The notes beneath the pieces are model-generated. The model worked only from the letters and a program-made list of their open reading frames with translations, was not told the origin of the DNA and did no database searches. The translations under genes and the position numbers were made by a program. Of a stretch of 64,000 nt of DNA, positions 1 through 64,000 are shown one piece after another (the first letter of the stretch is position 1; each line of letters begins with the position of its first letter). The stretch covers positions 57,548 through 121,547 of the forward strand of contig CAZWIS010000003.1 of the NCBI GenBank assembly GCA_964634275.1, given 5' to 3'. The DNA is from an uncultured Candidatus Cloacimonadota bacterium (GTDB lineage: Bacteria; Cloacimonadota; Cloacimonadia; Cloacimonadales; Cloacimonadaceae).

Positions 1-634
1 TAACCTTATCGACTAACTGGACGAATACTTCTGATGAGTCATCAGCCCATTGGATATCGCTCGAAATGTCCATATATCTATGATTTATCGCTGGTAACTG
101 GGCTGTTTGTAAATATGGCAATACCATTTTTACAATCTTTGGGCGGATACTATATGCGGCATATTCTTCTTTAGGCGATACATGCATTACCGGGATGCAA
201 ACGTCACTCTCGACTTGCGAAACGCGGGTACCAGTTTTAAACATCATGCCACAGATTGTAGACATCAGTTCTTTTTGCCACTTCAAATAGCCCCGGTCCA
301 TGATTACTTCAGTAGCGTTATCGGATAGATTACATATTTCTGGGACTGGATCGCCACAGTACACATGAAACCCAATACCCAGAGAACGAAAAACTGGAAT
401 TAGCTCAGCTATCCCTTCCAACATAAAATTGTAATGACGCCAATTAGCCCCAGGTACAGAAGGAGAAATCACAAACGCTACCAATAGAGGCAATCCACAT
501 ACATTGGCTCTTTCGATGGCATATTTTAATGCATGGTTATACTCGATTCGTTGAGATTGTTGCATCCAATACAGGATATATTTTCCCGGCTTGCATTCAA
601 GATCGTTTAAACACTGAATTCGATCATCAAACAC
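1..634 (-). CDS. phr: Deoxyribodipyrimidine photolyase, class II, N-terminal ~210 aa (gene runs off the left edge)
   Basis: Absent from the ORF track because it is truncated. My minus-strand translation from a GTG at 634..632 gives VFDDRIQCLNDLECKPGKYILYWMQQSQRIEYNHALKYAIERANVCGLPLLVAFVIS...YNFMLEGIAEL...EEYAAYSIRPKI. This follows the N-terminal domain of class II CPD photolyases (YWMxRDQRxxDNxAL, YxFMLxGLxEL, EYAAxTxRPK). The start codon choice is uncertain. Confidence 0.8.
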   Translation of the reverse strand, partial: MFDDRIQCLNDLECKPGKYILYWMQQSQRIEYNHALKYAIERANVCGLPLLVAFVISPSVPGANWRHYNFMLEGIAELIPVFRSLGIGFHVYCGDPVPEICNLSDNATEVIMDRGYLKWQKELMSTICGMMFKTGTRVSQVESDVCIPVMHVSPKEEYAAYSIRPKIVKMVLPYLQTAQLPAINHRYMDISSDIQWADDSSEVFVQLVDKV

Positions 635-635
635 A

Positions 636-1520
636 TTAATTACCAAACAAAACGTTACTAATACTTACTGGAAAGCTGCTTTTAAACTGATATGGTCTCT
701 CAAATTCAATCCCCATAGTTTGCAATTGAACTTTGCCGGTGACATTATACGAGATTTCTCCTTTCAAAACACCTTTTGCAGCTCCGGTTATGGATTTGAG
801 GTTGTTAAGCTTAAAGATCATGGCTCCATCACGGTAAAATACGTTTTCATCAAATTGGAGCGTGTTCTGTAAATATCCTCTGCCTACCATTTTTTCATTG
901 ATATATAGCTCTGAGGGAAAGTTCTTCAAACTAAAACTGAGCCCATATGGGTTTAAAAGCATGAAGTTTATCTTTATCGTAGTTTCTCCGATTGTGATAC
1001 TATCAATCGAAGTGTTCAATACTCTGAACAGGTCTTGACCATCTGCCGAAAACTTGGGCAACAACTCTTGTATGTACTTCCTGATATCAAGTGAGTATTT
1101 TTCCTCAAAGGTAAATGATTTTGAGAACCCTCTGGCTCTGCCCACACCGTTACCTTCGATGAAAATGAGTATTTTCTGGTCGGAGTGACTAACAATCTTT
1201 ACCGCTTGTCTTGTATCAATACGAGCAGTCAATGCTATTGTTGTTTCTTTTTTTCCTGGAATCTGAACTCCTTGATCAATTTGTGCGAAACCGATCCGGA
1301 TTCTGTTCTTATCCAGTAGGTTCAGGCTTAGTTTTTCTACAGCCAGAGAATACCGATTGGGATTCGAAACCAATAATGATACTTTTACTTCGATATGGTC
1401 CGGCGAGAATGATGTAAGTTTCAGATCCTGTATTTGATTCACAATCGGAGCTTGAAACAGTAGTTTACAGGATGTTAGCATCAAAAACATTATCAATGAT
1501 ACCAAGAGGATCTTGTTCAT
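636..1520 (-). CDS. Lipoprotein with two LEA_2/WHy-like (LEA14-type) domains
   Basis: Signal peptide with lipobox (FLMLTSC). Two copies of the NPN/NPY-centred beta-sandwich pattern: VSLLVSNPNRYSLAVEKLSLNLL and INFMLLNPYGLSFSLKNFPSELYING-like. Confidence 0.6.
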   Translation of the reverse strand: MNKILLVSLIMFLMLTSCKLLFQAPIVNQIQDLKLTSFSPDHIEVKVSLLVSNPNRYSLAVEKLSLNLLDKNRIRIGFAQIDQGVQIPGKKETTIALTARIDTRQAVKIVSHSDQKILIFIEGNGVGRARGFSKSFTFEEKYSLDIRKYIQELLPKFSADGQDLFRVLNTSIDSITIGETTIKINFMLLNPYGLSFSLKNFPSELYINEKMVGRGYLQNTLQFDENVFYRDGAMIFKLNNLKSITGAAKGVLKGEISYNVTGKVQLQTMGIEFERPYQFKSSFPVSISNVLFGN

Positions 1521-1545
1521 ATTATTATTACTCCCAAATGGCTAT

Positions 1546-3528
1546 TTAAACCGGATAGGTAGATTTGTCTACATGGCAACGAAACCAATTCTCCAATGCA
1601 ATAACATTAAACACCATTTCAGCATGTTTTGTATTACCAGCTTGGAAATCCCGCCATTTTGATTTGATAAGCGAAAGGTTCCATATCTTCCTGTTTCTGA
1701 ACTCGGGCGAATTAAAGATACTCTCCACATATTTATTGAGATCCCTTCTAAGCCATATTGAATAGAAGGGAGAGGAAAAGATTCCTTTGTCACGTCTTTG
1801 TGAAATAGCCTTTGGTACGATATCCATCATAGCTTCACGATGAATCAGTTTCCCGATTGGGGGCTTAATCTTGTACTCCGAAGGCAAACTAAACACAAAT
1901 TCGATCAGACGAGTATCAAGAAAAGGTACTCTACTTTCGATAGAATGTGCCATGGACATTCTATCTTCATAGTGTAATAGAGTTTGGATTGATGTAACCC
2001 GCATCATGTTGTAAAGGAAGTTTGATAATCTCGATCCGGGAATATCATGAATCTCAGACAAAACACCATTCTGCACTTGCGCTCTTGCACAACATCTAAA
2101 CTCCTCATTAAAAGGTTCAAACCTATAGTGAGCAAACTCCAGTTCGTACAGCTTAGATTCAGGTAAAATGGCACACAGCAGGGATTTGGCAAGTGTCGGT
2201 AATGGTCTTGCTTTTTGCGAACTTGAAAATATAGCTTTGTAATCTGTAGCAAACTTCACAAACTTCAATGAGCGGAGTAGATCGGCCAAATATCTGTAGT
2301 TGGCATGAAAGTATCCTGCATTCATCTCATCGCTCCCCTGCCCATCCAATAATACCTTTACGCCATTTTCTTTTGCCAGTTTCATTACCGCATACTGCGA
2401 TACATATCCGGCTCCAACCGGTAGATCATTATAGTAGGTAGCTTGTTCAAACCAATTGATTGTATCCTTTGCTAAGGGAGAGACAAGATGCGATTTTACT
2501 TTCGTATAATCAGCCACAATCTTGATCCACTTTCGTTCATCAAGGGTGGAGTCTTCAGCATAATACGATGAAAAAGTCTGTAGATTGTAGTCGCTATATT
2601 GCATGGCACTACATACTATTGCAGACGAATCCAAACCACCACTCAGACAGCTTCCAATCTCGACATCTGATCTCATTTGCAGTCGCATTGAATCTTGAAA
2701 CAATGCCTTGTACTTATCAACTGCATCGGAATACTTCATTGGTGATCTTTCAAATTTGGATAACTCTAATTGGTAGTATGGAGTTTGTGATACAGTACCG
2801 TTTCGTACGAGAAGATTATGCCCAGGTAGTAGAGAGCGGTAATTCTTCCAGAATGTCTCATCTGAGTACACTAACATTGCGTTTATTTTCATACTCCGCC
2901 ATATCATAGCACAGTTTAGCTCATCACTTACTGGAGAGAATCTCAGTTGTTTTAGCTCTGATCCAAAGTATATCCCCGATTTATCTGTTGTATAATAAAA
3001 CGGTTTTATCCCAAATGGATCGCGGGAACAAAAGAGCTCTTTGTTAATCCCATCCCATATAGCAAAAGCCCACATTCCAATAAAACGTACAACACATTCT
3101 TTACCCCATACCTTGTATGCATTTAGGATTACTTCTGTGTCGCTGGAACCCCTAAAACTGCATCCATAGCTATTTAGTTCGTTTCGAAGTTCCAGATAAT
3201 TGTATATCTCTCCATTAAAAACTATATGCAAATCAACATCTGCTATTGACATCGGTTGATGCCCCGTGTCGGATAAATCCAAGATCGACAATCTACGAAA
3301 ACCCATCCCAAGGTTTGCTTCAAATTGGCTATCAAGGATAGGTAATCTGGATTTGCTTGAAGCGGATGAATCATCCCCACAATAGTGTTTATGGCTTCCT
3401 GAACAAGTATCAAACAGAAGATAACCTTCGTCATCCGGACCCCTGTGTTTGATACAGTCCGTCATTGCCTTCAGGATATTATGATCTACGGGCTCCGAAT
3501 AATTGTAAATACCAGAAAATCCGCACAT
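1546..3528 (-). CDS. asnB: Asparagine synthase (glutamine-hydrolysing)
   Basis: N-terminal MCGFSGIY (Cys2 Ntn amidotransferase). SGGLDSS pyrophosphatase loop (CLSGGLDSSAIV). 660 aa. Confidence 0.9.
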   Translation of the reverse strand: MCGFSGIYNYSEPVDHNILKAMTDCIKHRGPDDEGYLLFDTCSGSHKHYCGDDSSASSKSRLPILDSQFEANLGMGFRRLSILDLSDTGHQPMSIADVDLHIVFNGEIYNYLELRNELNSYGCSFRGSSDTEVILNAYKVWGKECVVRFIGMWAFAIWDGINKELFCSRDPFGIKPFYYTTDKSGIYFGSELKQLRFSPVSDELNCAMIWRSMKINAMLVYSDETFWKNYRSLLPGHNLLVRNGTVSQTPYYQLELSKFERSPMKYSDAVDKYKALFQDSMRLQMRSDVEIGSCLSGGLDSSAIVCSAMQYSDYNLQTFSSYYAEDSTLDERKWIKIVADYTKVKSHLVSPLAKDTINWFEQATYYNDLPVGAGYVSQYAVMKLAKENGVKVLLDGQGSDEMNAGYFHANYRYLADLLRSLKFVKFATDYKAIFSSSQKARPLPTLAKSLLCAILPESKLYELEFAHYRFEPFNEEFRCCARAQVQNGVLSEIHDIPGSRLSNFLYNMMRVTSIQTLLHYEDRMSMAHSIESRVPFLDTRLIEFVFSLPSEYKIKPPIGKLIHREAMMDIVPKAISQRRDKGIFSSPFYSIWLRRDLNKYVESIFNSPEFRNRKIWNLSLIKSKWRDFQAGNTKHAEMVFNVIALENWFRCHVDKSTYPV

Positions 3529-3554
3529 TCGACTATCTGATACTATTTGGCATT

Positions 3555-4682
3555 TTAATTACCCAAAATACTAAGGAATACGCCCGCCGCTACTGCAGAT
3601 CCAATAACTCCAGCTACGTTTGGTGCCATTGCATGCATAATCAAATAATTCGATTTGTCATATTGCTGGCCTACTGTTTGAGATACTCGCGCGGACACAG
3701 GTACTGCAGAAACACCGGCATTACCTATCAACGGATTAATTTTATCTTTGACGAAGATATTCATGATTTTTGCAAAAATAACGCCTGTAGCTGTTGCTAC
3801 GCTAAATGCCAATATCCCCAGCAGAAATATCTTGATGGCATCCCAAGTCAGAAATACTTCCGCAGAAGTACGGGCTCCGACAGTCAATCCTATCAAGATA
3901 GTTACAATGTCGATCAAAACTGTTCTGGCAGACACGGCAAGTCTTTCCGTAACGCCACTCTCTTTTAACAAGTTCCCCAAAAACAACATTGCAAGCAGAG
4001 TCACGCTGCCGGGTGCGATAAATGACGTAACAATAAACGCAATCAGCGGGAAGAATATCTTCTCTTTTTTGGTGACAATTCTTGGAGCTTTCATCCTGAT
4101 TTTGCGCTCTGTATCGTTTGTCAGCAATCTCATGATTGGGGGCTGAATCACTGGAACAAGAGACATGTATGAGTATGCTGCAAGAGCTATTGGGCCTACT
4201 AAATGCGGGGCAAGTTTTGATGATAGATATATCGATGTAGGTCCGTCCGCACCACCAATAATACCGATGGATGCCGCTTCCAGGATATTAAACCCCAAAA
4301 ACAAAGAGCCCATAAACGTGGCAAAAATACCAAATTGTGCTGCTGCGCCCAGCAGAATCAGTTTGGGGTTTGCTATCAGAGTCGAGAAATCTGTCATTGC
4401 TCCAATTCCGAGAAAAATTAGAGGTGGATACAATCCCCTGTTTACTCCAAAATAGAGAATATTCAGAACGGAGCCCTCATTATTAACGCTCAATCCTTGT
4501 TCAACAACCCCTGGGATGTTACCAACTACGATACCAAAGCCGATCGGTACCAGTAACAAGGGTTCATATTCCTTGGCTATACCCAGATAGATAAAGAAAA
4601 GGCCTGCTACGATCATCAGCATACTACCGGGGTTTATATTCGAGAAGCCTGTAGTCTGCAGGAATTGTAATAGTTCTTGCAT
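3555..4682 (-). CDS. mmdB: Na+-translocating decarboxylase, beta (membrane pump) subunit (OadB/MmdB/GcdB family)
   Basis: 375-aa polytopic membrane protein with family-typical segments (IGAMTDF, IGIIGGADGPT, AYSYMSLVP). Last gene of the decarboxylase operon. Confidence 0.85.
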   Translation of the reverse strand: MQELLQFLQTTGFSNINPGSMLMIVAGLFFIYLGIAKEYEPLLLVPIGFGIVVGNIPGVVEQGLSVNNEGSVLNILYFGVNRGLYPPLIFLGIGAMTDFSTLIANPKLILLGAAAQFGIFATFMGSLFLGFNILEAASIGIIGGADGPTSIYLSSKLAPHLVGPIALAAYSYMSLVPVIQPPIMRLLTNDTERKIRMKAPRIVTKKEKIFFPLIAFIVTSFIAPGSVTLLAMLFLGNLLKESGVTERLAVSARTVLIDIVTILIGLTVGARTSAEVFLTWDAIKIFLLGILAFSVATATGVIFAKIMNIFVKDKINPLIGNAGVSAVPVSARVSQTVGQQYDKSNYLIMHAMAPNVAGVIGSAVAAGVFLSILGN

Positions 4683-4685
4683 CTG

Positions 4686-5405
4686 CTAAGTCTCCAATTC
4701 TATCAGCGGTTCTTCTTCCTGAACCATATCACCTTTGTTGACGAATACATTCATAACCCTGCCACGCATAGTACAATGAATTTCCGATTCCATCTTCATC
4801 GCTTCGAGAATTATGATAACCGTATTCTCATCTACCATATCTCCAGGTTTGACCAATACATCGACAATCACACCAGGTATTGGGGCTCGAACAGTATTAT
4901 CCTGTGCAGCAAACTGAACTGGTTCTGGTTTTGGAAGTTGAACCCTTTTTGACGGTTTAGCTGCTTGTTTATCAAGTATTTCAGTGTTTTCTATAATCAT
5001 TAGAACATCACCTTCGTGTACTGGCGATCTTTCTTTGATTGTAATCTTAACAATCTTTCCATCCACTGGAGCAGCGATTTCGGATTCCATCTTCATCGCT
5101 TCCAGGATTAGCAGAGTCTGTCCTTTCTTTACGGAATCTCCCTCTTTGACAGAGATACTGGCAATCACACCGGGTATGGGAGCTTTAATTTCTCCTGAGC
5201 TCGAATCTACACCACTGGAAAAGGCTGGTGCAAGGGGAACGGCTTTGTCCTGTGAGCCAATTTTGGGAACCATTGACGGGGCATCTTGTTCTATCTGGAT
5301 GTGATACTCGTGTCCATTGACGCTAATCTTTGCATGTGTTCCACTATACTCCAGAACTCTGGTATCAAACTTTTCACCATTTATCAACAATTTATAGGTC
5401 TTCAT
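4686..5405 (-). CDS. mmdC: Biotin carboxyl carrier subunit with two tandem biotinyl domains (MmdC/GcdC-like)
   Basis: Two complete EAMKMESEI biotinylation motifs, each preceded by APIPGVI. Start moved to the internal ATG at 5405 (MKTYKLLING), which directly follows the upstream stop at 5408..5410. The ORF-track start at 5468 would overlap the upstream gene by 61 nt. Confidence 0.85.
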   Translation of the reverse strand: MKTYKLLINGEKFDTRVLEYSGTHAKISVNGHEYHIQIEQDAPSMVPKIGSQDKAVPLAPAFSSGVDSSSGEIKAPIPGVIASISVKEGDSVKKGQTLLILEAMKMESEIAAPVDGKIVKITIKERSPVHEGDVLMIIENTEILDKQAAKPSKRVQLPKPEPVQFAAQDNTVRAPIPGVIVDVLVKPGDMVDENTVIIILEAMKMESEIHCTMRGRVMNVFVNKGDMVQEEEPLIELET

Positions 5406-5407
5406 TA

Positions 5408-6280
5408 TTAGCTCCTTCTGTTTTGATGTTCCCGGTTTGGCATATTTACTACATTTGAAGCATGCCAAAGATTGATTGGTGCTCTTTTGAAAGTTAGAAG
5501 CAATCTGCGCCTCTCTTCAATGGATGATGCATGAATATGAAGGGTTGTGATGGCAGCGGCAATAAGATTACGATTCAACCCATCCGGAGCGGAAACAATC
5601 TTTGAATTCTTGCCGATTACAATTGTCTTGGTTTGAGTCTTCGATTTTTTATTCAAGTATCCCATTTGGCTGATCACAAGGCTACAAATAGCTAAGGAGA
5701 AGAAAACCACCAGCATTCCGACCAAAGTAATACTGGCACCATAATGAATCTTTTTTTGTTCAAAAGCTTTGACTATCTGAACAATCTCTTCAGGATCTTT
5801 ACCTATAACTTGCATCGATGCATGGTCAAAGTTCCTGTTCAAGGGATTCAAGCCCAGTAGTTCCTTCAATTTTTTGATTGGCACTTTGAGCTTCATGGAC
5901 ACTTCTGAAACAGTGTTCAGTTCATTAAGACCATACAAAGCCGATTGGTGAGCCAGAAGTGCCTGATACGGAGAAATACCCAACTGCCTCAGTGTCTTTT
6001 CATCCAGTTGTTTGTTCTCTACTTCCAGATTCAGGTAACGTTTCCAATCATCAACTCGTGTCTCATCAATCAATAGCTTTTCAGCAACGATTCTTAGTAA
6101 ATCCGTATCTCGAAAGCCGTATTCCTCTACTATATCTTTCTCTCGCTTGAAGCTTAGGCTATCAAGCTGAACTTCTTCCATGCCGATCAGAACCGTTTTT
6201 TCAGCAGCCGAATCCTGAGCCGCAAGCATCAGAGATAGGATCAGAAACAGGCAGACAATAGCACATCTCTTCATGGTCAT
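5408..6280 (-). CDS. OadG/MmdD-like decarboxylase membrane-anchor subunit fused to a ~190-aa signal-peptide-bearing N-terminal domain
   Basis: C-terminal part has the OadG-type single TM helix (ITLVGMLVVFFSLAICSLVISQMG) and the tail AAAITTLHIHA. The N-terminus has a signal peptide (CAIVCLFLILSLMLAAQD). Lies between the carboxyltransferase and the biotin carrier. Confidence 0.65.
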   Translation of the reverse strand: MTMKRCAIVCLFLILSLMLAAQDSAAEKTVLIGMEEVQLDSLSFKREKDIVEEYGFRDTDLLRIVAEKLLIDETRVDDWKRYLNLEVENKQLDEKTLRQLGISPYQALLAHQSALYGLNELNTVSEVSMKLKVPIKKLKELLGLNPLNRNFDHASMQVIGKDPEEIVQIVKAFEQKKIHYGASITLVGMLVVFFSLAICSLVISQMGYLNKKSKTQTKTIVIGKNSKIVSAPDGLNRNLIAAAITTLHIHASSIEERRRLLLTFKRAPINLWHASNVVNMPNREHQNRRS

Positions 6281-6282
6281 CT

Positions 6283-7833
6283 CTATAATGGCATATTACC
6301 ATGCTTTCGGGCAGGTATTGTATCTTTTTTATTTGCCAAAAATTCAAGTGCTCGAATTACCCTGAAACGAGTTCTGGCAGGTTCGATGATATCATCAATA
6401 TATCCCTTTTCAGCGGCATTCATAGGATTGGCAAACTTATCTCTATACTCCTGTTCACGATCCAATAGGACTTTTTTGGGATCCTCAGATTCTTGGGCTT
6501 CTTTTCTGAATATTACTTCAACAGCTCCCTTGGGACCCATAACAGCAATCTCTGCTGATGGCCAGGCATACACTATGTCAGCCCTCATATGACGACTGTT
6601 CATGACACAATATGCCCCGCCATAAGCCTTGCGAATGATTACTGTAATCTTTGGTACAGTTGCTTCTGCGAAGGCATAAAGCAGTTTTGCCCCATTGCGT
6701 ATGATACCATTATGTTCCTGGTTTGTACCGGGTAGAAACCCAGGCACATCTTCCAACACTATCAATGGAACATTAAAAGCGTCACAGAAGCGAACAAACC
6801 GCGCAGCTTTGATTGATGCATCGATATCCAATACACCAGCTAATACCTTGGGCTGGTTTGCGACTATTCCCACTGGGTGACCGTTCATTCGACAAAACCC
6901 GACCACGATATTTTGAGCAAAGTTTCTGGCAACCTGAAGAAACTCCCCTTCATCGACAATCGTATGAATCACGTCCAAGATATCATATGGTTTATTTGGA
7001 TTTTCAGGAATGATTTGATTTAAATCGTCACAGAGCCTGTCTATTGGATCCGAAGTTGGCTCAAAGGGGGGATCTTCCATGTTATTGGAAGGAATATAGC
7101 TAAGGATCTTCTTGATGAGCAGCAGTGCTTCTTCTTCGTTATTGGACACAAAATGAGCAACCCCGCTTTTACTGGCATGAATCTGAGCTCCACCAAGATC
7201 TTCTGTAGTAACAGTTTCATTCAAAACCGTCTTAACAACCTTTGGGCCAGTTACGAACATATAACTGTTTTGTTTGTCCATGATAACGAAATCGGTAATA
7301 GCAGGAGAGTAAACAGCCCCACCTGCACATGGACCCAGGATTGCTGAAATCTGTGGAATTACCCCTGAAGACATTACATTTCTCCAGAAGATCTCTGCAT
7401 ATCCTGCCAAAGCATCAACCCCTTCCTGAATTCTTGCACCACCTGAATCATTGAGCCCAATCAGAGGACAACCATTTTTAAGCGCCATATCCATTATCTT
7501 GCAGATCTTTTCTGCATAGGTTTTCGATAATGACCCACCAAAAACAGTAAAGTCCTGGGCAAAAACATATACTACGCGTTCATTAATTGTAGCACAACCA
7601 GTTACGACACCATCACCATCAAACTTGGTATTTTCCATTCCAAAATTTGTGCATTGATGCTTTACAAACAAATCGAACTCTTCAAAGCTATCAGGATCCA
7701 CAAGTAGCTCAATCCTCTCACGGGCAGTCAGCTTCCCTTTGGAGTGTTGTTCGGAAATGCGTTTCTCTCCGCCACCCAAAAGAGCTTTATCACGAGATTC
7801 ACGTAGTCTTAAGATCGGTTTTGGAATTTCCAT
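6283..7833 (-). CDS. mmdA: Methylmalonyl-CoA decarboxylase alpha subunit / acyl-CoA carboxyltransferase (MmdA/PccB family)
   Basis: 516 aa. N-terminus reads [35 protein letters not shown]. Two-domain crotonase-like carboxyltransferase pattern. Operon context with the Na+ pump beta subunit. Confidence 0.85.
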
Positions 7834-7871
7834 CTCTATATCCTTTTTTATGTTTTACCTATGTTAACAGA

Positions 7872-8585
7872 TCACAATGCCTTTAGAAGGCGCAAAAGTA
7901 CCAGGCGCCACACCATCCATGCAGCTTCCCATGCTATTCTACGGGACATTTTTGATACGCCATTCGATCTTTCTGTAAAAATTACCGGAATCTCTCTGAT
8001 CTTGAATCCCTTGATCCATACTCGATAGTTTATTTCCACCTGAAATCCGTATCCGTCAGAGAGTACGCTATCCAGATTGATAGATTCCAAGACTCTACGG
8101 TTGAAGCATTTGAATCCTGCTGTGGGATCTTTGATCGGCATGCCTGTAATGGTACGAACATACTTTGAGGCAAAGTAACTCATAAGCAGTCTTTTGATCG
8201 GCCAGTTGATGATATTAATCCCTTCACAATAGCGGGATCCAATCACCAAGTCGGATGTCTGAGCTTCCAGAAGCAATCTTGGAATATCATCTGGGTTGTG
8301 GCTGAAATCTGCATCCATTTCAAGGATAAAATCAAAGTCTTTTGCCAAAGCATAATGAAATCCCTTTACATAGGCGGATCCCAATCCAAGCTTTCCAGAT
8401 CTCTCAATCAGATGAACTCTGGATTCATCTGCCATAAAAGCCTTTACCAACTGAGCTGTTCCATCTGGAGAATTGTCATCAATCACCAGGATTTCGATTA
8501 TGTCTGATTTTTGCAGCACAGAGCTCAATAACGCTGTGATGTTGTCTTTTTCGTTGTAGGTAGGGACTATTACGAGTGCTTTCAT
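7872..8585 (-). CDS. GT2 polyprenol-phosphate mannosyl/glucosyl-transferase (Dpm1-like)
   Basis: MKALVIVPTYNEKDNI..., VIDDNSPDGT and the DADFSH (DXD-type) motif. 237 aa. Confidence 0.8.
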   Translation of the reverse strand: MKALVIVPTYNEKDNITALLSSVLQKSDIIEILVIDDNSPDGTAQLVKAFMADESRVHLIERSGKLGLGSAYVKGFHYALAKDFDFILEMDADFSHNPDDIPRLLLEAQTSDLVIGSRYCEGINIINWPIKRLLMSYFASKYVRTITGMPIKDPTAGFKCFNRRVLESINLDSVLSDGYGFQVEINYRVWIKGFKIREIPVIFTERSNGVSKMSRRIAWEAAWMVWRLVLLRLLKAL

Positions 8586-8586
8586 G

Positions 8587-9336
8587 TTATTTATCTAAGT
8601 TATTGATCAATTTTTGTTTTTCAGGAACTGGTTTATATGACCTGGCTGGATTTCCCATTACGATTGTCGCAGCCGGAACATCCTTTGTGACAACGGAGCC
8701 TCCCGCTACGGTACCATCTTCTTCGATAGTTTTTCCGGGTAGTATAGTACTATTGACTCCAATTCGTCCACCCTTTTTAATTGTAACACCTTTGAAATGG
8801 TTAAATCGTTCTTTATCCCGAGCCATATAGTTGTCATTGCTTGTGGCTACACAAGGAGCTACAAAACAATAGTCCTCAATGGATGAATATGCCGTTATAT
8901 AGCAGTTTGTTTCGAATTTATTCCGATCCCCTATTGTACAAAAGTTCTCGATAGAAACATTTCTGCCTACAATGTTAAGCGAACCGAGGCTTACGTTTTC
9001 CCTGATAGTTGCCATATCGGCAATCAGGTTTTTTTCGCCTATCGTGCACTGGGCATAAATGACTACATTAGCTCCGATCTGGTTGTAAGATCCTATTTTT
9101 GCTGGGGCTAAACCTTCTGGAACCTTAAATATTGAACGCGGAGAACTGAGGGGTTTCTTCCCAATAATCGTGTTATCGTCTATTCTTACGTACTCGCCAA
9201 TTTCACTGTTTTCGTAAATTACGACGTTATTTGCAATCATGCAATTATCTCCGATTATCACACCATCCATAATGACAACATTATGACCTAATTGAACATT
9301 ATTACCGAGTTTAACAGTTTCTGCTATATATTGATT
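8587..9336 (-). CDS. Left-handed beta-helix (hexapeptide-repeat) acyltransferase
   Basis: Repeated [LIV]G-x4 hexapeptides throughout (VKLGNNVQLGHNVVIMDGVIIGDNCMIANNVVI...). Start moved to the internal ATG (MNQYIAE) at 9336. The ORF-track start at 9408 would leave only 1 nt to the divergent xerC gene. Confidence 0.75.
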   Translation of the reverse strand, partial: NQYIAETVKLGNNVQLGHNVVIMDGVIIGDNCMIANNVVIYENSEIGEYVRIDDNTIIGKKPLSSPRSIFKVPEGLAPAKIGSYNQIGANVVIYAQCTIGEKNLIADMATIRENVSLGSLNIVGRNVSIENFCTIGDRNKFETNCYITAYSSIEDYCFVAPCVATSNDNYMARDKERFNHFKGVTIKKGGRIGVNSTILPGKTIEEDGTVAGGSVVTKDVPAATIVMGNPARSYKPVPEKQKLINNLDK

Positions 9337-9409
9337 CATCCGACCTCCCCATAAGGTAAGCCAATATTTCTCTCGACAAGGTTTTAGACAAGTAAAAAAT
9401 GATTCCACT

Positions 9410-10303
9410 ATGGAAAAAGTTTTGGATCAATACTTCAGTTACCTTCGACTCGAGGGTAAATCCGAACATACTATTACTGGGTATCGACTCGATCTGGAGC
9501 AATTTTACAATTATATCCTGCCTTTCTTTGAAAATGGACAGATCGTTATCCATGACATCCAAATCATCCAGATCAGAGATTTTCTTCGTCATTTACACGA
9601 CAAACCGGATTGTAACAGGAGTTTGGCACGTAAAATGGCTGCCTTAAAATCCTTCTTTCAATATTGCAAGACCCATGATCTTATTACAGCAAACCCTATG
9701 GATAAACTCAAACGTCCAAAGTTTGAGAAAAAACTGCCCAAGTTCTTTTCTGAAGATGAGATGGAGCTATTACTCAGCATCCCGGATCTTGAAAACCCTA
9801 TTGGAGTAAGAAACAGAGCTATCCTCGAGCTGATCTATTCTTCGGGACTCCGAATTGGTGAGATCGTCACCCTGAGATTGATAGACATAGATCAAAGACG
9901 AAAACTCGTGAAGGTAACTGGTAAGGGCGATAAACAGCGACTTGTCCCGATCGGTGTCAAAGCATTACAGTGGATCGAAACATATCTCTCTGTTCGTTCC
10001 AGCTTCGACCCCGACCACAGCCGGGACTTACTGTTTCTGACGTACACCGGCAAACCTTTTGATTTCAAGCAAATGAATACTATTTTGCAAAGGTACATCA
10101 GCCTAATAGCACAGCAAAAGGGATTTTCACCCCATTCAATCAGACATTCCTTTGCCACTCATATGTTAGCGCGAGGAGCCGATCTTCGTGCCATTCAAGA
10201 AATGCTGGGTCACTCAAATCTCTCCACCACAGAAATCTATACCCACGTAACACTTGAAGACATCAAGGATGCATATCACAAAGGACACCCACGTTCCAAT
10301 TAG
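9410..10303 (+). CDS. xerC: Tyrosine site-specific recombinase XerC/XerD
   Basis: N-terminal SAM-like domain (YLRLEGKSEHTITGYRLDLEQF). Catalytic signature R...HSIRHSFATHML..GADLRAIQEMLGHSNLSTTEIYTHV. 297 aa. Confidence 0.9.
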   Translation: MEKVLDQYFSYLRLEGKSEHTITGYRLDLEQFYNYILPFFENGQIVIHDIQIIQIRDFLRHLHDKPDCNRSLARKMAALKSFFQYCKTHDLITANPMDKLKRPKFEKKLPKFFSEDEMELLLSIPDLENPIGVRNRAILELIYSSGLRIGEIVTLRLIDIDQRRKLVKVTGKGDKQRLVPIGVKALQWIETYLSVRSSFDPDHSRDLLFLTYTGKPFDFKQMNTILQRYISLIAQQKGFSPHSIRHSFATHMLARGADLRAIQEMLGHSNLSTTEIYTHVTLEDIKDAYHKGHPRSN

Positions 10304-10312
10304 TACGATAAA

Positions 10313-10446
10313 ACCGTTGAACATGTCTTCCTATATTACAAATCGGTGGGTTTTCAGCCAAATTGTGCGCACAAAAACAGTCGTCTATACTCTCCAACCA
10401 CCCTTTGTGTGTGGAGCGCTGCCCTATACCCCGAATATGCAATGGT
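10313..10446 (+). repeat. 134-nt dispersed element, copy 1
   Basis: Alignable end to end with 22101..22234 and 45174..45307 (same length and orientation). The ends ACCGTTG / CAATGGT are inverted-complementary with one G-T position. Begins 10 nt after the xerC stop. Confidence 0.8.
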
Positions 10447-10468
10447 CTGTCTTAAAGGTCTCACCTCA

Positions 10469-11461
10469 TTAATTCAGTACTAAACCAGCAATAGAAAAAT
10501 ATATAGATATTGTAAAGAGATCACTTATTGTAAGGGCAAGAGGACCGGAGGCAATCTTTGGGTCCAGCTTTAGTGCATGAAGAATAGTTGGTATCAGGAG
10601 ACCGACCAGATTCGCCGTAATCAAGGTAAGAATCAATGAACCACCTATAACCAGGGCTGCCATCAGGTTTTTTTGCCAAAGAAATACTACGGTACCTACC
10701 GCTATTCCACAGGCCAAGCCCAAAAGAACAGCCGTAATAAACTCTCTGATAAACTCTCTGATAAACCATTTGGACGTAGGCGACTGTGATCTGAGGGCTT
10801 GGATCGTTACCGTCATTGACTGCATACTTACACTTTCCCCCAAACCGAGGATCAGAGTAAGAAAAAATGAAAGTATCAGCATAGTTGCCAGGATATTCTC
10901 AAATCTGGAAGTCATAACAGCGCTCATCAACCCACCCGCAATGGATGCTATCAGCCAGGGAAAGCGGAATCTGAATGCTTTGAAGTGGGAGGCTCCTTTG
11001 ATGCTGGAAATATGAAAACCTATCGTTTCAAATACTTCATCCACCCTGTCACGTTCCAAGATGTCGGAGATGTTTTCTGTAAATGAACTTACATCGATGA
11101 TCCCTACTATCCTTTTATCACTGTCCACTACTGGTAATGCCAGATACTTGTGGATCACAAAATCAGTCATAACGTCCATCAGTTCTGCATTTTCAGGAAC
11201 GCTGCGAACTCTCTGATCGGCAATACTATTGAGCTTTACGTTCAAGTCCGCAGTCAAAAGACTTCGAGTGGATACCACTCCCTTCAGATGCCTCTCATTA
11301 TCAATAGTATAGAAATACATGACACGTGGCTTTGCCTCGCTGAAACGGATGAAATCCAGCGCTTCAGAGACCGTCAGCTCTTCACTGAGAGCTATATAAT
11401 CCTCATGCATTGCAGTTTTAATCGATTGTCGGCTATACTGATTATTCATAGGATTCTCCAT
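10469..11461 (-). CDS. mgtE: MgtE-family Mg2+ transporter lacking the N-terminal domain (CBS pair + MgtE membrane domain)
   Basis: CBS-pair region (ALPVVDSDKRIVGIIDVSS) followed by 5 TM helices with the MgtE pattern (GLGESVSMQS..., GLLIPTILHALKLDPKIASGPL). Only 330 aa. Confidence 0.8.
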   Translation of the reverse strand: MENPMNNQYSRQSIKTAMHEDYIALSEELTVSEALDFIRFSEAKPRVMYFYTIDNERHLKGVVSTRSLLTADLNVKLNSIADQRVRSVPENAELMDVMTDFVIHKYLALPVVDSDKRIVGIIDVSSFTENISDILERDRVDEVFETIGFHISSIKGASHFKAFRFRFPWLIASIAGGLMSAVMTSRFENILATMLILSFFLTLILGLGESVSMQSMTVTIQALRSQSPTSKWFIREFIREFITAVLLGLACGIAVGTVVFLWQKNLMAALVIGGSLILTLITANLVGLLIPTILHALKLDPKIASGPLALTISDLFTISIYFSIAGLVLN

Positions 11462-11602
11462 GTTCTACTACCATCTAGTCTATGCGGGATCAATTCCTTT
11501 ATCTGTCAAGTTTTTTGGTTTATCACACAAACTATCTGTGTTCATCTGTGGGTATCCGATAGTAGAGCTTTGCCCCATTCATCATTTATACAATGTGTCT
11601 AT

Positions 11603-11633
11603 AAAGAGTCACTGAAAACTTCAAATGCCGAAA
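11603..11633 (+). repeat. 31-nt intergenic motif AAAGAGTCACTGAAAWCTKCAAATGCCRAAA, copy a
   Basis: Near-identical to the reverse complement of 40966..40996. Shorter relatives at 40753..40776 and 40814..40837. Confidence 0.7.
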
Positions 11634-12251
11634 TCTAAGCAATAATCTACCAACATCCATATTATTCGTCAGTCTAAACCATTGAAATCATATCTCAATA
11701 TATGCAATCGATATGAACAGTTTGTTCTTCTAGTCAAGTCCAAGTAAGTTATGTTTGAAGTTTGTGGATGGCCTTTTCTCAGAATTCAGCCACTAACTCC
11801 TTGACTACTAAAAGAAGCCCAGAATTCGGAAGAGCCCACTCACCAAGCAGGAATCATATAGCCCACTGCAAGCTAAGGCATTATTACAAACCACAGAGGC
11901 AATCGCTGAGCCACCTAAACTTTTTTACCTTGTTTTATAAGTGGACACTACAGCAAGTTCCAGTACAAGGAAACTTTTATGATCAGACACAACACACTTT
12001 TACTCGAGAGCATGAAGGCGTACTCCACATCCAGTACTCAGTCTCATACCATTGCCGGGGAGCCACTTAAATTACCACTTACAGACGAATTGCACTCTAC
12101 CCTAAATAGGTCATAAACCGATTCAATCAACAGATTGAGTAAAACTCACCAAGTCAGATGCAGTTGGTACAATCGCTCCTGCACCTCCTGGCACGGTATC
12201 AGGATAGTGTTTAAAGTCTATTCTACCAATTAGGCTTATGTTTCCAGTGTT

Positions 12252-15200
12252 CTATTGTTCATTGCGGCTTTCGCTGATGTCCGACACCGCTACAACTTTG
12301 AAGAACGCTGTGTTATGAGTAGAACAATCTACCTGCCATGTAGTATTGTATGTTTGGGCTATTAGCTCGTAAGTGCCGTTCAGGCTTGAAGCACGATAGA
12401 TTTTATAAGAATCCGCACCAGGTACAGCATCCCAACTCAGGATTGCCCCAGTGAATAATTCAAGGCTGGGTGAACTTAAAAACTCTGGCACCATTGCCTC
12501 GCTGCTGACCCAGTTTGAGCTGTTGCCGTCTAATGAGAAGCAGTGTAGTGTACCATTCATGAGGTTCTTATGGTCTGGTAGAGTGTTGACTTCCGAGTTA
12601 ACTCCTTCTGGGACTCCGCAGTTAAAGCTATAATATTGCTGTAGGCCATAAGAGTCCAGTTCTGGTGGTGCCGTCATCAGAGCAGATACCTGAGCAGTAG
12701 TTAGCATGATATTCCACAAGGAGAATTCATCCATCCTGCCCTTGTAATAATACGAGCCATCCGATCGTCGGCCAAGATTAAACGCGCCAAGACTTCCGCT
12801 TATAAATGTCCCCACTGGGTTATATCCGTTGTTTATCCAGATCTGCTCCACTCCGTTCACCCAAATGTGCGCTTCAGCCGGAGCTGCGCTATAGGCACAA
12901 ACTATGTGTACCCAAGTATTCTCCGGTAACACAGGGCCAGCATCCAGGAATACTCCGGTTGCAGGGATAAAGCGCAGATTATTGTTTGAAGCACCCGTAT
13001 GGATTTCCATTTGCTCATAGCTGTTTGCGCAAATAAAGTCTATATCACTCGAGGAGGAGGGTTGCCATTTCACCCACGTGCTAATGCTAAAGGTATTGCT
13101 AAATGCTCCGGATGGATGTTGCATCTCCACATAGTCATCAATACCATCAAAGTCAAGGGCGTTACCTCGCAGACCCTGCTGACGAATACTACACACCCTA
13201 TCGGGGGTTTGCCCATTGCTAAAAGTTATTGTTGCAGTCCGGGTTGATAAACCCGGGTTTGCATCGGCATAAATGCTAAGGATTTTGTTGTGCATGCCGG
13301 AGGTTTCCGATACATGCAGCCATGATGCGGAGCTTGTGGCTGTCCAGGCACTCATGGTTGTTAATCCGACCAGAATACTTTCCCCTTGCCCACTGCCTAA
13401 TAATGCTTCGGAGTGGTCAATTTCCAGATACGATGTTACCATATTACCGGTGCAGCGAACATCGTCCAATACCGTCACTGAGTAATAATCTCCACCACCA
13501 TACCAAAAGCTGCTGACCACTGAAAACCTGAATTGATATACATTGGCTGGCAATGAGCTGATATCATGGACTACATGCCTTTCTCTTTCGTCATAGTATA
13601 ACCACAGTGAGTCTCCCAAAGACACCCAATCCGCACTATTGAGAGCTTTGTATGATAGCTTTAGGGTAGAAGCTCCATACCAGTAGTTATTGTTATATCC
13701 TTTAACAAGATAGCTAAGATACTTTGTCCCTTGACTTAGCTGGATATGCGACGTAGTAAGGTAAGAAGTGGGGTAGTTGTTGTTTAGCAGAGAAATAGCA
13801 CTATGCTCTTCGTGCAGTATCAGTTCCGGTATATAGGTACAATATGAGCTTTGCACCCATTGCTCGTCACTTCTCTCCCAACCTTCTGGCGGAAATACTG
13901 CAGTCTCAAAGTTTTCCACAAAGCTTCCTGGAAGGTAGCTGATCCCCTTGAGAGCCAAAGTATCGGGAGTGGCATTTCCGGGGATTATCAGACTGGCGGT
14001 CTTTACTCCGGCAGTTTGAGGAGTGAAGCGTACTAAGAATGTGGCGTATTGGCCATTTTGTAGCATGCTCATACCATCTCCATAAAAGGTATATTCACTT
14101 GCATTGTCACCTTGAAGGGTCATCAAGTTGCTATTGAAAAACAAGGTGCCTCCGCCAACATTGCGTATGGTAACCAGCTTTAATGGACCGAGGATATCTC
14201 CGCTCTCCTGAGCATAAAAGTCTAACTCTTTGTGCGAAACTTGTACCTTAGGCTCAGTTGTGGCGTTACCGAGAACCAGCATCATATTGGGTATTTGGTT
14301 ATACACTGTGCCTGTGTAAAGGTTGCTAGGACCGGGATTGTTTGCGCTGGAACCATATCCAAGACTGCGAGGATTGCTTACTGTGCAGCCTCGGAAACCA
14401 ACCGAGTATCCCAAGTACAACGATTCGTTCTCCTCAGTTGCAATAAGTAAATTTGAGCTATTGTTATAGAGAAATGGCGTTTGAAGCTCTATGCCTATCC
14501 AGCCCGGAATAGCGGGCAAATCCACCCATCCTTCGAATACTTTGCTTAGGCTGGAAGCGGGGACCCAATCATCGCCATTATCAAAGGCTGTTTTTGTGGT
14601 GTGCCCCATGTATATACACCATTCGTGGGAACGCGAGCCTTCGTGGTGGCTGTCCCAATATAGCCACAGCTTACTGATCTGCTTATCTGGCAGATTTATC
14701 TCGCTTTGCAAGACTATGCTTTGACTATAGGAAAAACCCTTGTTCACTTCTATTGGCAAGCTGGTCAATGTCTCTTCGCCATTACCGATTACAACCGTGG
14801 GATGTGGCAGAGCTTCGCCTCTGAGTGGAAGATCAAAGTTTTGACGACACTGGTCATTAACAATGCGGAGAGTAGCTTCTTTTAAACCTTCGGAATTGGG
14901 ATTGAAATGTATAGGCAAAACTGCTGCCTGCCCCGCCGATAGAGCGAAGGGCAAGGAAGAGGAATCGAAGCTAAAGCATTCTGCGGCATCGCCGATAATG
15001 GAAATATCTTCAGCAGCAATGTGCAGCGTATCCAAACCACTATTGCTAATATTTAGGTTCAACACATTATTGGCATCGAACTGAATACCCAATCCAAAAT
15101 CCAGCATGTGAGGATTATAGCTAAGTACTGGTAAACCGGGATTAACACGGACCTGCACATTATCCACGAAAATTTGGTTTGTAGCATTGGAAAATGTTGA

Positions 15201-16604
15201 TCTCACATAGAAAGCGATCCTCTTTTGTCCTGCACTGCCCAAAGGAATGGTTATCCTGGTGGCAATATTACCCAAGCTGTTTAGCACGAACTCCGAACCA
15301 GTGTTATCCCATTTACGCAGTATATTAGAGTTATTCCAAGAGCCATCATCGCTTGCCAAAACGGCAAAAACATCATCCCATCCAGACATATCCGGAGCTT
15401 GGGAAGTGTATCTTAAAACCATGGCAACATCAAAGTTTAGCTCGTAGTTCGCAGAAGGGATACAAAGCACTGGAGTTATAAGCCATCCATTACTACTTTC
15501 CTGTAATGGGCAAAGTGCTGCCCGGTTGGTAGCTGATTGGTTCAGCCAGATTCCCAAACTCCAATTCCCAGTTCCGGGAACTCCCAAACTGGTACTGTCC
15601 GATAACACTCCACTATGCTTCGTCCAATCTTGGGGAGGGAATGATATTCCATAGCCGCTGCCGAAATCTGTCTGCCAAGGGAAACTATACACTGTTGGAT
15701 CTGCTTGTGTAGTGAAAGACCAGACAGGACAATCCACCGCATCGCCATATGAATTGTAGGGCACCACTCTCCAGAAATAGGTCGTGCTATACGCCAAAGG
15801 GCTGGTATAAGTGGAATCCTGTTGCATGTCTGCCAACAGGGCAGGGGGATCTGCTGTTCCCAAGAATAGCTTGTAACCTTCAGGGAAACCACCACCGGAA
15901 ATCCAGCTTAAAGTATTGGGGACTGGTACATTTACTGCTCCATTTCCGGGAAATGTGGGAACTGCAGTATTGGGAATAGTTGGGTTCAATGCTCCCATGC
16001 TGAAAGTGATATCAGCACGGTAGTTGCTCACTGCATATGCAACAAGCTCCGCACAGGCATTCATAGCGTCCGATAGCATATAGGCAGCCCTAGTGGCTCC
16101 GCTCCATGTCCAGTTTGTACCCGCATTGGCAGATTTGGGAGCGTAGTATGAGGTTAGGGAATAGCCCATGTCCAAAACAATATTTGATAATCCATCCCAC
16201 AAGAAGGGCTGAGTGAAATAGTGAGAATTTACCCCCAAAGAAGGCTGATACGACGATACTCTCCAGACCTCGGTTAATCCCTGCACAAAAACCTTGTCGT
16301 TGTTGCTCCATGCTTCGCGGGTTGTTGTTCCAATCTTTATCCGGTAATTTGATAATGGACCCACATTGTTTAGGGCTGCTACAGTCAAACTAATCGAATT
16401 GATGGGACCTGCTCCTCCACCCGCAGCAAGTAGTTCACTTGCGCCGATAATGTATTGCACCCGCTCATTACGATAGGTGTTTGCATAAGGACATGGAGAA
16501 TCATTGAGCCCATTATACTCTCCGCTACCACCGATCGTTACATTAACGGCAGATAAAGAAAACACTGTAAAAAATAATAACCAAACTCCAACGGTTCTTT
16601 TCAT
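12252..16604 (-). CDS. Giant secreted multidomain surface/adhesin-like protein (1450 aa)
   Basis: Signal peptide. Two FPPxGW-type (choice-of-anchor-J/cleaved-adhesin-like) modules (ISFPPQDWTKH, AVFPPEGWERS). Two ASH/choice-of-anchor-D-like modules (LDFGLG...NISNSGLDTLHI). A BACON-like module (AWTATSSASWLHV...RTATITF). A LamG/ConA-like module (GNALDFDGIDDYVEM...GRMDEFSLWN). C-terminal Fn3-like module (SWDAVPGADSYKIYR). Confidence 0.8.
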   Translation of the reverse strand: MKRTVGVWLLFFTVFSLSAVNVTIGGSGEYNGLNDSPCPYANTYRNERVQYIIGASELLAAGGGAGPINSISLTVAALNNVGPLSNYRIKIGTTTREAWSNNDKVFVQGLTEVWRVSSYQPSLGVNSHYFTQPFLWDGLSNIVLDMGYSLTSYYAPKSANAGTNWTWSGATRAAYMLSDAMNACAELVAYAVSNYRADITFSMGALNPTIPNTAVPTFPGNGAVNVPVPNTLSWISGGGFPEGYKLFLGTADPPALLADMQQDSTYTSPLAYSTTYFWRVVPYNSYGDAVDCPVWSFTTQADPTVYSFPWQTDFGSGYGISFPPQDWTKHSGVLSDSTSLGVPGTGNWSLGIWLNQSATNRAALCPLQESSNGWLITPVLCIPSANYELNFDVAMVLRYTSQAPDMSGWDDVFAVLASDDGSWNNSNILRKWDNTGSEFVLNSLGNIATRITIPLGSAGQKRIAFYVRSTFSNATNQIFVDNVQVRVNPGLPVLSYNPHMLDFGLGIQFDANNVLNLNISNSGLDTLHIAAEDISIIGDAAECFSFDSSSLPFALSAGQAAVLPIHFNPNSEGLKEATLRIVNDQCRQNFDLPLRGEALPHPTVVIGNGEETLTSLPIEVNKGFSYSQSIVLQSEINLPDKQISKLWLYWDSHHEGSRSHEWCIYMGHTTKTAFDNGDDWVPASSLSKVFEGWVDLPAIPGWIGIELQTPFLYNNSSNLLIATEENESLYLGYSVGFRGCTVSNPRSLGYGSSANNPGPSNLYTGTVYNQIPNMMLVLGNATTEPKVQVSHKELDFYAQESGDILGPLKLVTIRNVGGGTLFFNSNLMTLQGDNASEYTFYGDGMSMLQNGQYATFLVRFTPQTAGVKTASLIIPGNATPDTLALKGISYLPGSFVENFETAVFPPEGWERSDEQWVQSSYCTYIPELILHEEHSAISLLNNNYPTSYLTTSHIQLSQGTKYLSYLVKGYNNNYWYGASTLKLSYKALNSADWVSLGDSLWLYYDERERHVVHDISSLPANVYQFRFSVVSSFWYGGGDYYSVTVLDDVRCTGNMVTSYLEIDHSEALLGSGQGESILVGLTTMSAWTATSSASWLHVSETSGMHNKILSIYADANPGLSTRTATITFSNGQTPDRVCSIRQQGLRGNALDFDGIDDYVEMQHPSGAFSNTFSISTWVKWQPSSSSDIDFICANSYEQMEIHTGASNNNLRFIPATGVFLDAGPVLPENTWVHIVCAYSAAPAEAHIWVNGVEQIWINNGYNPVGTFISGSLGAFNLGRRSDGSYYYKGRMDEFSLWNIMLTTAQVSALMTAPPELDSYGLQQYYSFNCGVPEGVNSEVNTLPDHKNLMNGTLHCFSLDGNSSNWVSSEAMVPEFLSSPSLELFTGAILSWDAVPGADSYKIYRASSLNGTYELIAQTYNTTWQVDCSTHNTAFFKVVAVSDISESRNEQ

Positions 16605-16820
16605 GGTTGTCCCCTATTATGCCAGATACGGTCAGGGTAGCTGTAAAGTACTTTTCCATATGACTACACCTGACAACTAATCAGCTAAAATTTTGCCCCA
16701 GAATTAATAGATAGAGCTCTTTTGTCAAGAGTATTCTCGAGTTTACATCGTTCCATTTTCCTACGAATGGATTGATGTTGAACTTGTTACTGCCGCAAAG
16801 CATGACTCCAGTAGCATTGA

Positions 16821-17110
16821 TTATCGATAGTAGACAAAGTCGTATATCTTCTTCCAGTGTATGTTTTTGTACTTCATAATGTCAGGGGATGCGTGCATGT
16901 ATATTTGGGCAAATCTTTGGAGAGAATAGAGATAACACATGGTCAACAGGAGCATTTGGTTCATGTTTTGTAGCCTTGTATTGGTTATAAATTGTATCTT
17001 TTCCCATCCATAGTCTTGTTGTAGTTGAAAGTTAACTTCTTCAACTTCCATCTCATCCTATACATCTTCAGAGTCTTAGCAACAGTTTCACTTTGGGTCA
17101 AGACTGGTTG
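16821..17110 (-). pseudogene. C-terminal remnant of a DDE (IS4/IS5-like) transposase, frameshifted
   Basis: Minus-strand frame A reads ...QPVLTQSETVAKTLKMYRMRWK and then stops. Frame B (ORF 16821..17051) continues EVEEVNFQLQQDYGWEKIQF.... Joined, they give the Y-x2-R-x3-E-x6-K/Q signature block (YRMRW-VEE-F-LQQ) of DDE transposases. No N-terminal part and no inverted repeats were seen. Confidence 0.6.
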
Positions 17111-17563
17111 TCAATTGTCGACTCATTGTTGACTAGAATTTGATGATTATCACTAATGGGAGTAGGCTCTTTTTTTAAAGCACAGATTGAGACAAATAGT
17201 GTTTCTATGTAAATACCGCACAGAAGATTTTCAGTTATATTGTTGGATTTCCCTCTATTTAAGAAAGCCTACCTCGAATATGCAGTAAGTAATATATCGT
17301 TTGTTTGTAATATAATGTGAGTAGCTTTGTTCTATCAAAAAAACGTTCATGGCTCTGTGATGAAAAATCTGGGGGGATGCCTGTTTGAAAAAAATCTTGA
17401 CATGATAGTATAAAGACTACAGGGTGCGATGAGCATGGCTGGTGGATGTGCCATATTATATCTGGGCATGTATCTTTTGTTGTTAATATCTTCGATGATA
17501 TAGCATTACGGAAGAGGGATTACCGGCCGAATTCAGATATGTCGTTTACAAAGGAGAATGTTT

Positions 17564-18421
17564 ATGCTAAAGAGAGCTGTTTTGCTGTCCGTATTCCTGG
17601 CAACTATAATAGGATTGTTTTCTCTGGAATATGAATTAGGTGTCAAATATGGATTGGGCACATCCTCCGCATTTGGTAACGAATCTGGATATGAGTTGCT
17701 ATACAATATCAGCTCCATTGGAGCGACTACCGATGATTTCGGATTTATCAAGCTACGTTCTGAAGAGACGAAAAGAGGCTTATCACACAATGCGGGTGCA
17801 TATTTCTCTTTTAGAATGATAAAAAAAGTGGATTCCGTGTGGCTTCAAAGCGAAGTATTATGGCAAAGGTACGGATATTCGTATGACTTTAGAAATAGAG
17901 CCCCATACAGTAACAACCCTGTTCTTGCCTCCGCATTTGCAGATACGCTAAGAGGATCCATAGATCAAACTCTGGATTACATAACGGTACCCGTCCTGCT
18001 CAAATTAAAACAAGAGCTGCCAAGTGACGCTCCGGAAAGCACATACAATGGAGCTTACATCTACTTTGGACCATCTTTTTCATGGCTGATGGAGAATAAA
18101 TCCCAATCCAACCGGGGTATAAAAGCCCTGGATAATGCAATTGATGGTTTTGTCTCCGATAGTGTGATAGATGCTGATCCAAACCACATGTACAGCAGTA
18201 TTAGAACGGAAACTGCTTCTGACAAAGTATTGCCTCGCAAGATCGATTACGTAATTGGATTGGGGTTTAACTTGAAGAATATTTTCAATATGGGTATCGG
18301 CAAGGACGAGTTTACGATCGATTGCAGGTTCAATGCGGGTATGCAGCCTATTGGCAATGGCAGCACTCAGAAGGAATTCCGCTTGTATTCTGTTCTACTG
18401 TCTTTGGGCGTGAAGATATGA
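17564..18421 (+). CDS. Outer-membrane beta-barrel protein (porin/OmpA-barrel-like)
   Basis: Signal peptide (MLKRAVLLSVFLATIIGLFS) and alternating amphipathic beta-strand pattern. Start moved to the second ATG, 7 nt after AAGGAG (17551..17556). Confidence 0.6.
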   Translation: MLKRAVLLSVFLATIIGLFSLEYELGVKYGLGTSSAFGNESGYELLYNISSIGATTDDFGFIKLRSEETKRGLSHNAGAYFSFRMIKKVDSVWLQSEVLWQRYGYSYDFRNRAPYSNNPVLASAFADTLRGSIDQTLDYITVPVLLKLKQELPSDAPESTYNGAYIYFGPSFSWLMENKSQSNRGIKALDNAIDGFVSDSVIDADPNHMYSSIRTETASDKVLPRKIDYVIGLGFNLKNIFNMGIGKDEFTIDCRFNAGMQPIGNGSTQKEFRLYSVLLSLGVKI

Positions 18422-18452
18422 TAGTGCTGAGGGATCTATCCTGGAGGATAAT

Positions 18453-20027
18453 ATGAAACACTTAATAATAGTCTTATTAGTCCTGATGACTGGGCTATGT
18501 ATAGTATCTTGCGAAAACAAATCCACCAGTCCCGATGAAGGTCAAGTGGCCAGCCCTATTATCACTCCAAACGGAGGCTCGTTTGATTCTGTGGCGGAAG
18601 TAACGATCACATGTCCAACCCCTGGAGCAGAGATCAAGTATACCATTGATGGTTCGGAACCTACCAGCAGTTCTACGCTTTATGCAAATGCTTTGATCCT
18701 TGGCAGTGATACTACTCTAAAGGTAAAGGCTTACAAAGCTGGATGGCTTTCCAGCCCGACTAAGACCGCTACCTTTAATTTTACATCTGTAGCCCAGCCC
18801 CAGATATATCCTCCCGGTGCTTCTTTTACCGAGCCCCAGATTGTCAGCCTCAGTAGTACCACCCCAAATGCACGTATTCATTACAGTATAGACGGATCTA
18901 TCCCTTCTACGGATTCACCACTTTATACAGGAACAATTACCGTATCAAGAAATACTACGATCAAAGCCATTGCATTTCTGGACGACAAGATACCCAGCCC
19001 TATGACATCTGAAATATACAAATTTCAGGTATTAGACCCCGCTCTATCACCGTTGGGAGGCTCATTTGCGACAGCTCAGATTGTCAGCATAACCTGCCCA
19101 ACCCCAAGTGCCAAAATCTATTATACGTTGGATGGTTCTGAACCAACTGAAGAATCCTTGCTCTATACGCAAGCCTTGAGCATCATTTCGAATACAATAG
19201 TCCGTGCTAAAGCTTATAGAGATGGCTGGGATCCGAGTGCCAAAGTAATTGCAGCCTATCACATTCAAGTACCAGACCAGATGGTTTTGGTTTCCGCTGG
19301 TACTTTTCACAACGGAGTGGCAAACGTTACACTAACCCCATACTATATTAGCAAATACGAAGTTACTCAATTCGATTGGTATATGGTCATTGGTACCGAT
19401 CCTTCATTTTATCCGATTGAGCCGGAAGGTGTCTTTGCTACATTGCCTGTGGAAAGTGTAACTTGGATGGAAGCCATCGCCTATTGCAACCTGAAAAGTC
19501 TGAGCGATGGATATACTCCTTGTTATAGTTATGGTGTATATGGGACAAATCCATCGAACTGGCCAAATGGCTGGAGAAGCAAAGCCAAGAATCACGAGAA
19601 CGTAAGTTGTAATTGGGATGCAAACGGTTATAGATTGCCAACCGAAATGGAATGGATGTTTGCCGCTATGGGTGGAAACTTTTCGATGGGATACCTGTAT
19701 AGTGGCTCAAACTCTATTGATGCCGTAGCCTGGTATGCAGGCAATTCAGAAGGCAAAACACAGAATATCGGAGAAAAACAACCCAATGAACTGGGTACAT
19801 TTGATATGAGTGGAAACGTCTGGGAATACTGTTGGGACATTTACGGACCTTACCCGACCACTGATCAGATAAACCCCGTCGGAGCAAAAAGCGGTCCTTC
19901 AAGAGTAATGAGGGGAGGTTCATGCCTGCAGGATGAAAGCAATAGCACCGTAGCTCGCAGGTATAGTACCTATCCAGACTTCTCGACGAATATTCATGGA
20001 TTTCGTGTAGCCCGAAAAGGCCAGTAG
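18453..20027 (+). CDS. Lipoprotein with three chitobiase/hexosaminidase-C-like (CHB_HEX_C-type) repeats and a C-terminal FGE/SUMF1-type domain
   Basis: Lipobox LCIVSC. Three repeats of GGSF...I.CPTPGA.I.YT.DGSEPT..S.LY. C-terminal domain has GYRLPTEMEWMFAA, GNVWEYCWD and RVMRGGS. Confidence 0.8.
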   Translation: MKHLIIVLLVLMTGLCIVSCENKSTSPDEGQVASPIITPNGGSFDSVAEVTITCPTPGAEIKYTIDGSEPTSSSTLYANALILGSDTTLKVKAYKAGWLSSPTKTATFNFTSVAQPQIYPPGASFTEPQIVSLSSTTPNARIHYSIDGSIPSTDSPLYTGTITVSRNTTIKAIAFLDDKIPSPMTSEIYKFQVLDPALSPLGGSFATAQIVSITCPTPSAKIYYTLDGSEPTEESLLYTQALSIISNTIVRAKAYRDGWDPSAKVIAAYHIQVPDQMVLVSAGTFHNGVANVTLTPYYISKYEVTQFDWYMVIGTDPSFYPIEPEGVFATLPVESVTWMEAIAYCNLKSLSDGYTPCYSYGVYGTNPSNWPNGWRSKAKNHENVSCNWDANGYRLPTEMEWMFAAMGGNFSMGYLYSGSNSIDAVAWYAGNSEGKTQNIGEKQPNELGTFDMSGNVWEYCWDIYGPYPTTDQINPVGAKSGPSRVMRGGSCLQDESNSTVARRYSTYPDFSTNIHGFRVARKGQ

Positions 20028-20078
20028 CAGATCAGTATTCCGTTCATTGTAATTCGGTAGGATTGGAATCTTTTTCTT

Positions 20079-20487
20079 GTAGGATCGGAATTCTACACTA
20101 CTTGGATCGGGATATTTATCTTGTAGGATCGGAATCCTACGCTACAATCCACTTGTCAACTTATTTAACACCTGTAAACCTTGTAGTCAAGCCTATATCA
20201 AGCGTATATCAAGCCTATATCAAGCCTATTCACGAATACACTTGATATAGGTGAGATATCCACCAAATATGAGCCTGAGTAGCGGAGGATTCCGATCCTC
20301 CGAAATTTTCTCGCTCCATTTAAGCTTTGCGGTATTATGTGATACGTAGCTTCGGAAAGCTACGCTACTTAGTAGTGGAGGATTCCGATCCTCCGATCTT
20401 TAGTATATCCATTGAAGCTTCGTGGTAATTCTTGGTTCGTAGCTTCGGAAAGCTACGCTACTTAATTTCGTAGCTTCGGAAAGCTAC
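20079..20487. repeat. Cluster of seven 18-nt perfect hairpins (7-bp stem, CGGA/TCCG loop), including a 93-bp tandem duplication
   Basis: Hairpins at 20079-96, 20123-40, 20284-301, 20346-63, 20377-94, 20439-56 and 20470-87. Stem variants are GTAGGAT/ATCCTAC, GGAGGAT/ATCCTCC and GTAGCTT/AAGCTAC. The 93-nt units 20278..20370 and 20371..20463 are direct repeats, followed by a partial third copy. Confidence 0.85.
20187..20251. repeat. 4 x 11-bp tandem array (TCAAGCCTATA) plus an inverted half-copy
   Basis: Units at 20187, 20198, 20209 and 20220. The second unit has G instead of C (TCAAGCGTATA). Inverted copy CTTGATATAGG at 20241..20251. Paralogous to the array at 41024..41093. Confidence 0.85.
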
Positions 20488-20608
20488 GCTACAGACACGT
20501 GCAACGGTCTTTAAAATTGAACTGGGTTACTGGGCTATATGGACATTATCTATACTCACCCAATACCTTGTTTATAGGCACTACCTCACACCCCTGTTAT
20601 TCAATGGT
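20408..20608 (+). repeat. 134-nt element family, copy 2 (expanded by hairpin insertions; conserved core 20548..20608)
   Basis: The core TCTATACTCACCC...TTATTCAATGGT aligns with the 3' half of copies 1, 3, 4 and 5. A 5'-arm-like TCCATTGAAGC lies at 20408, and a second copy (TCCATTTAAGC) lies in the preceding 93-bp unit. Confidence 0.6.
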
Positions 20609-20632
20609 CAATTGATTTGAAAGAGAGCTTTT

Positions 20633-21874
20633 TTAGTGTGTGATTATGGATTTGGCTATTGCCAGAGTGTGTCCCCTATGATCTTTTAACACTACGAAGT
20701 ATATCCCCGGGTTAACTCTCGTTCCATTACTGGTTTCCAGGTTCCAAATGCTTTCTGCCTGGCTGTTAGAATTTGTTTTACTTATTTGTAACGATTTGAT
20801 ATGCTGTCCCTTAAGATTGTACACGTCCAACTTGTTTGCCGGTGTTTTTGAGGCATCGAAAGCAATAGTGAGCATGCTTTTAGCGGGATTTGGATACAAA
20901 TCGATCTTACGAATCCCAACGGGAGAGGAATGATCCACAAGCTCCGTAGTAAAACCTGTGACGTAGTAAAAGGCATTCGTGTTCAAGATGTAAAATGATG
21001 GTGTATTTATCAAAGGAAAGACGTCAATATCCAAGACGGGAAAACTCAGCCATGCGTGATTCATGTGGCTAAGGTTCCCCTGAGGATCCATTATAGCTGC
21101 ATAAAGGCCCATTTCATTGGGTTGACTCCATCCAACAGAGACCAAATTTCCAATCTCGGGACCGATGCACGCTAAGTGATTGCTATACAGTACTACATCC
21201 CATGTGAGTCCAAAATCTACCGAACGCCATATTCCATCTGAATCGGAACCATCATCCATGATGGCATACAATATCCCATTGGAGGCGAACCGGAAGCCCT
21301 TTAGCGGTAGATATTCGATGTTCCAGCTGTTGCCGGAATTGTCTGATCTGGCATAATTCGTTCCACAATTTACTATCAGGTAGTTTTCGTAGAATGCAAA
21401 GCTGTCACATTTATTCGTCCCGAGTTGAGTGATCCTGGTCCAATTCTGGGCATCAGAGCTTTGGAACAGCCCCTGTTGTTCACCAACGTAATAGCGGCTG
21501 TTCATGGGATAATACCGGATAAAATTCGGTTTGTAGAACCACTCGTTTAGTTCCCATTGCATCGAGTTTAGATCATAATTGTATATTCCATCACTATAGC
21601 TACCGTCACCAATAGCGACCATAATGAGATTTTCATTCAGGGGATATGTAGCCCTGATAGTGAGCCCTTGAACACTGGTCGGGTACTGAGCCCACCCTCC
21701 AGGCGCTTCACAAAACAGGATATCCATGCCATCCGTTCTACCACCGAAGCTAAGGGGCTGTTGAGCTACATTTGCGCTGGTAAGTTGATCTGCAACAGGG
21801 CCAAAGGTATAGACTTCGTAAGCTTGGCACAGCGAAATTGACAAAACGAAAAAGAGACAAAAAAACGACTTCAT
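20633..21874 (-). CDS. Secreted BNR/Asp-box beta-propeller protein with T9SS C-terminal sorting domain
   Basis: Signal peptide. Asp-box motifs SDNSGNSWN and SVDFGLTWD. C-terminal ~85 aa match the Por_Secre_tail pattern (IDLYPNPAKSMLTI...VYNLKGQ...PGIYFVVL). Confidence 0.8.
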   Translation of the reverse strand: MKSFFCLFFVLSISLCQAYEVYTFGPVADQLTSANVAQQPLSFGGRTDGMDILFCEAPGGWAQYPTSVQGLTIRATYPLNENLIMVAIGDGSYSDGIYNYDLNSMQWELNEWFYKPNFIRYYPMNSRYYVGEQQGLFQSSDAQNWTRITQLGTNKCDSFAFYENYLIVNCGTNYARSDNSGNSWNIEYLPLKGFRFASNGILYAIMDDGSDSDGIWRSVDFGLTWDVVLYSNHLACIGPEIGNLVSVGWSQPNEMGLYAAIMDPQGNLSHMNHAWLSFPVLDIDVFPLINTPSFYILNTNAFYYVTGFTTELVDHSSPVGIRKIDLYPNPAKSMLTIAFDASKTPANKLDVYNLKGQHIKSLQISKTNSNSQAESIWNLETSNGTRVNPGIYFVVLKDHRGHTLAIAKSIITH

Positions 21875-22100
21875 GATTACCTCCTCTCGATATTAAACGT
21901 CGTATTCCTATCCAAATAGGATGCAATATTTATTCCCTATCTTACTGTTTTTGTATGATTTGGAGTGATTATGGATGATGGGATCGGACTATTACATGAT
22001 CAGATTTTGGGTCAGCCCTTTACATGGTTTCCAAAGAGATGCGCTACGATTCTATGGAGTTAGTTCAAAGGCTGTAGGAGCAAATTACGATCAAACAAAG

Positions 22101-22234
22101 ACCGTTGAACACGTCTTCATGTACAACAAATTGGTGTGTTTGTTAGCCGGTCTGAGCGGGAAATAAAGCTATCTATACCCACCCGCCACCCTTTTTGTAT
22201 GGAAAGTTGCCCCATACCACGATTATTCAACGGT
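22101..22234 (+). repeat. 134-nt dispersed element, copy 3
   Basis: ACCGTTGAACACGTCTTC...TCTATACCCACCCGCCACCCTTTTTGTATGG...TTCAACGGT, with perfect 9-bp terminal complementarity. Lies 183 nt upstream of rplM. Confidence 0.8.
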
Positions 22235-22416
22235 TTTAAGCATTAAGCCCAATAGTTGGCTTGATTTGAGATTTGTTTGTGCAAAATGCAAGCTATGCAA
22301 AAGCCCTGTAATATGTGTAGGATTGCCGTTTCCAGAGTGTCAGATACAATTGAACTTGACATTATCCCTCTATCCAAAAATGTGGCTTTCTACAAAAAAT
22401 GTGAAAAGGAGAATCG

Positions 22417-22854
22417 ATGAAAACCCTCACACCGAGCCCGGGCGACATTACGAAAGCCTGGTATGTAGTTGATGCGACGGGGATTCCACTGGGTCGATTA
22501 TCCACTAAAATTGCCTCTATTTTGCGTGGCAAAAACAAACCATATTTTGTACCGAATATTGACACTGGCGATTATATCGTAGTGATCAATGCCGAAAAGG
22601 TAAAAGTAACAGGTTTGAAGAGCTTGCAAAAGGAGTATCAGAGTTTTAGCGGATACCCGAGTGGTCTAAAGAAAACCCCTTATGCCACGATGATGGAAAA
22701 GCATCCCACACAGATCATTGAGCACGCCGTCAAAGGTATGCTTCCGAAGACAACATTGGGACGCGAAATGTTTAAGAAACTAAAGGTTTACGCAGGAACA
22801 GAGCATCCTCACGGAGCGCAGAATCCTGTGGAACTCAACCTTGCAGGGAGATAA
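22417..22854 (+). CDS. rplM: 50S ribosomal protein L13
   Basis: WYVVDA, LGRLST.IA..LRGK and the canonical 145-aa length. RBS AAAGGAG lies 7 nt upstream. Confidence 0.95.
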   Translation: MKTLTPSPGDITKAWYVVDATGIPLGRLSTKIASILRGKNKPYFVPNIDTGDYIVVINAEKVKVTGLKSLQKEYQSFSGYPSGLKKTPYATMMEKHPTQIIEHAVKGMLPKTTLGREMFKKLKVYAGTEHPHGAQNPVELNLAGR

Positions 22855-22857
22855 TGC

Positions 22858-23244
22858 ATGCAGAATTTTGATGCCGTTGGCAGAAGAAAAAGTGCGGTAG
22901 CCAGAGTAAGGCTTACTCCAGGTACCGGAAAGCGTATCATAAACCAGGTCCAAATGAAGAAGTATCTCCAGCGTGAGACGCTTGAGATGGTTGTCGAACA
23001 GCCTCTTCAGACCGTTGGCATGAGTGATCGCTTTGATGTACACGTAAATGTGGTTGGTGGTGGTCTTAGTGGCCAGGCTGGAGCTATCCGTCATGGGATA
23101 TCCCGCGCATTGGTCGAATTTGATGAAAACCTCAAGTCACAGCTCAAAACCCGCGGATTTCTTACTCGTGATCCTCGTATGGTCGAACGTAAGAAAGCCG
23201 GTCGTCCGAAAGCCAGGAAGAGATTCCAGTTCTCCAAACGTTAA
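22858..23244 (+). CDS. rpsI: 30S ribosomal protein S9
   Basis: [10 protein letters not shown]..., [19 protein letters not shown] and the C-terminal [18 protein letters not shown]. Confidence 0.95.
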
Positions 23245-23316
23245 GATGGGTTTTGGGGGATATCTACTATCCCCTATCCATACTTACAGTTTAGAATTGA
23301 ATCCCCTGAAAATGAC

Positions 23317-23379
23317 CTATCCGAGGAGTTGCAAGGCGGTGTTTCATTTGTGAAACTGAATTGCGTAGATCCCGGATAG
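23317..23379 (+). promoter_or_regulatory. Candidate structured 5' leader of rpsB (three stacked helices)
   Basis: Outer helix CTATCCG-A-GGA (23317-27) pairs with TCC-CGGATAG (23370-79). Middle helix GCAA (23331-34) pairs with TTGC (23361-64). Apical hairpin GTTTCA-TTTG-TGAAAC lies at 23341-56. The structure ends 30 nt before the rpsB ATG. Confidence 0.3.
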
Positions 23380-23408
23380 AAGACAAACCGTATGATAAGG
23401 AGAAATTA

Positions 23409-24227
23409 ATGTCTGTCGTTTCTATGAAACAACTATTGGAAGCAGGTGTTCACTTTGGACATCAGACCTTCAAATGGAATCCCAAAATGAAGAAGTATAT
23501 CTTCATCAAACGTAATGGGATTCATATCATTGACCTGAAACAAACAGTCGATGCCATCAACGAAGCTTATCAATTCGTCAAGGAAGTAGCCAGCCGTCAG
23601 GAATACATTCTTTTTGTCGGTACCAAAAAGCAGGCACAGTCTGCCATCAAGGAAGCTGCTGAAAAGGCGAACATCTTTTACGTAAATAACCGTTGGTATG
23701 GTGGTATGCTTACCAATATGGCTACCATCCGTCAAAGCATCGAAAAAATGAAATACTACGAAGATATCGTAGCTGATGGCACAATTACAAATTACACGAA
23801 ACTCGAACAGCAAAAAATGAAACGTATGCACGATAAGATAGAAGAATCTTTGGGTGGTATACGCGATATGGACGCCTTGCCGGGTGCCGTATTTGTAGTA
23901 GATAGCGATTACGAAAAGATCGCTATTCACGAAGCTCGCATTCTCAATATCCCGATCGTTGCAATGGTTGATACAAATTGCGATCCCGATCTCGTCGATT
24001 TTGTCATCCCTTCCAATGATGATGCTACCCGTGCAATCAGTCTAATAGCAGAAGTAATGACAAATGCTGTAGTCGAAGGCAGAGGATTGGCATCTGAAGG
24101 ACACAGCATGGATCATGATCTTGCAACAGAGACTGATGATTCGAGTGAAAAGCCCGAAATTGAACTTGCCGCTTCCCCCGAAGTAGTGGAAGCAATAAAC
24201 GAAGAAATCACTCCAGTTACCGAGTAG
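23409..24227 (+). CDS. rpsB: 30S ribosomal protein S2
   Basis: MKQLLEAGVHFGHQT.KWNPKM. Start moved to the ATG at 23409, 7 nt after AAGGAG. The ORF-track start at 23361 has no RBS. Acidic C-terminal tail. Confidence 0.95.
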   Translation: MSVVSMKQLLEAGVHFGHQTFKWNPKMKKYIFIKRNGIHIIDLKQTVDAINEAYQFVKEVASRQEYILFVGTKKQAQSAIKEAAEKANIFYVNNRWYGGMLTNMATIRQSIEKMKYYEDIVADGTITNYTKLEQQKMKRMHDKIEESLGGIRDMDALPGAVFVVDSDYEKIAIHEARILNIPIVAMVDTNCDPDLVDFVIPSNDDATRAISLIAEVMTNAVVEGRGLASEGHSMDHDLATETDDSSEKPEIELAASPEVVEAINEEITPVTE

Positions 24228-24283
24228 AACCCTGTCTTACTCTGTAACCACAGGATACAGAACAAATCTTTAAGGAGTTTAAA

Positions 24284-24877
24284 ATGGCTGAGATCAGCGC
24301 AACTCAAGTAAAAGAACTTCGCGAAAGAACAGGCGTCGGCATGATGGATTGCCGCAAAGCTCTCATTGCCTCAAATGGTGATGTAGATGCTGCAATCAAA
24401 TTCCTCCGTGAAAAGGGAATCTCAAAAGCCGAATCAAAAGCAGTCCGCGAAACCAAAGAGGGTATTATCCACTCTTATATTCACTTTAACAAAAAAGTCG
24501 GCGTGCTCGTCGAACTCAATTGTGAGACCGATTTTGTAGCTCGCACCGAAGGCTTTTTGGCATTGGCAGACGAGATAGCTCTGCAGATTGCTGCTTCTTC
24601 ACCATTGGCAGTTAGCTCGGATCAGATAGATCCCGCTATCATTGAAGCAGAGAAAGAAATCGCACGGAACAAAGCTATCAACGACGGTAAAAAGGAAGAT
24701 TTGATCGATCGTATCGTCGATGGTCATATTAAAAAGTTCTGCGCCGAACACTCACTGTTGGATCAGGAATTACTTAGCGATGCCAAGCGTTCTGTCAAAG
24801 ATTTGATTACAGACGCTGTTGGCGCTATGGGTGAAAACATCCAAGTCTCCAGATTCGTACGTTATTCAATCGGATAA
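24284..24877 (+). CDS. tsf: Translation elongation factor Ts (short form, 197 aa)
   Basis: N-terminal UBA-like VKELRERTGVGMMDCRKAL. LVELNCETDFVAR motif. Confidence 0.95.
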   Translation: MAEISATQVKELRERTGVGMMDCRKALIASNGDVDAAIKFLREKGISKAESKAVRETKEGIIHSYIHFNKKVGVLVELNCETDFVARTEGFLALADEIALQIAASSPLAVSSDQIDPAIIEAEKEIARNKAINDGKKEDLIDRIVDGHIKKFCAEHSLLDQELLSDAKRSVKDLITDAVGAMGENIQVSRFVRYSIG

Positions 24878-24892
24878 ACATAGGGGCGGATT

Positions 24893-25618
24893 ATGGCAAT
24901 CTACCAGCCTGAAAAGATACATCGGATCATGCTCAAACTAAGCGGTGAAACACTCGCCGGAGAAAAGGGACATGGTTTTGACGATGTTGTAATAGATCAT
25001 CTGACAGATGAGCTAATCGAAATCAAAAAGATGGGATATGGTATTGCCATAGTATTGGGTGGTGGTAATTTCTTTCGAGGTGGAACCTGGAAAAACCAAT
25101 CGTTAAACCGGGTTATACTCGATAATATTGGAATGCTGGCCACGATCCAAAATGCTCTTTATATCGCAGAAATACTTAACAAAAAGAACTGCCCGGCAGA
25201 GGTTTTTTCAAGCCTCGCCATCGATAAAGTTGCCGAACTATACAGTCCACTACGGGCTGGGCAATCCATGAATGAAGGCAAGATTTGCTTTCTAAGTGGT
25301 GGTACCGGTAATCCCTTTTTTACCACAGATACTGCAGCAGTGCTCAGAGCAATTGAGCTCGGACTCGATGTAGTACTGAAGGGGACTAAGGTGGATGGAC
25401 TGTATAGTGCGGATCCCAAGAAAGATCCAAATGCTTATTTCATAAACTCGGCAAGCTATCAGGAATGTCTGGCAAAGAAACTCGGTGTGATGGATATGAC
25501 CGCTTTTTCCCTTGCCTTAGATAACGAAATGCCTTTGAAGGTGTTTAACATCACTCAGGCAGGAAACCTCAAAGAAGCAATCCTGCGCTCAGACGTCGGA
25601 ACCTATATTCATCCCTAA
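24893..25618 (+). CDS. pyrH: UMP kinase
   Basis: LKLSGE.LAG, VLGGGNFFRG and DGLYSADPKKD. Conserved tsf-pyrH-frr order. Confidence 0.95.
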   Translation: MAIYQPEKIHRIMLKLSGETLAGEKGHGFDDVVIDHLTDELIEIKKMGYGIAIVLGGGNFFRGGTWKNQSLNRVILDNIGMLATIQNALYIAEILNKKNCPAEVFSSLAIDKVAELYSPLRAGQSMNEGKICFLSGGTGNPFFTTDTAAVLRAIELGLDVVLKGTKVDGLYSADPKKDPNAYFINSASYQECLAKKLGVMDMTAFSLALDNEMPLKVFNITQAGNLKEAILRSDVGTYIHP

Positions 25619-25632
25619 TTAACGAGGACAAA

Positions 25633-26187
25633 ATGGATACATTAAAGACTATCACAATAGAAAAAATGCAAAAATCTTTGGATTCCTTGCTGCACCAATA
25701 CGGAAAGATTCGTACCGGCAGAGCAAGTGCATCCATCCTGGATGACGTTCGAATAAACTACTACGGTCAGCCAACTCCCGTCAAACAATTGTGCAACATC
25801 TCGATCCCAGATGCGAGATTGATCACTATCCAACCCTGGGACAAGACTACTTTGGCAGAGATCGAGAAAGCGATTCTGGCAGCTAACCTGGGCATTACTC
25901 CGGAAAATGATGGAAACGTCATTCGCCTGCCTTTTCAACCATTGACGGAAGACAAACGCAAAGATATAGTCAAAATCCTCAAGAAAATGGCCGAAGAAGC
26001 CAGAGTTTCGATCAGAAATCTACGCCGTGATGCAAACGAAGCGATCAAAAAGCAAAAGAAAGATTCGGAGATCAGCGAAGATGATGAGAAGAGGCTACTG
26101 AAAGAGATTCAGGATACTACCGACGAATGGATCAAGAAGATCGACGAGGTGGAAAAATCCAAAGAAAAAGAGATTTTGGAAGTATAG
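25633..26187 (+). CDS. frr: Ribosome recycling factor
   Basis: IRTGRASASILD, PWDK..L..IEKAI and IRN.RRDAN. 184 aa. Confidence 0.95.
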   Translation: MDTLKTITIEKMQKSLDSLLHQYGKIRTGRASASILDDVRINYYGQPTPVKQLCNISIPDARLITIQPWDKTTLAEIEKAILAANLGITPENDGNVIRLPFQPLTEDKRKDIVKILKKMAEEARVSIRNLRRDANEAIKKQKKDSEISEDDEKRLLKEIQDTTDEWIKKIDEVEKSKEKEILEV

Positions 26188-26194
26188 TTTTTCC

Positions 26195-26222
26195 AGGCCG
26201 GTTGATACCGGCCTTCTTTTTA
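26195..26222 (+). terminator. Rho-independent terminator after frr
   Basis: AGGCCGG (26195-201), loop TTGATA, CCGGCCT (26208-14), then TCTTTTT. Confidence 0.75.
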
Positions 26223-26281
26223 ATGGGACGCGGAGTTAATAGCTGTTTTCATGGTAGGCAGCTTGCATTCATTGGCTGAAA

Positions 26282-26309
26282 TTGACACATTCTGCAAATT
26301 CTGTATAGT
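26282..26309 (+). promoter_or_regulatory. Candidate sigma-70-type promoter for ackA
   Basis: TTGACA (26282-87), 16-nt spacer, TATAGT (26304-09), about 97 nt upstream of the ackA ATG. Confidence 0.4.
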
Positions 26310-26405
26310 TCTTGATATACATGCATTAGTATTGGACTGAAAATGTTTGACATATTACAGCAACTCAAATCTTTTGGACACCAAATACATAAACGAGAGG
26401 ATTGA

Positions 26406-27608
26406 ATGAAAATACTGGTGTTGAACTGCGGTAGCTCTTCGATAAAATATCAATTTATCAATATGGATACTCAAGATGTCTTAGCTGATGGGATTGCTGA
26501 AAAGATCGGTGAAGATATAGCCCTATTTACATACAAGAGTGAAGCTTATACAAAAAAGAAACGGGAAATGGTGATCGATAACCACGAACAGGGTCTTCAA
26601 CTGATCATAGATTCATTATTAGATCCCAACCATGGAGTAATCAAAAGCATCGACGAGATTGATGCCGTAGGACACCGTTTGGTACACGCTGGAGAGCATT
26701 ATTCTGATGCTGTGATCGTTACTGATCATGTGATCGATGTAATGACAGAATGTATTTCGCTGGCTCCATTGCATAATCCTGCCAACCTAAAAGGTATAGA
26801 AGCTGTAAAAATCAACATGCCCAATGTCCCTCAATGCGGCTTGTTTGACACAGCATATCATCAAACCATGCCTCCACATGCGTATTTGTATCCTCTCCCT
26901 CTGGATCTCTATACCGTTAACAAAATTCGCCGTTATGGTTTTCATGGCACTTCTCACAAGTATGTCAGCCAGAAAGCTGCAGATTTTTTGGGAAGAGAGC
27001 TCAACGAGCTGAAAATTATCTCCTGCCATGCAGGAAATGGAGCTTCAATCACTGCGATTGACAGGGGTAAATCTATCGATACTTCGATGGGGCTGACTCC
27101 TTTGGAAGGACTGATGATGGGAACTCGCTGTGGTGATTTGGATCCTGCGATACCGATCTACATGCAACAACAGCTCGGAATGAGCGTAGAGGAAGTAAAT
27201 TCCATCCTTAACAAAAAGAGTGGCATGCTTGGTTTATCTCATTTGTCGAACGATATGAGAACCATCGAAGAAGAGATTTTGGAAAAGCAAAACCCTCAGG
27301 CAATACTGGCTCACGACGTTTATTGCTACCGGATAAAGAAGTATATCGGTGCTTATTATGCCGCTCTGAATGGACTGGACCTCCTGATCTTCACTGGTGG
27401 AGTAGGAGAACGGATGCCCATTATGAGGGCTCAGGTATGCAAAGATATGGAGTCTTTGGGCATCATTATTAACCAGGAAGAAAACAGCCTGTTTACTGAT
27501 GATATACAGGTTCTGAGTACACCCGAATCCAGAGTAACCGTTTTGAAAGTTCCTACTAACGAGGAACTGATGATAGCATTGGAAACAAAAAGATTATTAA
27601 CGAAGTAG
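26406..27608 (+). CDS. ackA: Acetate kinase
   Basis: MKILVLNCGSSSIKYQ, HRLVHAG, RYGFHGTSH and TGGVGE. Confidence 0.95.
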   Translation: MKILVLNCGSSSIKYQFINMDTQDVLADGIAEKIGEDIALFTYKSEAYTKKKREMVIDNHEQGLQLIIDSLLDPNHGVIKSIDEIDAVGHRLVHAGEHYSDAVIVTDHVIDVMTECISLAPLHNPANLKGIEAVKINMPNVPQCGLFDTAYHQTMPPHAYLYPLPLDLYTVNKIRRYGFHGTSHKYVSQKAADFLGRELNELKIISCHAGNGASITAIDRGKSIDTSMGLTPLEGLMMGTRCGDLDPAIPIYMQQQLGMSVEEVNSILNKKSGMLGLSHLSNDMRTIEEEILEKQNPQAILAHDVYCYRIKKYIGAYYAALNGLDLLIFTGGVGERMPIMRAQVCKDMESLGIIINQEENSLFTDDIQVLSTPESRVTVLKVPTNEELMIALETKRLLTK

Positions 27609-27612
27609 GAAC

Positions 27613-30483
27613 ATGACAAATCCAGCATATTATCACATGCTCTATAATGAGTCACCAGTCTCGATCTGGGTCGAAGACTTTTCGGGGATAGCGAGTTATC
27701 TGGAAACCCTCAAAGCTGAAGGAATTACAGATTTTAGATCTTATTTTATGACCTATCCGGACAAATTAGCCGAATGCGTTCAGCTCTTGCGTGTGGTAGA
27801 TGTCAATAATACTACTTTGAGACTATATAAGGCCAGTAGCAAAGAACAGCTTTTCAAGTCATTACACTTAGTCTTTCGACATGAATCGATGCCCAACTTA
27901 TTGGAATCGATAATAGCCCTATCCGAAGGAAAACGAAACTTCGAAAGCCAGGGAATAAACTATGACCTGGATGGGAATAAGATAGTTTTCAGAATGTCCT
28001 GGACGGTTCCCGGATCCAATCCCAAAGACATGGAAAATGTCATCCTCGTGATCCAGGATATGACTAGGCTTAGCCAAATTCGTAATGAACTCGAAGAACG
28101 TGAGACTCTCTTTCGATGCGTATTTGAACAGGCATCCGAAGGTATGATGCTAATCGACAAACACGGAAAAATAATCCTCGTAAACGGCGCTATGGAAGCT
28201 CTAACTGGCTTGAGTACACAAGAGATCATTGGAAGAGAAGTATGGAATGTGTATGAGCGATTTACTTCTATGATCACTCTTCTTGATGAGAAAAAGTTCA
28301 ATCGGGAAAATGTACTTCGTGCTTTGGGAGAACCAAACCGAGAGAGCAAATCGATCGAGTACCGTTTTATCGATAAGAAACACAAGTTACATGCTCACAA
28401 GCAGAACATAGTACCGATTGTGACAGCTAATGATCCTATCTTTGCATTGATAGTTACAGATCAAAGCCCTGCTTTCCGTTCAGAGATGACAACCTCAATA
28501 ATGCACAAAATCAGCCATTCTGTCAATGTCTCAGAATCTATCGAAGAGCTCTTTCAAGTCATTCATGAGTCCTTGGGCAAAATGATCGACGTTACAAACT
28601 TTTACATCTCGCTTTACGATAACAAAAGCAATCTGATAACTTTCCCCTACCTTGTGGATGAGATGAATGAAGACCCCAGTCCAATAGAAGCTGATGATAG
28701 CAAATCATTAACGGTGCAGGTAATTCGTGAAGCAAAAACCTTGCTGCTCGACGAGGATGATATTATCGAACGAACAGATAGAAGTATGCTGATGGGAGTT
28801 CAGAGTAAAAGCTGGTTGGGAGTCCCTTTGATACTAAACACAGAAGTGATCGGTGCTATCGTTGTACAGAGCTATTCTATTCCCAATCTATACGATCACG
28901 ATGATAAAGTATTGCTGGAATCAATATCAGAGCAAATAGCATTCGCTTTACACAAGAAAAAGACCGACGAAAATATAAACGTGTTGATCCAAGCTATTGA
29001 ACAAGCAGGCGAGGGGATAATTATCTTCTCTCCAGAAGGTTTTATTCGCTATGTTAATACTATCTTCGAAAAAACCACCGGTTACAAAAGGATCGAACTC
29101 CTTGATAAACCTGTGGAGTATCTTCCTTTTGATCAAAATAGCAGAATCGACATGCAGCAGTCCTGGCTTCGGGTACGTAGCTCGCAACCATGGAGAGGAA
29201 AAATAGATCTGATACGTAAAGATGGCGCTAAGATCACTCTCGACATGGTGGTAAAACCTGTTATCGATAAGGATAGCAGACTTTCAAGTATTATTGCCAG
29301 TTGCAAAGATATCACTTACGAAATCATGCGTGAAGACCAGCTTAAAAGGACTCAGCGCCTCGAAGCAATCGGAAGACTAACCGGGGGAATTGCACATGAC
29401 TTTAACAATGTTCTCAGTGCTATCATTGGATATGCCGAACTTGCCGGTGATGATATTCCACCCGATTCTGATAGTGCTCAGAATCTGTTTGAGGTACTAA
29501 AGTCTGCCACGCGAGCCAAAGAAATGATCAGCCACTTGATTTCGTTCAGCAGACAGGAAGAATCAAAGACAGAGATTATCGAACTGGTAGATCACGTGAG
29601 AGAATCCGTTCGATTCCTGAGATCATATCTTCCTCGCTCTATCAAGATAAAGGAACGTTATGAAGCGGAAAAAAGCTCTGTCATAGCTGTCCCAGGCCAG
29701 ATACATCAGATACTGATCAATCTGGGAACAAATGCAATGCATGCGATCAAACATGATCATGGACAAATAGAGATATCCGTCGAACCAATTGCATTCCGCA
29801 GTAAGGATATGCTGGCGTTTCCAGAGCTGGAGCAGTGCCATTACCTCAAAATTAGCGTTTTGGATAATGGCAGTGGAATAGATGACGCTCTGCTCGATCA
29901 TATATTTGATCCATATTTTACTACCAAGGGGACTAATGAGGGCACAGGTTTGGGATTGTCGATTGTTCACAGTATAGTTCAAGCTCATCATGGTGCAATC
30001 AGGGTAAAGAGTATTGTCAACCAAGGGACAGAGTTTATTGTGTATCTACCCCTGTACAATGCGGACAAGTGGTATCCCCTTCATGGCGAATTGGACCAGA
30101 ATCTGGATGTATCTGGTGAAGAAAACATCATGTTTGTAGATGATGAACCGATGCTGGTCAACGTATTCCGTCAAGGATTGATGAAACTGGGTTACAAGGT
30201 AGAGGGCTTTACTGACCCCCGCAAAGCCTTGGAATACTTTAGCAAACATTCTTCTGATGTGGACATAGTGATTACCGATACAACCATGCCATATATGAAT
30301 GGTATCGATCTATCCGAAAAGATCCTAAAGATCAAGCCCGGCACACCTATTATTATATGTACTGGATTTACTACACTGATCTCAGCCGAAGAAGCAACGC
30401 AAAAAGGGATTAAGGATTTTGTGATGAAGCCATTCAAAATTCGGGAAATCGCATCCAGAATTCGTGAAGTACTTTCTAAATGA
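27613..30483 (+). CDS. Hybrid sensor histidine kinase (PAS-PAS-GAF-PAS-HisKA-HATPase-REC)
   Basis: H-box GGIAHDFNNVLSAIIGYAEL. N, G1 and G2 boxes (NLGTNAMHA, DNGSGI, GTGLGLSIV). C-terminal receiver (IMFVDDEP...DIVITDTTMPYMNG...KPF). No TM segments. Confidence 0.9.
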   Translation: MTNPAYYHMLYNESPVSIWVEDFSGIASYLETLKAEGITDFRSYFMTYPDKLAECVQLLRVVDVNNTTLRLYKASSKEQLFKSLHLVFRHESMPNLLESIIALSEGKRNFESQGINYDLDGNKIVFRMSWTVPGSNPKDMENVILVIQDMTRLSQIRNELEERETLFRCVFEQASEGMMLIDKHGKIILVNGAMEALTGLSTQEIIGREVWNVYERFTSMITLLDEKKFNRENVLRALGEPNRESKSIEYRFIDKKHKLHAHKQNIVPIVTANDPIFALIVTDQSPAFRSEMTTSIMHKISHSVNVSESIEELFQVIHESLGKMIDVTNFYISLYDNKSNLITFPYLVDEMNEDPSPIEADDSKSLTVQVIREAKTLLLDEDDIIERTDRSMLMGVQSKSWLGVPLILNTEVIGAIVVQSYSIPNLYDHDDKVLLESISEQIAFALHKKKTDENINVLIQAIEQAGEGIIIFSPEGFIRYVNTIFEKTTGYKRIELLDKPVEYLPFDQNSRIDMQQSWLRVRSSQPWRGKIDLIRKDGAKITLDMVVKPVIDKDSRLSSIIASCKDITYEIMREDQLKRTQRLEAIGRLTGGIAHDFNNVLSAIIGYAELAGDDIPPDSDSAQNLFEVLKSATRAKEMISHLISFSRQEESKTEIIELVDHVRESVRFLRSYLPRSIKIKERYEAEKSSVIAVPGQIHQILINLGTNAMHAIKHDHGQIEISVEPIAFRSKDMLAFPELEQCHYLKISVLDNGSGIDDALLDHIFDPYFTTKGTNEGTGLGLSIVHSIVQAHHGAIRVKSIVNQGTEFIVYLPLYNADKWYPLHGELDQNLDVSGEENIMFVDDEPMLVNVFRQGLMKLGYKVEGFTDPRKALEYFSKHSSDVDIVITDTTMPYMNGIDLSEKILKIKPGTPIIICTGFTTLISAEEATQKGIKDFVMKPFKIREIASRIREVLSK

Positions 30484-30490
30484 GGATTGA

Positions 30491-30760
30491 ATGAGAATCG
30501 ATATCTTGCTAAACAAGCTATGCCTGACAAAAACAAGATCTGTGGCAAAAAACGCTTGCGATAAGAATCTGGTAAAGCTGAATGACAAACCTGCCAAAGC
30601 CAGCAATGAAGTTCATCCTATGGACATCATCACTTTCTCCCTTTATGGCTATCTTCACAAAATCAGAATAGAATCAATTCCAAGTGGTAACGTAGCAAAA
30701 AAAGATGCAGCCACTTATTATACAATTCTTGAGAGATACGAGCTCGAACCGGTAAATTAA
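30491..30760 (+). CDS. S4-domain RNA-binding protein (Hsp15/YlmH-like small protein)
   Basis: MRIDILLNKLCLTKTRSVAKNACDKNLVKLNDKPAKASNEVHPMDII fits the S4 alpha-L motif. Confidence 0.65.
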   Translation: MRIDILLNKLCLTKTRSVAKNACDKNLVKLNDKPAKASNEVHPMDIITFSLYGYLHKIRIESIPSGNVAKKDAATYYTILERYELEPVN

Positions 30761-30763
30761 CCG

Positions 30764-31759
30764 ATGCTGTTTTCACATCATGAGTCCTGGCGTTTGAAAC
30801 CGGGACTACTTGTGTGTATACTACTATATTGCTTCTCATTAGCTATCGCCACTCCTGTGTATAAGAATGATGTAATCAACGTGTTTGCTGATGAGAAGTT
30901 TAGTGAATTTGCCCTTAGTGTGGCAAAGCCACTCACCGAAAGAATATATTCATTTCACAAAGAGATAGGGATTTATCCAAAAGCCACTGCAGATTTTCAT
31001 ATAATATCGGGCAAGACTGCATATCAGCAAGTTACAAAGGATAAAAGTATAATCGTAGAGCACAGCGATGCCTTCTATTCGTCCAATGAGCAAAGAATAT
31101 ATATTAGGAGCCCGGAACAGATCAGTGAAAACTACCTGAAAATACTGCTTCATGAGTATATTCACTGGTATCTGGATTATATCTTTGCTACAGCACCTTT
31201 GTGGTTTCATGAGGGTATGGCGGTTCAATATTCTCATCAGGTAGGATACGACAGATACTACCTCTTCGTAAGAGAAAGATTCTGGGGAAACAAACTAAAA
31301 CTCAATGATATGTATTATAGATATCCAAAGCAAAAATCCGAATGGAATCTTTTCTACCTCACCTCAGCATTCGTGATTAAGTACATGCGTGATGAACATC
31401 CAAATGAATGGAAAACATTTTGGGATCTCACTGCCTCCGCTGTGAATCAATCCGAGCTCGATGCATCACAATCACGACCTACTTTTTCCTATGTTTTTTA
31501 CAGTGCTTATCAAAGATCTGCCAAGAGCTTTGAGTATGGCTTTGATCGCTATACAAGAAGGCTCGCTCTGCAGTACCTCTTATTGGGTATAAATGGAATT
31601 GTGTTTGGGATGTTACCTTTTGTCATCATTTGGATATATGTGATCCGAAGGAAAAGGCATTTGCAAATGCCTGATTACCCTGATTTACCAATAGACGAAG
31701 GATCCGATCCAGAAGCTATTTACTCGGAAGAAGATGATTTTGAAGACACTGAGAAATAA
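30764..31759 (+). CDS. Membrane-anchored putative zinc metallopeptidase (peptidase-MA-like HExxH ... EG)
   Basis: LLHEYIHWYLD followed by WFHEGMAVQYS. N-terminal hydrophobic signal or anchor, C-terminal TM (GINGIVFGMLPFVIIWIYVI) and an acidic tail. Confidence 0.5.
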   Translation: MLFSHHESWRLKPGLLVCILLYCFSLAIATPVYKNDVINVFADEKFSEFALSVAKPLTERIYSFHKEIGIYPKATADFHIISGKTAYQQVTKDKSIIVEHSDAFYSSNEQRIYIRSPEQISENYLKILLHEYIHWYLDYIFATAPLWFHEGMAVQYSHQVGYDRYYLFVRERFWGNKLKLNDMYYRYPKQKSEWNLFYLTSAFVIKYMRDEHPNEWKTFWDLTASAVNQSELDASQSRPTFSYVFYSAYQRSAKSFEYGFDRYTRRLALQYLLLGINGIVFGMLPFVIIWIYVIRRKRHLQMPDYPDLPIDEGSDPEAIYSEEDDFEDTEK

Positions 31760-31908
31760 TAGTATTGACACAATACTCACAGTAAACCAGCATGAAACAC
31801 TGATACGTAGCTCTTAGATTACTCCAAAGCTATCAAATGATGTTTTGAAGGCAATTTATTGAGTACGATCAGATGTTTTTACTACATACAAAATGAAGAA
31901 ATCAAAGA

Positions 31909-32376
31909 GTGGTAGAGGTAATAGTGAGAATCAGGATTATACTCATTGTTCTATTGTTGTCTGCGACATACTTACTGTGTGCGGAATCAGGGAAAAAACC
32001 AAGCCATGCAATGCTATACTCGGCCTTCATACCAGGTGGTGGGCAGATATACAATGCTAAATACATCAAAGCAGGTATCGTCGTAGGCGTACAATCATAC
32101 TTGGTAACATCAGCTATATATCATCATGATAAAAAGGATGAGTTCAGCCGTAAAGCCTCATCAGCTACGACAATCAACGACAAGCTATATTATGAGAGCA
32201 AACGGGACAGCTACAGGGACAGGGAGAGAAATGATTATTGGTGGATATCAATCACCGCTTTGCTGTCCATAGCTGATGCATTCGTTGATGCCCATCTATC
32301 AGATTTTGATGTACAAAAAGATAACGTACGTCTTCGCTTTGAGGAGAAAATGATGATCTTTGAGTACAGTTTCTGA
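31909..32376 (+). CDS. DUF5683-like membrane protein
   Basis: AMLYSAFIPGGGQIYNAKYIKAGIVVG matches the PG-GQ-YN--Y-K signature. The start may be the GTG at 31924 (RIRIILIVLLL). Confidence 0.5.
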   Translation: MVEVIVRIRIILIVLLLSATYLLCAESGKKPSHAMLYSAFIPGGGQIYNAKYIKAGIVVGVQSYLVTSAIYHHDKKDEFSRKASSATTINDKLYYESKRDSYRDRERNDYWWISITALLSIADAFVDAHLSDFDVQKDNVRLRFEEKMMIFEYSF

Positions 32377-32416
32377 TAAAATCTCTGTTATTGATATTGT
32401 CTACTTGCGAGGCACT

Positions 32417-33199
32417 ATGCGTAACGTCTTATTTATAGTTATACTTCTACTTACATCCTGCCCGGTTTGGGCTAAGCAAAAGATGAACTCTCTCGAAGGT
32501 AGAATACTCGAGAGAACAAATTTTGAGAGAGAAAGTGTAGGATTAGGCACTCTGATTCATGATACTGGGTTGGCAGAACTGGCAAGAAAGCACAGCAAAA
32601 ACATGCTTGCCCAGGGTTTCTTTGCTCATGAAGATCCCGATGGTAAGCGAGTCGGTGAGCGAGCCAATGATCAGTATCCAGAGCTATTGTATTATTCCAT
32701 AGCAGAAAATCTTGCCTCCGTAATGCATCATAAAAACACAGAACTGATGGTTGACGCAGCGATGCAAGGATGGTTAAACTCTCCCGGACACAGAGACAAC
32801 TTGCTCAATAGCCGTTACACTCACTTGGGAGTAGGTGCAGCTACCGATGGTAAGATTGTACTCATAACCCAAGTTTTTGCCTTTCCATTGGTGAAACTGG
32901 GAACGAGAATACCGCCTGTAGTTGATTCAAATAAAGAGCTTGTGCTATACTTGGAGTATATGCGGAATAGTGAACCGGGTAAGTTTGAGGCTTATCTGCA
33001 TTATCCAAACCCCCGCAAGGCTTTTTTTGTAGATGAAACTACGTATGTATTGGGCTTCGAACCCTTTAAACCAGAATGGATCAATAGCAAGATATTCAGA
33101 ATTAGATTGAGGTTTGACGATGGTCGTGGAACCTACAGGCTTACGTTTGGAGACGGTGGATCTTTTCTGGGCAACTACTACATTATTGAGGTACAGTAA
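32417..33199 (+). CDS. CAP/SCP/PR-1 (YkwD-like) domain lipoprotein
   Basis: Lipobox LLLTSC. RTNFERESVGL..L.HD..LAELARKHSKNM and GWLNSPGHRDNLL...YTHLGVG. Start moved to the internal ATG (MRNVLFIV). Confidence 0.75.
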   Translation: MRNVLFIVILLLTSCPVWAKQKMNSLEGRILERTNFERESVGLGTLIHDTGLAELARKHSKNMLAQGFFAHEDPDGKRVGERANDQYPELLYYSIAENLASVMHHKNTELMVDAAMQGWLNSPGHRDNLLNSRYTHLGVGAATDGKIVLITQVFAFPLVKLGTRIPPVVDSNKELVLYLEYMRNSEPGKFEAYLHYPNPRKAFFVDETTYVLGFEPFKPEWINSKIFRIRLRFDDGRGTYRLTFGDGGSFLGNYYIIEVQ

Positions 33200-33959
33200 T
33201 CTTCAGAAATACTGGACAGTGGTCTGAGCCCATTATATCCTGTCGAATACCAGCATCAACTACCCAATCCATGTGTTGTGCATCAACAAAGAAATAGTCT
33301 ATTCTCCATCCTATGTTTCTTGGTCTGGCGCCAGCTCTATAACTCCACCATGTATATTGATCCGCTTCAGTATTGAATTCTCGAAATGTATCAGTCCATC
33401 CATGTTCAATTATCTTATCAAGCCATGCTCTTTCGATGGGAAGAAACCCAGAGTACTTTTCATTTTCTTTTGGGTTTGCCAGATCAATCGGCTTGTGGGC
33501 AGTGTTGTAATCCCCTGTGACAATAATCATTTTTCCGGTTTTACGGCTTGCCTCCATATGGATCAAACACTGATCATAAAACCGCAGTTTATAGTCCAGC
33601 CTCTCATCATTCATCTGCCCGTTTGGAAAGTATATGTTATAGATTATAAAGGAGTTATAAGAAGCGATCAGGATCCTTCCCTCACTATCAAATTCGGGAA
33701 TCCCAAAGCCATATTGGACATCCAAAGCTCTTTCCTTACAAAAGAGAGCTGTTCCGGAATATCCTCTTCGGGCAGCATGAGACCAGTAGGTTTGAAAGGA
33801 TTCTTGTTCTGATAGCTCTTTGGGAATCTGGTGTTCTTGAAGCTTTGTTTCCTGAATCCCAAGAATATCTGGTGCTTCTCTTTCGATTACTCGCAGAAAA
33901 TCTTTGTTCATAATAGCCCTGAGGCCATTGACATTCCAAGACCATAGTGTCAATTGCAT
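33183..33959 (-). CDS. xth: Exodeoxyribonuclease III
   Basis: SWNVNGLRA, LGIQETK, GDYNTAH and GSDHCPV. The 3' end overlaps the convergent CAP gene by 17 nt. Confidence 0.92.
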   Translation of the reverse strand: MQLTLWSWNVNGLRAIMNKDFLRVIEREAPDILGIQETKLQEHQIPKELSEQESFQTYWSHAARRGYSGTALFCKERALDVQYGFGIPEFDSEGRILIASYNSFIIYNIYFPNGQMNDERLDYKLRFYDQCLIHMEASRKTGKMIIVTGDYNTAHKPIDLANPKENEKYSGFLPIERAWLDKIIEHGWTDTFREFNTEADQYTWWSYRAGARPRNIGWRIDYFFVDAQHMDWVVDAGIRQDIMGSDHCPVFLKITVPQ

Positions 33960-35368
33960 TATAGCTCCTGTTGAAGATTGGGAATGTTATACGGATAAGC
34001 CTGGTGGTTGACATCCTCCAAGCCTACATCGCTCCGGGGTGTTTTTTTCAAGATACTGATCACGAAGAAGTAAGATATAACTACAGTACAAACATCAGCA
34101 ACAGGCAATGCGAATACCAAACCCTCAAAGCCCCACACATTGTTCAAGATGATTATTGCAGGGATATATACAATCCCCTGTCGGGAGAGAGCTACCAACA
34201 ATGCTGGGAGTGCTTTTCCCATTGCCTGCAAGGTTGCCATCAATATCATCCCAATTGCAGCGAATGGAATGGCAAAAACATACGCTTCCAAGATTAATGT
34301 ACCGATATCGACCACTTCCCTGTTCGGAATAAACGAGCTGATCAAAATCCTGGGGAAGAGTGCGAATCCCAGTAAGAAGAGAATCGCAAGTGACAGTGAG
34401 ATCAGGATCGACATTCTGATAGTATCCCTCATCCTCTGGTATAGTTTTGCCCCATAACTATATCCTACCAGTGGTTGAATACCGATTGATATCCCAATAA
34501 AGACAAAGATAGGTATGCTGAATACTCTCATGGCAACCCCCAAAGCAGCCACAAATTGATCGCCATATTCGACAGCCAGTCGGTAGGACAATGAACTACC
34601 AATACTCATCATGATCTGGCTCAAGGAAGCCGGAATACCGATCTTTAGTATCTCCAGATAAATCTCTTTTCGAAAATGCAGGGTCTTCAAAGACGGAGGA
34701 ACCATGCTCTTGTTACTAACATAAAACCATACATAATAGCAAATTCCAAACATATTGCCAATCACAGTAGCCAGTGCTGCTCCGGTCACCCCCATTCCCA
34801 TCACAAGTATAAAGATAGGATCCAGGATAATATTCAGACCAGTTCCAATCATCATCCCGATCAAGGCAATTTTTGCAGCCCCTTCAGCACGCAGTAACTG
34901 GCTGAGACAAAACTTCAGCATTATGATCGGACTTCCCAATAGAATTATCTGCATATACCTGGAAGCATAGCCCAAGGTATATTCGCTTGCTCCCATTACT
35001 TTTAGAAGAGAAGGAACAGCATAATATCCGCCTATACCAACTATCAAGGAAGCTATGAATGTGGTAAATATCGCTGTTGAGGTCGTCTCTTTGGCTTTAT
35101 ACCGTTCTTTTTTTCCTAAGAGCCTCGACAGGTATGATGCTCCCCCATTTCCAAATATACCAGCTAAAGCCATCTGTATCATGAAGATTGGAAGAGCTAT
35201 AGTAACAGCAGCCACCTGAACTGGATCATTCAGCTTTCCGATGAAGAAAGTATCTGTCAGATTATAAAATACCTGAATCATCATACTCAAAACAGTAGGA
35301 AGAGCCAGATATATTATCGCTTTTGGTACTGGCATTCTATCCAGGATATAGAGCCTATCTTGTTGCAT
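33959..35368 (-). CDS. MATE-family efflux transporter
   Basis: 469 aa with 12 predicted TM helices. N-terminal LALPTVLSMMIQVFYNLTDTFFIGKL is typical of MatE. Confidence 0.85.
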   Translation of the reverse strand: MQQDRLYILDRMPVPKAIIYLALPTVLSMMIQVFYNLTDTFFIGKLNDPVQVAAVTIALPIFMIQMALAGIFGNGGASYLSRLLGKKERYKAKETTSTAIFTTFIASLIVGIGGYYAVPSLLKVMGASEYTLGYASRYMQIILLGSPIIMLKFCLSQLLRAEGAAKIALIGMMIGTGLNIILDPIFILVMGMGVTGAALATVIGNMFGICYYVWFYVSNKSMVPPSLKTLHFRKEIYLEILKIGIPASLSQIMMSIGSSLSYRLAVEYGDQFVAALGVAMRVFSIPIFVFIGISIGIQPLVGYSYGAKLYQRMRDTIRMSILISLSLAILFLLGFALFPRILISSFIPNREVVDIGTLILEAYVFAIPFAAIGMILMATLQAMGKALPALLVALSRQGIVYIPAIIILNNVWGFEGLVFALPVADVCTVVISYFFVISILKKTPRSDVGLEDVNHQAYPYNIPNLQQEL

Positions 35369-35450
35369 TATCTATCATAACCTATGATTCGAAAGTCATC
35401 CTTATTTCTCTCAATGTATGCTATGAGGCATTAACATATCCACCAAATTT

Positions 35451-35505
35451 CCAAACAAACTAAATACCTCTTTCCACTCTGGAAAACAGAACAGAAAGAG
35501 GTATA
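35451..35505 (-). terminator. Strong hairpin terminator downstream of the 376-aa gene
   Basis: On the minus strand: ATACCTCTTTC, a 20-nt loop, GAAAGAGGTAT (perfect 11-bp stem, 35464-74 / 35495-505), followed by TTAGTTTGTTTGG. Confidence 0.6.
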
Positions 35506-35515
35506 ATGTGTTCTT

Positions 35516-36646
35516 TTAACTTTCTATTACTTCTACATTAGCTCGCGGAATGCTGAATCTGGTACCGTCTTCAAATTCTGCTTCAAGTATGCGAACCATT
35601 GTTTCTGATTCTACCTTGGTTAATTGCTCTGGTAATCCTACGACTTTTGCTATCTGCCCAAAATTGGGTTGGCGGATAATTCGGATCAAAGCACCAGGTT
35701 CCAAGTACGGTACAGATACTTCCGGGGCTTGGAGTTCACTTTCGACGAAGGGTAATGGGATAATAATCTCTGGACGAATAACTCCGGCACGAATCTGTGT
35801 CCTGCCATGAACAGAAGCTTTGCTTCCATCGAATGATCGGAGCAAATCAAATGTCTTGCGTGCCATGTTTATTTTTCCGAATCCCTCGGTGCAAATGATT
35901 GAAAGTCCGATTTTTTCGTGACCAGTGATTGCTACTCCGATATCATATCCCAGTAGCTTTTTGATATCCTGATCATCGATACCACCGGTAATGATAGCTC
36001 GCACACCGTGCTTTACTGCCAATTGGATCACATGTAAACGGACAATTGAACCTGCGACGATAATCTTATCCCGGCATGATTCATCTATCTTACCGGCATC
36101 GAGTTCCTCTTCAGGATTGGTTACCAGCATCTTTATGATACCGGTTGTTTCGTCCCCAATACCAAATATTCCCTGGATATATGCAGATTTGTTTTGTATG
36201 ATTACACCCTGTTCTGGCATTACTTCATCAATTACTCCATCGATAAAAGCTTTGACCTGAACTGGAATCTTTGGCTCACGCAAAAGGATCTGTCCGGTAA
36301 TTGCAGAAACGCTTTCAACTTCACCCTCCAAGGGAGAGCGTACTTCATTCTTTAGTATCCCGAGTCCAAACAATCCTTTGGTTTGTGCCAGTATTGTATT
36401 TTTTGTGATCTGATCCCCTGGCTTGATTTTGATAAAATCTACCAATTGAGCAGGTGTGACCCCCAGTTTGTTTGCCAGGTTGAAGGGCACTACTTTGCCA
36501 GGTAAAAGAGTTTCTGCTACCACATCTTCTGCTTTGACAATATCACCTTTTTTTACAAGTACACTACCCTTAAGCGGCAATACTCTTTCTTTCCGAAGGA
36601 TAATGCTATCTGTTACTGTTAATCCGGCTGAATAAGCTTGTCCCAT
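35516..36646 (-). CDS. Hypothetical protein (376 aa), third gene of the GlmL-like trio
   Basis: Long ORF, 9 nt downstream of the ATPase gene. N-terminal segments resemble barrel-sandwich-hybrid strands (VLVKKGDIVKAEDVVAE, IKPGDQITKNTILAQ, PLEGEVESV) but carry no biotin or lipoyl Lys motif. Central GGIDDQD...ITGHEKIGLSIICTEGFG. I cannot assign a family. Confidence 0.6.
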   Translation of the reverse strand: MGQAYSAGLTVTDSIILRKERVLPLKGSVLVKKGDIVKAEDVVAETLLPGKVVPFNLANKLGVTPAQLVDFIKIKPGDQITKNTILAQTKGLFGLGILKNEVRSPLEGEVESVSAITGQILLREPKIPVQVKAFIDGVIDEVMPEQGVIIQNKSAYIQGIFGIGDETTGIIKMLVTNPEEELDAGKIDESCRDKIIVAGSIVRLHVIQLAVKHGVRAIITGGIDDQDIKKLLGYDIGVAITGHEKIGLSIICTEGFGKINMARKTFDLLRSFDGSKASVHGRTQIRAGVIRPEIIIPLPFVESELQAPEVSVPYLEPGALIRIIRQPNFGQIAKVVGLPEQLTKVESETMVRILEAEFEDGTRFSIPRANVEVIES

Positions 36647-36655
36647 TTTATCCTC

Positions 36656-38518
36656 CTATACCAATATTGCTTCTGGATAAGCCTTGTACTCGCGCATCCA
36701 TTTCTTGAGAAGCGGAACACGCAATGAAGTATCAACTGGCAGGTTAAACGGTTGTCTGCCTCGAGTATCGAGCACTATTCCTACCAAACCTCCATGAAGC
36801 TCGATTTCCAGTTCACGGTTTTTATCTTTATCAAGAATCAGTCCACCATGTGCTTTTAACGTAGCTTTGGCAGTCTGGCCTACATTGCAGGGGATCAAAC
36901 GAAGCTCACCATAAGGTATATCTTCTTTGAAAACACTGCCATCTGGCAAGGCTATTTCTGCTGATAGTGCCAGTTTACCCGGTTTACCCTTACCAACAGG
37001 AGCCACGCAAGTACCCATATAAATCAAACAGTCTTTCTTAAAGACTTCTGTGGCTGCTTTTACACTAATTTCTGATAGTACCCCCAGGTGCGGCATCATA
37101 AATATACTGTCAACTGCGAGTCTTGTAACCCCTTCCGGAAGGAATGCATCAATCAGCATCATCACTGTTTGATGGCGTCTGGGAGCATGTGACAATACAC
37201 CGCCACTACCCACGAGAAGGCTTAGTGTCATCATATTTACAATCGAGTTTCCAGAAGTCGATTGGCTGAAAGCTTCTGATATATCACGCTGTTTTTGCGT
37301 TCCTTTGAGCGTCACGGCAAATTCACGATGCTGTTGGAATGCCAATCTGAGGGCTTCTTTGGCAATGGCTTGTTCGAGTACGAGTTCTTCCAATAGAGAT
37401 GGAATAGTAGTTGGACGGATCATTTTGTTCTTTATCATATTGCGGAGTTCGCCTTCATCTATATCAAAAGGTACCCAGCGCAAGATATTTTCCAGCTTTG
37501 CAGAGGCTAATACATTAGAGATACTATAGCTCATACCCAAGTTTGCACTAACAGTACGATTAAAGACATAATCTTCTGTGAATACAGAGAATACGTCTGT
37601 AGTAGCGCCACCAATATCTACCCCGACAACCTCAATCTTTTCTTCTTTGGCAATAGCCTGAATGATGTTTCCCACTGCCGCAGGCGTTGGCATAATTGGA
37701 ACGGGTTCAAGATCAGGACCAACCGTCCAGCTCATCAGCTTATTATAGCCCGGTGCTTGTTGCATGACGTGTTCCATAAAGATGTCATGGATTTTGTCAC
37801 GAGCCGGTCCCAGATTCTCTGCTTCCAGTTTTGGACGCAAGTTCTCTGTAATAATCAGATCGACTTTTTCACCGAGAGTATTCTTAATCTCAGGTTGAGC
37901 ATCTTTGTTTCCGGCATAAATCACAGGTAGTTTGTAGCTGGAACCAAGCCTTGGCTTAGGATCGGCACCGGCAACGAGCTCTGCCATTTCTACTACGTGC
38001 TTGATGGTTCCACCATCCTCGCCACCAGCCATCAGAATCATATCTGGACGAAGCTGCCTTATACGCTCGATCTTTTCGTGATTCATTCTCTTATCGTTGC
38101 TGGAAATCAGATCCATTACAATAGCTCCAGCACCCAATGCAGCACGTTCGGCACTTTCACCCGTCATGGCAGCGACCACACCAGTCACCATCATTTGTAA
38201 TCCACCCCCGGCGGAACTGGTAGAAACATAAGCGTCGATACCAACATCACCCTTTCTGGGGATGATGAATTCGCCATTTTCCATAAACTTGATATTGGGA
38301 TTGTTATATTTGATGCGGGCAAGCTCTTCCAATTCCTGAGTGGAATTGACCACACCTTTGGTCACATCATTAAGGGGTGCTTCCACTGTTGTCGGAGCTT
38401 CACCACGAATGGTTTGACGGAATTCTCCATCCACCCATTCGATTAAAATTGCCTTGGTCGTCGTACTACCACAATCGGTAGCAACAATACGAGTCAGGCG
38501 CTTTTCATCATATTGCAT
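36656..38518 (-). CDS. ASKHA-fold ATPase of the GlmL/MutL (hydantoinase-A-like) family, 620 aa
   Basis: Two actin-fold phosphate motifs: IVATDCGSTTTKAILIE near the N-terminus and VVGVDIGGATTDVFSV mid-protein. General resemblance to glutamate-mutase-associated GlmL, but about 160 aa longer. Confidence 0.65.
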   Translation of the reverse strand: MQYDEKRLTRIVATDCGSTTTKAILIEWVDGEFRQTIRGEAPTTVEAPLNDVTKGVVNSTQELEELARIKYNNPNIKFMENGEFIIPRKGDVGIDAYVSTSSAGGGLQMMVTGVVAAMTGESAERAALGAGAIVMDLISSNDKRMNHEKIERIRQLRPDMILMAGGEDGGTIKHVVEMAELVAGADPKPRLGSSYKLPVIYAGNKDAQPEIKNTLGEKVDLIITENLRPKLEAENLGPARDKIHDIFMEHVMQQAPGYNKLMSWTVGPDLEPVPIMPTPAAVGNIIQAIAKEEKIEVVGVDIGGATTDVFSVFTEDYVFNRTVSANLGMSYSISNVLASAKLENILRWVPFDIDEGELRNMIKNKMIRPTTIPSLLEELVLEQAIAKEALRLAFQQHREFAVTLKGTQKQRDISEAFSQSTSGNSIVNMMTLSLLVGSGGVLSHAPRRHQTVMMLIDAFLPEGVTRLAVDSIFMMPHLGVLSEISVKAATEVFKKDCLIYMGTCVAPVGKGKPGKLALSAEIALPDGSVFKEDIPYGELRLIPCNVGQTAKATLKAHGGLILDKDKNRELEIELHGGLVGIVLDTRGRQPFNLPVDTSLRVPLLKKWMREYKAYPEAILV

Positions 38519-38540
38519 ATAATCCTCCGCTTCTTCAGCA

Positions 38541-38933
38541 TTATTTATTTAGTTTTAGTATTCTCTTAATAAAGTTCCTGAAGTCATTCCGCCTTCTGAT
38601 TCTCCTGATTCTGGCTTGGCTTCGTCGTTCCCTGTTGATCTCTTCATCCAGCTCATCGATCCTATTTACCAATCGTTTCAGGTAGTCTTCCTTCTCTATC
38701 ATCAAGGCAAAACGTTGATACTTCTGAGAGTCAAATATGATCTCCGCAAATGGTAAGATAAAGAACAGGAGCTGGCTTCCAATTCCATGCAGTGGGCGGA
38801 CAGATTCGATAAAGAGGATTCCTGCCGGAGCCAGATGACGCTCTGCTATAAAGCGTGCCACTTTTTCGATCAAATCGGATGCTTCTTCTTCATCCATGGT
38901 CACTCGGATTTCGTTGTATCTCTTATCTATCAT
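38541..38933 (-). CDS. Hypothetical small protein (130 aa) with a hydrophobic core segment and an Arg-rich coiled-coil tail
   Basis: GILFIESVRPLHGIGSQLLFFILPFAEIIF followed by LDEEINRERRSQARIRRIRRRNDF. Lies 22 nt upstream of the ATPase gene. Confidence 0.55.
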   Translation of the reverse strand: MIDKRYNEIRVTMDEEEASDLIEKVARFIAERHLAPAGILFIESVRPLHGIGSQLLFFILPFAEIIFDSQKYQRFALMIEKEDYLKRLVNRIDELDEEINRERRSQARIRRIRRRNDFRNFIKRILKLNK

Positions 38934-39025
38934 ATTCTAATATCTCACAAAAGTTTGGTAGCTTAAGCTGCTACCATGCAGATTGATCCGAGAATCTTTC
39001 TCATCTCATTCATCCGTCTTCAGGC

Positions 39026-39754
39026 TCACGCTCTGGCAACGGTTATCGCTTTTATTGTCTGCGGATTAGCCGTTCGCAATATCTTACTGATCTCATTTAT
39101 TGTCGATCCTGTGGTAAAGACATCATCCAGGATCAGTATATGTTTGTCCGTCAAATCCCGTTTACCTTTTAGGGCAAAGGCAGACTTTAGATTCTGCATC
39201 CTTTGAACCTTGTCCAAATGCGTCTGACTCTGAGTATAATGCTTTCTATACACAGGTTCATAGTATTCTATTCCAAGTGTTTTGGCTACCTTACCGGCTA
39301 TTAATTCAGACTGGTTATATCCTCTTTCCCGCTTTCTTACTCTATGTAAAGGTACGGCAAAGATAATATCCGTCTTGTCAAATTCATCATGTGCCCTGAT
39401 ATACTCCGCAACGCATGGAGCAAACCATGTGGCAGGAGCTGAAAGACCATTGTATTTCAGTTCATGTATCATCTGTTGGATCGGCCCATCATATCTAAAC
39501 AAAGCCCGGCAAAGATCATAATAGATTGTGCTTTGCCAGCAGACTTCGCAGTCCACATCCAGCTTTGGAGATCCACAAACACTGCACACCGCAGTTTCGT
39601 CCAATACACTGACGAGTTCCATACACTGCTCACAAACCGGAGCATCACATCTATCAATCCGGCGATGACAACAAATGCATGCCGATGGTACTATCAAATC
39701 AGCAAAACTCTGAAAAGTGCTTTTCCAGAGCTTCAAAAATATACTTCCCGTCAC
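39026..39754 (-). CDS. comF: ComF-family protein (ComFC-type phosphoribosyltransferase with zinc-finger N-terminus)
   Basis: CxxC pairs ([21 protein letters not shown]) and the PRPP loop [16 protein letters not shown]. The GTG start at 39754 overlaps purQ by 56 nt, and a TTG at 39736 is an alternative. Confidence 0.8.
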
Positions 39755-40394
39755 TACCTTTTACGCTATCGGTAGCCGCACGTTCGGGATGGGGCATCAT
39801 CCCCAACACATTGCGTCTTTTGTTGCAAATACCAGCTATGCCATCCAAGGATCCATTGGGGTTGGCAGATGCATGGACTTTCCCTTCGCTATCACAGTAG
39901 CGAAAGACAATCTGTCCGTTGTCCTGTAATATCTTCAGCCCATCTGTGTCAATGAAATAATTCCCTTCTTTGTGTGCGATAGGAATCTCCAGAACCATCC
40001 CGTTTTTTGTCCCGTGGGTGAATGGTGTGTCCGAGTTTTCCACCCTGATATGTTGATGCTGGCAGATAAACTTCAAAGACTCATTCATCATCAAAGCCCC
40101 AGGCAAGAGGCCAATTTCCGTCAGAATCTGAAAACCATTGCAAATCCCCAGGATCAAAGCTCCTGATTCTGCAATACGCATCACTTCTTTGATGATTGGA
40201 GAGAAACGCGCAATAGCCCCGCAACGGAGATAATCACCATAGGAAAATCCCCCGGGAAGGATCAACAAATCAGGATTTTTTAGCTCTGTTTCTTTGTGCC
40301 AGATCAGATCTACCTGATGTCCACGATCGCGCATTACATCGTATGCGTCATGGTCGCAGTTTGAACCGGGAAATGTAATTACATTTACCTTCAA
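39699..40394 (-). CDS. purQ: Phosphoribosylformylglycinamidine synthase, glutaminase subunit
   Basis: FPGSNCDHD, catalytic GICNGFQ and MMPHPER. Confidence 0.93.
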
Positions 40395-40396
40395 TG

Positions 40397-40651
40397 CTAT
40401 TTCTCCATTTTTTCGAGCTCAAAGATGTAATTTTCAGTATTCAAATTTGCCAGCAATTTGTCGCAAATGCCATTCACTTTGGCTTTTAACGCATCACTGA
40501 TCTCTTCATCAAAAACAATCTCGATGTATTTACTTACACGGGTATCAATCACAGTGTCAAAACCAAGAGAATGTAGAGAATTTGTTACTACCTTACCCTG
40601 TGGATCAAGGACACTTGGCTTCAACTGAACGTGGATCTTTGCCTTTGTCAT
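40397..40651 (-). CDS. purS: Phosphoribosylformylglycinamidine synthase subunit PurS
   Basis: 84 aa, [12 protein letters not shown]...L..LGF. Lies directly upstream of purQ. Confidence 0.9.
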
Positions 40652-40965
40652 GTATATTCCTGCTTATACTTTTATGAGTATTGCATACTCCACGAAATTG
40701 GCAAATTAGTCAATGATTTTATTTGGCAGTGGTCGATCATATTCCTGTAAATGATCACTGAAAACTGCAAATAGCGATCTCTTGGACATAGTTTAAGTAA
40801 ATTTCATTGTTTTGATCACCAAAACCTGCAAATCGGGCAATGTTTTGTCCAAGTGGTTGTCACTATAATCAGCTTCAAATCAAGATAACAATTCCCGTAA
40901 TGATATATGCAATATACCTATACTGGTTTCGTAAGGAAGCACTTGTAGTCTTGGATTTGTATCTG

Positions 40966-40996
40966 TTTTGGCATTTGCAGATTTCAGTGACTCTTT
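40966..40996 (-). repeat. 31-nt intergenic motif, copy b (inverted relative to 11603..11633)
   Basis: The + strand reads TTTTGGCATTTGCAGATTTCAGTGACTCTTT. Its reverse complement matches 11603..11633 at 28 of 31 positions by eye. Confidence 0.7.
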
Positions 40997-41023
40997 TCAT
41001 GGTTTTTTGGGTGGCTCCTACTT

Positions 41024-41093
41024 GTAAGCCTTAATCAAGCGTTAATCAAGCCTTAATCAAGCCTTAACTATTAAGGCTAAATTAAGGCTTGAT
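41024..41093. repeat. 4 x 11-bp tandem array (TCAAGCCTTAA) plus two inverted copies
   Basis: Units at 41024, 41035, 41046 and 41057. The second unit has G instead of C (TCAAGCGTTAA), as in the array at 20187. Inverted copies TTAAGGCT (41071) and TTAAGGCTTGAT (41082). Confidence 0.85.
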
Positions 41094-41094
41094 A

Positions 41095-41229
41095 AAGAAG
41101 TGATAAACGCTCTGCTCCAAGGAAGAAAAATTGGAAAATCGTTATCACACGCCAACAATAACAATTATCTATACCTACCCACCCATCTTTTTGTATGGAG
41201 TGCTACCCATACCCAGATTAATCAATGGT
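41095..41229 (+). repeat. 134-nt element family, copy 4 (5' arm degenerate; conserved core 41167..41229)
   Basis: ATCTATACCTACCCACCCATCTTTTTGTATGGAGTGCTACCCATACCCAGATTAATCAATGGT aligns with the other copies. Confidence 0.65.
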
Positions 41230-41310
41230 CTGTAGTTTGATAACACGCAAAATAATGCCAAGGGACTATTTGCTTGACAAAATAAACCTTGCCCTGATAA
41301 GCGAAAAAGA

Positions 41311-43809
41311 ATGGGTTTACGGATTTATGGAGTGTCTATGAAGCGATGGCCATGGTTTATTTTCATATTATTTATAGCTTTGCTGACTTGTGCTTGCGGA
41401 GGCAAAGCGCCATTTCCTACATACCAGTTTAAGCTTATTAGCACGAAAAAGCAAGATGTCAAAATGACTAATTGGGTTTTTTCCGACATCAATGGTGATA
41501 ACATTGATGAACTGATCTACTCAGGATCCACAGAGCAAAGCATAAACCATTTATTCGTAAGTAACCAGTCCTTGAAAACGTTTTCCCAGTTTAATAGTCA
41601 GTCCAAAATCCGAAGCTTCAAAGTTCTAAATCATCCAGGCCAGAACAATAACTGGCTCTTTTATACATACAACGATGGGAGATTCGTTTATTTGAGTGCT
41701 GCCCTATACGAGTGGTCTGTCCCATTGAAACGCCAGGACTTTCGTTTTGAATCAATTGCCCGAAAAGACAAATATATGGACGTTCCTTCAGTCGAGTGGT
41801 ATGCTGTGATTTACCCTTTGATGATTGGCGATATTGATAATGATGGTAAATACGAGCTATTGTGTATGACTTCGGATTCATTTACAGCCAATCCCAGAGG
41901 CTTAGTTGCTTACGACTTTGATAGTCGCAAGATAAAGTGGCAGTTAGATTTGCCAACATGCCTGACGCATGTATTTGTTGATGATTTCGATGGTGATGGT
42001 ACCCTGGAGATCCTGACAGCTAATTATGCCTTCAAGAATACTACAGAAGTAAAAGAAGGTATAGACGACAGTAATGGCTGGCTATTGATGGTAGGTTCCG
42101 ATGGCAAGATTATTACCCGCAAGCGGCTGTTTACCGATTATGGAGCATCGTATCTGGCTATTGGGCGCAAAGACAAAGATGGAAAAATCGATATATACAA
42201 GTTAGAAGCTACTTGGGGAGCGGCAGACAACAACAATTCGGTGGAGCTTCTAAACTGGAGCAAAAATGGATTCGTCAGCAGGAAAAAATACGAAGTCGAA
42301 TCTGCTCTGGTACGAAACCAGCTAAATTTCTTTGTAGATGTGAACATATCAGATCAATACAGACTCTTCACTCCCTCTCGTACAAAAGGTTTGATAGTCC
42401 TCGATCAAAATCTGGAACGCATCCAGAATAAAATTGATGATACGATCCAGATCGTGTGGGCTGTGGGAGATATAAATGAGGACGGGAAAAAAGAAATAAT
42501 CCTACAAACCGATGACAACGAATTTATCATAACCGATCATGATGCTCATATCTTGGCAAAATTGGTCAACCCATTCCCAGAAGAGACAATGGTAAACGCT
42601 CATATTGTGAATACTGGATTTGGAAACAGACGCCTGATAGCCATTGTCTCACCTACTCAAATCCGTTATTATATGATGGAAAAACTTGCCTTGCACACAC
42701 TTTTGAAATCATACTTTTATCATTATCGGATTTTCTTAAACGTTATTATCGCAATATACCTGATATTCTTAACGATCAAGTATTTCAGACTGAGGAGCTT
42801 TCTGTATCAAACGATAAACCGTACCCAAAGCTCACTCATCATGATGAAAAATTCAAAGCAAATCAGATACATGAATCAAGGTGCCAGAAAGCTACTTGGA
42901 CAAGGTACCAATATCAAGAAAGAACGCTTTTTACAAAAGCTCTCCCCAGACATATATGAAAAGCTTCAGGATTTCTGCCGATCCGATCTACTCAATCAAA
43001 ACGAATCTATAGACCTTACAATAGGAGATGTATCTCGCACTTATCAAGTGATTCTGACAAAAACTGGAAAACTGACAACACCGTATGTGATAATTATCAA
43101 TAATCCACCAAGTGTGGATCACGAAGTTACTGGCAAGCTACAATGGGCAGAAATAGCCAGACGTCTGTCACATCATGTACGCAGACACATATCAAACATA
43201 TTGCTGGCTTTGGATCCTTTGGAGAAGGATTTATCGGCAAAAACAGAAATTGAGGAATACTTTAGGCTGATCAAATCTGAAATCAATCAGATCAAGGTAT
43301 TTACTCATGCCTTTCAGAGATTTACCGAGCTAAAGGATTATGCCCTGAAGAATCAGGATATCATCCCCTCCATCGAAAAAATAATCAAAAGAACTCCAGT
43401 TCCATCCACTGTTACCCTTCTGAAAGACTGGAGCTTGAAATCTGTTCGAGCCTATATCGAACCAATACGCTTTGAAGAAGCTATTACAAACCTGATCACA
43501 AACGCTCTGGAATCTATGTCGAAAGGTGGAACACTACAGATATCTGTAAAGGAATTCCCGTATCACGAGGTAAGCGATAAAACATGTAGTGTCCTGATCG
43601 AGATTGATGACAGCGGTGATGGAATACCCGAAAAATACCTCAAAGAGATATGGGAACCATTTTTTACTACAAAACCTGATGGGACCGGAATTGGTTTGCC
43701 TGAAACCAAAAAAATCATTGAATCAATGCATGGCAGTATCGAAATACAATCTGAACAAGGAATTGGTACCCTCGTAACTATCTGGCTAAAAGGGGCAGAT
43801 GATGATTGA
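41311..43809 (+). CDS. Sensor histidine kinase with an extracytoplasmic FG-GAP/VCBS-type beta-propeller domain
   Basis: Signal or lipobox-like N-terminus (likely start MKRWPWFIFILFIALLTCAC at 41341). FG-GAP-like Ca-loop repeats (IGDIDNDGKYELL, VDDFDGDGTLEIL, VGDINEDGKKEII). One TM helix. H-box region ARRLSHHVRRHISN. HATPase boxes (NLITNALES, DDSGDGI, GTGIGL). Confidence 0.8.
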   Translation: MGLRIYGVSMKRWPWFIFILFIALLTCACGGKAPFPTYQFKLISTKKQDVKMTNWVFSDINGDNIDELIYSGSTEQSINHLFVSNQSLKTFSQFNSQSKIRSFKVLNHPGQNNNWLFYTYNDGRFVYLSAALYEWSVPLKRQDFRFESIARKDKYMDVPSVEWYAVIYPLMIGDIDNDGKYELLCMTSDSFTANPRGLVAYDFDSRKIKWQLDLPTCLTHVFVDDFDGDGTLEILTANYAFKNTTEVKEGIDDSNGWLLMVGSDGKIITRKRLFTDYGASYLAIGRKDKDGKIDIYKLEATWGAADNNNSVELLNWSKNGFVSRKKYEVESALVRNQLNFFVDVNISDQYRLFTPSRTKGLIVLDQNLERIQNKIDDTIQIVWAVGDINEDGKKEIILQTDDNEFIITDHDAHILAKLVNPFPEETMVNAHIVNTGFGNRRLIAIVSPTQIRYYMMEKLALHTLLKSYFYHYRIFLNVIIAIYLIFLTIKYFRLRSFLYQTINRTQSSLIMMKNSKQIRYMNQGARKLLGQGTNIKKERFLQKLSPDIYEKLQDFCRSDLLNQNESIDLTIGDVSRTYQVILTKTGKLTTPYVIIINNPPSVDHEVTGKLQWAEIARRLSHHVRRHISNILLALDPLEKDLSAKTEIEEYFRLIKSEINQIKVFTHAFQRFTELKDYALKNQDIIPSIEKIIKRTPVPSTVTLLKDWSLKSVRAYIEPIRFEEAITNLITNALESMSKGGTLQISVKEFPYHEVSDKTCSVLIEIDDSGDGIPEKYLKEIWEPFFTTKPDGTGIGLPETKKIIESMHGSIEIQSEQGIGTLVTIWLKGADDD

Positions 43810-45154
43810 TAAACGTGTCCTGATTGCTGACGATGATCTGACATTCTGCAGATTGGTAGCTGGGTTGTTAAACAGGGAAGGATACGATACAATAGTAGCG
43901 GGAAGTGTATCCGAATGCACAAAACTACTTGCCAGAGAGAAGGTTCATATCCTTATGCAGGACATGTGTTTCCCATCTCTAAATGATGGATTTGAGATGC
44001 TGGATTTCGTTCGGGAAAACTATCCAGATACTACCGTGTTAATGATCTCTGGTGAAGGTAACATCCCTGATGCAGTGGCTGCTATCAAAAACGGAGCAGC
44101 GGACTTCATCGAAAAACCAATTGCTCCAGAGCATCTATTGCTACGGATCAAAGCTATTGTTACCCGCTTGAATATGGAATCCCAAATCAAAGACCTCTCC
44201 AAAGCTGCAATCGGAATGATCGGAGTATCAAACGTTATGCAGAGAGTGTATGACGAGATTATCAAAGCTGCCAATTTCGACTGTCCGATCTTGATAACCG
44301 GTGAAACAGGTGTGGGCAAAGAACTGGCTGCAAAAGCCATTCACAGACTTAGCAAAGCCCAAAACAAAGAATTGATAATCATCAATTGTGGGGCGATACC
44401 AAAGGAACTCTTCGAATCTGAAATTTTCGGCTATGAACAAGGTGCCTTTACCGGAGCCAACAGAAGCCATAAGGGATACTTTGAATATGCACAAAACTCC
44501 GCTGTTTTTTTGGATGAAATCAGTGAGCTCCCATATGGTTTTCAGGTAAAGCTACTACGAGTCCTTTCGGAGGGTGAGATCCAAAAAGTAGGGGGAAAGA
44601 TCATGAAGATCAATAGCCGGGTCTTCTCAGCTTCCAATCAGGATCTACCTACATTGATTCAAAAAGGTCTTTTCAGGGAGGATCTATACTATCGGCTAAA
44701 TACCATCAACATTCACATCCCTCCTCTAAGAGAGAGACCCGAGGATGTCATTCCTTTGGCAAATCACTTTTTGAACCAGGTTTGCGCAGAAAACGGAATA
44801 GCGCCTTTGGGACTATCTCCGCAAGCCGCTTCATGGCTGATGGAACAGGAGTGGAAAGGGAATGTTCGCGAACTAAAAAATACGATTTATCGTGGAGTGA
44901 TCTTTGCCAATACTGAGCTCATCAGCGTAGCTAACCTCCGCGCTCACGAGTTTAGTACCGAAAACAATGACTCCAATGATCAGATCCCACTTAAACAAGC
45001 GCTTCGAAGATATGAAAGAGCTTATATAATCAATGCTCTCAAGACTAATAGCTATAACGTCCCACAAACAGCGAAGGACCTGAATATAGATAAATCGAAT
45101 CTATTCAAGAAGATAAAAGCTCTTGAGATAGAATTGGATAAAAACCAGGCTTAA
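43799..45154 (+). CDS. Sigma-54-dependent response regulator (NtrC family: REC-AAA+-Fis HTH)
   Basis: Receiver domain. Walker A GETGVGKE. GAFTGA loop (EQGAFTGAN). Sensor-II and C-terminal HTH (NVPQTAKDLNIDKSNLFKKIK). Overlaps the kinase stop by 11 nt. Confidence 0.9.
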   Translation: MMIDKRVLIADDDLTFCRLVAGLLNREGYDTIVAGSVSECTKLLAREKVHILMQDMCFPSLNDGFEMLDFVRENYPDTTVLMISGEGNIPDAVAAIKNGAADFIEKPIAPEHLLLRIKAIVTRLNMESQIKDLSKAAIGMIGVSNVMQRVYDEIIKAANFDCPILITGETGVGKELAAKAIHRLSKAQNKELIIINCGAIPKELFESEIFGYEQGAFTGANRSHKGYFEYAQNSAVFLDEISELPYGFQVKLLRVLSEGEIQKVGGKIMKINSRVFSASNQDLPTLIQKGLFREDLYYRLNTINIHIPPLRERPEDVIPLANHFLNQVCAENGIAPLGLSPQAASWLMEQEWKGNVRELKNTIYRGVIFANTELISVANLRAHEFSTENNDSNDQIPLKQALRRYERAYIINALKTNSYNVPQTAKDLNIDKSNLFKKIKALEIELDKNQA

Positions 45155-45173
45155 AAGCTTCTCAATTTGAAAG

Positions 45174-45307
45174 ACCATTGAACGTGTCTTCAGGTGAAGT
45201 AAATTGATGTGTCTTAACCCCTCTGAGTGGATAAAACTGGAATCTATACACACCCACCTCCCCTTTTGCTATGAAGCCCTGCACCATACCCCCGATTAAT
45301 CAATGGT
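45174..45307 (+). repeat. 134-nt dispersed element, copy 5
   Basis: ACCATTGAACGTGTCTTC...TCTATACACACCCACCTCCCCTTTTGCTATG...TCAATGGT, with 8-bp terminal complementarity. Starts 20 nt after the regulator stop. Confidence 0.8.
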
Positions 45308-45431
45308 TTTATGATTGTTTGAGTAAGGGGCTATTGTTCTTAGCCATGTCAACTGAAGTGTCTCCAAAAAAGCGCTTGACCATTTATTGAAACTACACAT
45401 GAATGCAACAAAGCGATTAGCGAGGTAGGAT

Positions 45432-47054
45432 GTGAATCAAGATGCTCGTATTTTGGTAGTTGATGATGACGATGTAATAATCAAGATAATTTCCATTATT
45501 CTGCACAAGAACGGTTATGAAACTGCTTCGTGCCACAGTGGCGAAGAAGCTTTGGAACTGGTTGAGCGCGAATATTTTGATCTGGTTCTCTTGGACGTCC
45601 AGATGGGAAAGGGTATGGACGGATATGAAACCTGCCGGATAATGCAAAAGAGAAAACCGGATTTACCAGTAATTCTGGTGACTGCAAATCAGGACGACGA
45701 ATCGGTCAATAAAGGCTTTGAATCCGGCTCCAGTGATTATATCAAGAAACCAGTGTCCAAACTGGAACTATTAGCCAGAGTAAACAAGACAATAACGCTC
45801 AAACGTACTGAAAAGAAGAATCTTCAATTGTTGGACGACCTCCGAAAAGATCTCCGTATAGCTGCCAATATTCAAGAAGCTATGCTACCGAAATGGATCT
45901 TTATGGATTACAACATCCTGTTTTCATCAAATTACCAGGCATCGGAATTAGTAGGTGGTGATTTATTCGATAGAATCAAGCTCGATGATAAACGCTATGT
46001 AGTATATATTGGAGACATCTCCGGACACGGTGTTCAAGCTGCCCTGCTGATGACTGCAGTCAAATCAGTCATCAAGCTGCTGGTCGAGGCAGACAAGGAT
46101 GCTGCAACACTGGCACAATTGTTCACCAAGCTAAACGAGAGGATATATCAGGAGCTATTTACACATAATAACTATATGACGATGTTGATGGGAGTAATAG
46201 ATCTGGAGATTGGTGAATTCAGGTTTCTAAATGCGGGGCATCCCCCCTTGATTATTATTGATTCTGAAAGCGGATCCGCTACGGTTCACGATAAAAAAGG
46301 ATCAGTTCCCTTGGGTTGGATGCCAAAGACAAAATACGATGATGACGACATAGACCACATTCCCCTAAAACAGGATCAAATATATCTGTTATACACAGAT
46401 GGGATATATGAATGCAGTAATCGTCAAAACCAGCAATTTGGACTCGATGGACTGATCAGTGTGTTGACAAATCACATTCCAATAGACGGCTGCATTAGTC
46501 TGGCTTATAAGATTAAACACTATCTGATCGAGAATAATTATGAGATCTCAGACGATGACTTTACTCTTTTTAGCTTCCAGTTACAAAATGAAAGTAAGCA
46601 GTTTACCCTTAGCTCTGGAAGAAGAGTCCGAGAGATTCGACGATTTATGTTTGTTCTTCGATCAGCCCTCAGAGATGTTGGCAAGACTGCTCTACAGTGT
46701 GAACAGCTGATTCTTGAATGGACTCAAGATAAAAAGCTGGCGGCAAAAGTAGAACTGATCGTTGATGAATTTTTGAACAACATCATCACGTATGGGTATA
46801 ACTATACAGAGGACGCCATCATTGTAATCGAATTCATTCTACATGATAGCAAGTTAAAAATAGTATTCTGGGACAAAGGTATTCATTGGGTTCCGGAAGC
46901 TATTGATGTAAACATAGACAAACCCTACGATTTCGATCAGGATCTGATGAACACCAGAGGTAAGGGTATCAAGATCATAAAATCACTTACCCACACATTC
47001 AGCAGAAGAAGATATGAGAACCTGAACGAAACCATGATCGAGATAAACTTATGA
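45432..47054 (+). CDS. Three-domain signalling protein: receiver + PP2C/SpoIIE phosphatase + RsbW/SpoIIAB-like HATPase (anti-sigma kinase) domain
   Basis: REC (ILVVDDDD...DLVLLDVQMGKGMDGYE...KP). PP2C block (GGDLFD, YIGDISGHGVQAALLM, NAGHPP, LYTDG). C-terminal LIVDEFLNNIITYG...GKGIKIIKSL. Confidence 0.8.
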   Translation: MNQDARILVVDDDDVIIKIISIILHKNGYETASCHSGEEALELVEREYFDLVLLDVQMGKGMDGYETCRIMQKRKPDLPVILVTANQDDESVNKGFESGSSDYIKKPVSKLELLARVNKTITLKRTEKKNLQLLDDLRKDLRIAANIQEAMLPKWIFMDYNILFSSNYQASELVGGDLFDRIKLDDKRYVVYIGDISGHGVQAALLMTAVKSVIKLLVEADKDAATLAQLFTKLNERIYQELFTHNNYMTMLMGVIDLEIGEFRFLNAGHPPLIIIDSESGSATVHDKKGSVPLGWMPKTKYDDDDIDHIPLKQDQIYLLYTDGIYECSNRQNQQFGLDGLISVLTNHIPIDGCISLAYKIKHYLIENNYEISDDDFTLFSFQLQNESKQFTLSSGRRVREIRRFMFVLRSALRDVGKTALQCEQLILEWTQDKKLAAKVELIVDEFLNNIITYGYNYTEDAIIVIEFILHDSKLKIVFWDKGIHWVPEAIDVNIDKPYDFDQDLMNTRGKGIKIIKSLTHTFSRRRYENLNETMIEINL

Positions 47055-47923
47055 TAAGTATTATCATTAGGGCAAAAAACGAAATGCCCTGGATAAAGCA
47101 CACATTGATGATGTTAACGAGGCAGGATAGGCAGGACTTTGAAGTAATCGCAGTAGATTCTGGATCTACTGATGGCAGTTACGAATGCCTGATGGAGTTC
47201 AAACCCCATGTGTTGTATCAGATCAAACCTGAGACATACATCCCAGGAAGAGTTTTGAACGAAGCCATAAGCCATGCCAAGGGTGATATCATTGTATTTA
47301 ACAACGCAGATTGCATTCCCAAAGACAGTTACTGGCTAAAAAACTTAGTAAAGCCGCTTGAGGCAGATTCGGATTCATCAATTGCCGCATCTTTTTGCCA
47401 ACAAATTCCACGGGTAAATGCCACTCCACTCGTTAGGAAAGACTATGACAGAGCCTTTGGAGATGGTCGGATACACAATACTTGGAGGCATTTCTTTTCA
47501 CTGGCCAGCTCTGCTGTTCCCAGGAAACTGATAGAGCAACACCCTTTTGACAATGAGATACGCTATTCTGAGGATATAGAGTGGTCTTGGCGCATGAAGC
47601 AGCTTGGATATCAGATTAGTTATGCAGCAGATGCAGTGGTCGAGCACTCACATAACTACAATCTGAAAGGCATTGTAAAACGTTATCAAGGCGAAGGAAA
47701 AGCCGAGCTGTTTATCTACCGAAAACTCTACGAAGAGCATCCCGAGATATGGCAAAGAGATAGTTCTCTCTGGCAAAGTGTGTTCCTGACAGCAGGTGCG
47801 GAGTCTCTCAGGGATATTGCTTATTTATTCAAAAATAAGGAATATCAGTGGCTAATACTCTCACCCGTGTTTAGGTTTTTGCAAAGGTATCACGCTTATA
47901 AGGGCAGGACGGCGAAGCAATGA
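47051..47923 (+). CDS. Glycosyltransferase family 2
   Basis: ISIIIRAKNE, AVDSGSTDGS and NADC (DXD-like). ATGA overlap with the upstream gene. Confidence 0.8.
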   Translation: MISIIIRAKNEMPWIKHTLMMLTRQDRQDFEVIAVDSGSTDGSYECLMEFKPHVLYQIKPETYIPGRVLNEAISHAKGDIIVFNNADCIPKDSYWLKNLVKPLEADSDSSIAASFCQQIPRVNATPLVRKDYDRAFGDGRIHNTWRHFFSLASSAVPRKLIEQHPFDNEIRYSEDIEWSWRMKQLGYQISYAADAVVEHSHNYNLKGIVKRYQGEGKAELFIYRKLYEEHPEIWQRDSSLWQSVFLTAGAESLRDIAYLFKNKEYQWLILSPVFRFLQRYHAYKGRTAKQ

Positions 47924-49035
47924 AGATATTCTTTAGCTGTATAGCTTTTGACGAGGGCAAATCAGGAATTTCTGATTATATCATCTCTGTGTTACGAGTT
48001 ATGTTAAGAAAGCACCAAGTGGATCTGTTAATCCACAATTCTGATATACCATTGATACCTATACAATGTGATAATCTTCGGTTTGTCATAGTACGAGATT
48101 GTTTAAAGAAACCTATCCTCTCGATGTTTTGGCATCTGTATTACCTGCCATTCAGGTATAAGTATTCGAGCTATGATCTCGTCTTCCTGCCGGCAGGAAA
48201 CAGAAGACTTTTTGCACGATATCCCGCTCATACTGTGGTTACTTTTCACGATCTGTCTCAGTATCACATTCCCGAGAAGTATGATCGACTTCGTATGGCT
48301 TATATTAAATACATCATTCCTCACTACCTGAAAAAAGCACCTATTGTTTATGCTATCAGCGAAAACACAAAAAACGATATACTCCGCTATTATCATATGC
48401 TGCCCCAACAAATACTGGTAAATTACAATGGATATGACCCTGCCAAATTGGAAACAACGGTAACAGAAGAAACGCTTCGATCAAAGTTTCAGATCAGCAA
48501 ACCATACTTACTATACATAGCACGACTGGAGCATCCTGGTAAAAATCATCTGAACCTGATTAAAGCTTTCGAAATGTTGCCGGATCATATTATTAATGGA
48601 TATGAACTTGTCCTTGCCGGGAGCCCTTGGACCGGAGCGGAAACACTTTATTCGTTTGTCGAAAAATCTAATGTAAAAAACAATGTGATCTTTACCGGTT
48701 TCGTAAACAATGAGGAGTTAGCAGCATTATACAAGTATGCCAGCCTATACGTGTTTCCTTCATTGTATGAAGGCTTTGGTATACCACTACTGGAAGCGAT
48801 GGCATCGAGCCTTCCCGTGCTCTGCTCAAATCGTTCTTCTCTCCCAGAAATCGGTGGGAATGCTGTCCTGAGTTTTGACCCTGAGCTTCCAGCTGATATT
48901 GCTGCAAAGATCGATCAGGTTCTAAGCGATAGTACTCTATATAATAAAATGATAGAACGAGGTTTGACACGAGTCAAACAATTCAGTTGGGAAGACCATA
49001 CACAGACTATTTTGAACACATTCATCCAAAACTAA
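47920..49035 (+). CDS. Glycosyltransferase family 4 (GT-B, GT1-type)
   Basis: C-terminal E-x7-E region (PSLYEGFGIPLLEAMASSLPVLCS). 371 aa. Confidence 0.8.
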   Translation: MKIFFSCIAFDEGKSGISDYIISVLRVMLRKHQVDLLIHNSDIPLIPIQCDNLRFVIVRDCLKKPILSMFWHLYYLPFRYKYSSYDLVFLPAGNRRLFARYPAHTVVTFHDLSQYHIPEKYDRLRMAYIKYIIPHYLKKAPIVYAISENTKNDILRYYHMLPQQILVNYNGYDPAKLETTVTEETLRSKFQISKPYLLYIARLEHPGKNHLNLIKAFEMLPDHIINGYELVLAGSPWTGAETLYSFVEKSNVKNNVIFTGFVNNEELAALYKYASLYVFPSLYEGFGIPLLEAMASSLPVLCSNRSSLPEIGGNAVLSFDPELPADIAAKIDQVLSDSTLYNKMIERGLTRVKQFSWEDHTQTILNTFIQN

Positions 49036-49063
49036 TAAACTGATTCTATTACAGGAGTTCTTT

Positions 49064-50104
49064 ATGTATAATGATTTGTACACAGATTTTGCCGTAGAAA
49101 ACATTGTATCACTATGCCAGATACACAGCCCATCAGGATTTACGAAAAGAGCCATTGCCTATATTCATGAAGCGCTCTCTGGATTTGGCTATTCTCCATT
49201 TACTACACATAAAAACGCCCTCCTTTGTGATCTTGGTGGAAGTGGAGACCCATTGCTGTTAGCTGCTCACGTCGATACTTTGGGAGCAATGGTTCGCAGT
49301 ATCAAAGGCAATGGCAGGTTGAGGCTTACCTGGATCGGTGGCTTTGCCGGAAATTTTGTAGAAAACGAAAATGTAACAATCATCACTCGCAGCGGAAGGG
49401 AATACACTGGTACTATTCATTTGGTTAATGCTGCGGCTCATACGTATCGGGATACAGACACAATGAGTAGGAATGATGTCAATTTGGAAGTCATCATAGA
49501 CGAGATAGTCAAATCCGAAGAAGATGTACGAAAGCTTGGGATTAACAATGGAGATATTATTGCCTTCGATGCCAGAACCATATACACTCCCTCGGGCTTT
49601 ATCAAAAGCCGTCATTTGGACGATAAAGCCAGCGCTGCAATTCTAATCTCCTTGGCGAGAATGATCAAAGATCAAAACCTTCCCTTGAAAAGGAAAGTAT
49701 ACATCATGTTCACACCTTATGAAGAGGTAGGACATGGAGCATCGTCAGGAGTTCCAGATGATGTGAAGGAAATGATATCTGTAGATATGGGAGCTGTGGG
49801 TGACGACTTGAAGACAGATGTATATAAGGTCTCGATATGTGCCAAGGATAGCGGAGGCCCATATGATTATGATATCGTAAGCAGTCTCATCCAACATGCA
49901 GAAAAAGAAGCCTTGAATTATGCCGTCGATATCTACCCCTATTACGGATCCGATGTAGAAGCTACTCTCAGAGCGGGATACGACATAAGGCATGGCTTGA
50001 TTGGACCTGGAGTGTTTGCTTCCCACAGTTATGAGAGAACCCATAAACAAGCGATTGAGAATACACTCAAACTACTACACTCATACGTAAAGATCGATGT
50101 ATAG
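49064..50104 (+). CDS. M42-family aminopeptidase (FrvX/YsdC-like)
   Basis: SPSGFT, AHVDTLG, RHLDDKAS and EEVGHGA. 346 aa. Confidence 0.8.
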   Translation: MYNDLYTDFAVENIVSLCQIHSPSGFTKRAIAYIHEALSGFGYSPFTTHKNALLCDLGGSGDPLLLAAHVDTLGAMVRSIKGNGRLRLTWIGGFAGNFVENENVTIITRSGREYTGTIHLVNAAAHTYRDTDTMSRNDVNLEVIIDEIVKSEEDVRKLGINNGDIIAFDARTIYTPSGFIKSRHLDDKASAAILISLARMIKDQNLPLKRKVYIMFTPYEEVGHGASSGVPDDVKEMISVDMGAVGDDLKTDVYKVSICAKDSGGPYDYDIVSSLIQHAEKEALNYAVDIYPYYGSDVEATLRAGYDIRHGLIGPGVFASHSYERTHKQAIENTLKLLHSYVKIDV

Positions 50105-50996
50105 GGCTATTCTGGAGATTGGCTCGAATTCGATTAAAAGCTTGGTGGCAGATGTATATCCATCCGGTATGGATATTCTTCACGAAGATGTAGTTATCAC
50201 CCGTTTAGCCGAAGGACTATCCAAGACTGGGATTATCACTCCTCTCGCTTTCTCAAAAACCATAAATGCCATTGGGGTCTTGAAACAGGAATGTGAAAGT
50301 TACTCTCCATTGAGTATCTCTGCAATAGGGACAATGGCACTGCGAACCGCTTTCAATGCTGATGAGTTCATCGAAGCAGTGCGAAGAGAACATCGTCTAC
50401 AGATTAGAATTCTCAATGGAGCTGAGGAAGCCCATTTATCTTTCAGAGGCGCAATCTCAATATTTAAAGAAATCCCCAAAAGCGTGCTGGTCTTTGATAC
50501 TGGTGGAGGTAGCACAGAGTTTATTCGCGCTATGGATGGGGATATAGATCGTGCAGTCAGTCTAAACCTCGCAGCACATCATCTCAAGCATCTATTTGGG
50601 ACATCAGATCCTATCAATAGTGATGATTACAATGCCCTCTGCTCGTATACCACAAAGAACATAACAGAGAATATTCCTGCCTGCGTAAAGCCTGTCGTCA
50701 TCGGAATCGGTGGTACACCAGTTTACTTAGCTGCAATACATGGTAAACACTCGACTTACTCGGCACATATGATAGATGGATATAAACTAAAACTTGATGA
50801 AATCAATGCAATCATAGACAAGCTTCGATCATTGCCCGATGATAAAAGAAAACAAGTCACAGGTTTGCCTCCCGACAGATCGGACATAATTCTGTATGGT
50901 GCCGTGATTGTAAAAACCGTTTTAGAAGTATTGAGCGTTGATCAAATAGTGATCAGCAGCAGAGGAGTAAGGCATGGCGAGATTTTGTCTATGTAG
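50097..50996 (+). CDS. Ppx/GppA-family phosphatase
   Basis: ILEIGSNSIK, DTGGGSTEF and IGIGGT ASKHA motifs. 299 aa. Confidence 0.8.
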   Translation: MYRAILEIGSNSIKSLVADVYPSGMDILHEDVVITRLAEGLSKTGIITPLAFSKTINAIGVLKQECESYSPLSISAIGTMALRTAFNADEFIEAVRREHRLQIRILNGAEEAHLSFRGAISIFKEIPKSVLVFDTGGGSTEFIRAMDGDIDRAVSLNLAAHHLKHLFGTSDPINSDDYNALCSYTTKNITENIPACVKPVVIGIGGTPVYLAAIHGKHSTYSAHMIDGYKLKLDEINAIIDKLRSLPDDKRKQVTGLPPDRSDIILYGAVIVKTVLEVLSVDQIVISSRGVRHGEILSM

Positions 50997-51000
50997 CTCA

Positions 51001-52575
51001 TTACAGCACTGGAGAAAACAATCGGCAGATTGATTCCTTCGTCCTTTGTAATGATGATCGTTTTCGATACGAGATCAAATCGATAAGCTTGCTGTTGGCA
51101 ATATCCAAGTCAAACTGACTACTCGCATCCCGTGCTACTTCTCGACTATATACCAATGCATTGATTTCAAAGTTATGATTAAAGCTTCTCATATCCATAT
51201 TTGCCGTTCCGATCGACACTATTTGATCATCAACAATCATCACTTTGGCATGGATAAATCCCAGCATGTATTCATAGATCAGAACACCAGCTTCTAACAG
51301 CTCTTCATAATAGGACTTTGAACCCCAAAAAACAATGAAATGATCTGCCTTTGAGGGAAGGAGTATTCGGACAGAAACTCCACTGAGAGCTGCTGTTTTG
51401 AGAGCCATTAGCAAACTTTCATTGAGAATCAGGTAAGGAGTGGTTATATCGATCTTTGTTCTGGCTTTGGCGATGGCAGTAAAATATACTTGCATAATAC
51501 TGGCGTGTTGTGTATCTGGACCACTTGCGGCAATCTGAACATAAGCTTTGGTAGGTGAAACATTGATATCACCCAGCTTGGGATTCTGTCCGACAATCAA
51601 GTTTTCCCTCAGAAGGTTTTGTTGGGATACGAAGTACCAATCTGTCAAGAATATCGCCTGCAGACTCCTGACACCATCACCCTCAATCACTATTAGTGAG
51701 TCTCGCCAATAACCATAATAGCTGCTTTTGCCCAGATACTGATCTGCAATGTTTAACCCTCCCAAAAATGCAATACTGCTGTCTACAATCACCATTTTCC
51801 TGTGGTTACGATAGTTTAGCTTACTGTTTATATATGGCATTAATACTGGCATGAATGGTTTGAACTCAATACCGGCAGTATGCATCTCTTTTTTAAACCT
51901 TGCTGGAAGGTTCCAGCAACCTACGTCATCATAGATGAAACGGATTTCTACTCCCTGTTTTGCTTTACTGATTAAAAGCTCTTTCAGATGATTACCTGTC
52001 TCATCATTCGCGATGGAGAAGTATTCCAGATGGATGTGACGAGTAGCATACTTGATGGCATAGCAGATTCGGTTAAATGCATCAGTTGTATCAGGGATTA
52101 TCGAAACAGTATTGTTGTAAGTAATGATTACCTTGCTGTTGTTGCGGAGAAGACTGATAATATGAATTGGGAGAGAATCTGCGAGTTCCGGTTCCATTGG
52201 AATCTGCTCTTCGGAGAGATATTCATCGATACTAAGCGCATCCTCCAGTCCTTTGCGGGAAAAGATTCTGCTCTTTCTCCAATTTCTCCCAAAGAGTAGG
52301 TAAAAGCTGAACCCGACAACAGGCAGATACAATAGGATCAATATCCAAGCGATAGTACGGACAGGATTGTCATTTTCCAAAACAAGCACGATGATAATAA
52401 GTAGAATCGTAATCCCAAATACGAGATTCAGCGCTCTCTGGGACATAACCGATAAGCGATCAGCTGGCGATTCACCAATCATGAAATTAACAAGGCTAAA
52501 GACCAGCACAAGCGAGATAAGCATTATCAAAACAAGGGTAACGTTATCCCATATCTTGTGTGGAAACACATTCAC
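51001..52575 (-). CDS. cls: Cardiolipin synthase
   Basis: Two N-terminal TM helices and two HKD motifs (HRKMVIVD, HAKVMIVDD). Confidence 0.9.
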   Translation of the reverse strand: MNVFPHKIWDNVTLVLIMLISLVLVFSLVNFMIGESPADRLSVMSQRALNLVFGITILLIIIVLVLENDNPVRTIAWILILLYLPVVGFSFYLLFGRNWRKSRIFSRKGLEDALSIDEYLSEEQIPMEPELADSLPIHIISLLRNNSKVIITYNNTVSIIPDTTDAFNRICYAIKYATRHIHLEYFSIANDETGNHLKELLISKAKQGVEIRFIYDDVGCWNLPARFKKEMHTAGIEFKPFMPVLMPYINSKLNYRNHRKMVIVDSSIAFLGGLNIADQYLGKSSYYGYWRDSLIVIEGDGVRSLQAIFLTDWYFVSQQNLLRENLIVGQNPKLGDINVSPTKAYVQIAASGPDTQHASIMQVYFTAIAKARTKIDITTPYLILNESLLMALKTAALSGVSVRILLPSKADHFIVFWGSKSYYEELLEAGVLIYEYMLGFIHAKVMIVDDQIVSIGTANMDMRSFNHNFEINALVYSREVARDASSQFDLDIANSKLIDLISYRKRSSLQRTKESICRLFSPVL

Positions 52576-52591
52576 CTCCTCTTACATCAAG

Positions 52592-53662
52592 TTAAAAAAC
52601 CTCTCTTGCATTGACTATAAAATTGAATGAATCAGACCCAAAACCAAAATCCATCCTAGTATTAAGACGCTCATTGGGTAATATCGAAAACCTGAATCCA
52701 AATCCTGCTGACCAATGCCATTCGGACAATCTAATCTGATCAATATCTGGAGTAACCTGACCTACTTCTCCGAAGATGACAAATCCCGCTCTTTTAGAAA
52801 AGCCACTCTCAAAAGGAAAAACACGCTGTTCTATTCTTTGTGCAATCCGGACTTTATCGATATAGCGTTTAGAATCGTATGCTCTTAGTCGATTACCCAG
52901 TTCCAGGTAATTGTAAAATGGCGTATTCCCATCATTCACAGCGAGATCGGTCTGTGTGGCAAAAACCATTTTATCCCCGATGGGACTATATGTCCGAAAG
53001 TCATATTTATGCTCCGTATAGTCAAAATCGCTACCCAAAACGCTATGATAGTAAATTTGCTGAAAGCTTATTCGCATTCCTTTTGTAGGATAATTCTCAT
53101 TGTCTGTAGAGCTATACATGAGCTTGTACCCGAGTCCAGAGTAGAAACTGGGATCCTTACCTACAAACTCCATATTATCGATAATCCCACCGGCTTCAAT
53201 CTCCCTAAGCCTATGGTGTCCCAAGCTTGATTTAGCAGATAAATAGAAGTCTTTGTACATTCTTTTCGTAATAGTAGTCTCGAGTGCGTACTGCTCCGAC
53301 ACAAAACCTTCAGATACTGACTTATCGGTATTGTTGCCAATGCCATAAAACTCGCTTGGCCAAAGCCTTAGATATATATCTGAGCTATACTTCAACCCCC
53401 ATAAAGGATCATTGTATTCTGGAACAAGAACAACCAGAAACTGCTTTTTTTGAGTATATATAGCATTACTAAGCAAAGAAACTTCTGGTTCGAATTCGTT
53501 TTGACACTGAAAATCAAATGTATATTTTGCAAAGGCAAATGCTCCTACCATCAGTTTCGTCTCACCCGAGTATGCAATATATGGGTATCCGTTTAGGGTA
53601 ATGGAGGCACTTAACTGGATTAGAAACAGGTTAATCAGAATAATATACGACCACTTCTTCAT
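52592..53662 (-). CDS. Omp85/surface-antigen(D15)-type outer-membrane beta-barrel without POTRA domains
   Basis: Signal peptide, beta-strand periodicity, and a C-terminal aromatic residue (...NAREVF). Lies 16 nt upstream of cls. Confidence 0.6.
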   Translation of the reverse strand: MKKWSYIILINLFLIQLSASITLNGYPYIAYSGETKLMVGAFAFAKYTFDFQCQNEFEPEVSLLSNAIYTQKKQFLVVLVPEYNDPLWGLKYSSDIYLRLWPSEFYGIGNNTDKSVSEGFVSEQYALETTITKRMYKDFYLSAKSSLGHHRLREIEAGGIIDNMEFVGKDPSFYSGLGYKLMYSSTDNENYPTKGMRISFQQIYYHSVLGSDFDYTEHKYDFRTYSPIGDKMVFATQTDLAVNDGNTPFYNYLELGNRLRAYDSKRYIDKVRIAQRIEQRVFPFESGFSKRAGFVIFGEVGQVTPDIDQIRLSEWHWSAGFGFRFSILPNERLNTRMDFGFGSDSFNFIVNAREVF

Positions 53663-53800
53663 GTGATAACCTCAATGTTCATTACGAAGATCAATCCTTC
53701 CCTACGGAACTATTGTCATTCAGTTATATTATACACCGATAAGAGAATAAGAGTATGTTTTATTTTATGCAGATTAGGTCAAATCAGCATAACCACATTG

Positions 53801-55153
53801 CTAAAACCTAATCATCATCAGTATCATAACTGAAATAGAAGAAACGAACAGCAATAAAACTGGCATATATATTTGTAAAAATGGATGTGGCTGTTTCTTC
53901 TGACTTTCTCCAAGGCACATTCCAAGACAGATTTTACCCATGGATGACATTATTGTTGTTAGCATTATGAACAACCCTACAAATCCCAAATAGTTTCCCT
54001 TCTGAAGCATAGCCACTGCTATAAAAAACTCACTAAAGAACAAAGGAGAAGGTGGAAACCCTACTAACATGGCAAATCCAATCAACCATGTCCAGGCGAT
54101 GGTTTTATTCTTGCTCAATAGCCCATCTACTTCATTGTATATCTTGGTTTTGTAAAGGCTTATAATATTCCCTGCACAAAGAAACATCGCTCCCTTGATC
54201 AATGAATGTCCCAAGATATGAGTATATCCTGCATAAATAGCAATCCCTCCGGTTCCAAACGCCAGCATGATTATACCCATGTTCTCTATTGATGAATAAG
54301 CAAGGAGTCTTTTGTAATTCTTTGTTTTCAGAGTAAATACAGTAGCAATGAAAACTGATACAAAACCCATCAGAAGGTAAATGGATTGTGCTACACTACC
54401 CAAACCGGATGCCGTCATGACTTTATCCATCCGGAGTACGGGTATTAATGCTGTATTCAATAGAGCTCCAGACAGAAGGGCTGAAATAGGTGCGGGGGCT
54501 TCTGAATGGGCATCTGGCAGCCAAAAATGAAGCGGTGCCAAACCTATTTTTGTCCCGAATCCCACTATTATAAAGACGAATGACATACGTAACCAAAAAG
54601 GAGAAACAAGATGGATTGCACCTATCAATTCTGGAAATTTCAGAGTAGCTGTTTCAGGCTGAGCAATCACCAATAAAAGAATACCGACAAATGCCAGTGC
54701 TATCCCTGTTGAACATATAAACAAATACTTCCAGGCTGCTTCCAACGCTGACTTTTTGTGCTCATATCCTATTAGCATCGCCGAAGCCAGTGTCGTCATC
54801 TCTACGAATATCCAGATAAAACCCAGATCTGTGCTAATGCAAGCAGCATCCATCGCCATGACAAAAATCATTAAACAAATACTATGGATACGATATGGTT
54901 TTATCTCCACTTTGGATTCTTGTCCGTATCTGTAAATAGCAATAGTAAAATACAATACGGATGTGATAGAAAAAGTAAACAAACCCAGATTATCCATAAC
55001 TGGGGTGGTGTTTCTAAAATAGTATGCACCTATAGCCACGCCAAAATGAACCAGCGCATGCAAAACAATCAGAAGATCAAAGTGCCTCGGTTTTGTCAGG
55101 AACATAGAAAGTACAATCAGAACTAACGGAATCCCAAAGAGATAGATTAACAT
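53801..55153 (-). CDS. Antiporter-like membrane subunit (HyfF/NuoM/N family) of the hydrogenase-like complex
   Basis: 450 aa, about 14 TM helices, Proton_antipo_M pattern (LAPLHFWLPDAH, AYSSIENMG). Confidence 0.8.
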   Translation of the reverse strand: MLIYLFGIPLVLIVLSMFLTKPRHFDLLIVLHALVHFGVAIGAYYFRNTTPVMDNLGLFTFSITSVLYFTIAIYRYGQESKVEIKPYRIHSICLMIFVMAMDAACISTDLGFIWIFVEMTTLASAMLIGYEHKKSALEAAWKYLFICSTGIALAFVGILLLVIAQPETATLKFPELIGAIHLVSPFWLRMSFVFIIVGFGTKIGLAPLHFWLPDAHSEAPAPISALLSGALLNTALIPVLRMDKVMTASGLGSVAQSIYLLMGFVSVFIATVFTLKTKNYKRLLAYSSIENMGIIMLAFGTGGIAIYAGYTHILGHSLIKGAMFLCAGNIISLYKTKIYNEVDGLLSKNKTIAWTWLIGFAMLVGFPPSPLFFSEFFIAVAMLQKGNYLGFVGLFIMLTTIMSSMGKICLGMCLGESQKKQPHPFLQIYMPVLLLFVSSISVMILMMIRF

Positions 55154-55800
55154 TAATCCTCCCTCAATGTGCTTGGACTATCTGCCTCGTCAAAAGTAGA
55201 TTTGATTCTGTTGATAAATAGAACTGCTATCAAAATGGATACCAGGATATCCAGTGAAACACCCAAGTTTACTATATATGGTAAATGGCTTCCAGCGGAG
55301 AGTGCTAGCATAAAGACTCCATTCTCCAAAATCAGGTATCCAATCAAATGTGAGATCAGTTTTTTGTTTGCAATAATGATAAACATTCCCTTTATCATAG
55401 CTGCAAACGCTATCCCGAACTCCAATGGATAAAGCTTGGCGGACCATCTATCAGACACGGCAACAAGAGCAAAACAAAGAACAAATATCAGGCTCATGAT
55501 AGCCAGAGAAAAGAAATTTGAAACATTGGGTTCAGTTTCCCTTCTGGTGTTATTCTTCTTTATTGTATCGCTAATAAATAATGGAATCAGCACAGCTTTG
55601 AAAATCAAAGTTTCAATGGCTATAAATGAAAAGCTTAGCCAATTCAATTGATTGGTTTTTAGAATCGTTAGGAGGAATAGGATCAAACCCTGAATTACCA
55701 GTATCCTGATCAGTGACAATAACATATTTGTAACTGATGCAAACAATAGACTCAACCCGAACAAAACAACAAGAATCTCGATCAAACGCCAACTCCCCAA
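55153..55800 (-). CDS. Small membrane subunit (HyfE/NuoK-like)
   Basis: 215 aa, 6-7 TM helices. 1-nt overlap downstream and 19-nt overlap upstream. Confidence 0.65.
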   Translation of the reverse strand: MGSWRLIEILVVLFGLSLLFASVTNMLLSLIRILVIQGLILFLLTILKTNQLNWLSFSFIAIETLIFKAVLIPLFISDTIKKNNTRRETEPNVSNFFSLAIMSLIFVLCFALVAVSDRWSAKLYPLEFGIAFAAMIKGMFIIIANKKLISHLIGYLILENGVFMLALSAGSHLPYIVNLGVSLDILVSILIAVLFINRIKSTFDEADSPSTLRED

Positions 55801-56696
55801 TACCTTACGATTAATGCTGAGAACACTAACAAAGAGATTGATACTGGCACTATTACCAGTTCCAGATTACGGTTCATCCTGAATCTGGCCATCATACTTT
55901 CAACGATTCCAGTAACAATACTGATCAAAAAAAGCAAAACAATAAACAATAGCGGGGTAGCCCAAAATCCTGCTGGGATTATCAAATGGCTGATCAATGA
56001 AGCGTATAAAAGGAGCTTCAAAGATGCAGTGTAGTGAATCAAAGCAAGAGAAAAGCCGCTGTAATCCAGGATCATAACTTCATGGATCATCGTAAGCTCC
56101 AAGTGCGTGCTTGGATCATCAAATGGTACCCGTGCAGATTCAACAAGAAGCATAATGTATAGTGCAACTATTGTCAATACAGCAACCAACGCATTCCATG
56201 AATTTCCAGTATTTACTATGTGTCCATTCACCAGCTCTGCCATAGTGTTTGTCTGCCCGCCAAAAAGTAATGAACCCATTATCAGCATAAATGCCGGCTC
56301 CAGAAATGCGGTAAATGATATCTCGCGGCTCGCGCCCATGCCCTCAAAACTGCTTCCGCTATCCATGGCAGCCAGTACCATTATACCTTTTGCAAGGGAC
56401 AACAGATAGACGAAGACTACAAAATCATACTTGAAGCTCAGTATAGTTTTGCCACTAAACATAGGGACAAACAATGCAGCACAAAACACTGCTATCAGAG
56501 CCATCAATGGAGCAAATATCGTAAGCCAGCTCGCTGTATCACTGATAACTTCAGATTTATTCAGAAGCTTCCAGAAGTGATAGTAAGGCTGAAAAAGGCT
56601 TTGACCTTTTCTACCCACTAATATGGCTTTAACCCTGTTAATAATCCCAGGGATCAGCATTGGCAAGATTGCAATAGCCAGAATATTTAGAATCAT
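55782..56696 (-). CDS. NuoH/HycD/HyfC-like membrane subunit
   Basis: Polytopic protein with ESARVPFD..STHLELTMIHEV, typical of the HycD/NuoH family. Start moved to the ATG at 56696, which forms an ATGA overlap with the upstream stop. Confidence 0.8.
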   Translation of the reverse strand: MILNILAIAILPMLIPGIINRVKAILVGRKGQSLFQPYYHFWKLLNKSEVISDTASWLTIFAPLMALIAVFCAALFVPMFSGKTILSFKYDFVVFVYLLSLAKGIMVLAAMDSGSSFEGMGASREISFTAFLEPAFMLIMGSLLFGGQTNTMAELVNGHIVNTGNSWNALVAVLTIVALYIMLLVESARVPFDDPSTHLELTMIHEVMILDYSGFSLALIHYTASLKLLLYASLISHLIIPAGFWATPLLFIVLLFLISIVTGIVESMMARFRMNRNLELVIVPVSISLLVFSALIVRYWGVGV

Positions 56697-58606
56697 TTCA
56701 ATACTCCCAAGACTAACATCAGGATCAAGATAAGCCAACCCAAACACCAGGCAATGTATCCATTTGTTTTTCCATTGTGAATTCCATCAAACATAGCTAA
56801 AAAGCGATGGTACAATCTTATTGCCGGTTTAATCAGCAGCTCGTTTACAAAATCTGTAACTCTCTCTTCATAACATACTTCAACCGGGAAGTCACCTTTG
56901 GGCGAAACGTCTTGTATATCCATAGAGATAAATGGTTTCAAGAAATAAGATAACGGACTGATGAATGCATGCCCAGTATATTGCAGTTTGCTGCTCCCAC
57001 CGCCATAGCCGCAACCCCATGTATGATGTTTCCTTTGTTTTACACACAATTTCCGGATTAGATAAAGACTTGCCAAAAGTATTATAACAAATCCATAAAC
57101 AACGCTAATCTGTCTATAGATTGTATCAAGAGCAGTCAATGATTCACTATTCATTCCGATCGATTGGACAACTGGTCGAACAAGCATCAAAGTTGAGCTT
57201 CCAAATACTCCACTTACAACAATCAATCCGGCCATTATATACATTGGTAATAGCATTAAACCAGGCATCTCTTTGGAGCTTGATGCTTTGGATGATCTGT
57301 GATTACCTAAAAAAGTAACAGAATACAACTTTGCAAAAGCAATAAGAGCCAAAGCTCCTACGAAAGACAGCAATGATAACGTCAAAACCGAAAGCAGTAT
57401 AACAGCAATGTGACTGGAATTGATACCGTAAAACAAGCCATAGAACATCCCAAATTCGCTAATAAATCCATTAAACAACGGTAGAGCAGAAATCGCTGCG
57501 CAGCCTGTCAAAAACAACATAGCTGTCTTGGGCATTGTTTTTACCAAGCCTCCTAATTCATCAATATCAATACTATGTGTTGCACAGAGTATGTTCCCAG
57601 ATAAATAGAATAACATAGGTTTGAACATTGAATGAAACAATACGTGCAGCATAGCTCCTGCAAAGCAAATCGCTGTCATGTCCACAAATCCGAAGTGTCT
57701 TCCAAGAAGACCCATGCTTATACTAAGTCCAATCAACCCCATATTTTCAATTGATGAATAAGCCAATCCAGTTTTTATGTTGTTCTCTACCAAAGCATGT
57801 ACTACGCCAGTGAAAGCTGTAATCAATGATATCAGCAAAAGCACAGTGATAGCAGCAAGTCCCAAGGGGTTGTGAATCAAAAGCAATACTATTCCATAAA
57901 GCCCTGTTGTAATCATAAGTCCACTCATAATGCCTGATACATGAGCTGGGGCTACAGGATGAGCTTTTGGCAACCAGGAGTAAAAAGGAAAGAACCCCGC
58001 TTTGAAAGCGAAACCAATTAACAACAATGCAAGTGTCCAGTTCGAAAGACCAGACAATTCTGTTATATCAAACGTTCCAGTATGGATGTAGTTCAGCCCA
58101 AAGCCGGCAAACAAGAAGAACGCACCGATCTGCATCATTACAATATAAAGCAACCCAGCCCCAATGCTTTGTTTACGGTTTGCGATCACACAAAAGAAAG
58201 AAGACAGACTCATCAATTCCCAGAATACCAGGAAAATCAAACTATGACGAATCCATAGTATAGCATGCATAGAAATTGCCATCAATCCCAGCCATATCAG
58301 ATGAGATCTCAAGCATGGCAAGGGATGTTCTTTGTGATAAAAATAACTATAAACGATCCCTAATGGCAACCCAAGGGAAAACATCAATCCAAAAATAGCC
58401 GACAGTGGATTTAGCCCTATACTCGCACTGCCAATTATCGATGGAAGAGGTAAGATATAGCTTTGTTCTATGCTGCCAAACATCACCTGTACATAATCAT
58501 ACCCGATCAAAGCTGATCCGATTATCCATATCAGTGCGAATAGCAAGTGTCGCTTTGTAGCAGCAAACAACAAAGATGCAGAAAGTATTACAAAGCCTGG
58601 ATTCAC
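56693..58606 (-). CDS. Antiporter-like membrane subunit (HyfB/NuoL family)
   Basis: 637 aa. FPFYSWLPKAHP and AYSSIENMG motifs. Confidence 0.8.
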   Translation of the reverse strand: MNPGFVILSASLLFAATKRHLLFALIWIIGSALIGYDYVQVMFGSIEQSYILPLPSIIGSASIGLNPLSAIFGLMFSLGLPLGIVYSYFYHKEHPLPCLRSHLIWLGLMAISMHAILWIRHSLIFLVFWELMSLSSFFCVIANRKQSIGAGLLYIVMMQIGAFFLFAGFGLNYIHTGTFDITELSGLSNWTLALLLIGFAFKAGFFPFYSWLPKAHPVAPAHVSGIMSGLMITTGLYGIVLLLIHNPLGLAAITVLLLISLITAFTGVVHALVENNIKTGLAYSSIENMGLIGLSISMGLLGRHFGFVDMTAICFAGAMLHVLFHSMFKPMLFYLSGNILCATHSIDIDELGGLVKTMPKTAMLFLTGCAAISALPLFNGFISEFGMFYGLFYGINSSHIAVILLSVLTLSLLSFVGALALIAFAKLYSVTFLGNHRSSKASSSKEMPGLMLLPMYIMAGLIVVSGVFGSSTLMLVRPVVQSIGMNSESLTALDTIYRQISVVYGFVIILLASLYLIRKLCVKQRKHHTWGCGYGGGSSKLQYTGHAFISPLSYFLKPFISMDIQDVSPKGDFPVEVCYEERVTDFVNELLIKPAIRLYHRFLAMFDGIHNGKTNGYIAWCLGWLILILMLVLGVLK

Positions 58607-59334
58607 TTCCCCCCCATGATTTTGTAAATACCATACAAAATCGAAAGTGGATGAGCAGGACAGCCAGGAATATACAAAACCGCTTTCTGATCACATAACC
58701 ATCTGCGATCCAATCGATTTCCATTCACAAACATTCCTCCACTTATAGAGCAGGTGCCGCATAAAATCAAAAACTTTGGGTCTGGTATCGCATCCCATGT
58801 ACTCCTAAGGGCTTCCTCCATGTTTATGCTGACTGGACCAGTCAATATCAAAGCATCTGCATGTCGGGGAGATGCTACAACCTCTATTCCATAACGCCCC
58901 ATATCAAAGTTTACATTGGAAGAAGCAGCCAGTTCCAGTTCGCAGGCATTACATCCTGCAGCTGAGACATTTCTGAGAGCAAAGGACTTCCTAAAGATGC
59001 TGGGTAATCTGAAAGTAATCGCATTTTGCCTGTAATCTGTCTGACCTGGTTTTATGATTAGTTTATCTCGTTCGTCTGCTGCCATCTTATAATCTGCAGA
59101 AAAGGTTACATGATCGGGAAAGGTTCTTTCACACATCCCGCAAAATATGCACTTTCCCATATCAAGTCCCTGCTTATCTATTGCATTTACAGGGCATACC
59201 TTTGATATCTCATCAAGATCTGCGTTTATATTTAGTAATGGCAAGCCTGGAAATGATTCGTTAATCGCCACATCAATTGGATTTGCTATAGCCTGATAAC
59301 CATGAGCAAAACGCGCTTTAATCAATTCAAACAT
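58603..59334 (-). CDS. Fusion of a degenerate ferredoxin-like domain with a NuoB/HycG-type small subunit
   Basis: N-terminal part: ...KVCPVNAI then CIFCGMCERTFP. C-terminal part: GCNACELE, ILTGP, CGTCSISGG and PGCP, which is the proximal [4Fe-4S] ligand pattern. Confidence 0.8.
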   Translation of the reverse strand: MFELIKARFAHGYQAIANPIDVAINESFPGLPLLNINADLDEISKVCPVNAIDKQGLDMGKCIFCGMCERTFPDHVTFSADYKMAADERDKLIIKPGQTDYRQNAITFRLPSIFRKSFALRNVSAAGCNACELELAASSNVNFDMGRYGIEVVASPRHADALILTGPVSINMEEALRSTWDAIPDPKFLILCGTCSISGGMFVNGNRLDRRWLCDQKAVLYIPGCPAHPLSILYGIYKIMGGK

Positions 59335-60767
59335 TATAGATCACTCCCGCAATATGACAGATCGAAGCTTTTGTTACACAATGGAAAATCCGAAATCCCT
59401 TCTCCACGAACAGCCAGGGCCAAAGCAAACCAGTTATGAAGCGATGGGTCTATGACACGATAGGATTCAACTTTGCCCAGGTGATTTGTATGGCATACAT
59501 GGAGCAATCTGCCTCTATGACTTTCGACGATTGATAATGCCAACCGGTTGGGCTGAACTTCTTGTATTGCCATATTCAATGACGAGTCCATATCTACCTG
59601 CGGTAACCATCCCAAGATCATATTGATCGATTGTTCTATCTCTGCCGCCCTAAGCCATGCTCTGGCAAAGACATCTCCGCTATTATGGATAATTGGTTCA
59701 AACAGAAACTTTTCATCAATCGGGAAGTCTTTTCTGGCATCAATCATGTGGCCAGAGGATTTTGCAACAATACCAGTAAACCCGAGTCTTTGCACATCAG
59801 TTGGCGTTATAACACCTGTGTTATCGAATCTGGAAAGAACACTGGCAGTCGATAGCATTCCTGCGGTGGTATTCCTGATCCTGACCTGGCATTGCGACAA
59901 TGTGTCTGTAAATACTTCTATCTGCTTCTGGTCCAGAGAATAGTTCACTCCCCCTGGACACAACCAGCGTTTGCCAAACCGGCTTCCACAGATTGAAAGA
60001 GTGCTGTTTATGATCATTGTCCTCAAAGCCGCAAAGAGATTCTGACCCATTATGTATGCAACGTCTCCAGCTAATGCTGACAACACTGATAAATGCATCG
60101 CTATTCTTTCCATTTCCAAGGCTATCAAACGTGTTATAGTTTGGTTTGGGTGACAGTCAGTAAGGGCTTCTACAACGAGACAATATGCAAGGCCATGAGC
60201 AATTGCTGAATCTCCGGCAATTGATTCTGCCAAACATATCTTGGATCGGATATCCCCCTCCATCATCATCCGTATTACTCCACGATGCTGATATCCCAAT
60301 TGTATTTCTAAATGCTCGATCTTTTCCCCCCGACATATAAATCGGAAGTGCCCAGGCTCAATTACTCCCGCATGAACAGGACCCACGCCTACTTCATGTA
60401 ATGATCTGGAATGGCTCTCCAAAAAGGGATATCTATACATTTGACCAGCAACTTCTCCAGGAAAACGCAGAGCTTTGAGCCAAGGATGCCCAACTGGTAA
60501 TAACCCATATTCCTCGTACAACTCACGTTCAAAGATGTGAAATGCTGGAAAATCTGGAGTAAGAGCATCGTAACGTCCACAATCAGGAAATGCACATAGA
60601 AGGACTTCTGTCTCAGAATTGAAAGATAAAATACATATAATTTGCCGATTATTCTCTCCAAACAGACACAATGGGTGATATCCTTTTGCACAGAGTAATC
60701 GAATCCGCTCGAAGAACTTAGTACTCTCCATGAGCATTGGCAGAGATAATAACATAGGACTATTCAT
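59334..60767 (-). CDS. NuoC+NuoD/HycE-like large subunit lacking the NiFe-binding cysteines
   Basis: GPVHAGVIEPGHFRF is diagnostic of group-4 large subunits and NuoD. The L1 position reads LAESIAGDSAIAHGLAY instead of ER-CG-C---H. The C-terminus reads FDLSYCGSDL instead of DPC--C--R/H. Confidence 0.85.
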   Translation of the reverse strand: MNSPMLLSLPMLMESTKFFERIRLLCAKGYHPLCLFGENNRQIICILSFNSETEVLLCAFPDCGRYDALTPDFPAFHIFERELYEEYGLLPVGHPWLKALRFPGEVAGQMYRYPFLESHSRSLHEVGVGPVHAGVIEPGHFRFICRGEKIEHLEIQLGYQHRGVIRMMMEGDIRSKICLAESIAGDSAIAHGLAYCLVVEALTDCHPNQTITRLIALEMERIAMHLSVLSALAGDVAYIMGQNLFAALRTMIINSTLSICGSRFGKRWLCPGGVNYSLDQKQIEVFTDTLSQCQVRIRNTTAGMLSTASVLSRFDNTGVITPTDVQRLGFTGIVAKSSGHMIDARKDFPIDEKFLFEPIIHNSGDVFARAWLRAAEIEQSINMILGWLPQVDMDSSLNMAIQEVQPNRLALSIVESHRGRLLHVCHTNHLGKVESYRVIDPSLHNWFALALAVRGEGISDFPLCNKSFDLSYCGSDL

Positions 60768-60948
60768 CGTACATACAAACAGAAACTTCCATTTTATTGT
60801 CGATCGCCGATATTGCTTTATATCAGGCAGTTATGAGCATCACAGCGTCGACTTATTGACGATCTCCGCAATATCATGTTTTTGTAAAGTATTTTCGAAT
60901 AATACCATGGAAAGGAATGTGGTTTACAGCCCCTATTTAAACTCTCAG

Positions 60949-60977
60949 ATAATAGACAAAAACCTATTATCAATCAA
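60949..60977 (-). promoter_or_regulatory. Candidate promoter of the hydrogenase-like operon
   Basis: Minus strand: TTGATT (60977-72), 17 nt, TATTAT (60954-49), about 180 nt upstream of the first ATG. Confidence 0.25.
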
Positions 60978-61014
60978 GACTGAATACTTTATGGATTGTA
61001 TAGTAACGAGAAGA

Positions 61015-62397
61015 CTATTTGCGAAACTTGCGAATAAACTCCTCTACCTCAGGTATTCCTCCCTGAAACACCAGATATCCATTGTATGGTTCTCCGTCTG
61101 TGATTTCTCCGGCAATTGGTTTCAGCATCAGATTGCGTACAACTTCCGGGTCACTACTTTGTCCCAGAGCCCATCCCAGTTTGATGTATGCTACTTCAGG
61201 TAGCATATTTTCAGATGGCACTATCCCCATACTCATCAAGTCCCTGCCAGTATCATAAACAAACATGTGTACAAACCCCCAAAGAGTTTGAACGGTCATG
61301 TAGATATGCACTCCTTTTTCCACAGCTCTTTTAATGGCTGGATAAACTGGCTTGTTAATATGACCCAGCCCAGTACCGGCAATAACGATTCCCTTGTAGC
61401 CATTATCGGTCAGAGAATCGATGATATCCGGATGCATATTGGGATAGTAATACACTATGGCAACCCGTTCTTCAAAGAAAGGATAAACAGACACATGATT
61501 ATCCTTTCTTCTGCGATGATAATCTTGTTTCAGGGGTTCTACTTTCTCCCTTGTTACAGTAGCCACAGGAATGTCACCTATTGTCCTGAATGTAGAACGA
61601 TACGAAGAGTGCATCTTTCGCACTCTGGTTCCCTGATGTAGAAGGCCATAATCATCGCTGGTAGGACCAAACATACAAACCATTACTTCTGCTATGTCGC
61701 TATGCCCTGCTGCTGTGGCTGCATGCATCAAATTTAACGCAGCATCGGATGATGGCCTGTCTGATGATCTTTGTGAACCAACCATAACCACAGGAACCGG
61801 CAAATCTTGAAGCATAAAAGACAATGCTGCTGCAGTGTGATGCATCGTATCGGTTCCATGCCCGATAATAATACCATCCACACCTTTTTTTATCTCTTCC
61901 CCAATTGATATTGCCAGCTTTTTGTATTGTTCCGGACCCATGTTTTCGGAAAAAACCGCAAAGAGCTTTTCGGTTTCAAGATTACAAATGTCTGCCAGTT
62001 CAGGTACAGCTCCATACAGCTCACCTGGAGAAAACGCAGGTATAACAGCTCCAGTACGATAGTCCAATCTTGAAGCTATTGTCCCACCAGTCCCGAACAA
62101 CTTCACTTTGGGCAAATTTGGAGTTTTGGGGAATTCACGCTCGGGAATCTTGTAATGAGCTTCCTTAAAACCAGTTTCAGTCATACTGATTATCGTATCA
62201 ATATCAATACCAACGTTGTAACCTGTGATGAGTTTAATCACAATATGCCGGTCGTCGTCATTCTCGGATCTGGGAAGGATGATACCCTGGAATTTTCCTC
62301 TGCTGGTTTCGATCGTTGTATCACCCCATACTCTTACATGAAAGGATCTTAGTATGTCCAGGGCAGCCCCTTTGTAACCTTTGAATAGATCAAGCAT
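61015..62397 (-). CDS. gatD: Glu-tRNA(Gln) amidotransferase subunit D (archaeal type)
   Basis: GatD-specific N-terminal domain (GKFQGIILPRSE...IVIKLITGYNVGI). Asparaginase signature LFGTGGTIASRLDYRTGAV and HGTDTM. 460 aa. Confidence 0.85.
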   Translation of the reverse strand: MLDLFKGYKGAALDILRSFHVRVWGDTTIETSRGKFQGIILPRSENDDDRHIVIKLITGYNVGIDIDTIISMTETGFKEAHYKIPEREFPKTPNLPKVKLFGTGGTIASRLDYRTGAVIPAFSPGELYGAVPELADICNLETEKLFAVFSENMGPEQYKKLAISIGEEIKKGVDGIIIGHGTDTMHHTAAALSFMLQDLPVPVVMVGSQRSSDRPSSDAALNLMHAATAAGHSDIAEVMVCMFGPTSDDYGLLHQGTRVRKMHSSYRSTFRTIGDIPVATVTREKVEPLKQDYHRRRKDNHVSVYPFFEERVAIVYYYPNMHPDIIDSLTDNGYKGIVIAGTGLGHINKPVYPAIKRAVEKGVHIYMTVQTLWGFVHMFVYDTGRDLMSMGIVPSENMLPEVAYIKLGWALGQSSDPEVVRNLMLKPIAGEITDGEPYNGYLVFQGGIPEVEEFIRKFRK

Positions 62398-64000
62398 GCT
62401 GCACCTCGTTTTCGATATATTCGGTAACTCTGTTTCTTAGCTGTTTCAATGATATGTTTCCCAAAGCCGGTTTTCGCAGTCTTCCCATAATCCACTTTAT
62501 CTCCGCTTCCGGCATTATTGCGGATTTGTGCTTTATCTTCATAAACATTTCATGGAGCAGCGGGATTTGATTGTAAATTGTGTCCGCATCACTTGGAATG
62601 TATCCTACAAGCTGAAGTATCGAAGAAAACACCATATTAGGGTTATGGTATAGAATCTTCACCATATCTGGCATAATGTCCAAAGTCAGTTTCTTTTTGT
62701 TTAGATAGCGGAAAAGATCAGCGATTCTATCATATCCAAATGGTAAGGCTTTATCTCCCTGAAGTGATTTTATCATATGAGCATATAACAGACACAAGTA
62801 TCGAGGATCTGCGTTGATTTCCCCAGAAATACTCTCAATAGCAGGCAACATATTGAAACGTAATAAGTAGGCATAGGCATCAAGAGGAACGTTCCATGCC
62901 TTTAATTGTTCCATTCTGTATAGTGGATCTGCGGGTAAGTCTTTTCTGGCTGATTCAATCATTTCTTCCAAAATCGGAATTGGAGCAGAATCTGTATCGG
63001 GATACATTCTATCTGCCCCAGGTAGCACTCTTTCAAAAATGCTGGTTCCATTACTGAGTGATTTACGGGTTTCATTTGGTACTCCATCAAAAGCCATCAT
63101 ACATCTTTCATGAATTGTTTCGATAGCAGTAACGAGATCTTCTTCTGGAGTCCATAGCAATATCTGGGCATCGTTTTCTTTCGACTTCAGGATTGTTCTA
63201 AGGGTTTCTATGTCTTTCTCTGTGAGATTGGGGACAAGTTCTTCACTGTGATACATATTAGGATGCTCCAAACATGCGATCACCTTCAGGCGTTGGGACA
63301 ATTCGTCTGCAAAGCATTGCCCAGGCTGGGTAAAATGTGAAAGTATGTTTTTATACTCGGGGAGGTTTACACCCACAATTTTCCATGATTCAGAGCTGAT
63401 TTTGCGCAATAACGGAATATGTCCCCAGTCTTCTGTATGAAGTTCCTGCCAATGGAGATTCCATTTCTTTGGTTTTGTTACCCGTTTCGTCATGGCATCT
63501 TTAATCATCAAAAGAGCTTTTTGACGAAATGCTTCGTTATGAGTCAATTTTGGAATCCATGAGATATGGGCTACACCCTTTATTTCTACTCTGGTACCTC
63601 CTTCGATGCTGACATTTACATCCTGACGTGCAGCACCAATCCCAGAACGAGCTACTCCAGAGCACCTGTTCAGATACCTTATATAGTAACCTGCTTCAGC
63701 AGCTTCAGAGGGATTCGACATATCTGGATAAGTTACTACCTCACAAAGAGGCATACCCAGCCTGTCTCCAAAATATACTCTACGGTGCCTATAATCCGAT
63801 ACTTCCCTGCAACTATCTTCCTCTACGCTGAATTGAATGATCCGGATAGTCTTGTTTGATATGGGAATTTCGCCTTCGATGCCCAGGATTGTAGTCCGCT
63901 GAAATCCAGTCGGAATACTGCCATCCAGATATTGCTTTCTCGTAATATGTAGCTCTCCGACGATATTCATCTTGAGTAACAGCGCTATTTTCATCGCATG
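62390..64000 (-). CDS. gatE: Glu-tRNA(Gln) amidotransferase subunit E (archaeal type), N-terminus beyond the right edge
   Basis: GELHITRKQYLDGSIPTGFQRTTIL, LGMPLCEVVTYPD and GIGAARQDVNVSIEGGTRVEIKGV. The reading frame stays open to position 64000, and GatE proteins are normally about 100 aa longer at the N-terminus. Confidence 0.85.
   Translation of the reverse strand, partial: HAMKIALLLKMNIVGELHITRKQYLDGSIPTGFQRTTILGIEGEIPISNKTIRIIQFSVEEDSCREVSDYRHRRVYFGDRLGMPLCEVVTYPDMSNPSEAAEAGYYIRYLNRCSGVARSGIGAARQDVNVSIEGGTRVEIKGVAHISWIPKLTHNEAFRQKALLMIKDAMTKRVTKPKKWNLHWQELHTEDWGHIPLLRKISSESWKIVGVNLPEYKNILSHFTQPGQCFADELSQRLKVIACLEHPNMYHSEELVPNLTEKDIETLRTILKSKENDAQILLWTPEEDLVTAIETIHERCMMAFDGVPNETRKSLSNGTSIFERVLPGADRMYPDTDSAPIPILEEMIESARKDLPADPLYRMEQLKAWNVPLDAYAYLLRFNMLPAIESISGEINADPRYLCLLYAHMIKSLQGDKALPFGYDRIADLFRYLNKKKLTLDIMPDMVKILYHNPNMVFSSILQLVGYIPSDADTIYNQIPLLHEMFMKIKHKSAIMPEAEIKWIMGRLRKPALGNISLKQLRNRVTEYIENEVQHA

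What the first reader, a model, noticed from the sequence alone, without database searches (positions are those of the whole stretch)
53801..60767. Six-gene group-4-hydrogenase-like operon whose catalytic subunit has lost all four canonical NiFe cysteine ligands (Ehr-type complex of unknown substrate)
Six co-directional genes are translationally coupled by ATGA, 1-nt and 19-nt overlaps. They encode a NuoCD/HycE-like large subunit, a ferredoxin-NuoB/HycG fusion, and HyfB/NuoL-, HycD/NuoH-, HyfE/NuoK- and HyfF/NuoM-like membrane subunits.

The large subunit keeps the family-diagnostic GPVHAGVIEPGHFRF. Where membrane-bound [NiFe] hydrogenases have ER-C-G-x-C-x3-H, it reads AESIAGDSAIAH. Where they end in D-P-C-x-x-C-x-x-R/H, it reads FDLSYCGSDL, with one Cys shifted by a residue.

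No hyp maturation, endopeptidase or formate dehydrogenase genes are in the window. This matches the poorly understood 'energy-converting hydrogenase related' (Ehr) class, thought to sit between group 4 hydrogenases and complex I. The gene order here is soluble module first, then four membrane subunits. The electron donor and acceptor are unknown, and it may be an ion-translocating module in a fermentative anaerobe.
Basis: partly seen in the sequence, partly recalled or inferred. Interest (0 to 1): 0.75.

Follow-up and report, generated by a model that had tools for sequence, protein, structure and literature searches.

The report
Nickel-free hydrogenase-like membrane complex (Ehr)
This is a six-gene operon for a membrane ion-pumping complex that descends from nickel-iron hydrogenases but has lost the metal-binding cysteines; it belongs to the widespread, already named Ehr/Hyq family, whose substrate is still unknown.

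Summary
Six tightly coupled genes on the minus strand (53801-60767) encode a NuoCD/HycE-like large subunit, a ferredoxin-NuoB fusion, and HyfB-, HycD-, HyfE- and HyfF-like membrane subunits. Against HycE, HyfG and MbhL, the four [NiFe] cysteine columns read A184, S187, S471 and G474.

This is not a local oddity. The replacement motifs E-x-I-[A/S/C]-G-D-[S/T] and NKSF-x-LSY-x-G-x-DL are conserved in 114 of 118 family representatives, and relatives occur in at least 595 species genomes from about 20 phyla. The family includes rhizobial HyqG and fits the published Ehr definition.

Specific to this lineage:
- The operon is circularly permuted: L-S-A-C-B-D here, against A-C-B-D-L-S elsewhere.
- The ferredoxin-like domain keeps exactly one [4Fe-4S] site.

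Both Fe-S sites, the loop glutamate and C-terminal aspartate that match proposed coupling residues in MbhL, and the membrane charge residues are all retained. I therefore read it as a ferredoxin-fed, redox-driven H+/Na+ translocator whose electron acceptor is unknown. It is neither a fragment of complex I nor a decaying hydrogenase.

Verdict: a new member of a known but functionally unsolved kind. Interest is moderate.

The parts
59334..60767 (-). L: large subunit (477 aa), a fused NuoC-like and NuoD/HycE-like protein (EhrL/HyqG type) without [NiFe] ligands
   Evidence: Pfam PF00346 6e-28 and PF00329 weak. Best PDB sequence hit is HycE 7z0s_E at 4e-30. AF2 model has pLDDT 88.9; best fold match is HycE with TM 0.85, followed by the fused NuoCD chains of E. 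coli and Aquifex. blastp gives HyqG 31% (194 bits) > HycE 26% (127 bits) > NuoCD 22% (78 bits).
60195..60230 (-). Remnant of the L1 [NiFe] motif: A180-ESIAGDSAIA-H191. A184 and S187 replace the two cysteines, and D186 is clade-specific.
   Evidence: Alignments. Among 114 Cys-less representatives: D186 is Asp in 105, position 187 is S/T in 93, G185 is Gly in 108, and H191 (MbhL His75 position) is His in 78.
59337..59366 (-). Remnant of the L2 [NiFe] motif at the C-terminus: F468-DLSYCGSD-L477. S471 and G474 replace the cysteines. The protein ends here, with no cleavable extension.
   Evidence: Among 114 representatives: S471 in 102, G474 in 109, D476 in 109, but C473 in only 44. HycE and HyfG continue past this point with the maturation peptide.
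60339..60383 (-). Beta1-beta2 loop motif GPVHAGVIEPGHFRF. E137 aligns with MbhL Glu21 (= Nqo4 His38 position).
   Evidence: Invariant in alignments A1 and A2. E137 is Glu in 106 of 114. The role of Glu21 as proton donor and coupling element in MBH is taken from PMC11228991.
58603..59334 (-). S: small subunit (243 aa), an N-terminal HycF/NuoI-like ferredoxin half-domain fused to a NuoB/HycG domain (EhrS type)
   Evidence: PF01058 1.7e-23. NCBIfam HycF-family PRK12387 covers residues 1-95, with NuoI hits over 54-96. HycG 7z0s_G 1.3e-24. The fusion is present in 52 homologous S proteins from many phyla.
59131..59196 (-). Single retained [4Fe-4S] site of the ferredoxin-like domain: C47 (CP of motif 1) plus C62, C65 and C68 (motif 2). 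The motif-1 CxxCxxC is absent and the fourth Cys of motif 2 is F72.
   Evidence: about 55-60% of homologues have all 8 Cys. Cloacimonadota, many Bacteroidales and Melainabacteria have lost exactly the four ligands of one cluster. Identifying the retained cluster as the N6b equivalent (next to N2) rests on the textbook ligand pattern of 2x[4Fe-4S] ferredoxins and Nqo9 (my knowledge).
58660..58953 (-). Proximal (N2-like) [4Fe-4S] ligands C128, C131, C195 and C225, in the hydrogenase-type CxxC arrangement rather than the complex-I tandem CC
   Evidence: Residue-by-residue alignment with HycG, MbhJ and Nqo6; positions.
56693..58606 (-). A: HyfB/HycC/NuoL-like antiporter-type subunit (637 aa; GTG start)
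   Evidence: NCBIfam hydrogenase 4 subunit B 1.2e-116. HycC 7z0s_C 3.8e-47. E130 (TM5), K202 (TM7), H325 and E384 (TM12) align with NuoM E144, K234, H348 and E407.
55782..56696 (-). C: HycD/HyfC/NuoH-like subunit (probable start Met18 at 56696; the longest ORF reaches 56747)
   Evidence: PF00146 2.6e-31. 40% identity to rhizobial HyqC. Conserved charges include E133, D193, E200, E206, D211, R271 and R273, aligning with NuoH E157, D213, E220, D223, E228, R291 and R293. Homologues are 302-305 aa.
55153..55800 (-). B: HyfE/HyqE-like subunit with a NuoK-like C-terminal half (215 aa from the TTG at 55800; 210 aa if the TTG at 55785 is used)
   Evidence: NCBIfam hydrogenase 4 membrane subunit 1.1e-15. 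HyqE 27%. The Glu of GYLILENG aligns with NuoK E36, and an Asp aligns with NuoK E72.
53801..55153 (-). D: HyfF/NuoM-like antiporter-type subunit (450 aa)
   Evidence: NCBIfam hydrogenase 4 subunit F 1.4e-76. HyfF 38%, HyqF 34%. E118, K202, H316 and E375 are conserved.
60768..61014 (-). 247-bp intergenic region upstream of L, between gatD and the operon; presumed control region
   Evidence: Sequence read. The promoter and terminator scan was no better than shuffles and there is no Rfam match. This assignment is inference only.

Best explanation
The operon encodes a six-subunit Ehr/Hyq-type complex. It keeps the architecture of a six-subunit group-4 [NiFe] hydrogenase, presumably 4f-like, but has no [NiFe] centre.

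Proposed mechanism:
1. A low-potential donor, most plausibly reduced ferredoxin from 2-oxoacid oxidoreductases, docks on the HycF/NuoI-like half-domain of S.
2. It reduces the single [4Fe-4S] cluster there. The electron then passes to the N2-like cluster of the NuoB-like domain, which sits against L.
3. Redox and protonation changes occur in the remodelled pocket of L: E137 on the beta1-beta2 loop, D186, S187, H191, S471 and D476.
4. As proposed for MBH and complex I, these changes are relayed through C (NuoH-like) and B (NuoK-like) to the two antiporter-like subunits A and D, which move H+ or Na+ across the membrane.
5. The electron leaves to an acceptor bound at the L/S/C interface. That acceptor is not H+ reduced at a NiFe site. 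Its identity is unknown.

Shown here: subunit identities, absence of the NiFe ligands, retention of both Fe-S sites, retention of the coupling and channel residues, family membership, and stand-alone gene context.

Inferred: the donor, the direction of electron flow, ion pumping, and the existence of an acceptor.
For: - Composition and homology.
- Ligand columns read A/S/S/G.
- Strong purifying selection on the replacement motifs: D186 105/114, S471 102/114, G474 109/114. Relatives occur in at least 595 species genomes.
- All four proximal-cluster Cys are retained.
- Exactly one complete ferredoxin-type cluster is retained; the four ligands of the other are lost together.
- The coupling residues are kept: E137 (= MbhL Glu21) in 106/114 and D476 (= MbhL Asp379) in 109/114 (roles from PMC11228991).
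- TM5 Glu, TM7 Lys and TM12 Glu are conserved in A and D, the NuoH-type acidic residues in C, and the NuoK-type Glu in B.
- A Cys-bearing relative (P0286) has the identical A-C-B-D-L-S set, including the Fer4-NuoB fusion. The input module therefore predates loss of the metal site.
- The window contains no hyp, protease or fdh gene.
- L ends at the L2 remnant, with no C-terminal maturation peptide.
Against: - No acceptor can be named. The pocket has neither the NuoD Tyr/His quinone ligands (G185 and I136 lie at those columns) nor the hydrogenase cysteines.
- No conserved partner gene was found in 83 loci that would point to a donor or an acceptor.
- The rhizobial Hyq small subunit lacks the ferredoxin domain altogether. 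Ferredoxin input is therefore not universal in the wider clade.
- There is no expression or biochemical evidence for this organism.
- The AF2 model is least confident exactly at the beta1-beta2 loop and the C-terminal tail.
Confidence: 0.55

Rival explanations
1. Redox-sensing, non-turnover cation/proton antiporter. The peripheral arm no longer catalyses a reaction. Its Fe-S cluster or clusters only report the redox state of the ferredoxin pool and gate an Mrp-like antiporter formed by A, B, C and D.
For: - No acceptor site is recognisable and no partner genes are conserved.
- The distal cluster has been lost repeatedly, and Hyq lacks the whole ferredoxin domain.
- In 19 of 80 loci the operon is preceded by an HTH-PTS EIIA(Ntr-like) regulator gene. 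From my own knowledge, that protein class is linked elsewhere to ion homeostasis.
- The family occurs in organisms of very different redox lifestyles.
Against: - The residues matching the proposed proton donor and coupling residues of MbhL (E137, H191, D476), plus R418, are conserved as strictly as in true hydrogenases. That fits ongoing chemistry better than a passive sensor.
- Mrp antiporters work without any NuoB/NuoD module, so keeping about 720 residues of peripheral arm only for sensing would be costly.
Confidence: 0.2
2. Complex-I-like ferredoxin:quinone oxidoreductase, possibly reversible, analogous to NDH-1 or Fpo. Menaquinone binds in the L/S/C cavity. This is the reading proposed for Hyq and for Ehr as a 'missing link'.
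For: - The superfamily precedent: NuoD is also a NiFe-less large subunit.
- The fold matches NuoCD with TM about 0.82-0.85.
- Published proposals: PMC3357923 and Marreiros 2013 as cited in PMC4758237.
- Many hosts of the family are quinone-containing respirers.
Against: - The Tyr and His that bind the quinone head group in NuoD are G185 and I136 here.
- S carries the hydrogenase-type CxxC, not the tandem CC of N2.
- L is closer to HycE and HyqG than to NuoCD, and it groups with Cys-bearing hydrogenases.
- Ehr-bearing Riflemargulisbacteria genomes were reported to lack quinone biosynthesis (PMC6349859).
- The window has no quinone genes, and Cloacimonadota are described as lacking complete respiratory complexes (PMC12590816).
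Confidence: 0.1
3. It is still a hydrogenase. Like the Hyq 'endo-hydrogenase' reported in Azorhizobium caulinodans, the Cys-less large subunit would catalyse H2 evolution or uptake at an unconventional site. This would give Cloacimonadota a ferredoxin-dependent, energy-converting H2 producer.
For: - Genetic and physiological reports say that deleting hyqRBCEFGI changes H2 recycling and evolution (PMC2650096, PMC3357923).
- Rhizobial HyqG shares the diagnostic motifs of this L (..SGDST.. and DFPLCNKSFNCSYSGHDL) at 31% identity.
- The second-sphere residues E137, H191 and R418 are retained.
- Cloacimonadota are said to lack a ferredoxin-dependent hydrogenase (PMC13082233).
Against: - No known H2-activating cofactor can be bound without the four cysteines.
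- The only nearby Cys (C473, C464) are variable across the family: 44/114 and 72/114.
- There is no C-terminal maturation peptide, and no hyp genes in the window.
- The Hyq evidence is indirect. It comes from in vivo gas measurements in a nitrogenase background, and its authors themselves call a NiFe site 'uncertain, if not unlikely'.
- HydDB-type classifications exclude Ehr (PMC6349859, PMC10284858).
Confidence: 0.07
4. Fragment of a larger complex I or formate hydrogenlyase whose remaining genes lie outside the window, or a decaying pseudo-operon.
For: - The window ends 3.2 kb upstream of L.
- KEGG-style surveys score Cloacimonadota as having a 'partial complex I' (PMC12590816).
Against: - The 3.2 kb upstream is filled by gatD and gatE, and downstream lie an Omp85-like gene and cardiolipin synthase.
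- In three Cloacimonadota-type loci with 10-kb flanks the same six genes stand alone among unrelated genes.
- 83 loci show no conserved nuo, fdh or hyp neighbour.
- All six ORFs are intact and tightly coupled, and functional residues are conserved.
Confidence: 0.03

Closest known systems
Ehr (energy-converting / Ech-hydrogenase-related) complexes, e.g. Geobacter sulfurreducens EhrABCDLS, GSU0739-45 (Coppi 2005; Marreiros et al. 2013)
   Same: - The same six kinds of subunit: NuoL/HyfB-like, NuoH-like, HyfE-like, HyfF-like, large and small.
- The large subunit lacks both CxxC motifs, and the small subunit keeps the proximal cluster.
- Reported as a sister group of group 4f hydrogenases, with function unknown (PMC7894505, PMC10284858, PMC6349859).
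- 80 loci from about 20 phyla recovered here share the motifs and the ehrA-C-B-D-L-S order.
   Different: - The gene order here is L-S-A-C-B-D, a circular permutation seen only in the Cloacimonadota-type loci.
- The ferredoxin-like domain of S has one cluster instead of two.
- There is no HTH-EIIA gene upstream.
Hyq 'endo-hydrogenase' of Azorhizobium caulinodans and rhizobia (hyqRBCEFGI; Ng et al. 2009, Sprecher et al. 2012)
   Same: - A six structural subunit set, one-to-one homologous: L-HyqG 31%, C-HyqC 40%, D-HyqF 34%, A-HyqB 31%, S-HyqI 43% over the NuoB domain.
- HyqG shares the SGD[ST] and NKSF..SY.G.DL motifs.
- It falls in the same clade, with 90% bootstrap together with the 4f-like sequences.
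   Different: - HyqI is 177 aa and has no ferredoxin-like domain.
- It forms a separate, 100%-supported subclade.
- It has a hyqR regulator, belongs to the nif regulon and occurs in aerobic diazotrophs.
- It is claimed to be a quinone-linked hydrogenase, which nothing here supports for this organism.
Cys-bearing relatives with the same architecture, presumed group 4f [NiFe] hydrogenases (e.g. P0286, Planctomycetota 'Ca. Wujingus')
   Same: - An identical A-C-B-D-L-S architecture, including the Fer4-NuoB fused small subunit.
- Shared GP.HAG.IEPGHFRF and PL.NKSF.L.Y...D. framework.
- About 31-35% identity.
   Different: These proteins keep ER-x-CG-x-C and L-C-Y-x-C and match PF00374. The window protein has A/S/S/G at those columns, plus a clade-specific Asp186. 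The '4f' label is inferred from the literature (PMC10284858), not from a HydDB run.
E. coli formate hydrogenlyase / hydrogenase-4 (Hyc/Hyf; PDB 7Z0S)
   Same: - Best solved-structure match for L (HycE, TM 0.85), S (HycG) and A (HycC).
- B and D correspond to HyfE and HyfF.
- The hydrogenase-type CxxC is present in the small subunit.
   Different: - There is no NiFe site and no C-terminal maturation peptide.
- There is no HycB/HyfA, no separate HycF/HyfH, no HyfD and no FdhF partner.
- Identity is 22-38%.
Respiratory complex I (NuoB/CD/H/K/L/M) and P. furiosus MBS (Mbx)
   Same: Both are NiFe-less members of the same superfamily that use a NuoB-type cluster next to a remodelled large subunit to drive antiporter-like subunits.
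   Different: - The NuoD Tyr/His are absent and there is no NuoA/E/F/G/J/N.
- NuoCD is only 22% identical (78 bits).
- MbsL is a far weaker match (6u8y_L, 3.5e-7), and there are no Mrp-type extra subunits.

Membership tests
Ehr / Hyq complexes | Six-subunit set: two antiporter-like subunits, NuoH-like, HyfE-like, a fused NuoC-D-like large subunit and a NuoB-like small subunit, encoded contiguously | tested here: met
   The same set is found in 83 loci and in the annotated Rhizobium hyq locus.
Ehr / Hyq complexes | Large subunit lacks the N- and C-terminal CxxC [NiFe] ligands | tested here: met
   A184, S187, S471 and G474 lie at the four columns against HycE, HyfG and MbhL.
Ehr / Hyq complexes | Small subunit retains the four Cys of the proximal [4Fe-4S] cluster | tested here: met
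   C128, C131, C195 and C225 align with the HycG, MbhJ and Nqo6 ligands.
Ehr / Hyq complexes | Sequence clustering with recognised members rather than with true hydrogenases or NuoD | tested here: met
   HyqG is the best reference hit (194 bits, against HycE 127 and NuoCD 78). The SGD[ST] and NKSF..SY.G.DL motifs are shared. The clade with 4f-like sequences has 90% bootstrap. Monophyly of the Cys-less sequences alone is unresolved (8%). Geobacter EhrL itself was not compared.
Group 4 membrane-bound [NiFe] hydrogenase (e.g. 4a FHL, 4f) | Four cysteine ligands (L1 RxCGxC, L2 DPCxxC or equivalent) | tested here: not met
Group 4 membrane-bound [NiFe] hydrogenase (e.g. 4a FHL, 4f) | C-terminal extension removed by a maturation endopeptidase, with hyp genes and a protease gene nearby | tested here: not met
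   L ends at ..GSDL, directly after the L2 remnant, whereas HycE and HyfG continue. There are no hyp or hycI-like genes in the 64 kb. The rest of the genome was not searchable.
Group 4 membrane-bound [NiFe] hydrogenase (e.g. 4a FHL, 4f) | H2 evolution or uptake activity | not testable with these tools
   This needs biochemistry. Only indirect genetic claims exist, for the Hyq relatives.
Respiratory complex I / NDH-1 | At least 11 core subunits, including NuoA, J, K, N and I, encoded together | tested here: not met
   There are only six genes. The flanks are unrelated in the window and in L001-L003.
Respiratory complex I / NDH-1 | NuoD quinone-head-group ligands (Tyr87 and His38 in T. thermophilus numbering) and the tandem-Cys N2 motif in NuoB | tested here: not met
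   G185 and I136 lie at those columns. S has CxxC (GCNAC), not CC.
MBS/Mbx sulfane-sulfur reductase | 13-subunit Mrp-linked architecture and close MbsL/MbsJ homology | tested here: not met
   MbsL 6u8y_L scores only 3.5e-7 and MbsJ 1.5e-12, far weaker than the Hyc/Mbh hits. There are no MrpE/F/G-like genes.

The most novel reading that the evidence does not exclude
The conserved Cys-less pocket (E137, E181, D186, S/T187, H191, R418, S471, Y472, D476) is a real catalytic site of a new type. One possibility is a cysteine-independent H2-evolving centre, as the Azorhizobium Hyq genetics suggest. Another is a site that reduces an unrecognised small acceptor directly from the proximal [4Fe-4S] cluster. 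Under this reading, the Ehr complex would be the missing ferredoxin-dependent, ion-pumping electron outlet of Cloacimonadota and of hundreds of other anaerobic lineages, including gut Alistipes/Rikenellaceae and Melainabacteria.
Probability: 0.08. Interest if true: 0.9.

Novelty: new member of a known kind. Interest (0 to 1): 0.38.

Why it matters
Ehr/Hyq complexes are among the most widespread members of the complex-I superfamily with no assigned reaction. This scan alone found them in at least 595 species-level genomes.

Metabolic reconstructions routinely mislabel them as 'Ni,Fe-hydrogenase III', 'NADH-quinone oxidoreductase subunit C' or 'partial complex I'. Cloacimonadota surveys do this too, and they do not discuss the complex.

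Recognising it here avoids a false hydrogenase or complex I call. It also adds a candidate ferredoxin-linked coupling site to the energy budget of a syntrophic, sodium-based fermenter.

The comparative results narrow the question without solving it:
- A Cys-bearing relative has the identical six-subunit architecture.
- The replacement motif is strictly conserved.
- The residues matching the proposed coupling Glu and Asp of MbhL are retained.
- One ferredoxin cluster has been cleanly lost.

The window itself does not make the open question more testable, because the organism is uncultured.

Tried and rejected
- Exact-sequence contig look-ups for the window's own L (as P0001) and S found nothing. 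I used homologues instead.
- The promoter and terminator scan of 53400-61300 gave counts equal to shuffled sequence. No transcription signals can be claimed.
- Rfam and tRNA scans of the whole window found nothing.
- A search for conserved partner genes (FDH, NuoEF, hyp) around 83 loci found none. The only recurrent neighbour was the HTH-EIIA gene; the other clusters looked like antisense artefacts of my crude ORF calling in high-GC loci.
- tblastn of that HTH-EIIA protein against the window and L001-L003 was negative.
- Cluster-member look-ups gave no taxon name for the window's own protein. The Cloacimonadota assignment therefore rests on named homologues at 53-57% identity and on context genes.
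- That run showed a single loss of the cysteines cannot be asserted.
- AF2 coordinates are not exposed, so the pocket could not be inspected in 3D.
- Considered and rejected: recent pseudogenisation, a fragment of complex I, and an MBS-type sulfur reductase.

Full report
**Observation**

The six ORFs lie on the minus strand exactly as described:
- L 59334-60767 (477 aa)
- S 58603-59334 (243 aa)
- A 56693-58606 (637 aa)
- C 55782-56747
- B 55153-55800
- D 53801-55153

The junctions are TAATG (L/S), GTGA (S/A, with a GTG start), ATGA (A/C, if C starts at Met18), TTGA or a 19-nt overlap (C/B), and TAATG (B/D).

Pfam and NCBIfam assign the subunits as follows:
- L: Complex1_49kDa, with a weak Complex1_30kDa N-terminus.
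- S: Oxidored_q6, plus a HycF/NuoI-like N-terminus.
- A and D: Proton_antipo_M, with best models HyfB and HyfF.
- C: NADHdh.
- B: the HyfE model.

Every score is far below the equivalog cut-offs, so none of these proteins is an orthodox Nuo, Hyc or Hyf protein.

**The cysteine columns**

phmmer against PDB sequences gives HycE (7z0s_E, 4e-30) and MbhL (6cfw_L) as the best hits. The printed alignments put A184 and S187 opposite the CGxC cysteines, and S471 and G474 opposite the C-terminal pair. C473 lies one residue before the second L2 column.

A MAFFT alignment with E. coli HycE, HyfG and NuoCD, taken from NC_000913.3, confirms this. It also shows that L stops right after the L2 remnant, whereas HycE and HyfG carry the maturation peptide.

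**Rest of the window**

A Pfam survey of all 51 large ORFs found no hyp, protease, fdh, nuo or quinone-biosynthesis gene.

The neighbours are archaeal-type gatD/gatE upstream, and an Omp85-like gene plus cardiolipin synthase downstream.

Elsewhere the window holds Na+-translocating methylmalonyl-CoA decarboxylase genes and acetate kinase. These fit a sodium-based fermenter.

Named homologues of L at 53-57% identity are all Cloacimonadota.

**How general is it**

All 120 closest homologues, down to 43% identity, carry AE-x-I-A-G-D-[ST] and NKSF[DN]LSY[CA]G-x-DL.

A search of 1.84 billion 50%-identity cluster representatives gave 4045 hits, 427 of them below 1e-30. Of 118 representatives aligned at both motifs, only four have all four cysteines.

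In the other 114, conservation is as follows:

| Position | Conserved residue | Count of 114 |
|---|---|---|
| D186 | Asp | 105 |
| 187 | Ser/Thr | 93 |
| S471 | Ser | 102 |
| G474 | Gly | 109 |
| E137 | Glu | 106 |
| R418 | Arg | 105 |
| D476 | Asp | 109 |
| C473 | Cys | 44 |

The Cys-less state is therefore old and under strong constraint. The 'shifted' cysteine is not part of the conserved site.

The 80 loci returned span Spirochaetota, Bacteroidales/Alistipes/Rikenellaceae, Melainabacteria, Planctomycetota, Verrucomicrobiota, Desulfobacterota, Myxococcota, Omnitrophota, Chlamydiota, Ignavibacteria and others.

**Synteny**

In nearly all of those loci the order is A-C-B-D-L-S, the published ehrABCDLS / hyqBCEFGI order.

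In the window and in three Cloacimonadota-type loci (L001-L003) the order is L-S-A-C-B-D, a circular permutation. Flanking genes there are unrelated.

No formate dehydrogenase, NuoEF or hyp gene is a conserved neighbour.

The one recurrent neighbour, in 19 of 80 loci, sits directly upstream of A. It encodes a protein of about 230 aa with HTH_17 and PTS_EIIA_2 domains. It is absent here.

**Relation to known systems**

The literature defines Ehr complexes as group-4-hydrogenase relatives that lack the Ni/Fe-coordinating residues. It describes them as of unknown function and as phylogenetically close to group 4f (PMC6349859; PMC10284858; Geobacter proteomics in PMC7894505).

A second named group is the Hyq 'endo-hydrogenase' of Azorhizobium. 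It is a six-subunit hyqRBCEFGI system whose HyqG lacks both CxxC motifs (PMC3357923, PMC2650096).

tblastn against plasmids recovered rhizobial and Azospirillum loci. The annotated Rhizobium locus is HTH-hyfB-nuoH-hyfE-hyfF-'nuoC'-nuoB. Its 504-aa large subunit reads ..RTSGDSTVAY.. and ..DFPLCNKSFNCSYSGHDL, with cysteines at 259, 491 and 497. This matches the published HyqG description.

Each window protein, except the HyfB-like subunit A, has its best reference match in Hyq or ties with Hyf:
- L-HyqG 31% (194 bits), against HycE 127 bits and NuoCD 78 bits.
- C-HyqC 40%.
- S-HyqI 43%, over the NuoB domain.
- D-HyqF 34% and D-HyfF 38%.
- A-HyfB 30% (241 bits), against HyqB 31% (192 bits).

A neighbour-joining tree was rooted on NuoCD:
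- HycE and HyfG fall outside a clade with 90% bootstrap. That clade holds the Cys-bearing '4f-like' sequences together with all the Cys-less ones.
- The Cloacimonadota-type and Hyq-type subclades each have 100% support.
- Monophyly of the Cys-less sequences has only 8% support. Whether the ligands were lost once or several times stays open.

The Cys-bearing relative P0286 (Planctomycetota) has the same A-C-B-D-L-S architecture, including a Fer4-NuoB fused small subunit. The whole six-subunit design, with its input domain, was therefore inherited from a genuine hydrogenase.

**What is retained**

- S keeps all four proximal-cluster cysteines, in the hydrogenase-type CxxC arrangement.
- The ferredoxin-like domain is fused to the NuoB domain in all 52 S homologues examined.
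  - About 55-60% of them have eight Cys, enough for two clusters.
  - Cloacimonadota, many Bacteroidales and Melainabacteria keep only C47 (the CP of motif 1) plus C62, C65 and C68. They have lost the four ligands of the other cluster together.
  - By the standard ligand pattern of 2x[4Fe-4S] domains, the survivor is the cluster next to N2 (the N6b equivalent). This step is inference from textbook knowledge.
- In L, E137 aligns with MbhL Glu21 and D476 with MbhL Asp379. These residues are proposed to deliver protons and to trigger loop movements that start ion transport in MBH (PMC11228991).
- A and D keep the TM5 Glu, TM7 Lys and TM12 Glu. C keeps the NuoH-type acidic and arginine residues. 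B keeps the NuoK-type Glu.
- The AF2 model of L is confident (pLDDT 88.9, pTM 0.90) except at the beta1-beta2 loop and the C-terminal tail. It matches HycE best (TM 0.85), then the fused NuoCD chains. No Ehr/Hyq structure exists in the PDB copy.

**Interpretation**

The simplest reading is a ferredoxin-fed, two-cluster electron wire that drives an H+ or Na+ translocating membrane arm. The chemistry would occur in a remodelled, cysteine-free pocket, and the electron acceptor is unknown.

The named candidates each have problems:
- Quinone is disfavoured. G185 and I136 replace the NuoD Tyr and His. S has CxxC rather than CC. Some Ehr hosts are reported to lack quinone biosynthesis.
- H2 is disfavoured by the missing ligands, the missing maturation signals and the variability of nearby cysteines. 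The Hyq genetics keep it alive at low probability.
- A non-turnover, redox-gated antiporter is a serious rival. No acceptor site or partner gene can be found, and input clusters have been shed repeatedly.
- Fragment-of-complex-I and pseudogene readings are refuted by context and conservation.

**Novelty and score**

New here are the Cloacimonadota instance, the permuted operon, the one-cluster small subunit and the quantified conservation of the replacement motifs. Recent phylum surveys do not discuss the complex. [quoted passage not shown] As I read the unlabelled columns of their supplementary tables, hyfB is listed in about 20% of genomes.

This is a new member of a known kind. Interest is moderate, because the underlying question of what Ehr does remains open and this uncultured instance does not make it more testable.

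Noticed in passing
window 61015-63994 (minus strand): Archaeal-type Glu-tRNA(Gln) amidotransferase genes sit directly upstream of the Ehr operon, in what appears to be a Cloacimonadota bacterium. GatD scores 513 bits on TIGR02153 (cut-off 324). GatE matches model positions 103-628, with its N-terminus cut by the window end. GatDE is normally an archaeal system.
   Followed up: partly
loci L004, L005, L009, L020, L027, L037, L047, L049, L058, L062, L067-L069, L075, L079, L080 etc., immediately upstream of ehrA: In 19 of 80 non-Cloacimonadota loci a gene of about 230 aa precedes the Ehr operon on the same strand. It encodes an N-terminal HTH_17 DNA-binding domain fused to a PTS EIIA-2 (PtsN-like) domain. 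It may be a dedicated regulator. It is absent from the window.
   Followed up: partly
window 3555-7833 (minus strand): Genes for a Na+-translocating methylmalonyl-CoA decarboxylase: mmdA (TIGR01117, 805 bits), the beta subunit (TIGR01109) and an OAD_gamma-containing 290-aa protein. They indicate sodium-based energy conservation in this organism.
   Followed up: partly
window 35516-38933 (minus strand): A GlmL-family (mutase accessory/reactivase-like) protein of 620 aa. It is flanked by a 376-aa and a 130-aa ORF with no Pfam or NCBIfam match. This may be an unrecognised aminomutase-type cluster.
   Followed up: no
L085 (Variovorax sp. plasmid NZ_LR594673.1, 525073-540868): Two paralogous six-gene clusters lie side by side. 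One is Ehr-type with a ferredoxin-fused small subunit, and its L is 40.5% identical to the window's. The second begins with hyfB about 3.4 kb downstream.
   Followed up: no
L089/L090 (Planctomycetota 'Ca. Wujingus'), 4877-12871: A cysteine-bearing hydrogenase with the same A-C-B-D-L-S architecture has a PDDEXK_3 gene inserted between L and S. It would be a useful 'before' state for comparison with Ehr.
   Followed up: partly
window 41311-47054 and 27613-30483: Several signalling genes: an FG-GAP sensor kinase, a sigma-54 response regulator, a response regulator-SpoIIE phosphatase-HATPase fusion and a PAS/GAF hybrid kinase. A sigma-54 activator also lies near the Ehr cluster in L003, L065 and L079. 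No link to the operon was established.
   Followed up: no
rep alignment, P0173, P0184, P0186, P0193, P0210, P0223: A subclade of the family has also lost the otherwise invariant GPVHAG.IEPGH loop motif and NKSF. This suggests further functional divergence or decay within Ehr.
   Followed up: no

Follow-up and report, generated by a model that had tools for sequence, protein, structure and literature searches.

A gatE-gatD pair of archaeal type in a Cloacimonadota genome belongs to a broad bacterial branch of GatDE

Introduction

The Glu-tRNA(Gln) amidotransferase GatDE is treated in reviews as an archaeal signature, exclusive to archaea (PMC2811023, PMC9499178), and figures in debates on the entry of glutamine into the genetic code and on the archaeal lack of GlnRS. 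Two overlapping genes at the end of a 64,000-nucleotide stretch of DNA from an uncultured Candidatus Cloacimonadota bacterium (hereafter the window) were predicted from the letters alone to encode this enzyme. The original prediction, which rightly took GatDE to be generally regarded as archaea-specific, proposed an inter-domain transfer, ancient or recent, and possibly an unusual route to Gln-tRNA in this lineage. The question is therefore whether the genes are what they seem to be, how they came to stand in a bacterial genome, and what they may do there.

Results and Discussion

The window pair has the features of GatD and GatE

Coordinates are collected in Table 1. The product of the downstream gene scores 513.6 bits on the equivalog HMM TIGR02153 (gatD_arch, cut-off 324) and 509.6 bits on PRK04183 (cut-off 310), and its Pfam domains are GatD_N (PF18195, 46 bits), Asparaginase (PF00710, 193.9 bits) and Asparaginase_C (PF17763, 117.4 bits). 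Two solved structures served as references, the Methanothermobacter thermautotrophicus GatDE with tRNA(Gln) (2D6F) and the Pyrococcus abyssi GatDE (1ZQ1). GatD matches 2d6f_A with 408 bits, the TGGT, HGTDT and VRKMH motifs being conserved; in the alignments TGGTIAS, HGTDTM and VRKMH each face their counterpart in 2d6f_A and 1zq1_A. The catalytic role of the TGGT Thr, the HGTDT Thr-Asp and the downstream Lys is established for asparaginases and GatD.

Table 1. Features of the gatE-gatD locus (window positions unless a contig is given)
Feature	Position	Strand	Description
gatD	61015..62397	(-)	amidase subunit, 460 aa; GatD N-domain plus asparaginase-type N and C domains
gatE, part in window	62390..64000	(-)	kinase/transamidase subunit; residues 126-661
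gatE, full gene	G000:C3:119937-121922	(-)	661 aa, complete on contig; start codon 375 nt past window end
gatE stop/gatD start overlap	62390..62397	(-)	8 nt, from ORF coordinates
spacer, gatD to first gene of Ehr-like operon	60768..61014	(-)	247 bp

The gatE gene runs past the window. Its truncated piece alone scored 273 bits on TIGR00134 (PRK04028), under the cut-off of 319.55, and the full-length protein scored 385.6 bits on the same profile (gatE_arch). It matches 2d6f_C with 298 bits and is colinear with it across residues 31-652, and both subunits match 2D6F and 1ZQ1 end to end. The cradle, which bears the conserved metal, ATP and acceptor-end motifs, scores 164 bits on PF02934. Conserved motifs include GLEVHQQL, CTYETDDTPPF, RKQYLDGSIPTGFQRT, EEDSCRE, DRLGMPL, RQDVNVS, EIKGV, ETR and RMYPDTD; the catalytic motifs are invariant in 25 bacterial and seven archaeal GatE, and also across 47 aligned sequences, so that the catalytic residues are present on alignment. 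An AlphaFold model of GatE (pLDDT 89) has its best structural matches in GatE itself (1zq1_C and 2d6f, TM 0.80-0.83). Judged by sequence, then, the pair is a true GatD and GatE; the motifs on which the prediction had relied (TGGTIAS, GELHITRK and RQDVNVSIEGGTRVEIKGV) were all found, and the overlap and the distance to the Ehr-like operon stand as it had given them. The overlap suggests translational coupling, and in 74-76 of 80 related loci gatE is the gene immediately upstream of gatD.

An AspRS-like (GAD) insertion domain distinguishes GatE from GatB, and a C-terminal helical plus YqeY-like tail domain reads the tRNA D-loop. By alignment, the catalytic cradle of the predicted enzyme is strongly conserved and these parts of GatE have diverged: identity to archaeal GatE is 21% in the insertion domain, 16% in the helical domain and 12% in the tail. 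Neither Pfam GAD nor GatB_Yqey detected the window GatE even at E <= 10, compared with 77 and 32 bits (GAD) and 97 and 70 bits (GatB_Yqey) on two archaeal GatE. The AlphaFold model has an inserted alpha/beta domain at about residues 291-415 (pLDDT above 90), with weak matches to the AspRS fold. Its C-terminus is all-helical, of the right length and confidently modelled, with some 650 columns aligned with full-length GatB (3ip4_B), and the tail retains an xxAxGN core where the archaeal motif sits. Relative to archaeal GatE there is also an N-terminal extension of about 30 aa. Some bacterial GatE proteins have no tail at all (L093 and L110, for example). The low identity of the tRNA-reading parts means that tRNA specificity may have changed.

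The DNA is native to its host and the pair moves within the order

The pair has a GC content of 0.425 (genome, 0.424), and its tetranucleotide distance falls at the 22nd percentile of genome chunks. With this match of composition and with closest relatives that are themselves Cloacimonadota genes, the gatE-gatD DNA is native to the genome. The surroundings are bacterial as predicted, at least for rpsB (bacterial type), tsf, pyrH (bacterial type) and frr, all of which score above their profile cut-offs. The nearest neighbour (59334-60767) is NuoD-like; a search of the spacer that separates it from gatD revealed no intrinsic terminator, and promoter-like sites there are as frequent as expected by chance. 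In the same-genus genome G001 the pair has other neighbours than in the window genome; it can thus change its genomic position and does so between two species of one genus. Across 80 clustered loci we found no tRNA gene or conserved partner beside the cassette: tRNA(Gln) is absent and the flanks vary by lineage. Among 125 loci, functional linkage was found with glnS and gltX only; one locus, in Gemmatimonadales, has the order gltX / gatE-gatD-glnS.

GatDE is widespread in bacteria and optional in Cloacimonadales

The pair is not peculiar to this lineage: bacterial species genomes that have it number more than 600 and span over ten phyla. More than 590 of the genome matches listed are bacterial, which is a lower bound, and another 40-odd matches come from Planctomycetota, Krumholzibacteriota, KSB1, Gemmatimonadota, Myxococcota, Calditrichota and Acidobacteriota. 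The literature searched yielded no published account of bacterial GatDE. A broad bacterial clade with a documented distribution, an outcome that was to refute the original prediction, is half borne out: the clade is broad and bacterial, and no paper documenting it was found.

Of 31 Cloacimonadales genomes, 15 have GatDE, at least 29 have GlnRS, all 31 have AsnRS, none has GatB and 28 have a glutamine synthetase domain. The 14 other carriers of close orthologues include the closed chromosomes OY759316.1 and OY762964.1, and presence is patchy even within the genera g6 and g9. The apparent loss of GlnRS in two carriers, G025 and G030, probably reflects incomplete assembly: in G025 the GluRS gene, which GlnRS adjoins in relatives, sits at the end of a 5.8-kb contig, and G030 is without even GluRS. 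As for the window genome, the proposed search for glnS, asnS and gatB returned a GlnRS of 778 bits (G000:C2:78422-79999) and AsnRS, together with glutamine synthetase, and an unusual route to Gln-tRNA is needless there. GatDE in Cloacimonadales is accessory, present in about half of genomes that nearly all have GlnRS, and is not the sole Gln-tRNA route. In 23 GatDE-positive genomes of other bacterial phyla, GlnRS occurs in 18 and GatB in seven; the only two without either (G043 and G047) are incomplete, with assemblies of 1.7 Mb, and every complete genome of this set therefore has at least one of them.

A bacterial clade beside Asgard archaea

In the phylogeny that had been called for, run for GatD, all bacterial sequences form one clade (SH-aLRT 99), sister to Sigynarchaeota/Promethearchaeota (Asgard) and within archaeal diversity, and the window GatD groups with Cloacimonadota deep inside it. 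Its nearest relatives are bacterial (74-91% identical) and the nearest archaeal sequence is about 47% identical, among the matches listed; identity to other Cloacimonadales GatD, two closed chromosomes included, is 84-91%. In a comparison of 25 bacterial and seven archaeal GatE, GatE shares the motif CTYExDDTPPF and the loop RSTGKVR with that of Sigynarchaeum only. The position of the clade fits one old transfer from archaea to bacteria, and inter-domain transfer is, on these trees, the ultimate source of the pair. The old alternative of the prediction is thus upheld and the recent one is contradicted by saturated dS.

Relative to the Cloacimonadota relatives, dN is 0.07-0.13 for gatD and 0.27-0.35 for gatE, with dS saturated; these rates point to strong purifying selection on both genes. 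Mean GatD identity is 84%, as compared with 56% for GluRS in the same genomes. A GatD identity of 75-78% between phyla might suggest recent inter-phylum spread, which is not supported: for GatE the corresponding identity is only 52-55%, with dS at saturation, indicating that the high GatD identity reflects slow GatD evolution. Strictly vertical descent within the order is not clean either (GatE versus GluRS identity, rho 0.14), and the closest GatE is common to G015, G020 and G027, from three families.

Substrate supply and tRNA(Gln)

The window genome has a single GluRS, of bacterial type, with Arg at the position equivalent to Thermus thermophilus Arg358, the residue of a discriminating GluRS. 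In relatives this position is R, Y or Q; Arg is found in seven of 12 GatDE-positive and 11 of 15 GatDE-negative genomes. This residue, being unlinked to the presence of GatDE, gives no sign of a non-discriminating type of GluRS in the carriers, although sequence is no sure guide to charging specificity. Co-transfer of an archaeal or second GluRS fared no better: none was found in the 31 Cloacimonadales genomes, which show GlnRS and one bacterial GluRS only. To judge from the gene content, a source of Glu-tRNA(Gln) for the enzyme is not evident, which weighs against the explanation that we favour below. Two further candidates were set aside, namely that GatDE makes up for a missing glutamine synthetase, whose domain most genomes have, the window genome included, and that it stands in for GatCAB in making Asn-tRNA, which is unlikely given AsnRS in all 31.

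The A1-U72 pair is the identity pair of the tRNA(Gln) substrate of archaeal GatDE. No tRNA(Gln) gene was found in the window's own assembly, and that of G001 has U1-A72, not A1-U72. The GatDE-positive genomes G015, G020 and G044 have a tRNA(Gln)(UUG) with A1-U72, a form seldom met in bacteria, where about 92 of 185,579 species genomes have it. Of 96 matches to the A1-U72 pattern, four fall within a list, itself partial, of 125 genomes positive for GatDE, where 0.065 would be expected; the rare bacterial A1-U72 tRNA(Gln) genes co-occur with GatDE, which is a new lead. An extra tRNA(Gln) gene accompanying GatDE was not seen in the one fully surveyed pair, in which the gene set, a single UUG and a single CUG gene, is the same in the GatDE-positive G034 and the GatDE-negative G011. 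tRNA genes on short loci were called with ARAGORN (-l option).

Proposed role and rival explanations

We favour, with a probability of roughly 0.6, the reading that this is a native, selected gatE-gatD operon of the bacterial GatDE branch, which performs accessory Glu-tRNA(Gln) amidation and goes back to one old, Asgard-related transfer. The mechanism proposed here is modelled on the archaeal homologue of known structure; the substrate, amide donor and physiological role are inferred only. As an amidase of asparaginase type, GatD would release ammonia from Gln or Asn; GatE would phosphorylate the side-chain carboxyl of the Glu esterified to tRNA(Gln) and then amidate it, the net reaction being Glu-tRNA(Gln) to Gln-tRNA(Gln). 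With GlnRS in the genome, GatDE should not be the main supplier of Gln-tRNA, and most likely it would act alongside GlnRS in an accessory role, as a backup or for repair. It would salvage tRNA(Gln) mischarged by the single GluRS, or sustain the supply of Gln-tRNA whenever GlnRS or free glutamine runs short. The pair would have passed once from an Asgard-related archaeon to bacteria and since then have been kept, lost and moved many times.

Three other explanations would deprive the pair of this history or function, and we consider each of them very improbable. That it is an archaeal or foreign fragment misassembled or misbinned onto the end of a Cloacimonadota contig is suggested by its place at the very end of contig C3, where the gatE start lies 120 bp from the contig end; the composition is the genome's own, however, GatD groups with Cloacimonadota in the trees and close orthologues stand in the 14 other Cloacimonadales, closed chromosomes among them, so that an artefact is scarcely credible. 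Direct and recent acquisition from an archaeon by this lineage, which would account for the patchiness within g6 and g9 and for the different positions in G000 and G001, is exceedingly improbable in view of the wholly host-like composition, the saturated dS among Cloacimonadota copies, the depth of the copy within the bacterial clade, and the distance from the nearest archaeal GatD listed (about 47%, against 74-91% for bacterial ones). Redundancy with GlnRS and loss in about half the order could also be read as the signs of a decaying relic with no present function, but the frames are intact, the catalytic motifs invariant and purifying selection apparently strong, making a relic highly unlikely.

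A new function deserves more attention, although we hold it to be doubtful. Amidase and cradle chemistry would be kept and turned to another acceptor. This could be Asp-tRNA(Asn) or just a single isoacceptor of tRNA(Gln), or the enzyme could serve some tRNA-dependent step that lies outside translation. The constant company of GlnRS and/or GatCAB, a retained cradle next to much diverged insertion, helical and tail domains, the missing tail of L093 and L110, and the unusual conservation of GatD relative to GluRS all agree with such a change. Against it stand AsnRS in 31/31 genomes and the 80 clustered loci, which have no conserved non-translation neighbour; glnS and gltX remain the sole functional linkage found, the xxAxGN core still occupies the archaeal site in the tail, and both full-length colinearity and predicted fold are those of GatE. 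A more novel reading, which we think possible but improbable, is that bacterial GatDE is no passive leftover and forms a second, GlnRS-independent line of Gln-tRNA(Gln) synthesis co-evolving with the tRNA(Gln) acceptor end. Certain bacteria would then have a UUG isoacceptor that has adopted A1-U72, or discriminator A73, and that depends mainly on GatDE. If so, such bacteria would have partly rebuilt the tRNA(Gln) identity set of archaea, which they inherited from the Asgard-related donor.

Comparison with known systems

Like archaeal GatDE, the present enzyme has two subunits, with a GatD N-domain and an asparaginase fold bearing the Thr/Thr-Asp/Lys motifs, and a GatE that keeps every catalytic motif of the cradle, has an inserted domain and is colinear over its full length. 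It differs in its host, a bacterium with GlnRS and AsnRS, in the Arg at the discriminating position of the bacterial GluRS, in the U1-A72 tRNA(Gln) of the same-genus relative, and in the diverged GatE domains missed by GAD and GatB_Yqey; archaea never have GlnRS (PMC9499178). The Sigynarchaeota/Promethearchaeota enzyme is closer in that its GatD (46-47% identical to ours in the Asgard) is sister to all bacterial GatD, and the GatE of Sigynarchaeota shares CTYExDDTPPF and a one-residue-longer loop, RSTGKVRRG, beside the first tRNA base pair; unlike the window GatE, Asgard GatE scores on GAD and GatB_Yqey. With bacterial GatCAB it has in common the cradle shared by GatB and GatE (the window GatE scores 101 bits on TIGR00133), whereas the amidase subunit there is GatA, an amidase-signature enzyme, and GatDE has no GatC. 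The two systems use the same reaction chemistry and rely on a weak first base pair and the D-loop as identity elements (PMC2811023). GatB is missing from all 31 Cloacimonadales, yet it accompanies GatDE in seven of the 23 other carriers. Deinococcus, Thermus and Bdellovibrio likewise retain an amidotransferase despite having the matching synthetases, GlnRS and AsnRS occurring together with GatCAB; this has been attributed to the tRNA-dependent synthesis of asparagine, in which a second AspRS takes part (PMC4206432). In the present host, by contrast, there is one bacterial-type AspRS only and a glutamine synthetase, so that an explanation of this kind does not yet apply to GatDE here.

The window pair is one more well-characterised instance among hundreds of bacteria. 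A large bacterial GatDE clade, sister to Asgard and found beside GlnRS or GatCAB, weakens the archaea-only premise and offers a natural experiment on the redundancy of direct and indirect aminoacylation. To this the present analysis adds a testable link to the rare A1-U72 tRNA(Gln) genes and the finding that the pair is optional and mobile in position within one bacterial order. In that order, GatDE-positive genomes are also larger than GatDE-negative ones (3.06 Mb versus 2.41 Mb, p = 0.025).

Identity and genomic setting of gatD and gatE

gatD and gatE share an 8-nt overlap (Table). GatD scored 513.6 bits on the NCBI GatD equivalog (cut-off 324), and full-length GatE, taken from the window's own assembly (G000), scored 385.6 bits on the GatE equivalog (cut-off 319.55). 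Both proteins aligned from end to end with the archaeal enzyme of known structure (GatD against 2d6f_A, 408 bits; GatE against 2d6f_C, 298 bits) and contain the motifs quoted in the original prediction. These scores and full-length matches confirm its identification of the genes; its description of the surroundings as bacterial also holds in the checked part of the window, where rpsB and pyrH are of bacterial type and tsf and frr are present. The pair adds a new member from bacteria to an already known family of enzymes. Such genes are already named in databases and are not discussed in the searchable literature, where our search for bacterial GatDE found no description; reviews up to 2022 call GatDE archaea-only (PMC2811023, PMC9499178). 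In bacterial GatE, about 30 extra N-terminal residues precede GLEVHQQL (consensus ..VGYVxRxxAT..Y...GF); they were modelled with high confidence as two helices.

Coordinates of the genes and loci discussed
Feature	Location	Strand	Description
gatD	61015-62397	-	460 aa; GatD N-domain and both asparaginase domains
gatE, in-window piece	62390-64000	-	last 536 residues of the protein; gene extends past the window end
gatE, complete	G000:C3:119937-121922	-	661 aa; start 120 bp from contig end
GatE, first ~30 residues	L001:3367-3456, past the window end		alignment to solved archaeal GatE begins at query residue 27-31
gatE-gatD fusion	L092:9301-12132		one 943-aa protein; GatE cradle fused to full GatD
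second AsnRS-like frame	G021:C137:1655-2935		7 in-frame TGA codons
A73 tRNA(Gln) loci	L160 (G034), L262-L264, L254		

Composition and relatives, as indirect evidence on the junction at 60768-61014, favour gatE-gatD being native to this 2.85-Mb, 97% complete Cloacimonadales MAG. The pair has a GC content of 0.425 (genome, 0.424) and a tetranucleotide distance at the 22nd percentile among 802 genome chunks. The nearest GatD sequences among the matches listed are from Cloacimonadota (84-91% identity), and the pair is present in 14 other Cloacimonadales genomes, 2 of them closed chromosomes.

GatDE is widespread in bacteria and of probable archaeal ancestry

A scan for GatD with one genome per species gave more than 590 confirmed matches, contradicting the proposal that the pair is peculiar to this lineage. 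The best 80 of these were all from bacterial MAGs (74-89% identity), belonging to Cloacimonadota, Bacteroidales, Lentimicrobiaceae, Marinilabiliales, Zixibacteria and Ignavibacteria. A second scan, queried with a representative 58% identical, added Planctomycetota, Krumholzibacteriota, KSB1, Gemmatimonadota, Myxococcota, Calditrichota, Aminicenantes/Acidobacteriota and an Odoribacter. The interest of the finding, which we consider moderate, resides in the whole bacterial clade and its possible link to tRNA(Gln), not in the window's copy. In one bacterial-looking contig (L092) the two proteins are fused, the gene being flanked by Ser/Thr kinase-TPR and PIN-TRAM genes.

In a GatD tree (IQ-TREE, LG+C20) rooted on asparaginases, 39 of 39 bacterial sequences fell in a single clade (SH-aLRT 99), which also took in one MAG labelled Thermoplasmatota (L132, genome G053). 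The sister of this clade is a group with Sigynarchaeum and a Promethearchaeota MAG (support 96); Bathyarchaeia, Nitrososphaerota and euryarchaeal lineages lie farther out. Only bacteria and Sigynarchaeum share the GatE motif CTYExDDTPPF and a RSTGKVR(R/T)G loop that is one residue longer; the position of the RSTGKVR loop is next to the first tRNA base pair (PMC2811023). Motif and loop independently support this Asgard relationship. The simplest reading is that an Asgard-related archaeon long ago donated both genes together in a single transfer, with the caveat that the root lies on a distant outgroup. Besides its GatD, the Thermoplasmatota-labelled genome encodes, on other contigs, an archaeal-type GluRS and a GlnRS (725 bits); it is probably a mixed bin and, if real, would be an archaeon possessing GlnRS.

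GatE diverges outside its catalytic cradle

Synonymous sites of both genes are saturated against Cloacimonadota relatives, with dN of 0.07-0.13 for gatD and 0.27-0.35 for gatE; mean identity inside the order is 84% for GatD, 65% for GatE and 56% for GluRS. The GatE cradle is 72-78% identical among bacteria and 39-43% to archaea, as against 44% and 21% for the insertion, 35% and 16% for the helical region, and 35% and 12% for the tail. With the cradle conserved and the other regions divergent, the chemistry is kept constant, and drift has affected the parts reading the body of the tRNA. Pfam GAD and GatB_Yqey gave no match in the window's GatE; both score on GatE of M. thermautotrophicus and Sigynarchaeum. 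The GatE profile is colinear with 2d6f_C and 1zq1_C over its full length, and in the AlphaFold model (pLDDT 89, pTM 0.80), whose best structural matches are GatE (TM 0.80-0.83) and then full-length GatB, an inserted alpha/beta domain is predicted with confidence and the C-terminus is helical. By alignment and model, the insertion and C-terminal domains are probably still physically present.

Between the window and L222, two species of one genus, GatD is 90% identical and GatE (62390-64000) only 67%; flanking housekeeping genes are 55-88% identical. In a Phycisphaeraceae MAG (L093) and a Myxococcales MAG (L110), GatE stops before the tail motif, the tail domain being missing or truncated.

GatDE is an optional companion of GlnRS

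GatD and GatE occur together in 15 of the 31 Cloacimonadales genomes, GlnRS in at least 29, AsnRS in all 31, glutamine synthetase in 28 and GatB in none. The two genomes without a GlnRS match are both fragmented, and the lack is probably an assembly artefact. G000 itself holds GlnRS (778 bits), AsnRS, glutamine synthetase and one bacterial GluRS. Given this GlnRS, the supposed need for GatDE in Gln-tRNA synthesis falls away, so that of the original interpretation the ancestry stands, and neither this need nor the restriction to one lineage does. Among 23 GatDE-positive bacterial genomes outside the order, 18 have GlnRS and 7 GatB; both are absent only in G043 and G047. These are partial 1.7-Mb assemblies, and thus no complete genome of the 23 lacks both. 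The second AsnRS-like frame of G021, an assembly with 6% contamination, may come from a TGA-recoding contaminant.

Presence of the pair varies inside two genera (g6 and g9), and GatDE-positive genomes are larger than negative ones. In the same-genus genome G001, the genes flanking the pair have homologues on two other G000 contigs. GatE identity did not track GluRS identity among ten GatDE-positive genomes (rho 0.14), the closest GatE is common to three genomes of three families, and the sole invariant neighbour of either gene is its partner. The patchy presence, shifted locus and GatE/GluRS mismatch indicate that the pair is optional, has been repeatedly lost and has moved in the genome.

Homology predicts that Glu-tRNA(Gln) is the substrate amidated by the enzyme. 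A tie to tRNA(Gln) charging is further suggested by a glnS-linked locus, by the first base pairs of tRNA(Glu) and tRNA(Gln), and by acceptor-end variants of tRNA(Gln), all described below. A routine role is disfavoured by the lack of an evident supply of this substrate. The only GluRS of G000 has Arg at the position marking discriminating enzymes, a residue that does not track GatDE among relatives; no second GluRS was found, nor an extra tRNA(Gln) gene in the GatDE-positive member of the one positive/negative pair fully surveyed. Because of these points we favour, at a probability of about 60%, the view that GatDE is accessory to GlnRS, serving as a backup or for repair. The main rival reading, that the enzyme has changed its substrate, seems to us rather unlikely.

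Acceptor ends of tRNA(Gln) and a glnS-linked locus

The rule by which GatDE discriminates between tRNAs is known (PMC2811023). In Cloacimonadales the first pair of tRNA(Glu) is G1-C72 and that of tRNA(Gln) is weak, so the rule could still work. ARAGORN without the -l option, a mode that missed tRNAs on short loci, gave 34 tRNA genes in G000, with none for Gln, His, Ile, Trp or Tyr; a tRNA(Gln) BLAST query had no match there either. Statements on the organism's own tRNA(Gln) therefore rest on relatives. The first pair typical of archaea, A1-U72, occurs in tRNA(Gln)(UUG) of G015, G020 and an Ignavibacteria genome; the tRNAs at L256 (G015), L257 (G020) and L269 (G044) are otherwise bacterial in style and keep G73. 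The discriminator is A73 rather than the bacterial G73 in the GatDE-positive G022, G025 (UUG only), G029, G030 and G034, and in only one (G019) of 14 GatDE-negative genomes. Overall, acceptor-end variants tend to be in GatDE-carrying genomes, occurring in 6/14 GatDE-positive and 1/14 GatDE-negative genomes (p = 0.08, uncorrected for phylogeny).

A survey of 185,579 species genomes for bacterial-style tRNA(Gln)(UUG) starting with A1 gave 96 matches (L284-L379), about 92 of them verified as A1-U72 with G73; the pattern is thus rare. Thermodesulfobacteriota account for 39 of these, including Desulfatibacillum alkenivorans DSM 16219, and other hosts include Hydrogenedentota, Cloacimonadota, Ignavibacteriota and Myxococcota. 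Four of the 96 belong to genomes on a partial list of 125 known to carry GatDE, against an expected number of 0.065; we treat this as a lead and not a result, because shared taxonomy inflates it and two of the four may share a lineage. Only one of 125 loci, L105 from Gemmatimonadales, has synthetase neighbours: a divergent gltX is followed by gatE-gatD-glnS, the GlnRS being of the YqeY-fusion type.
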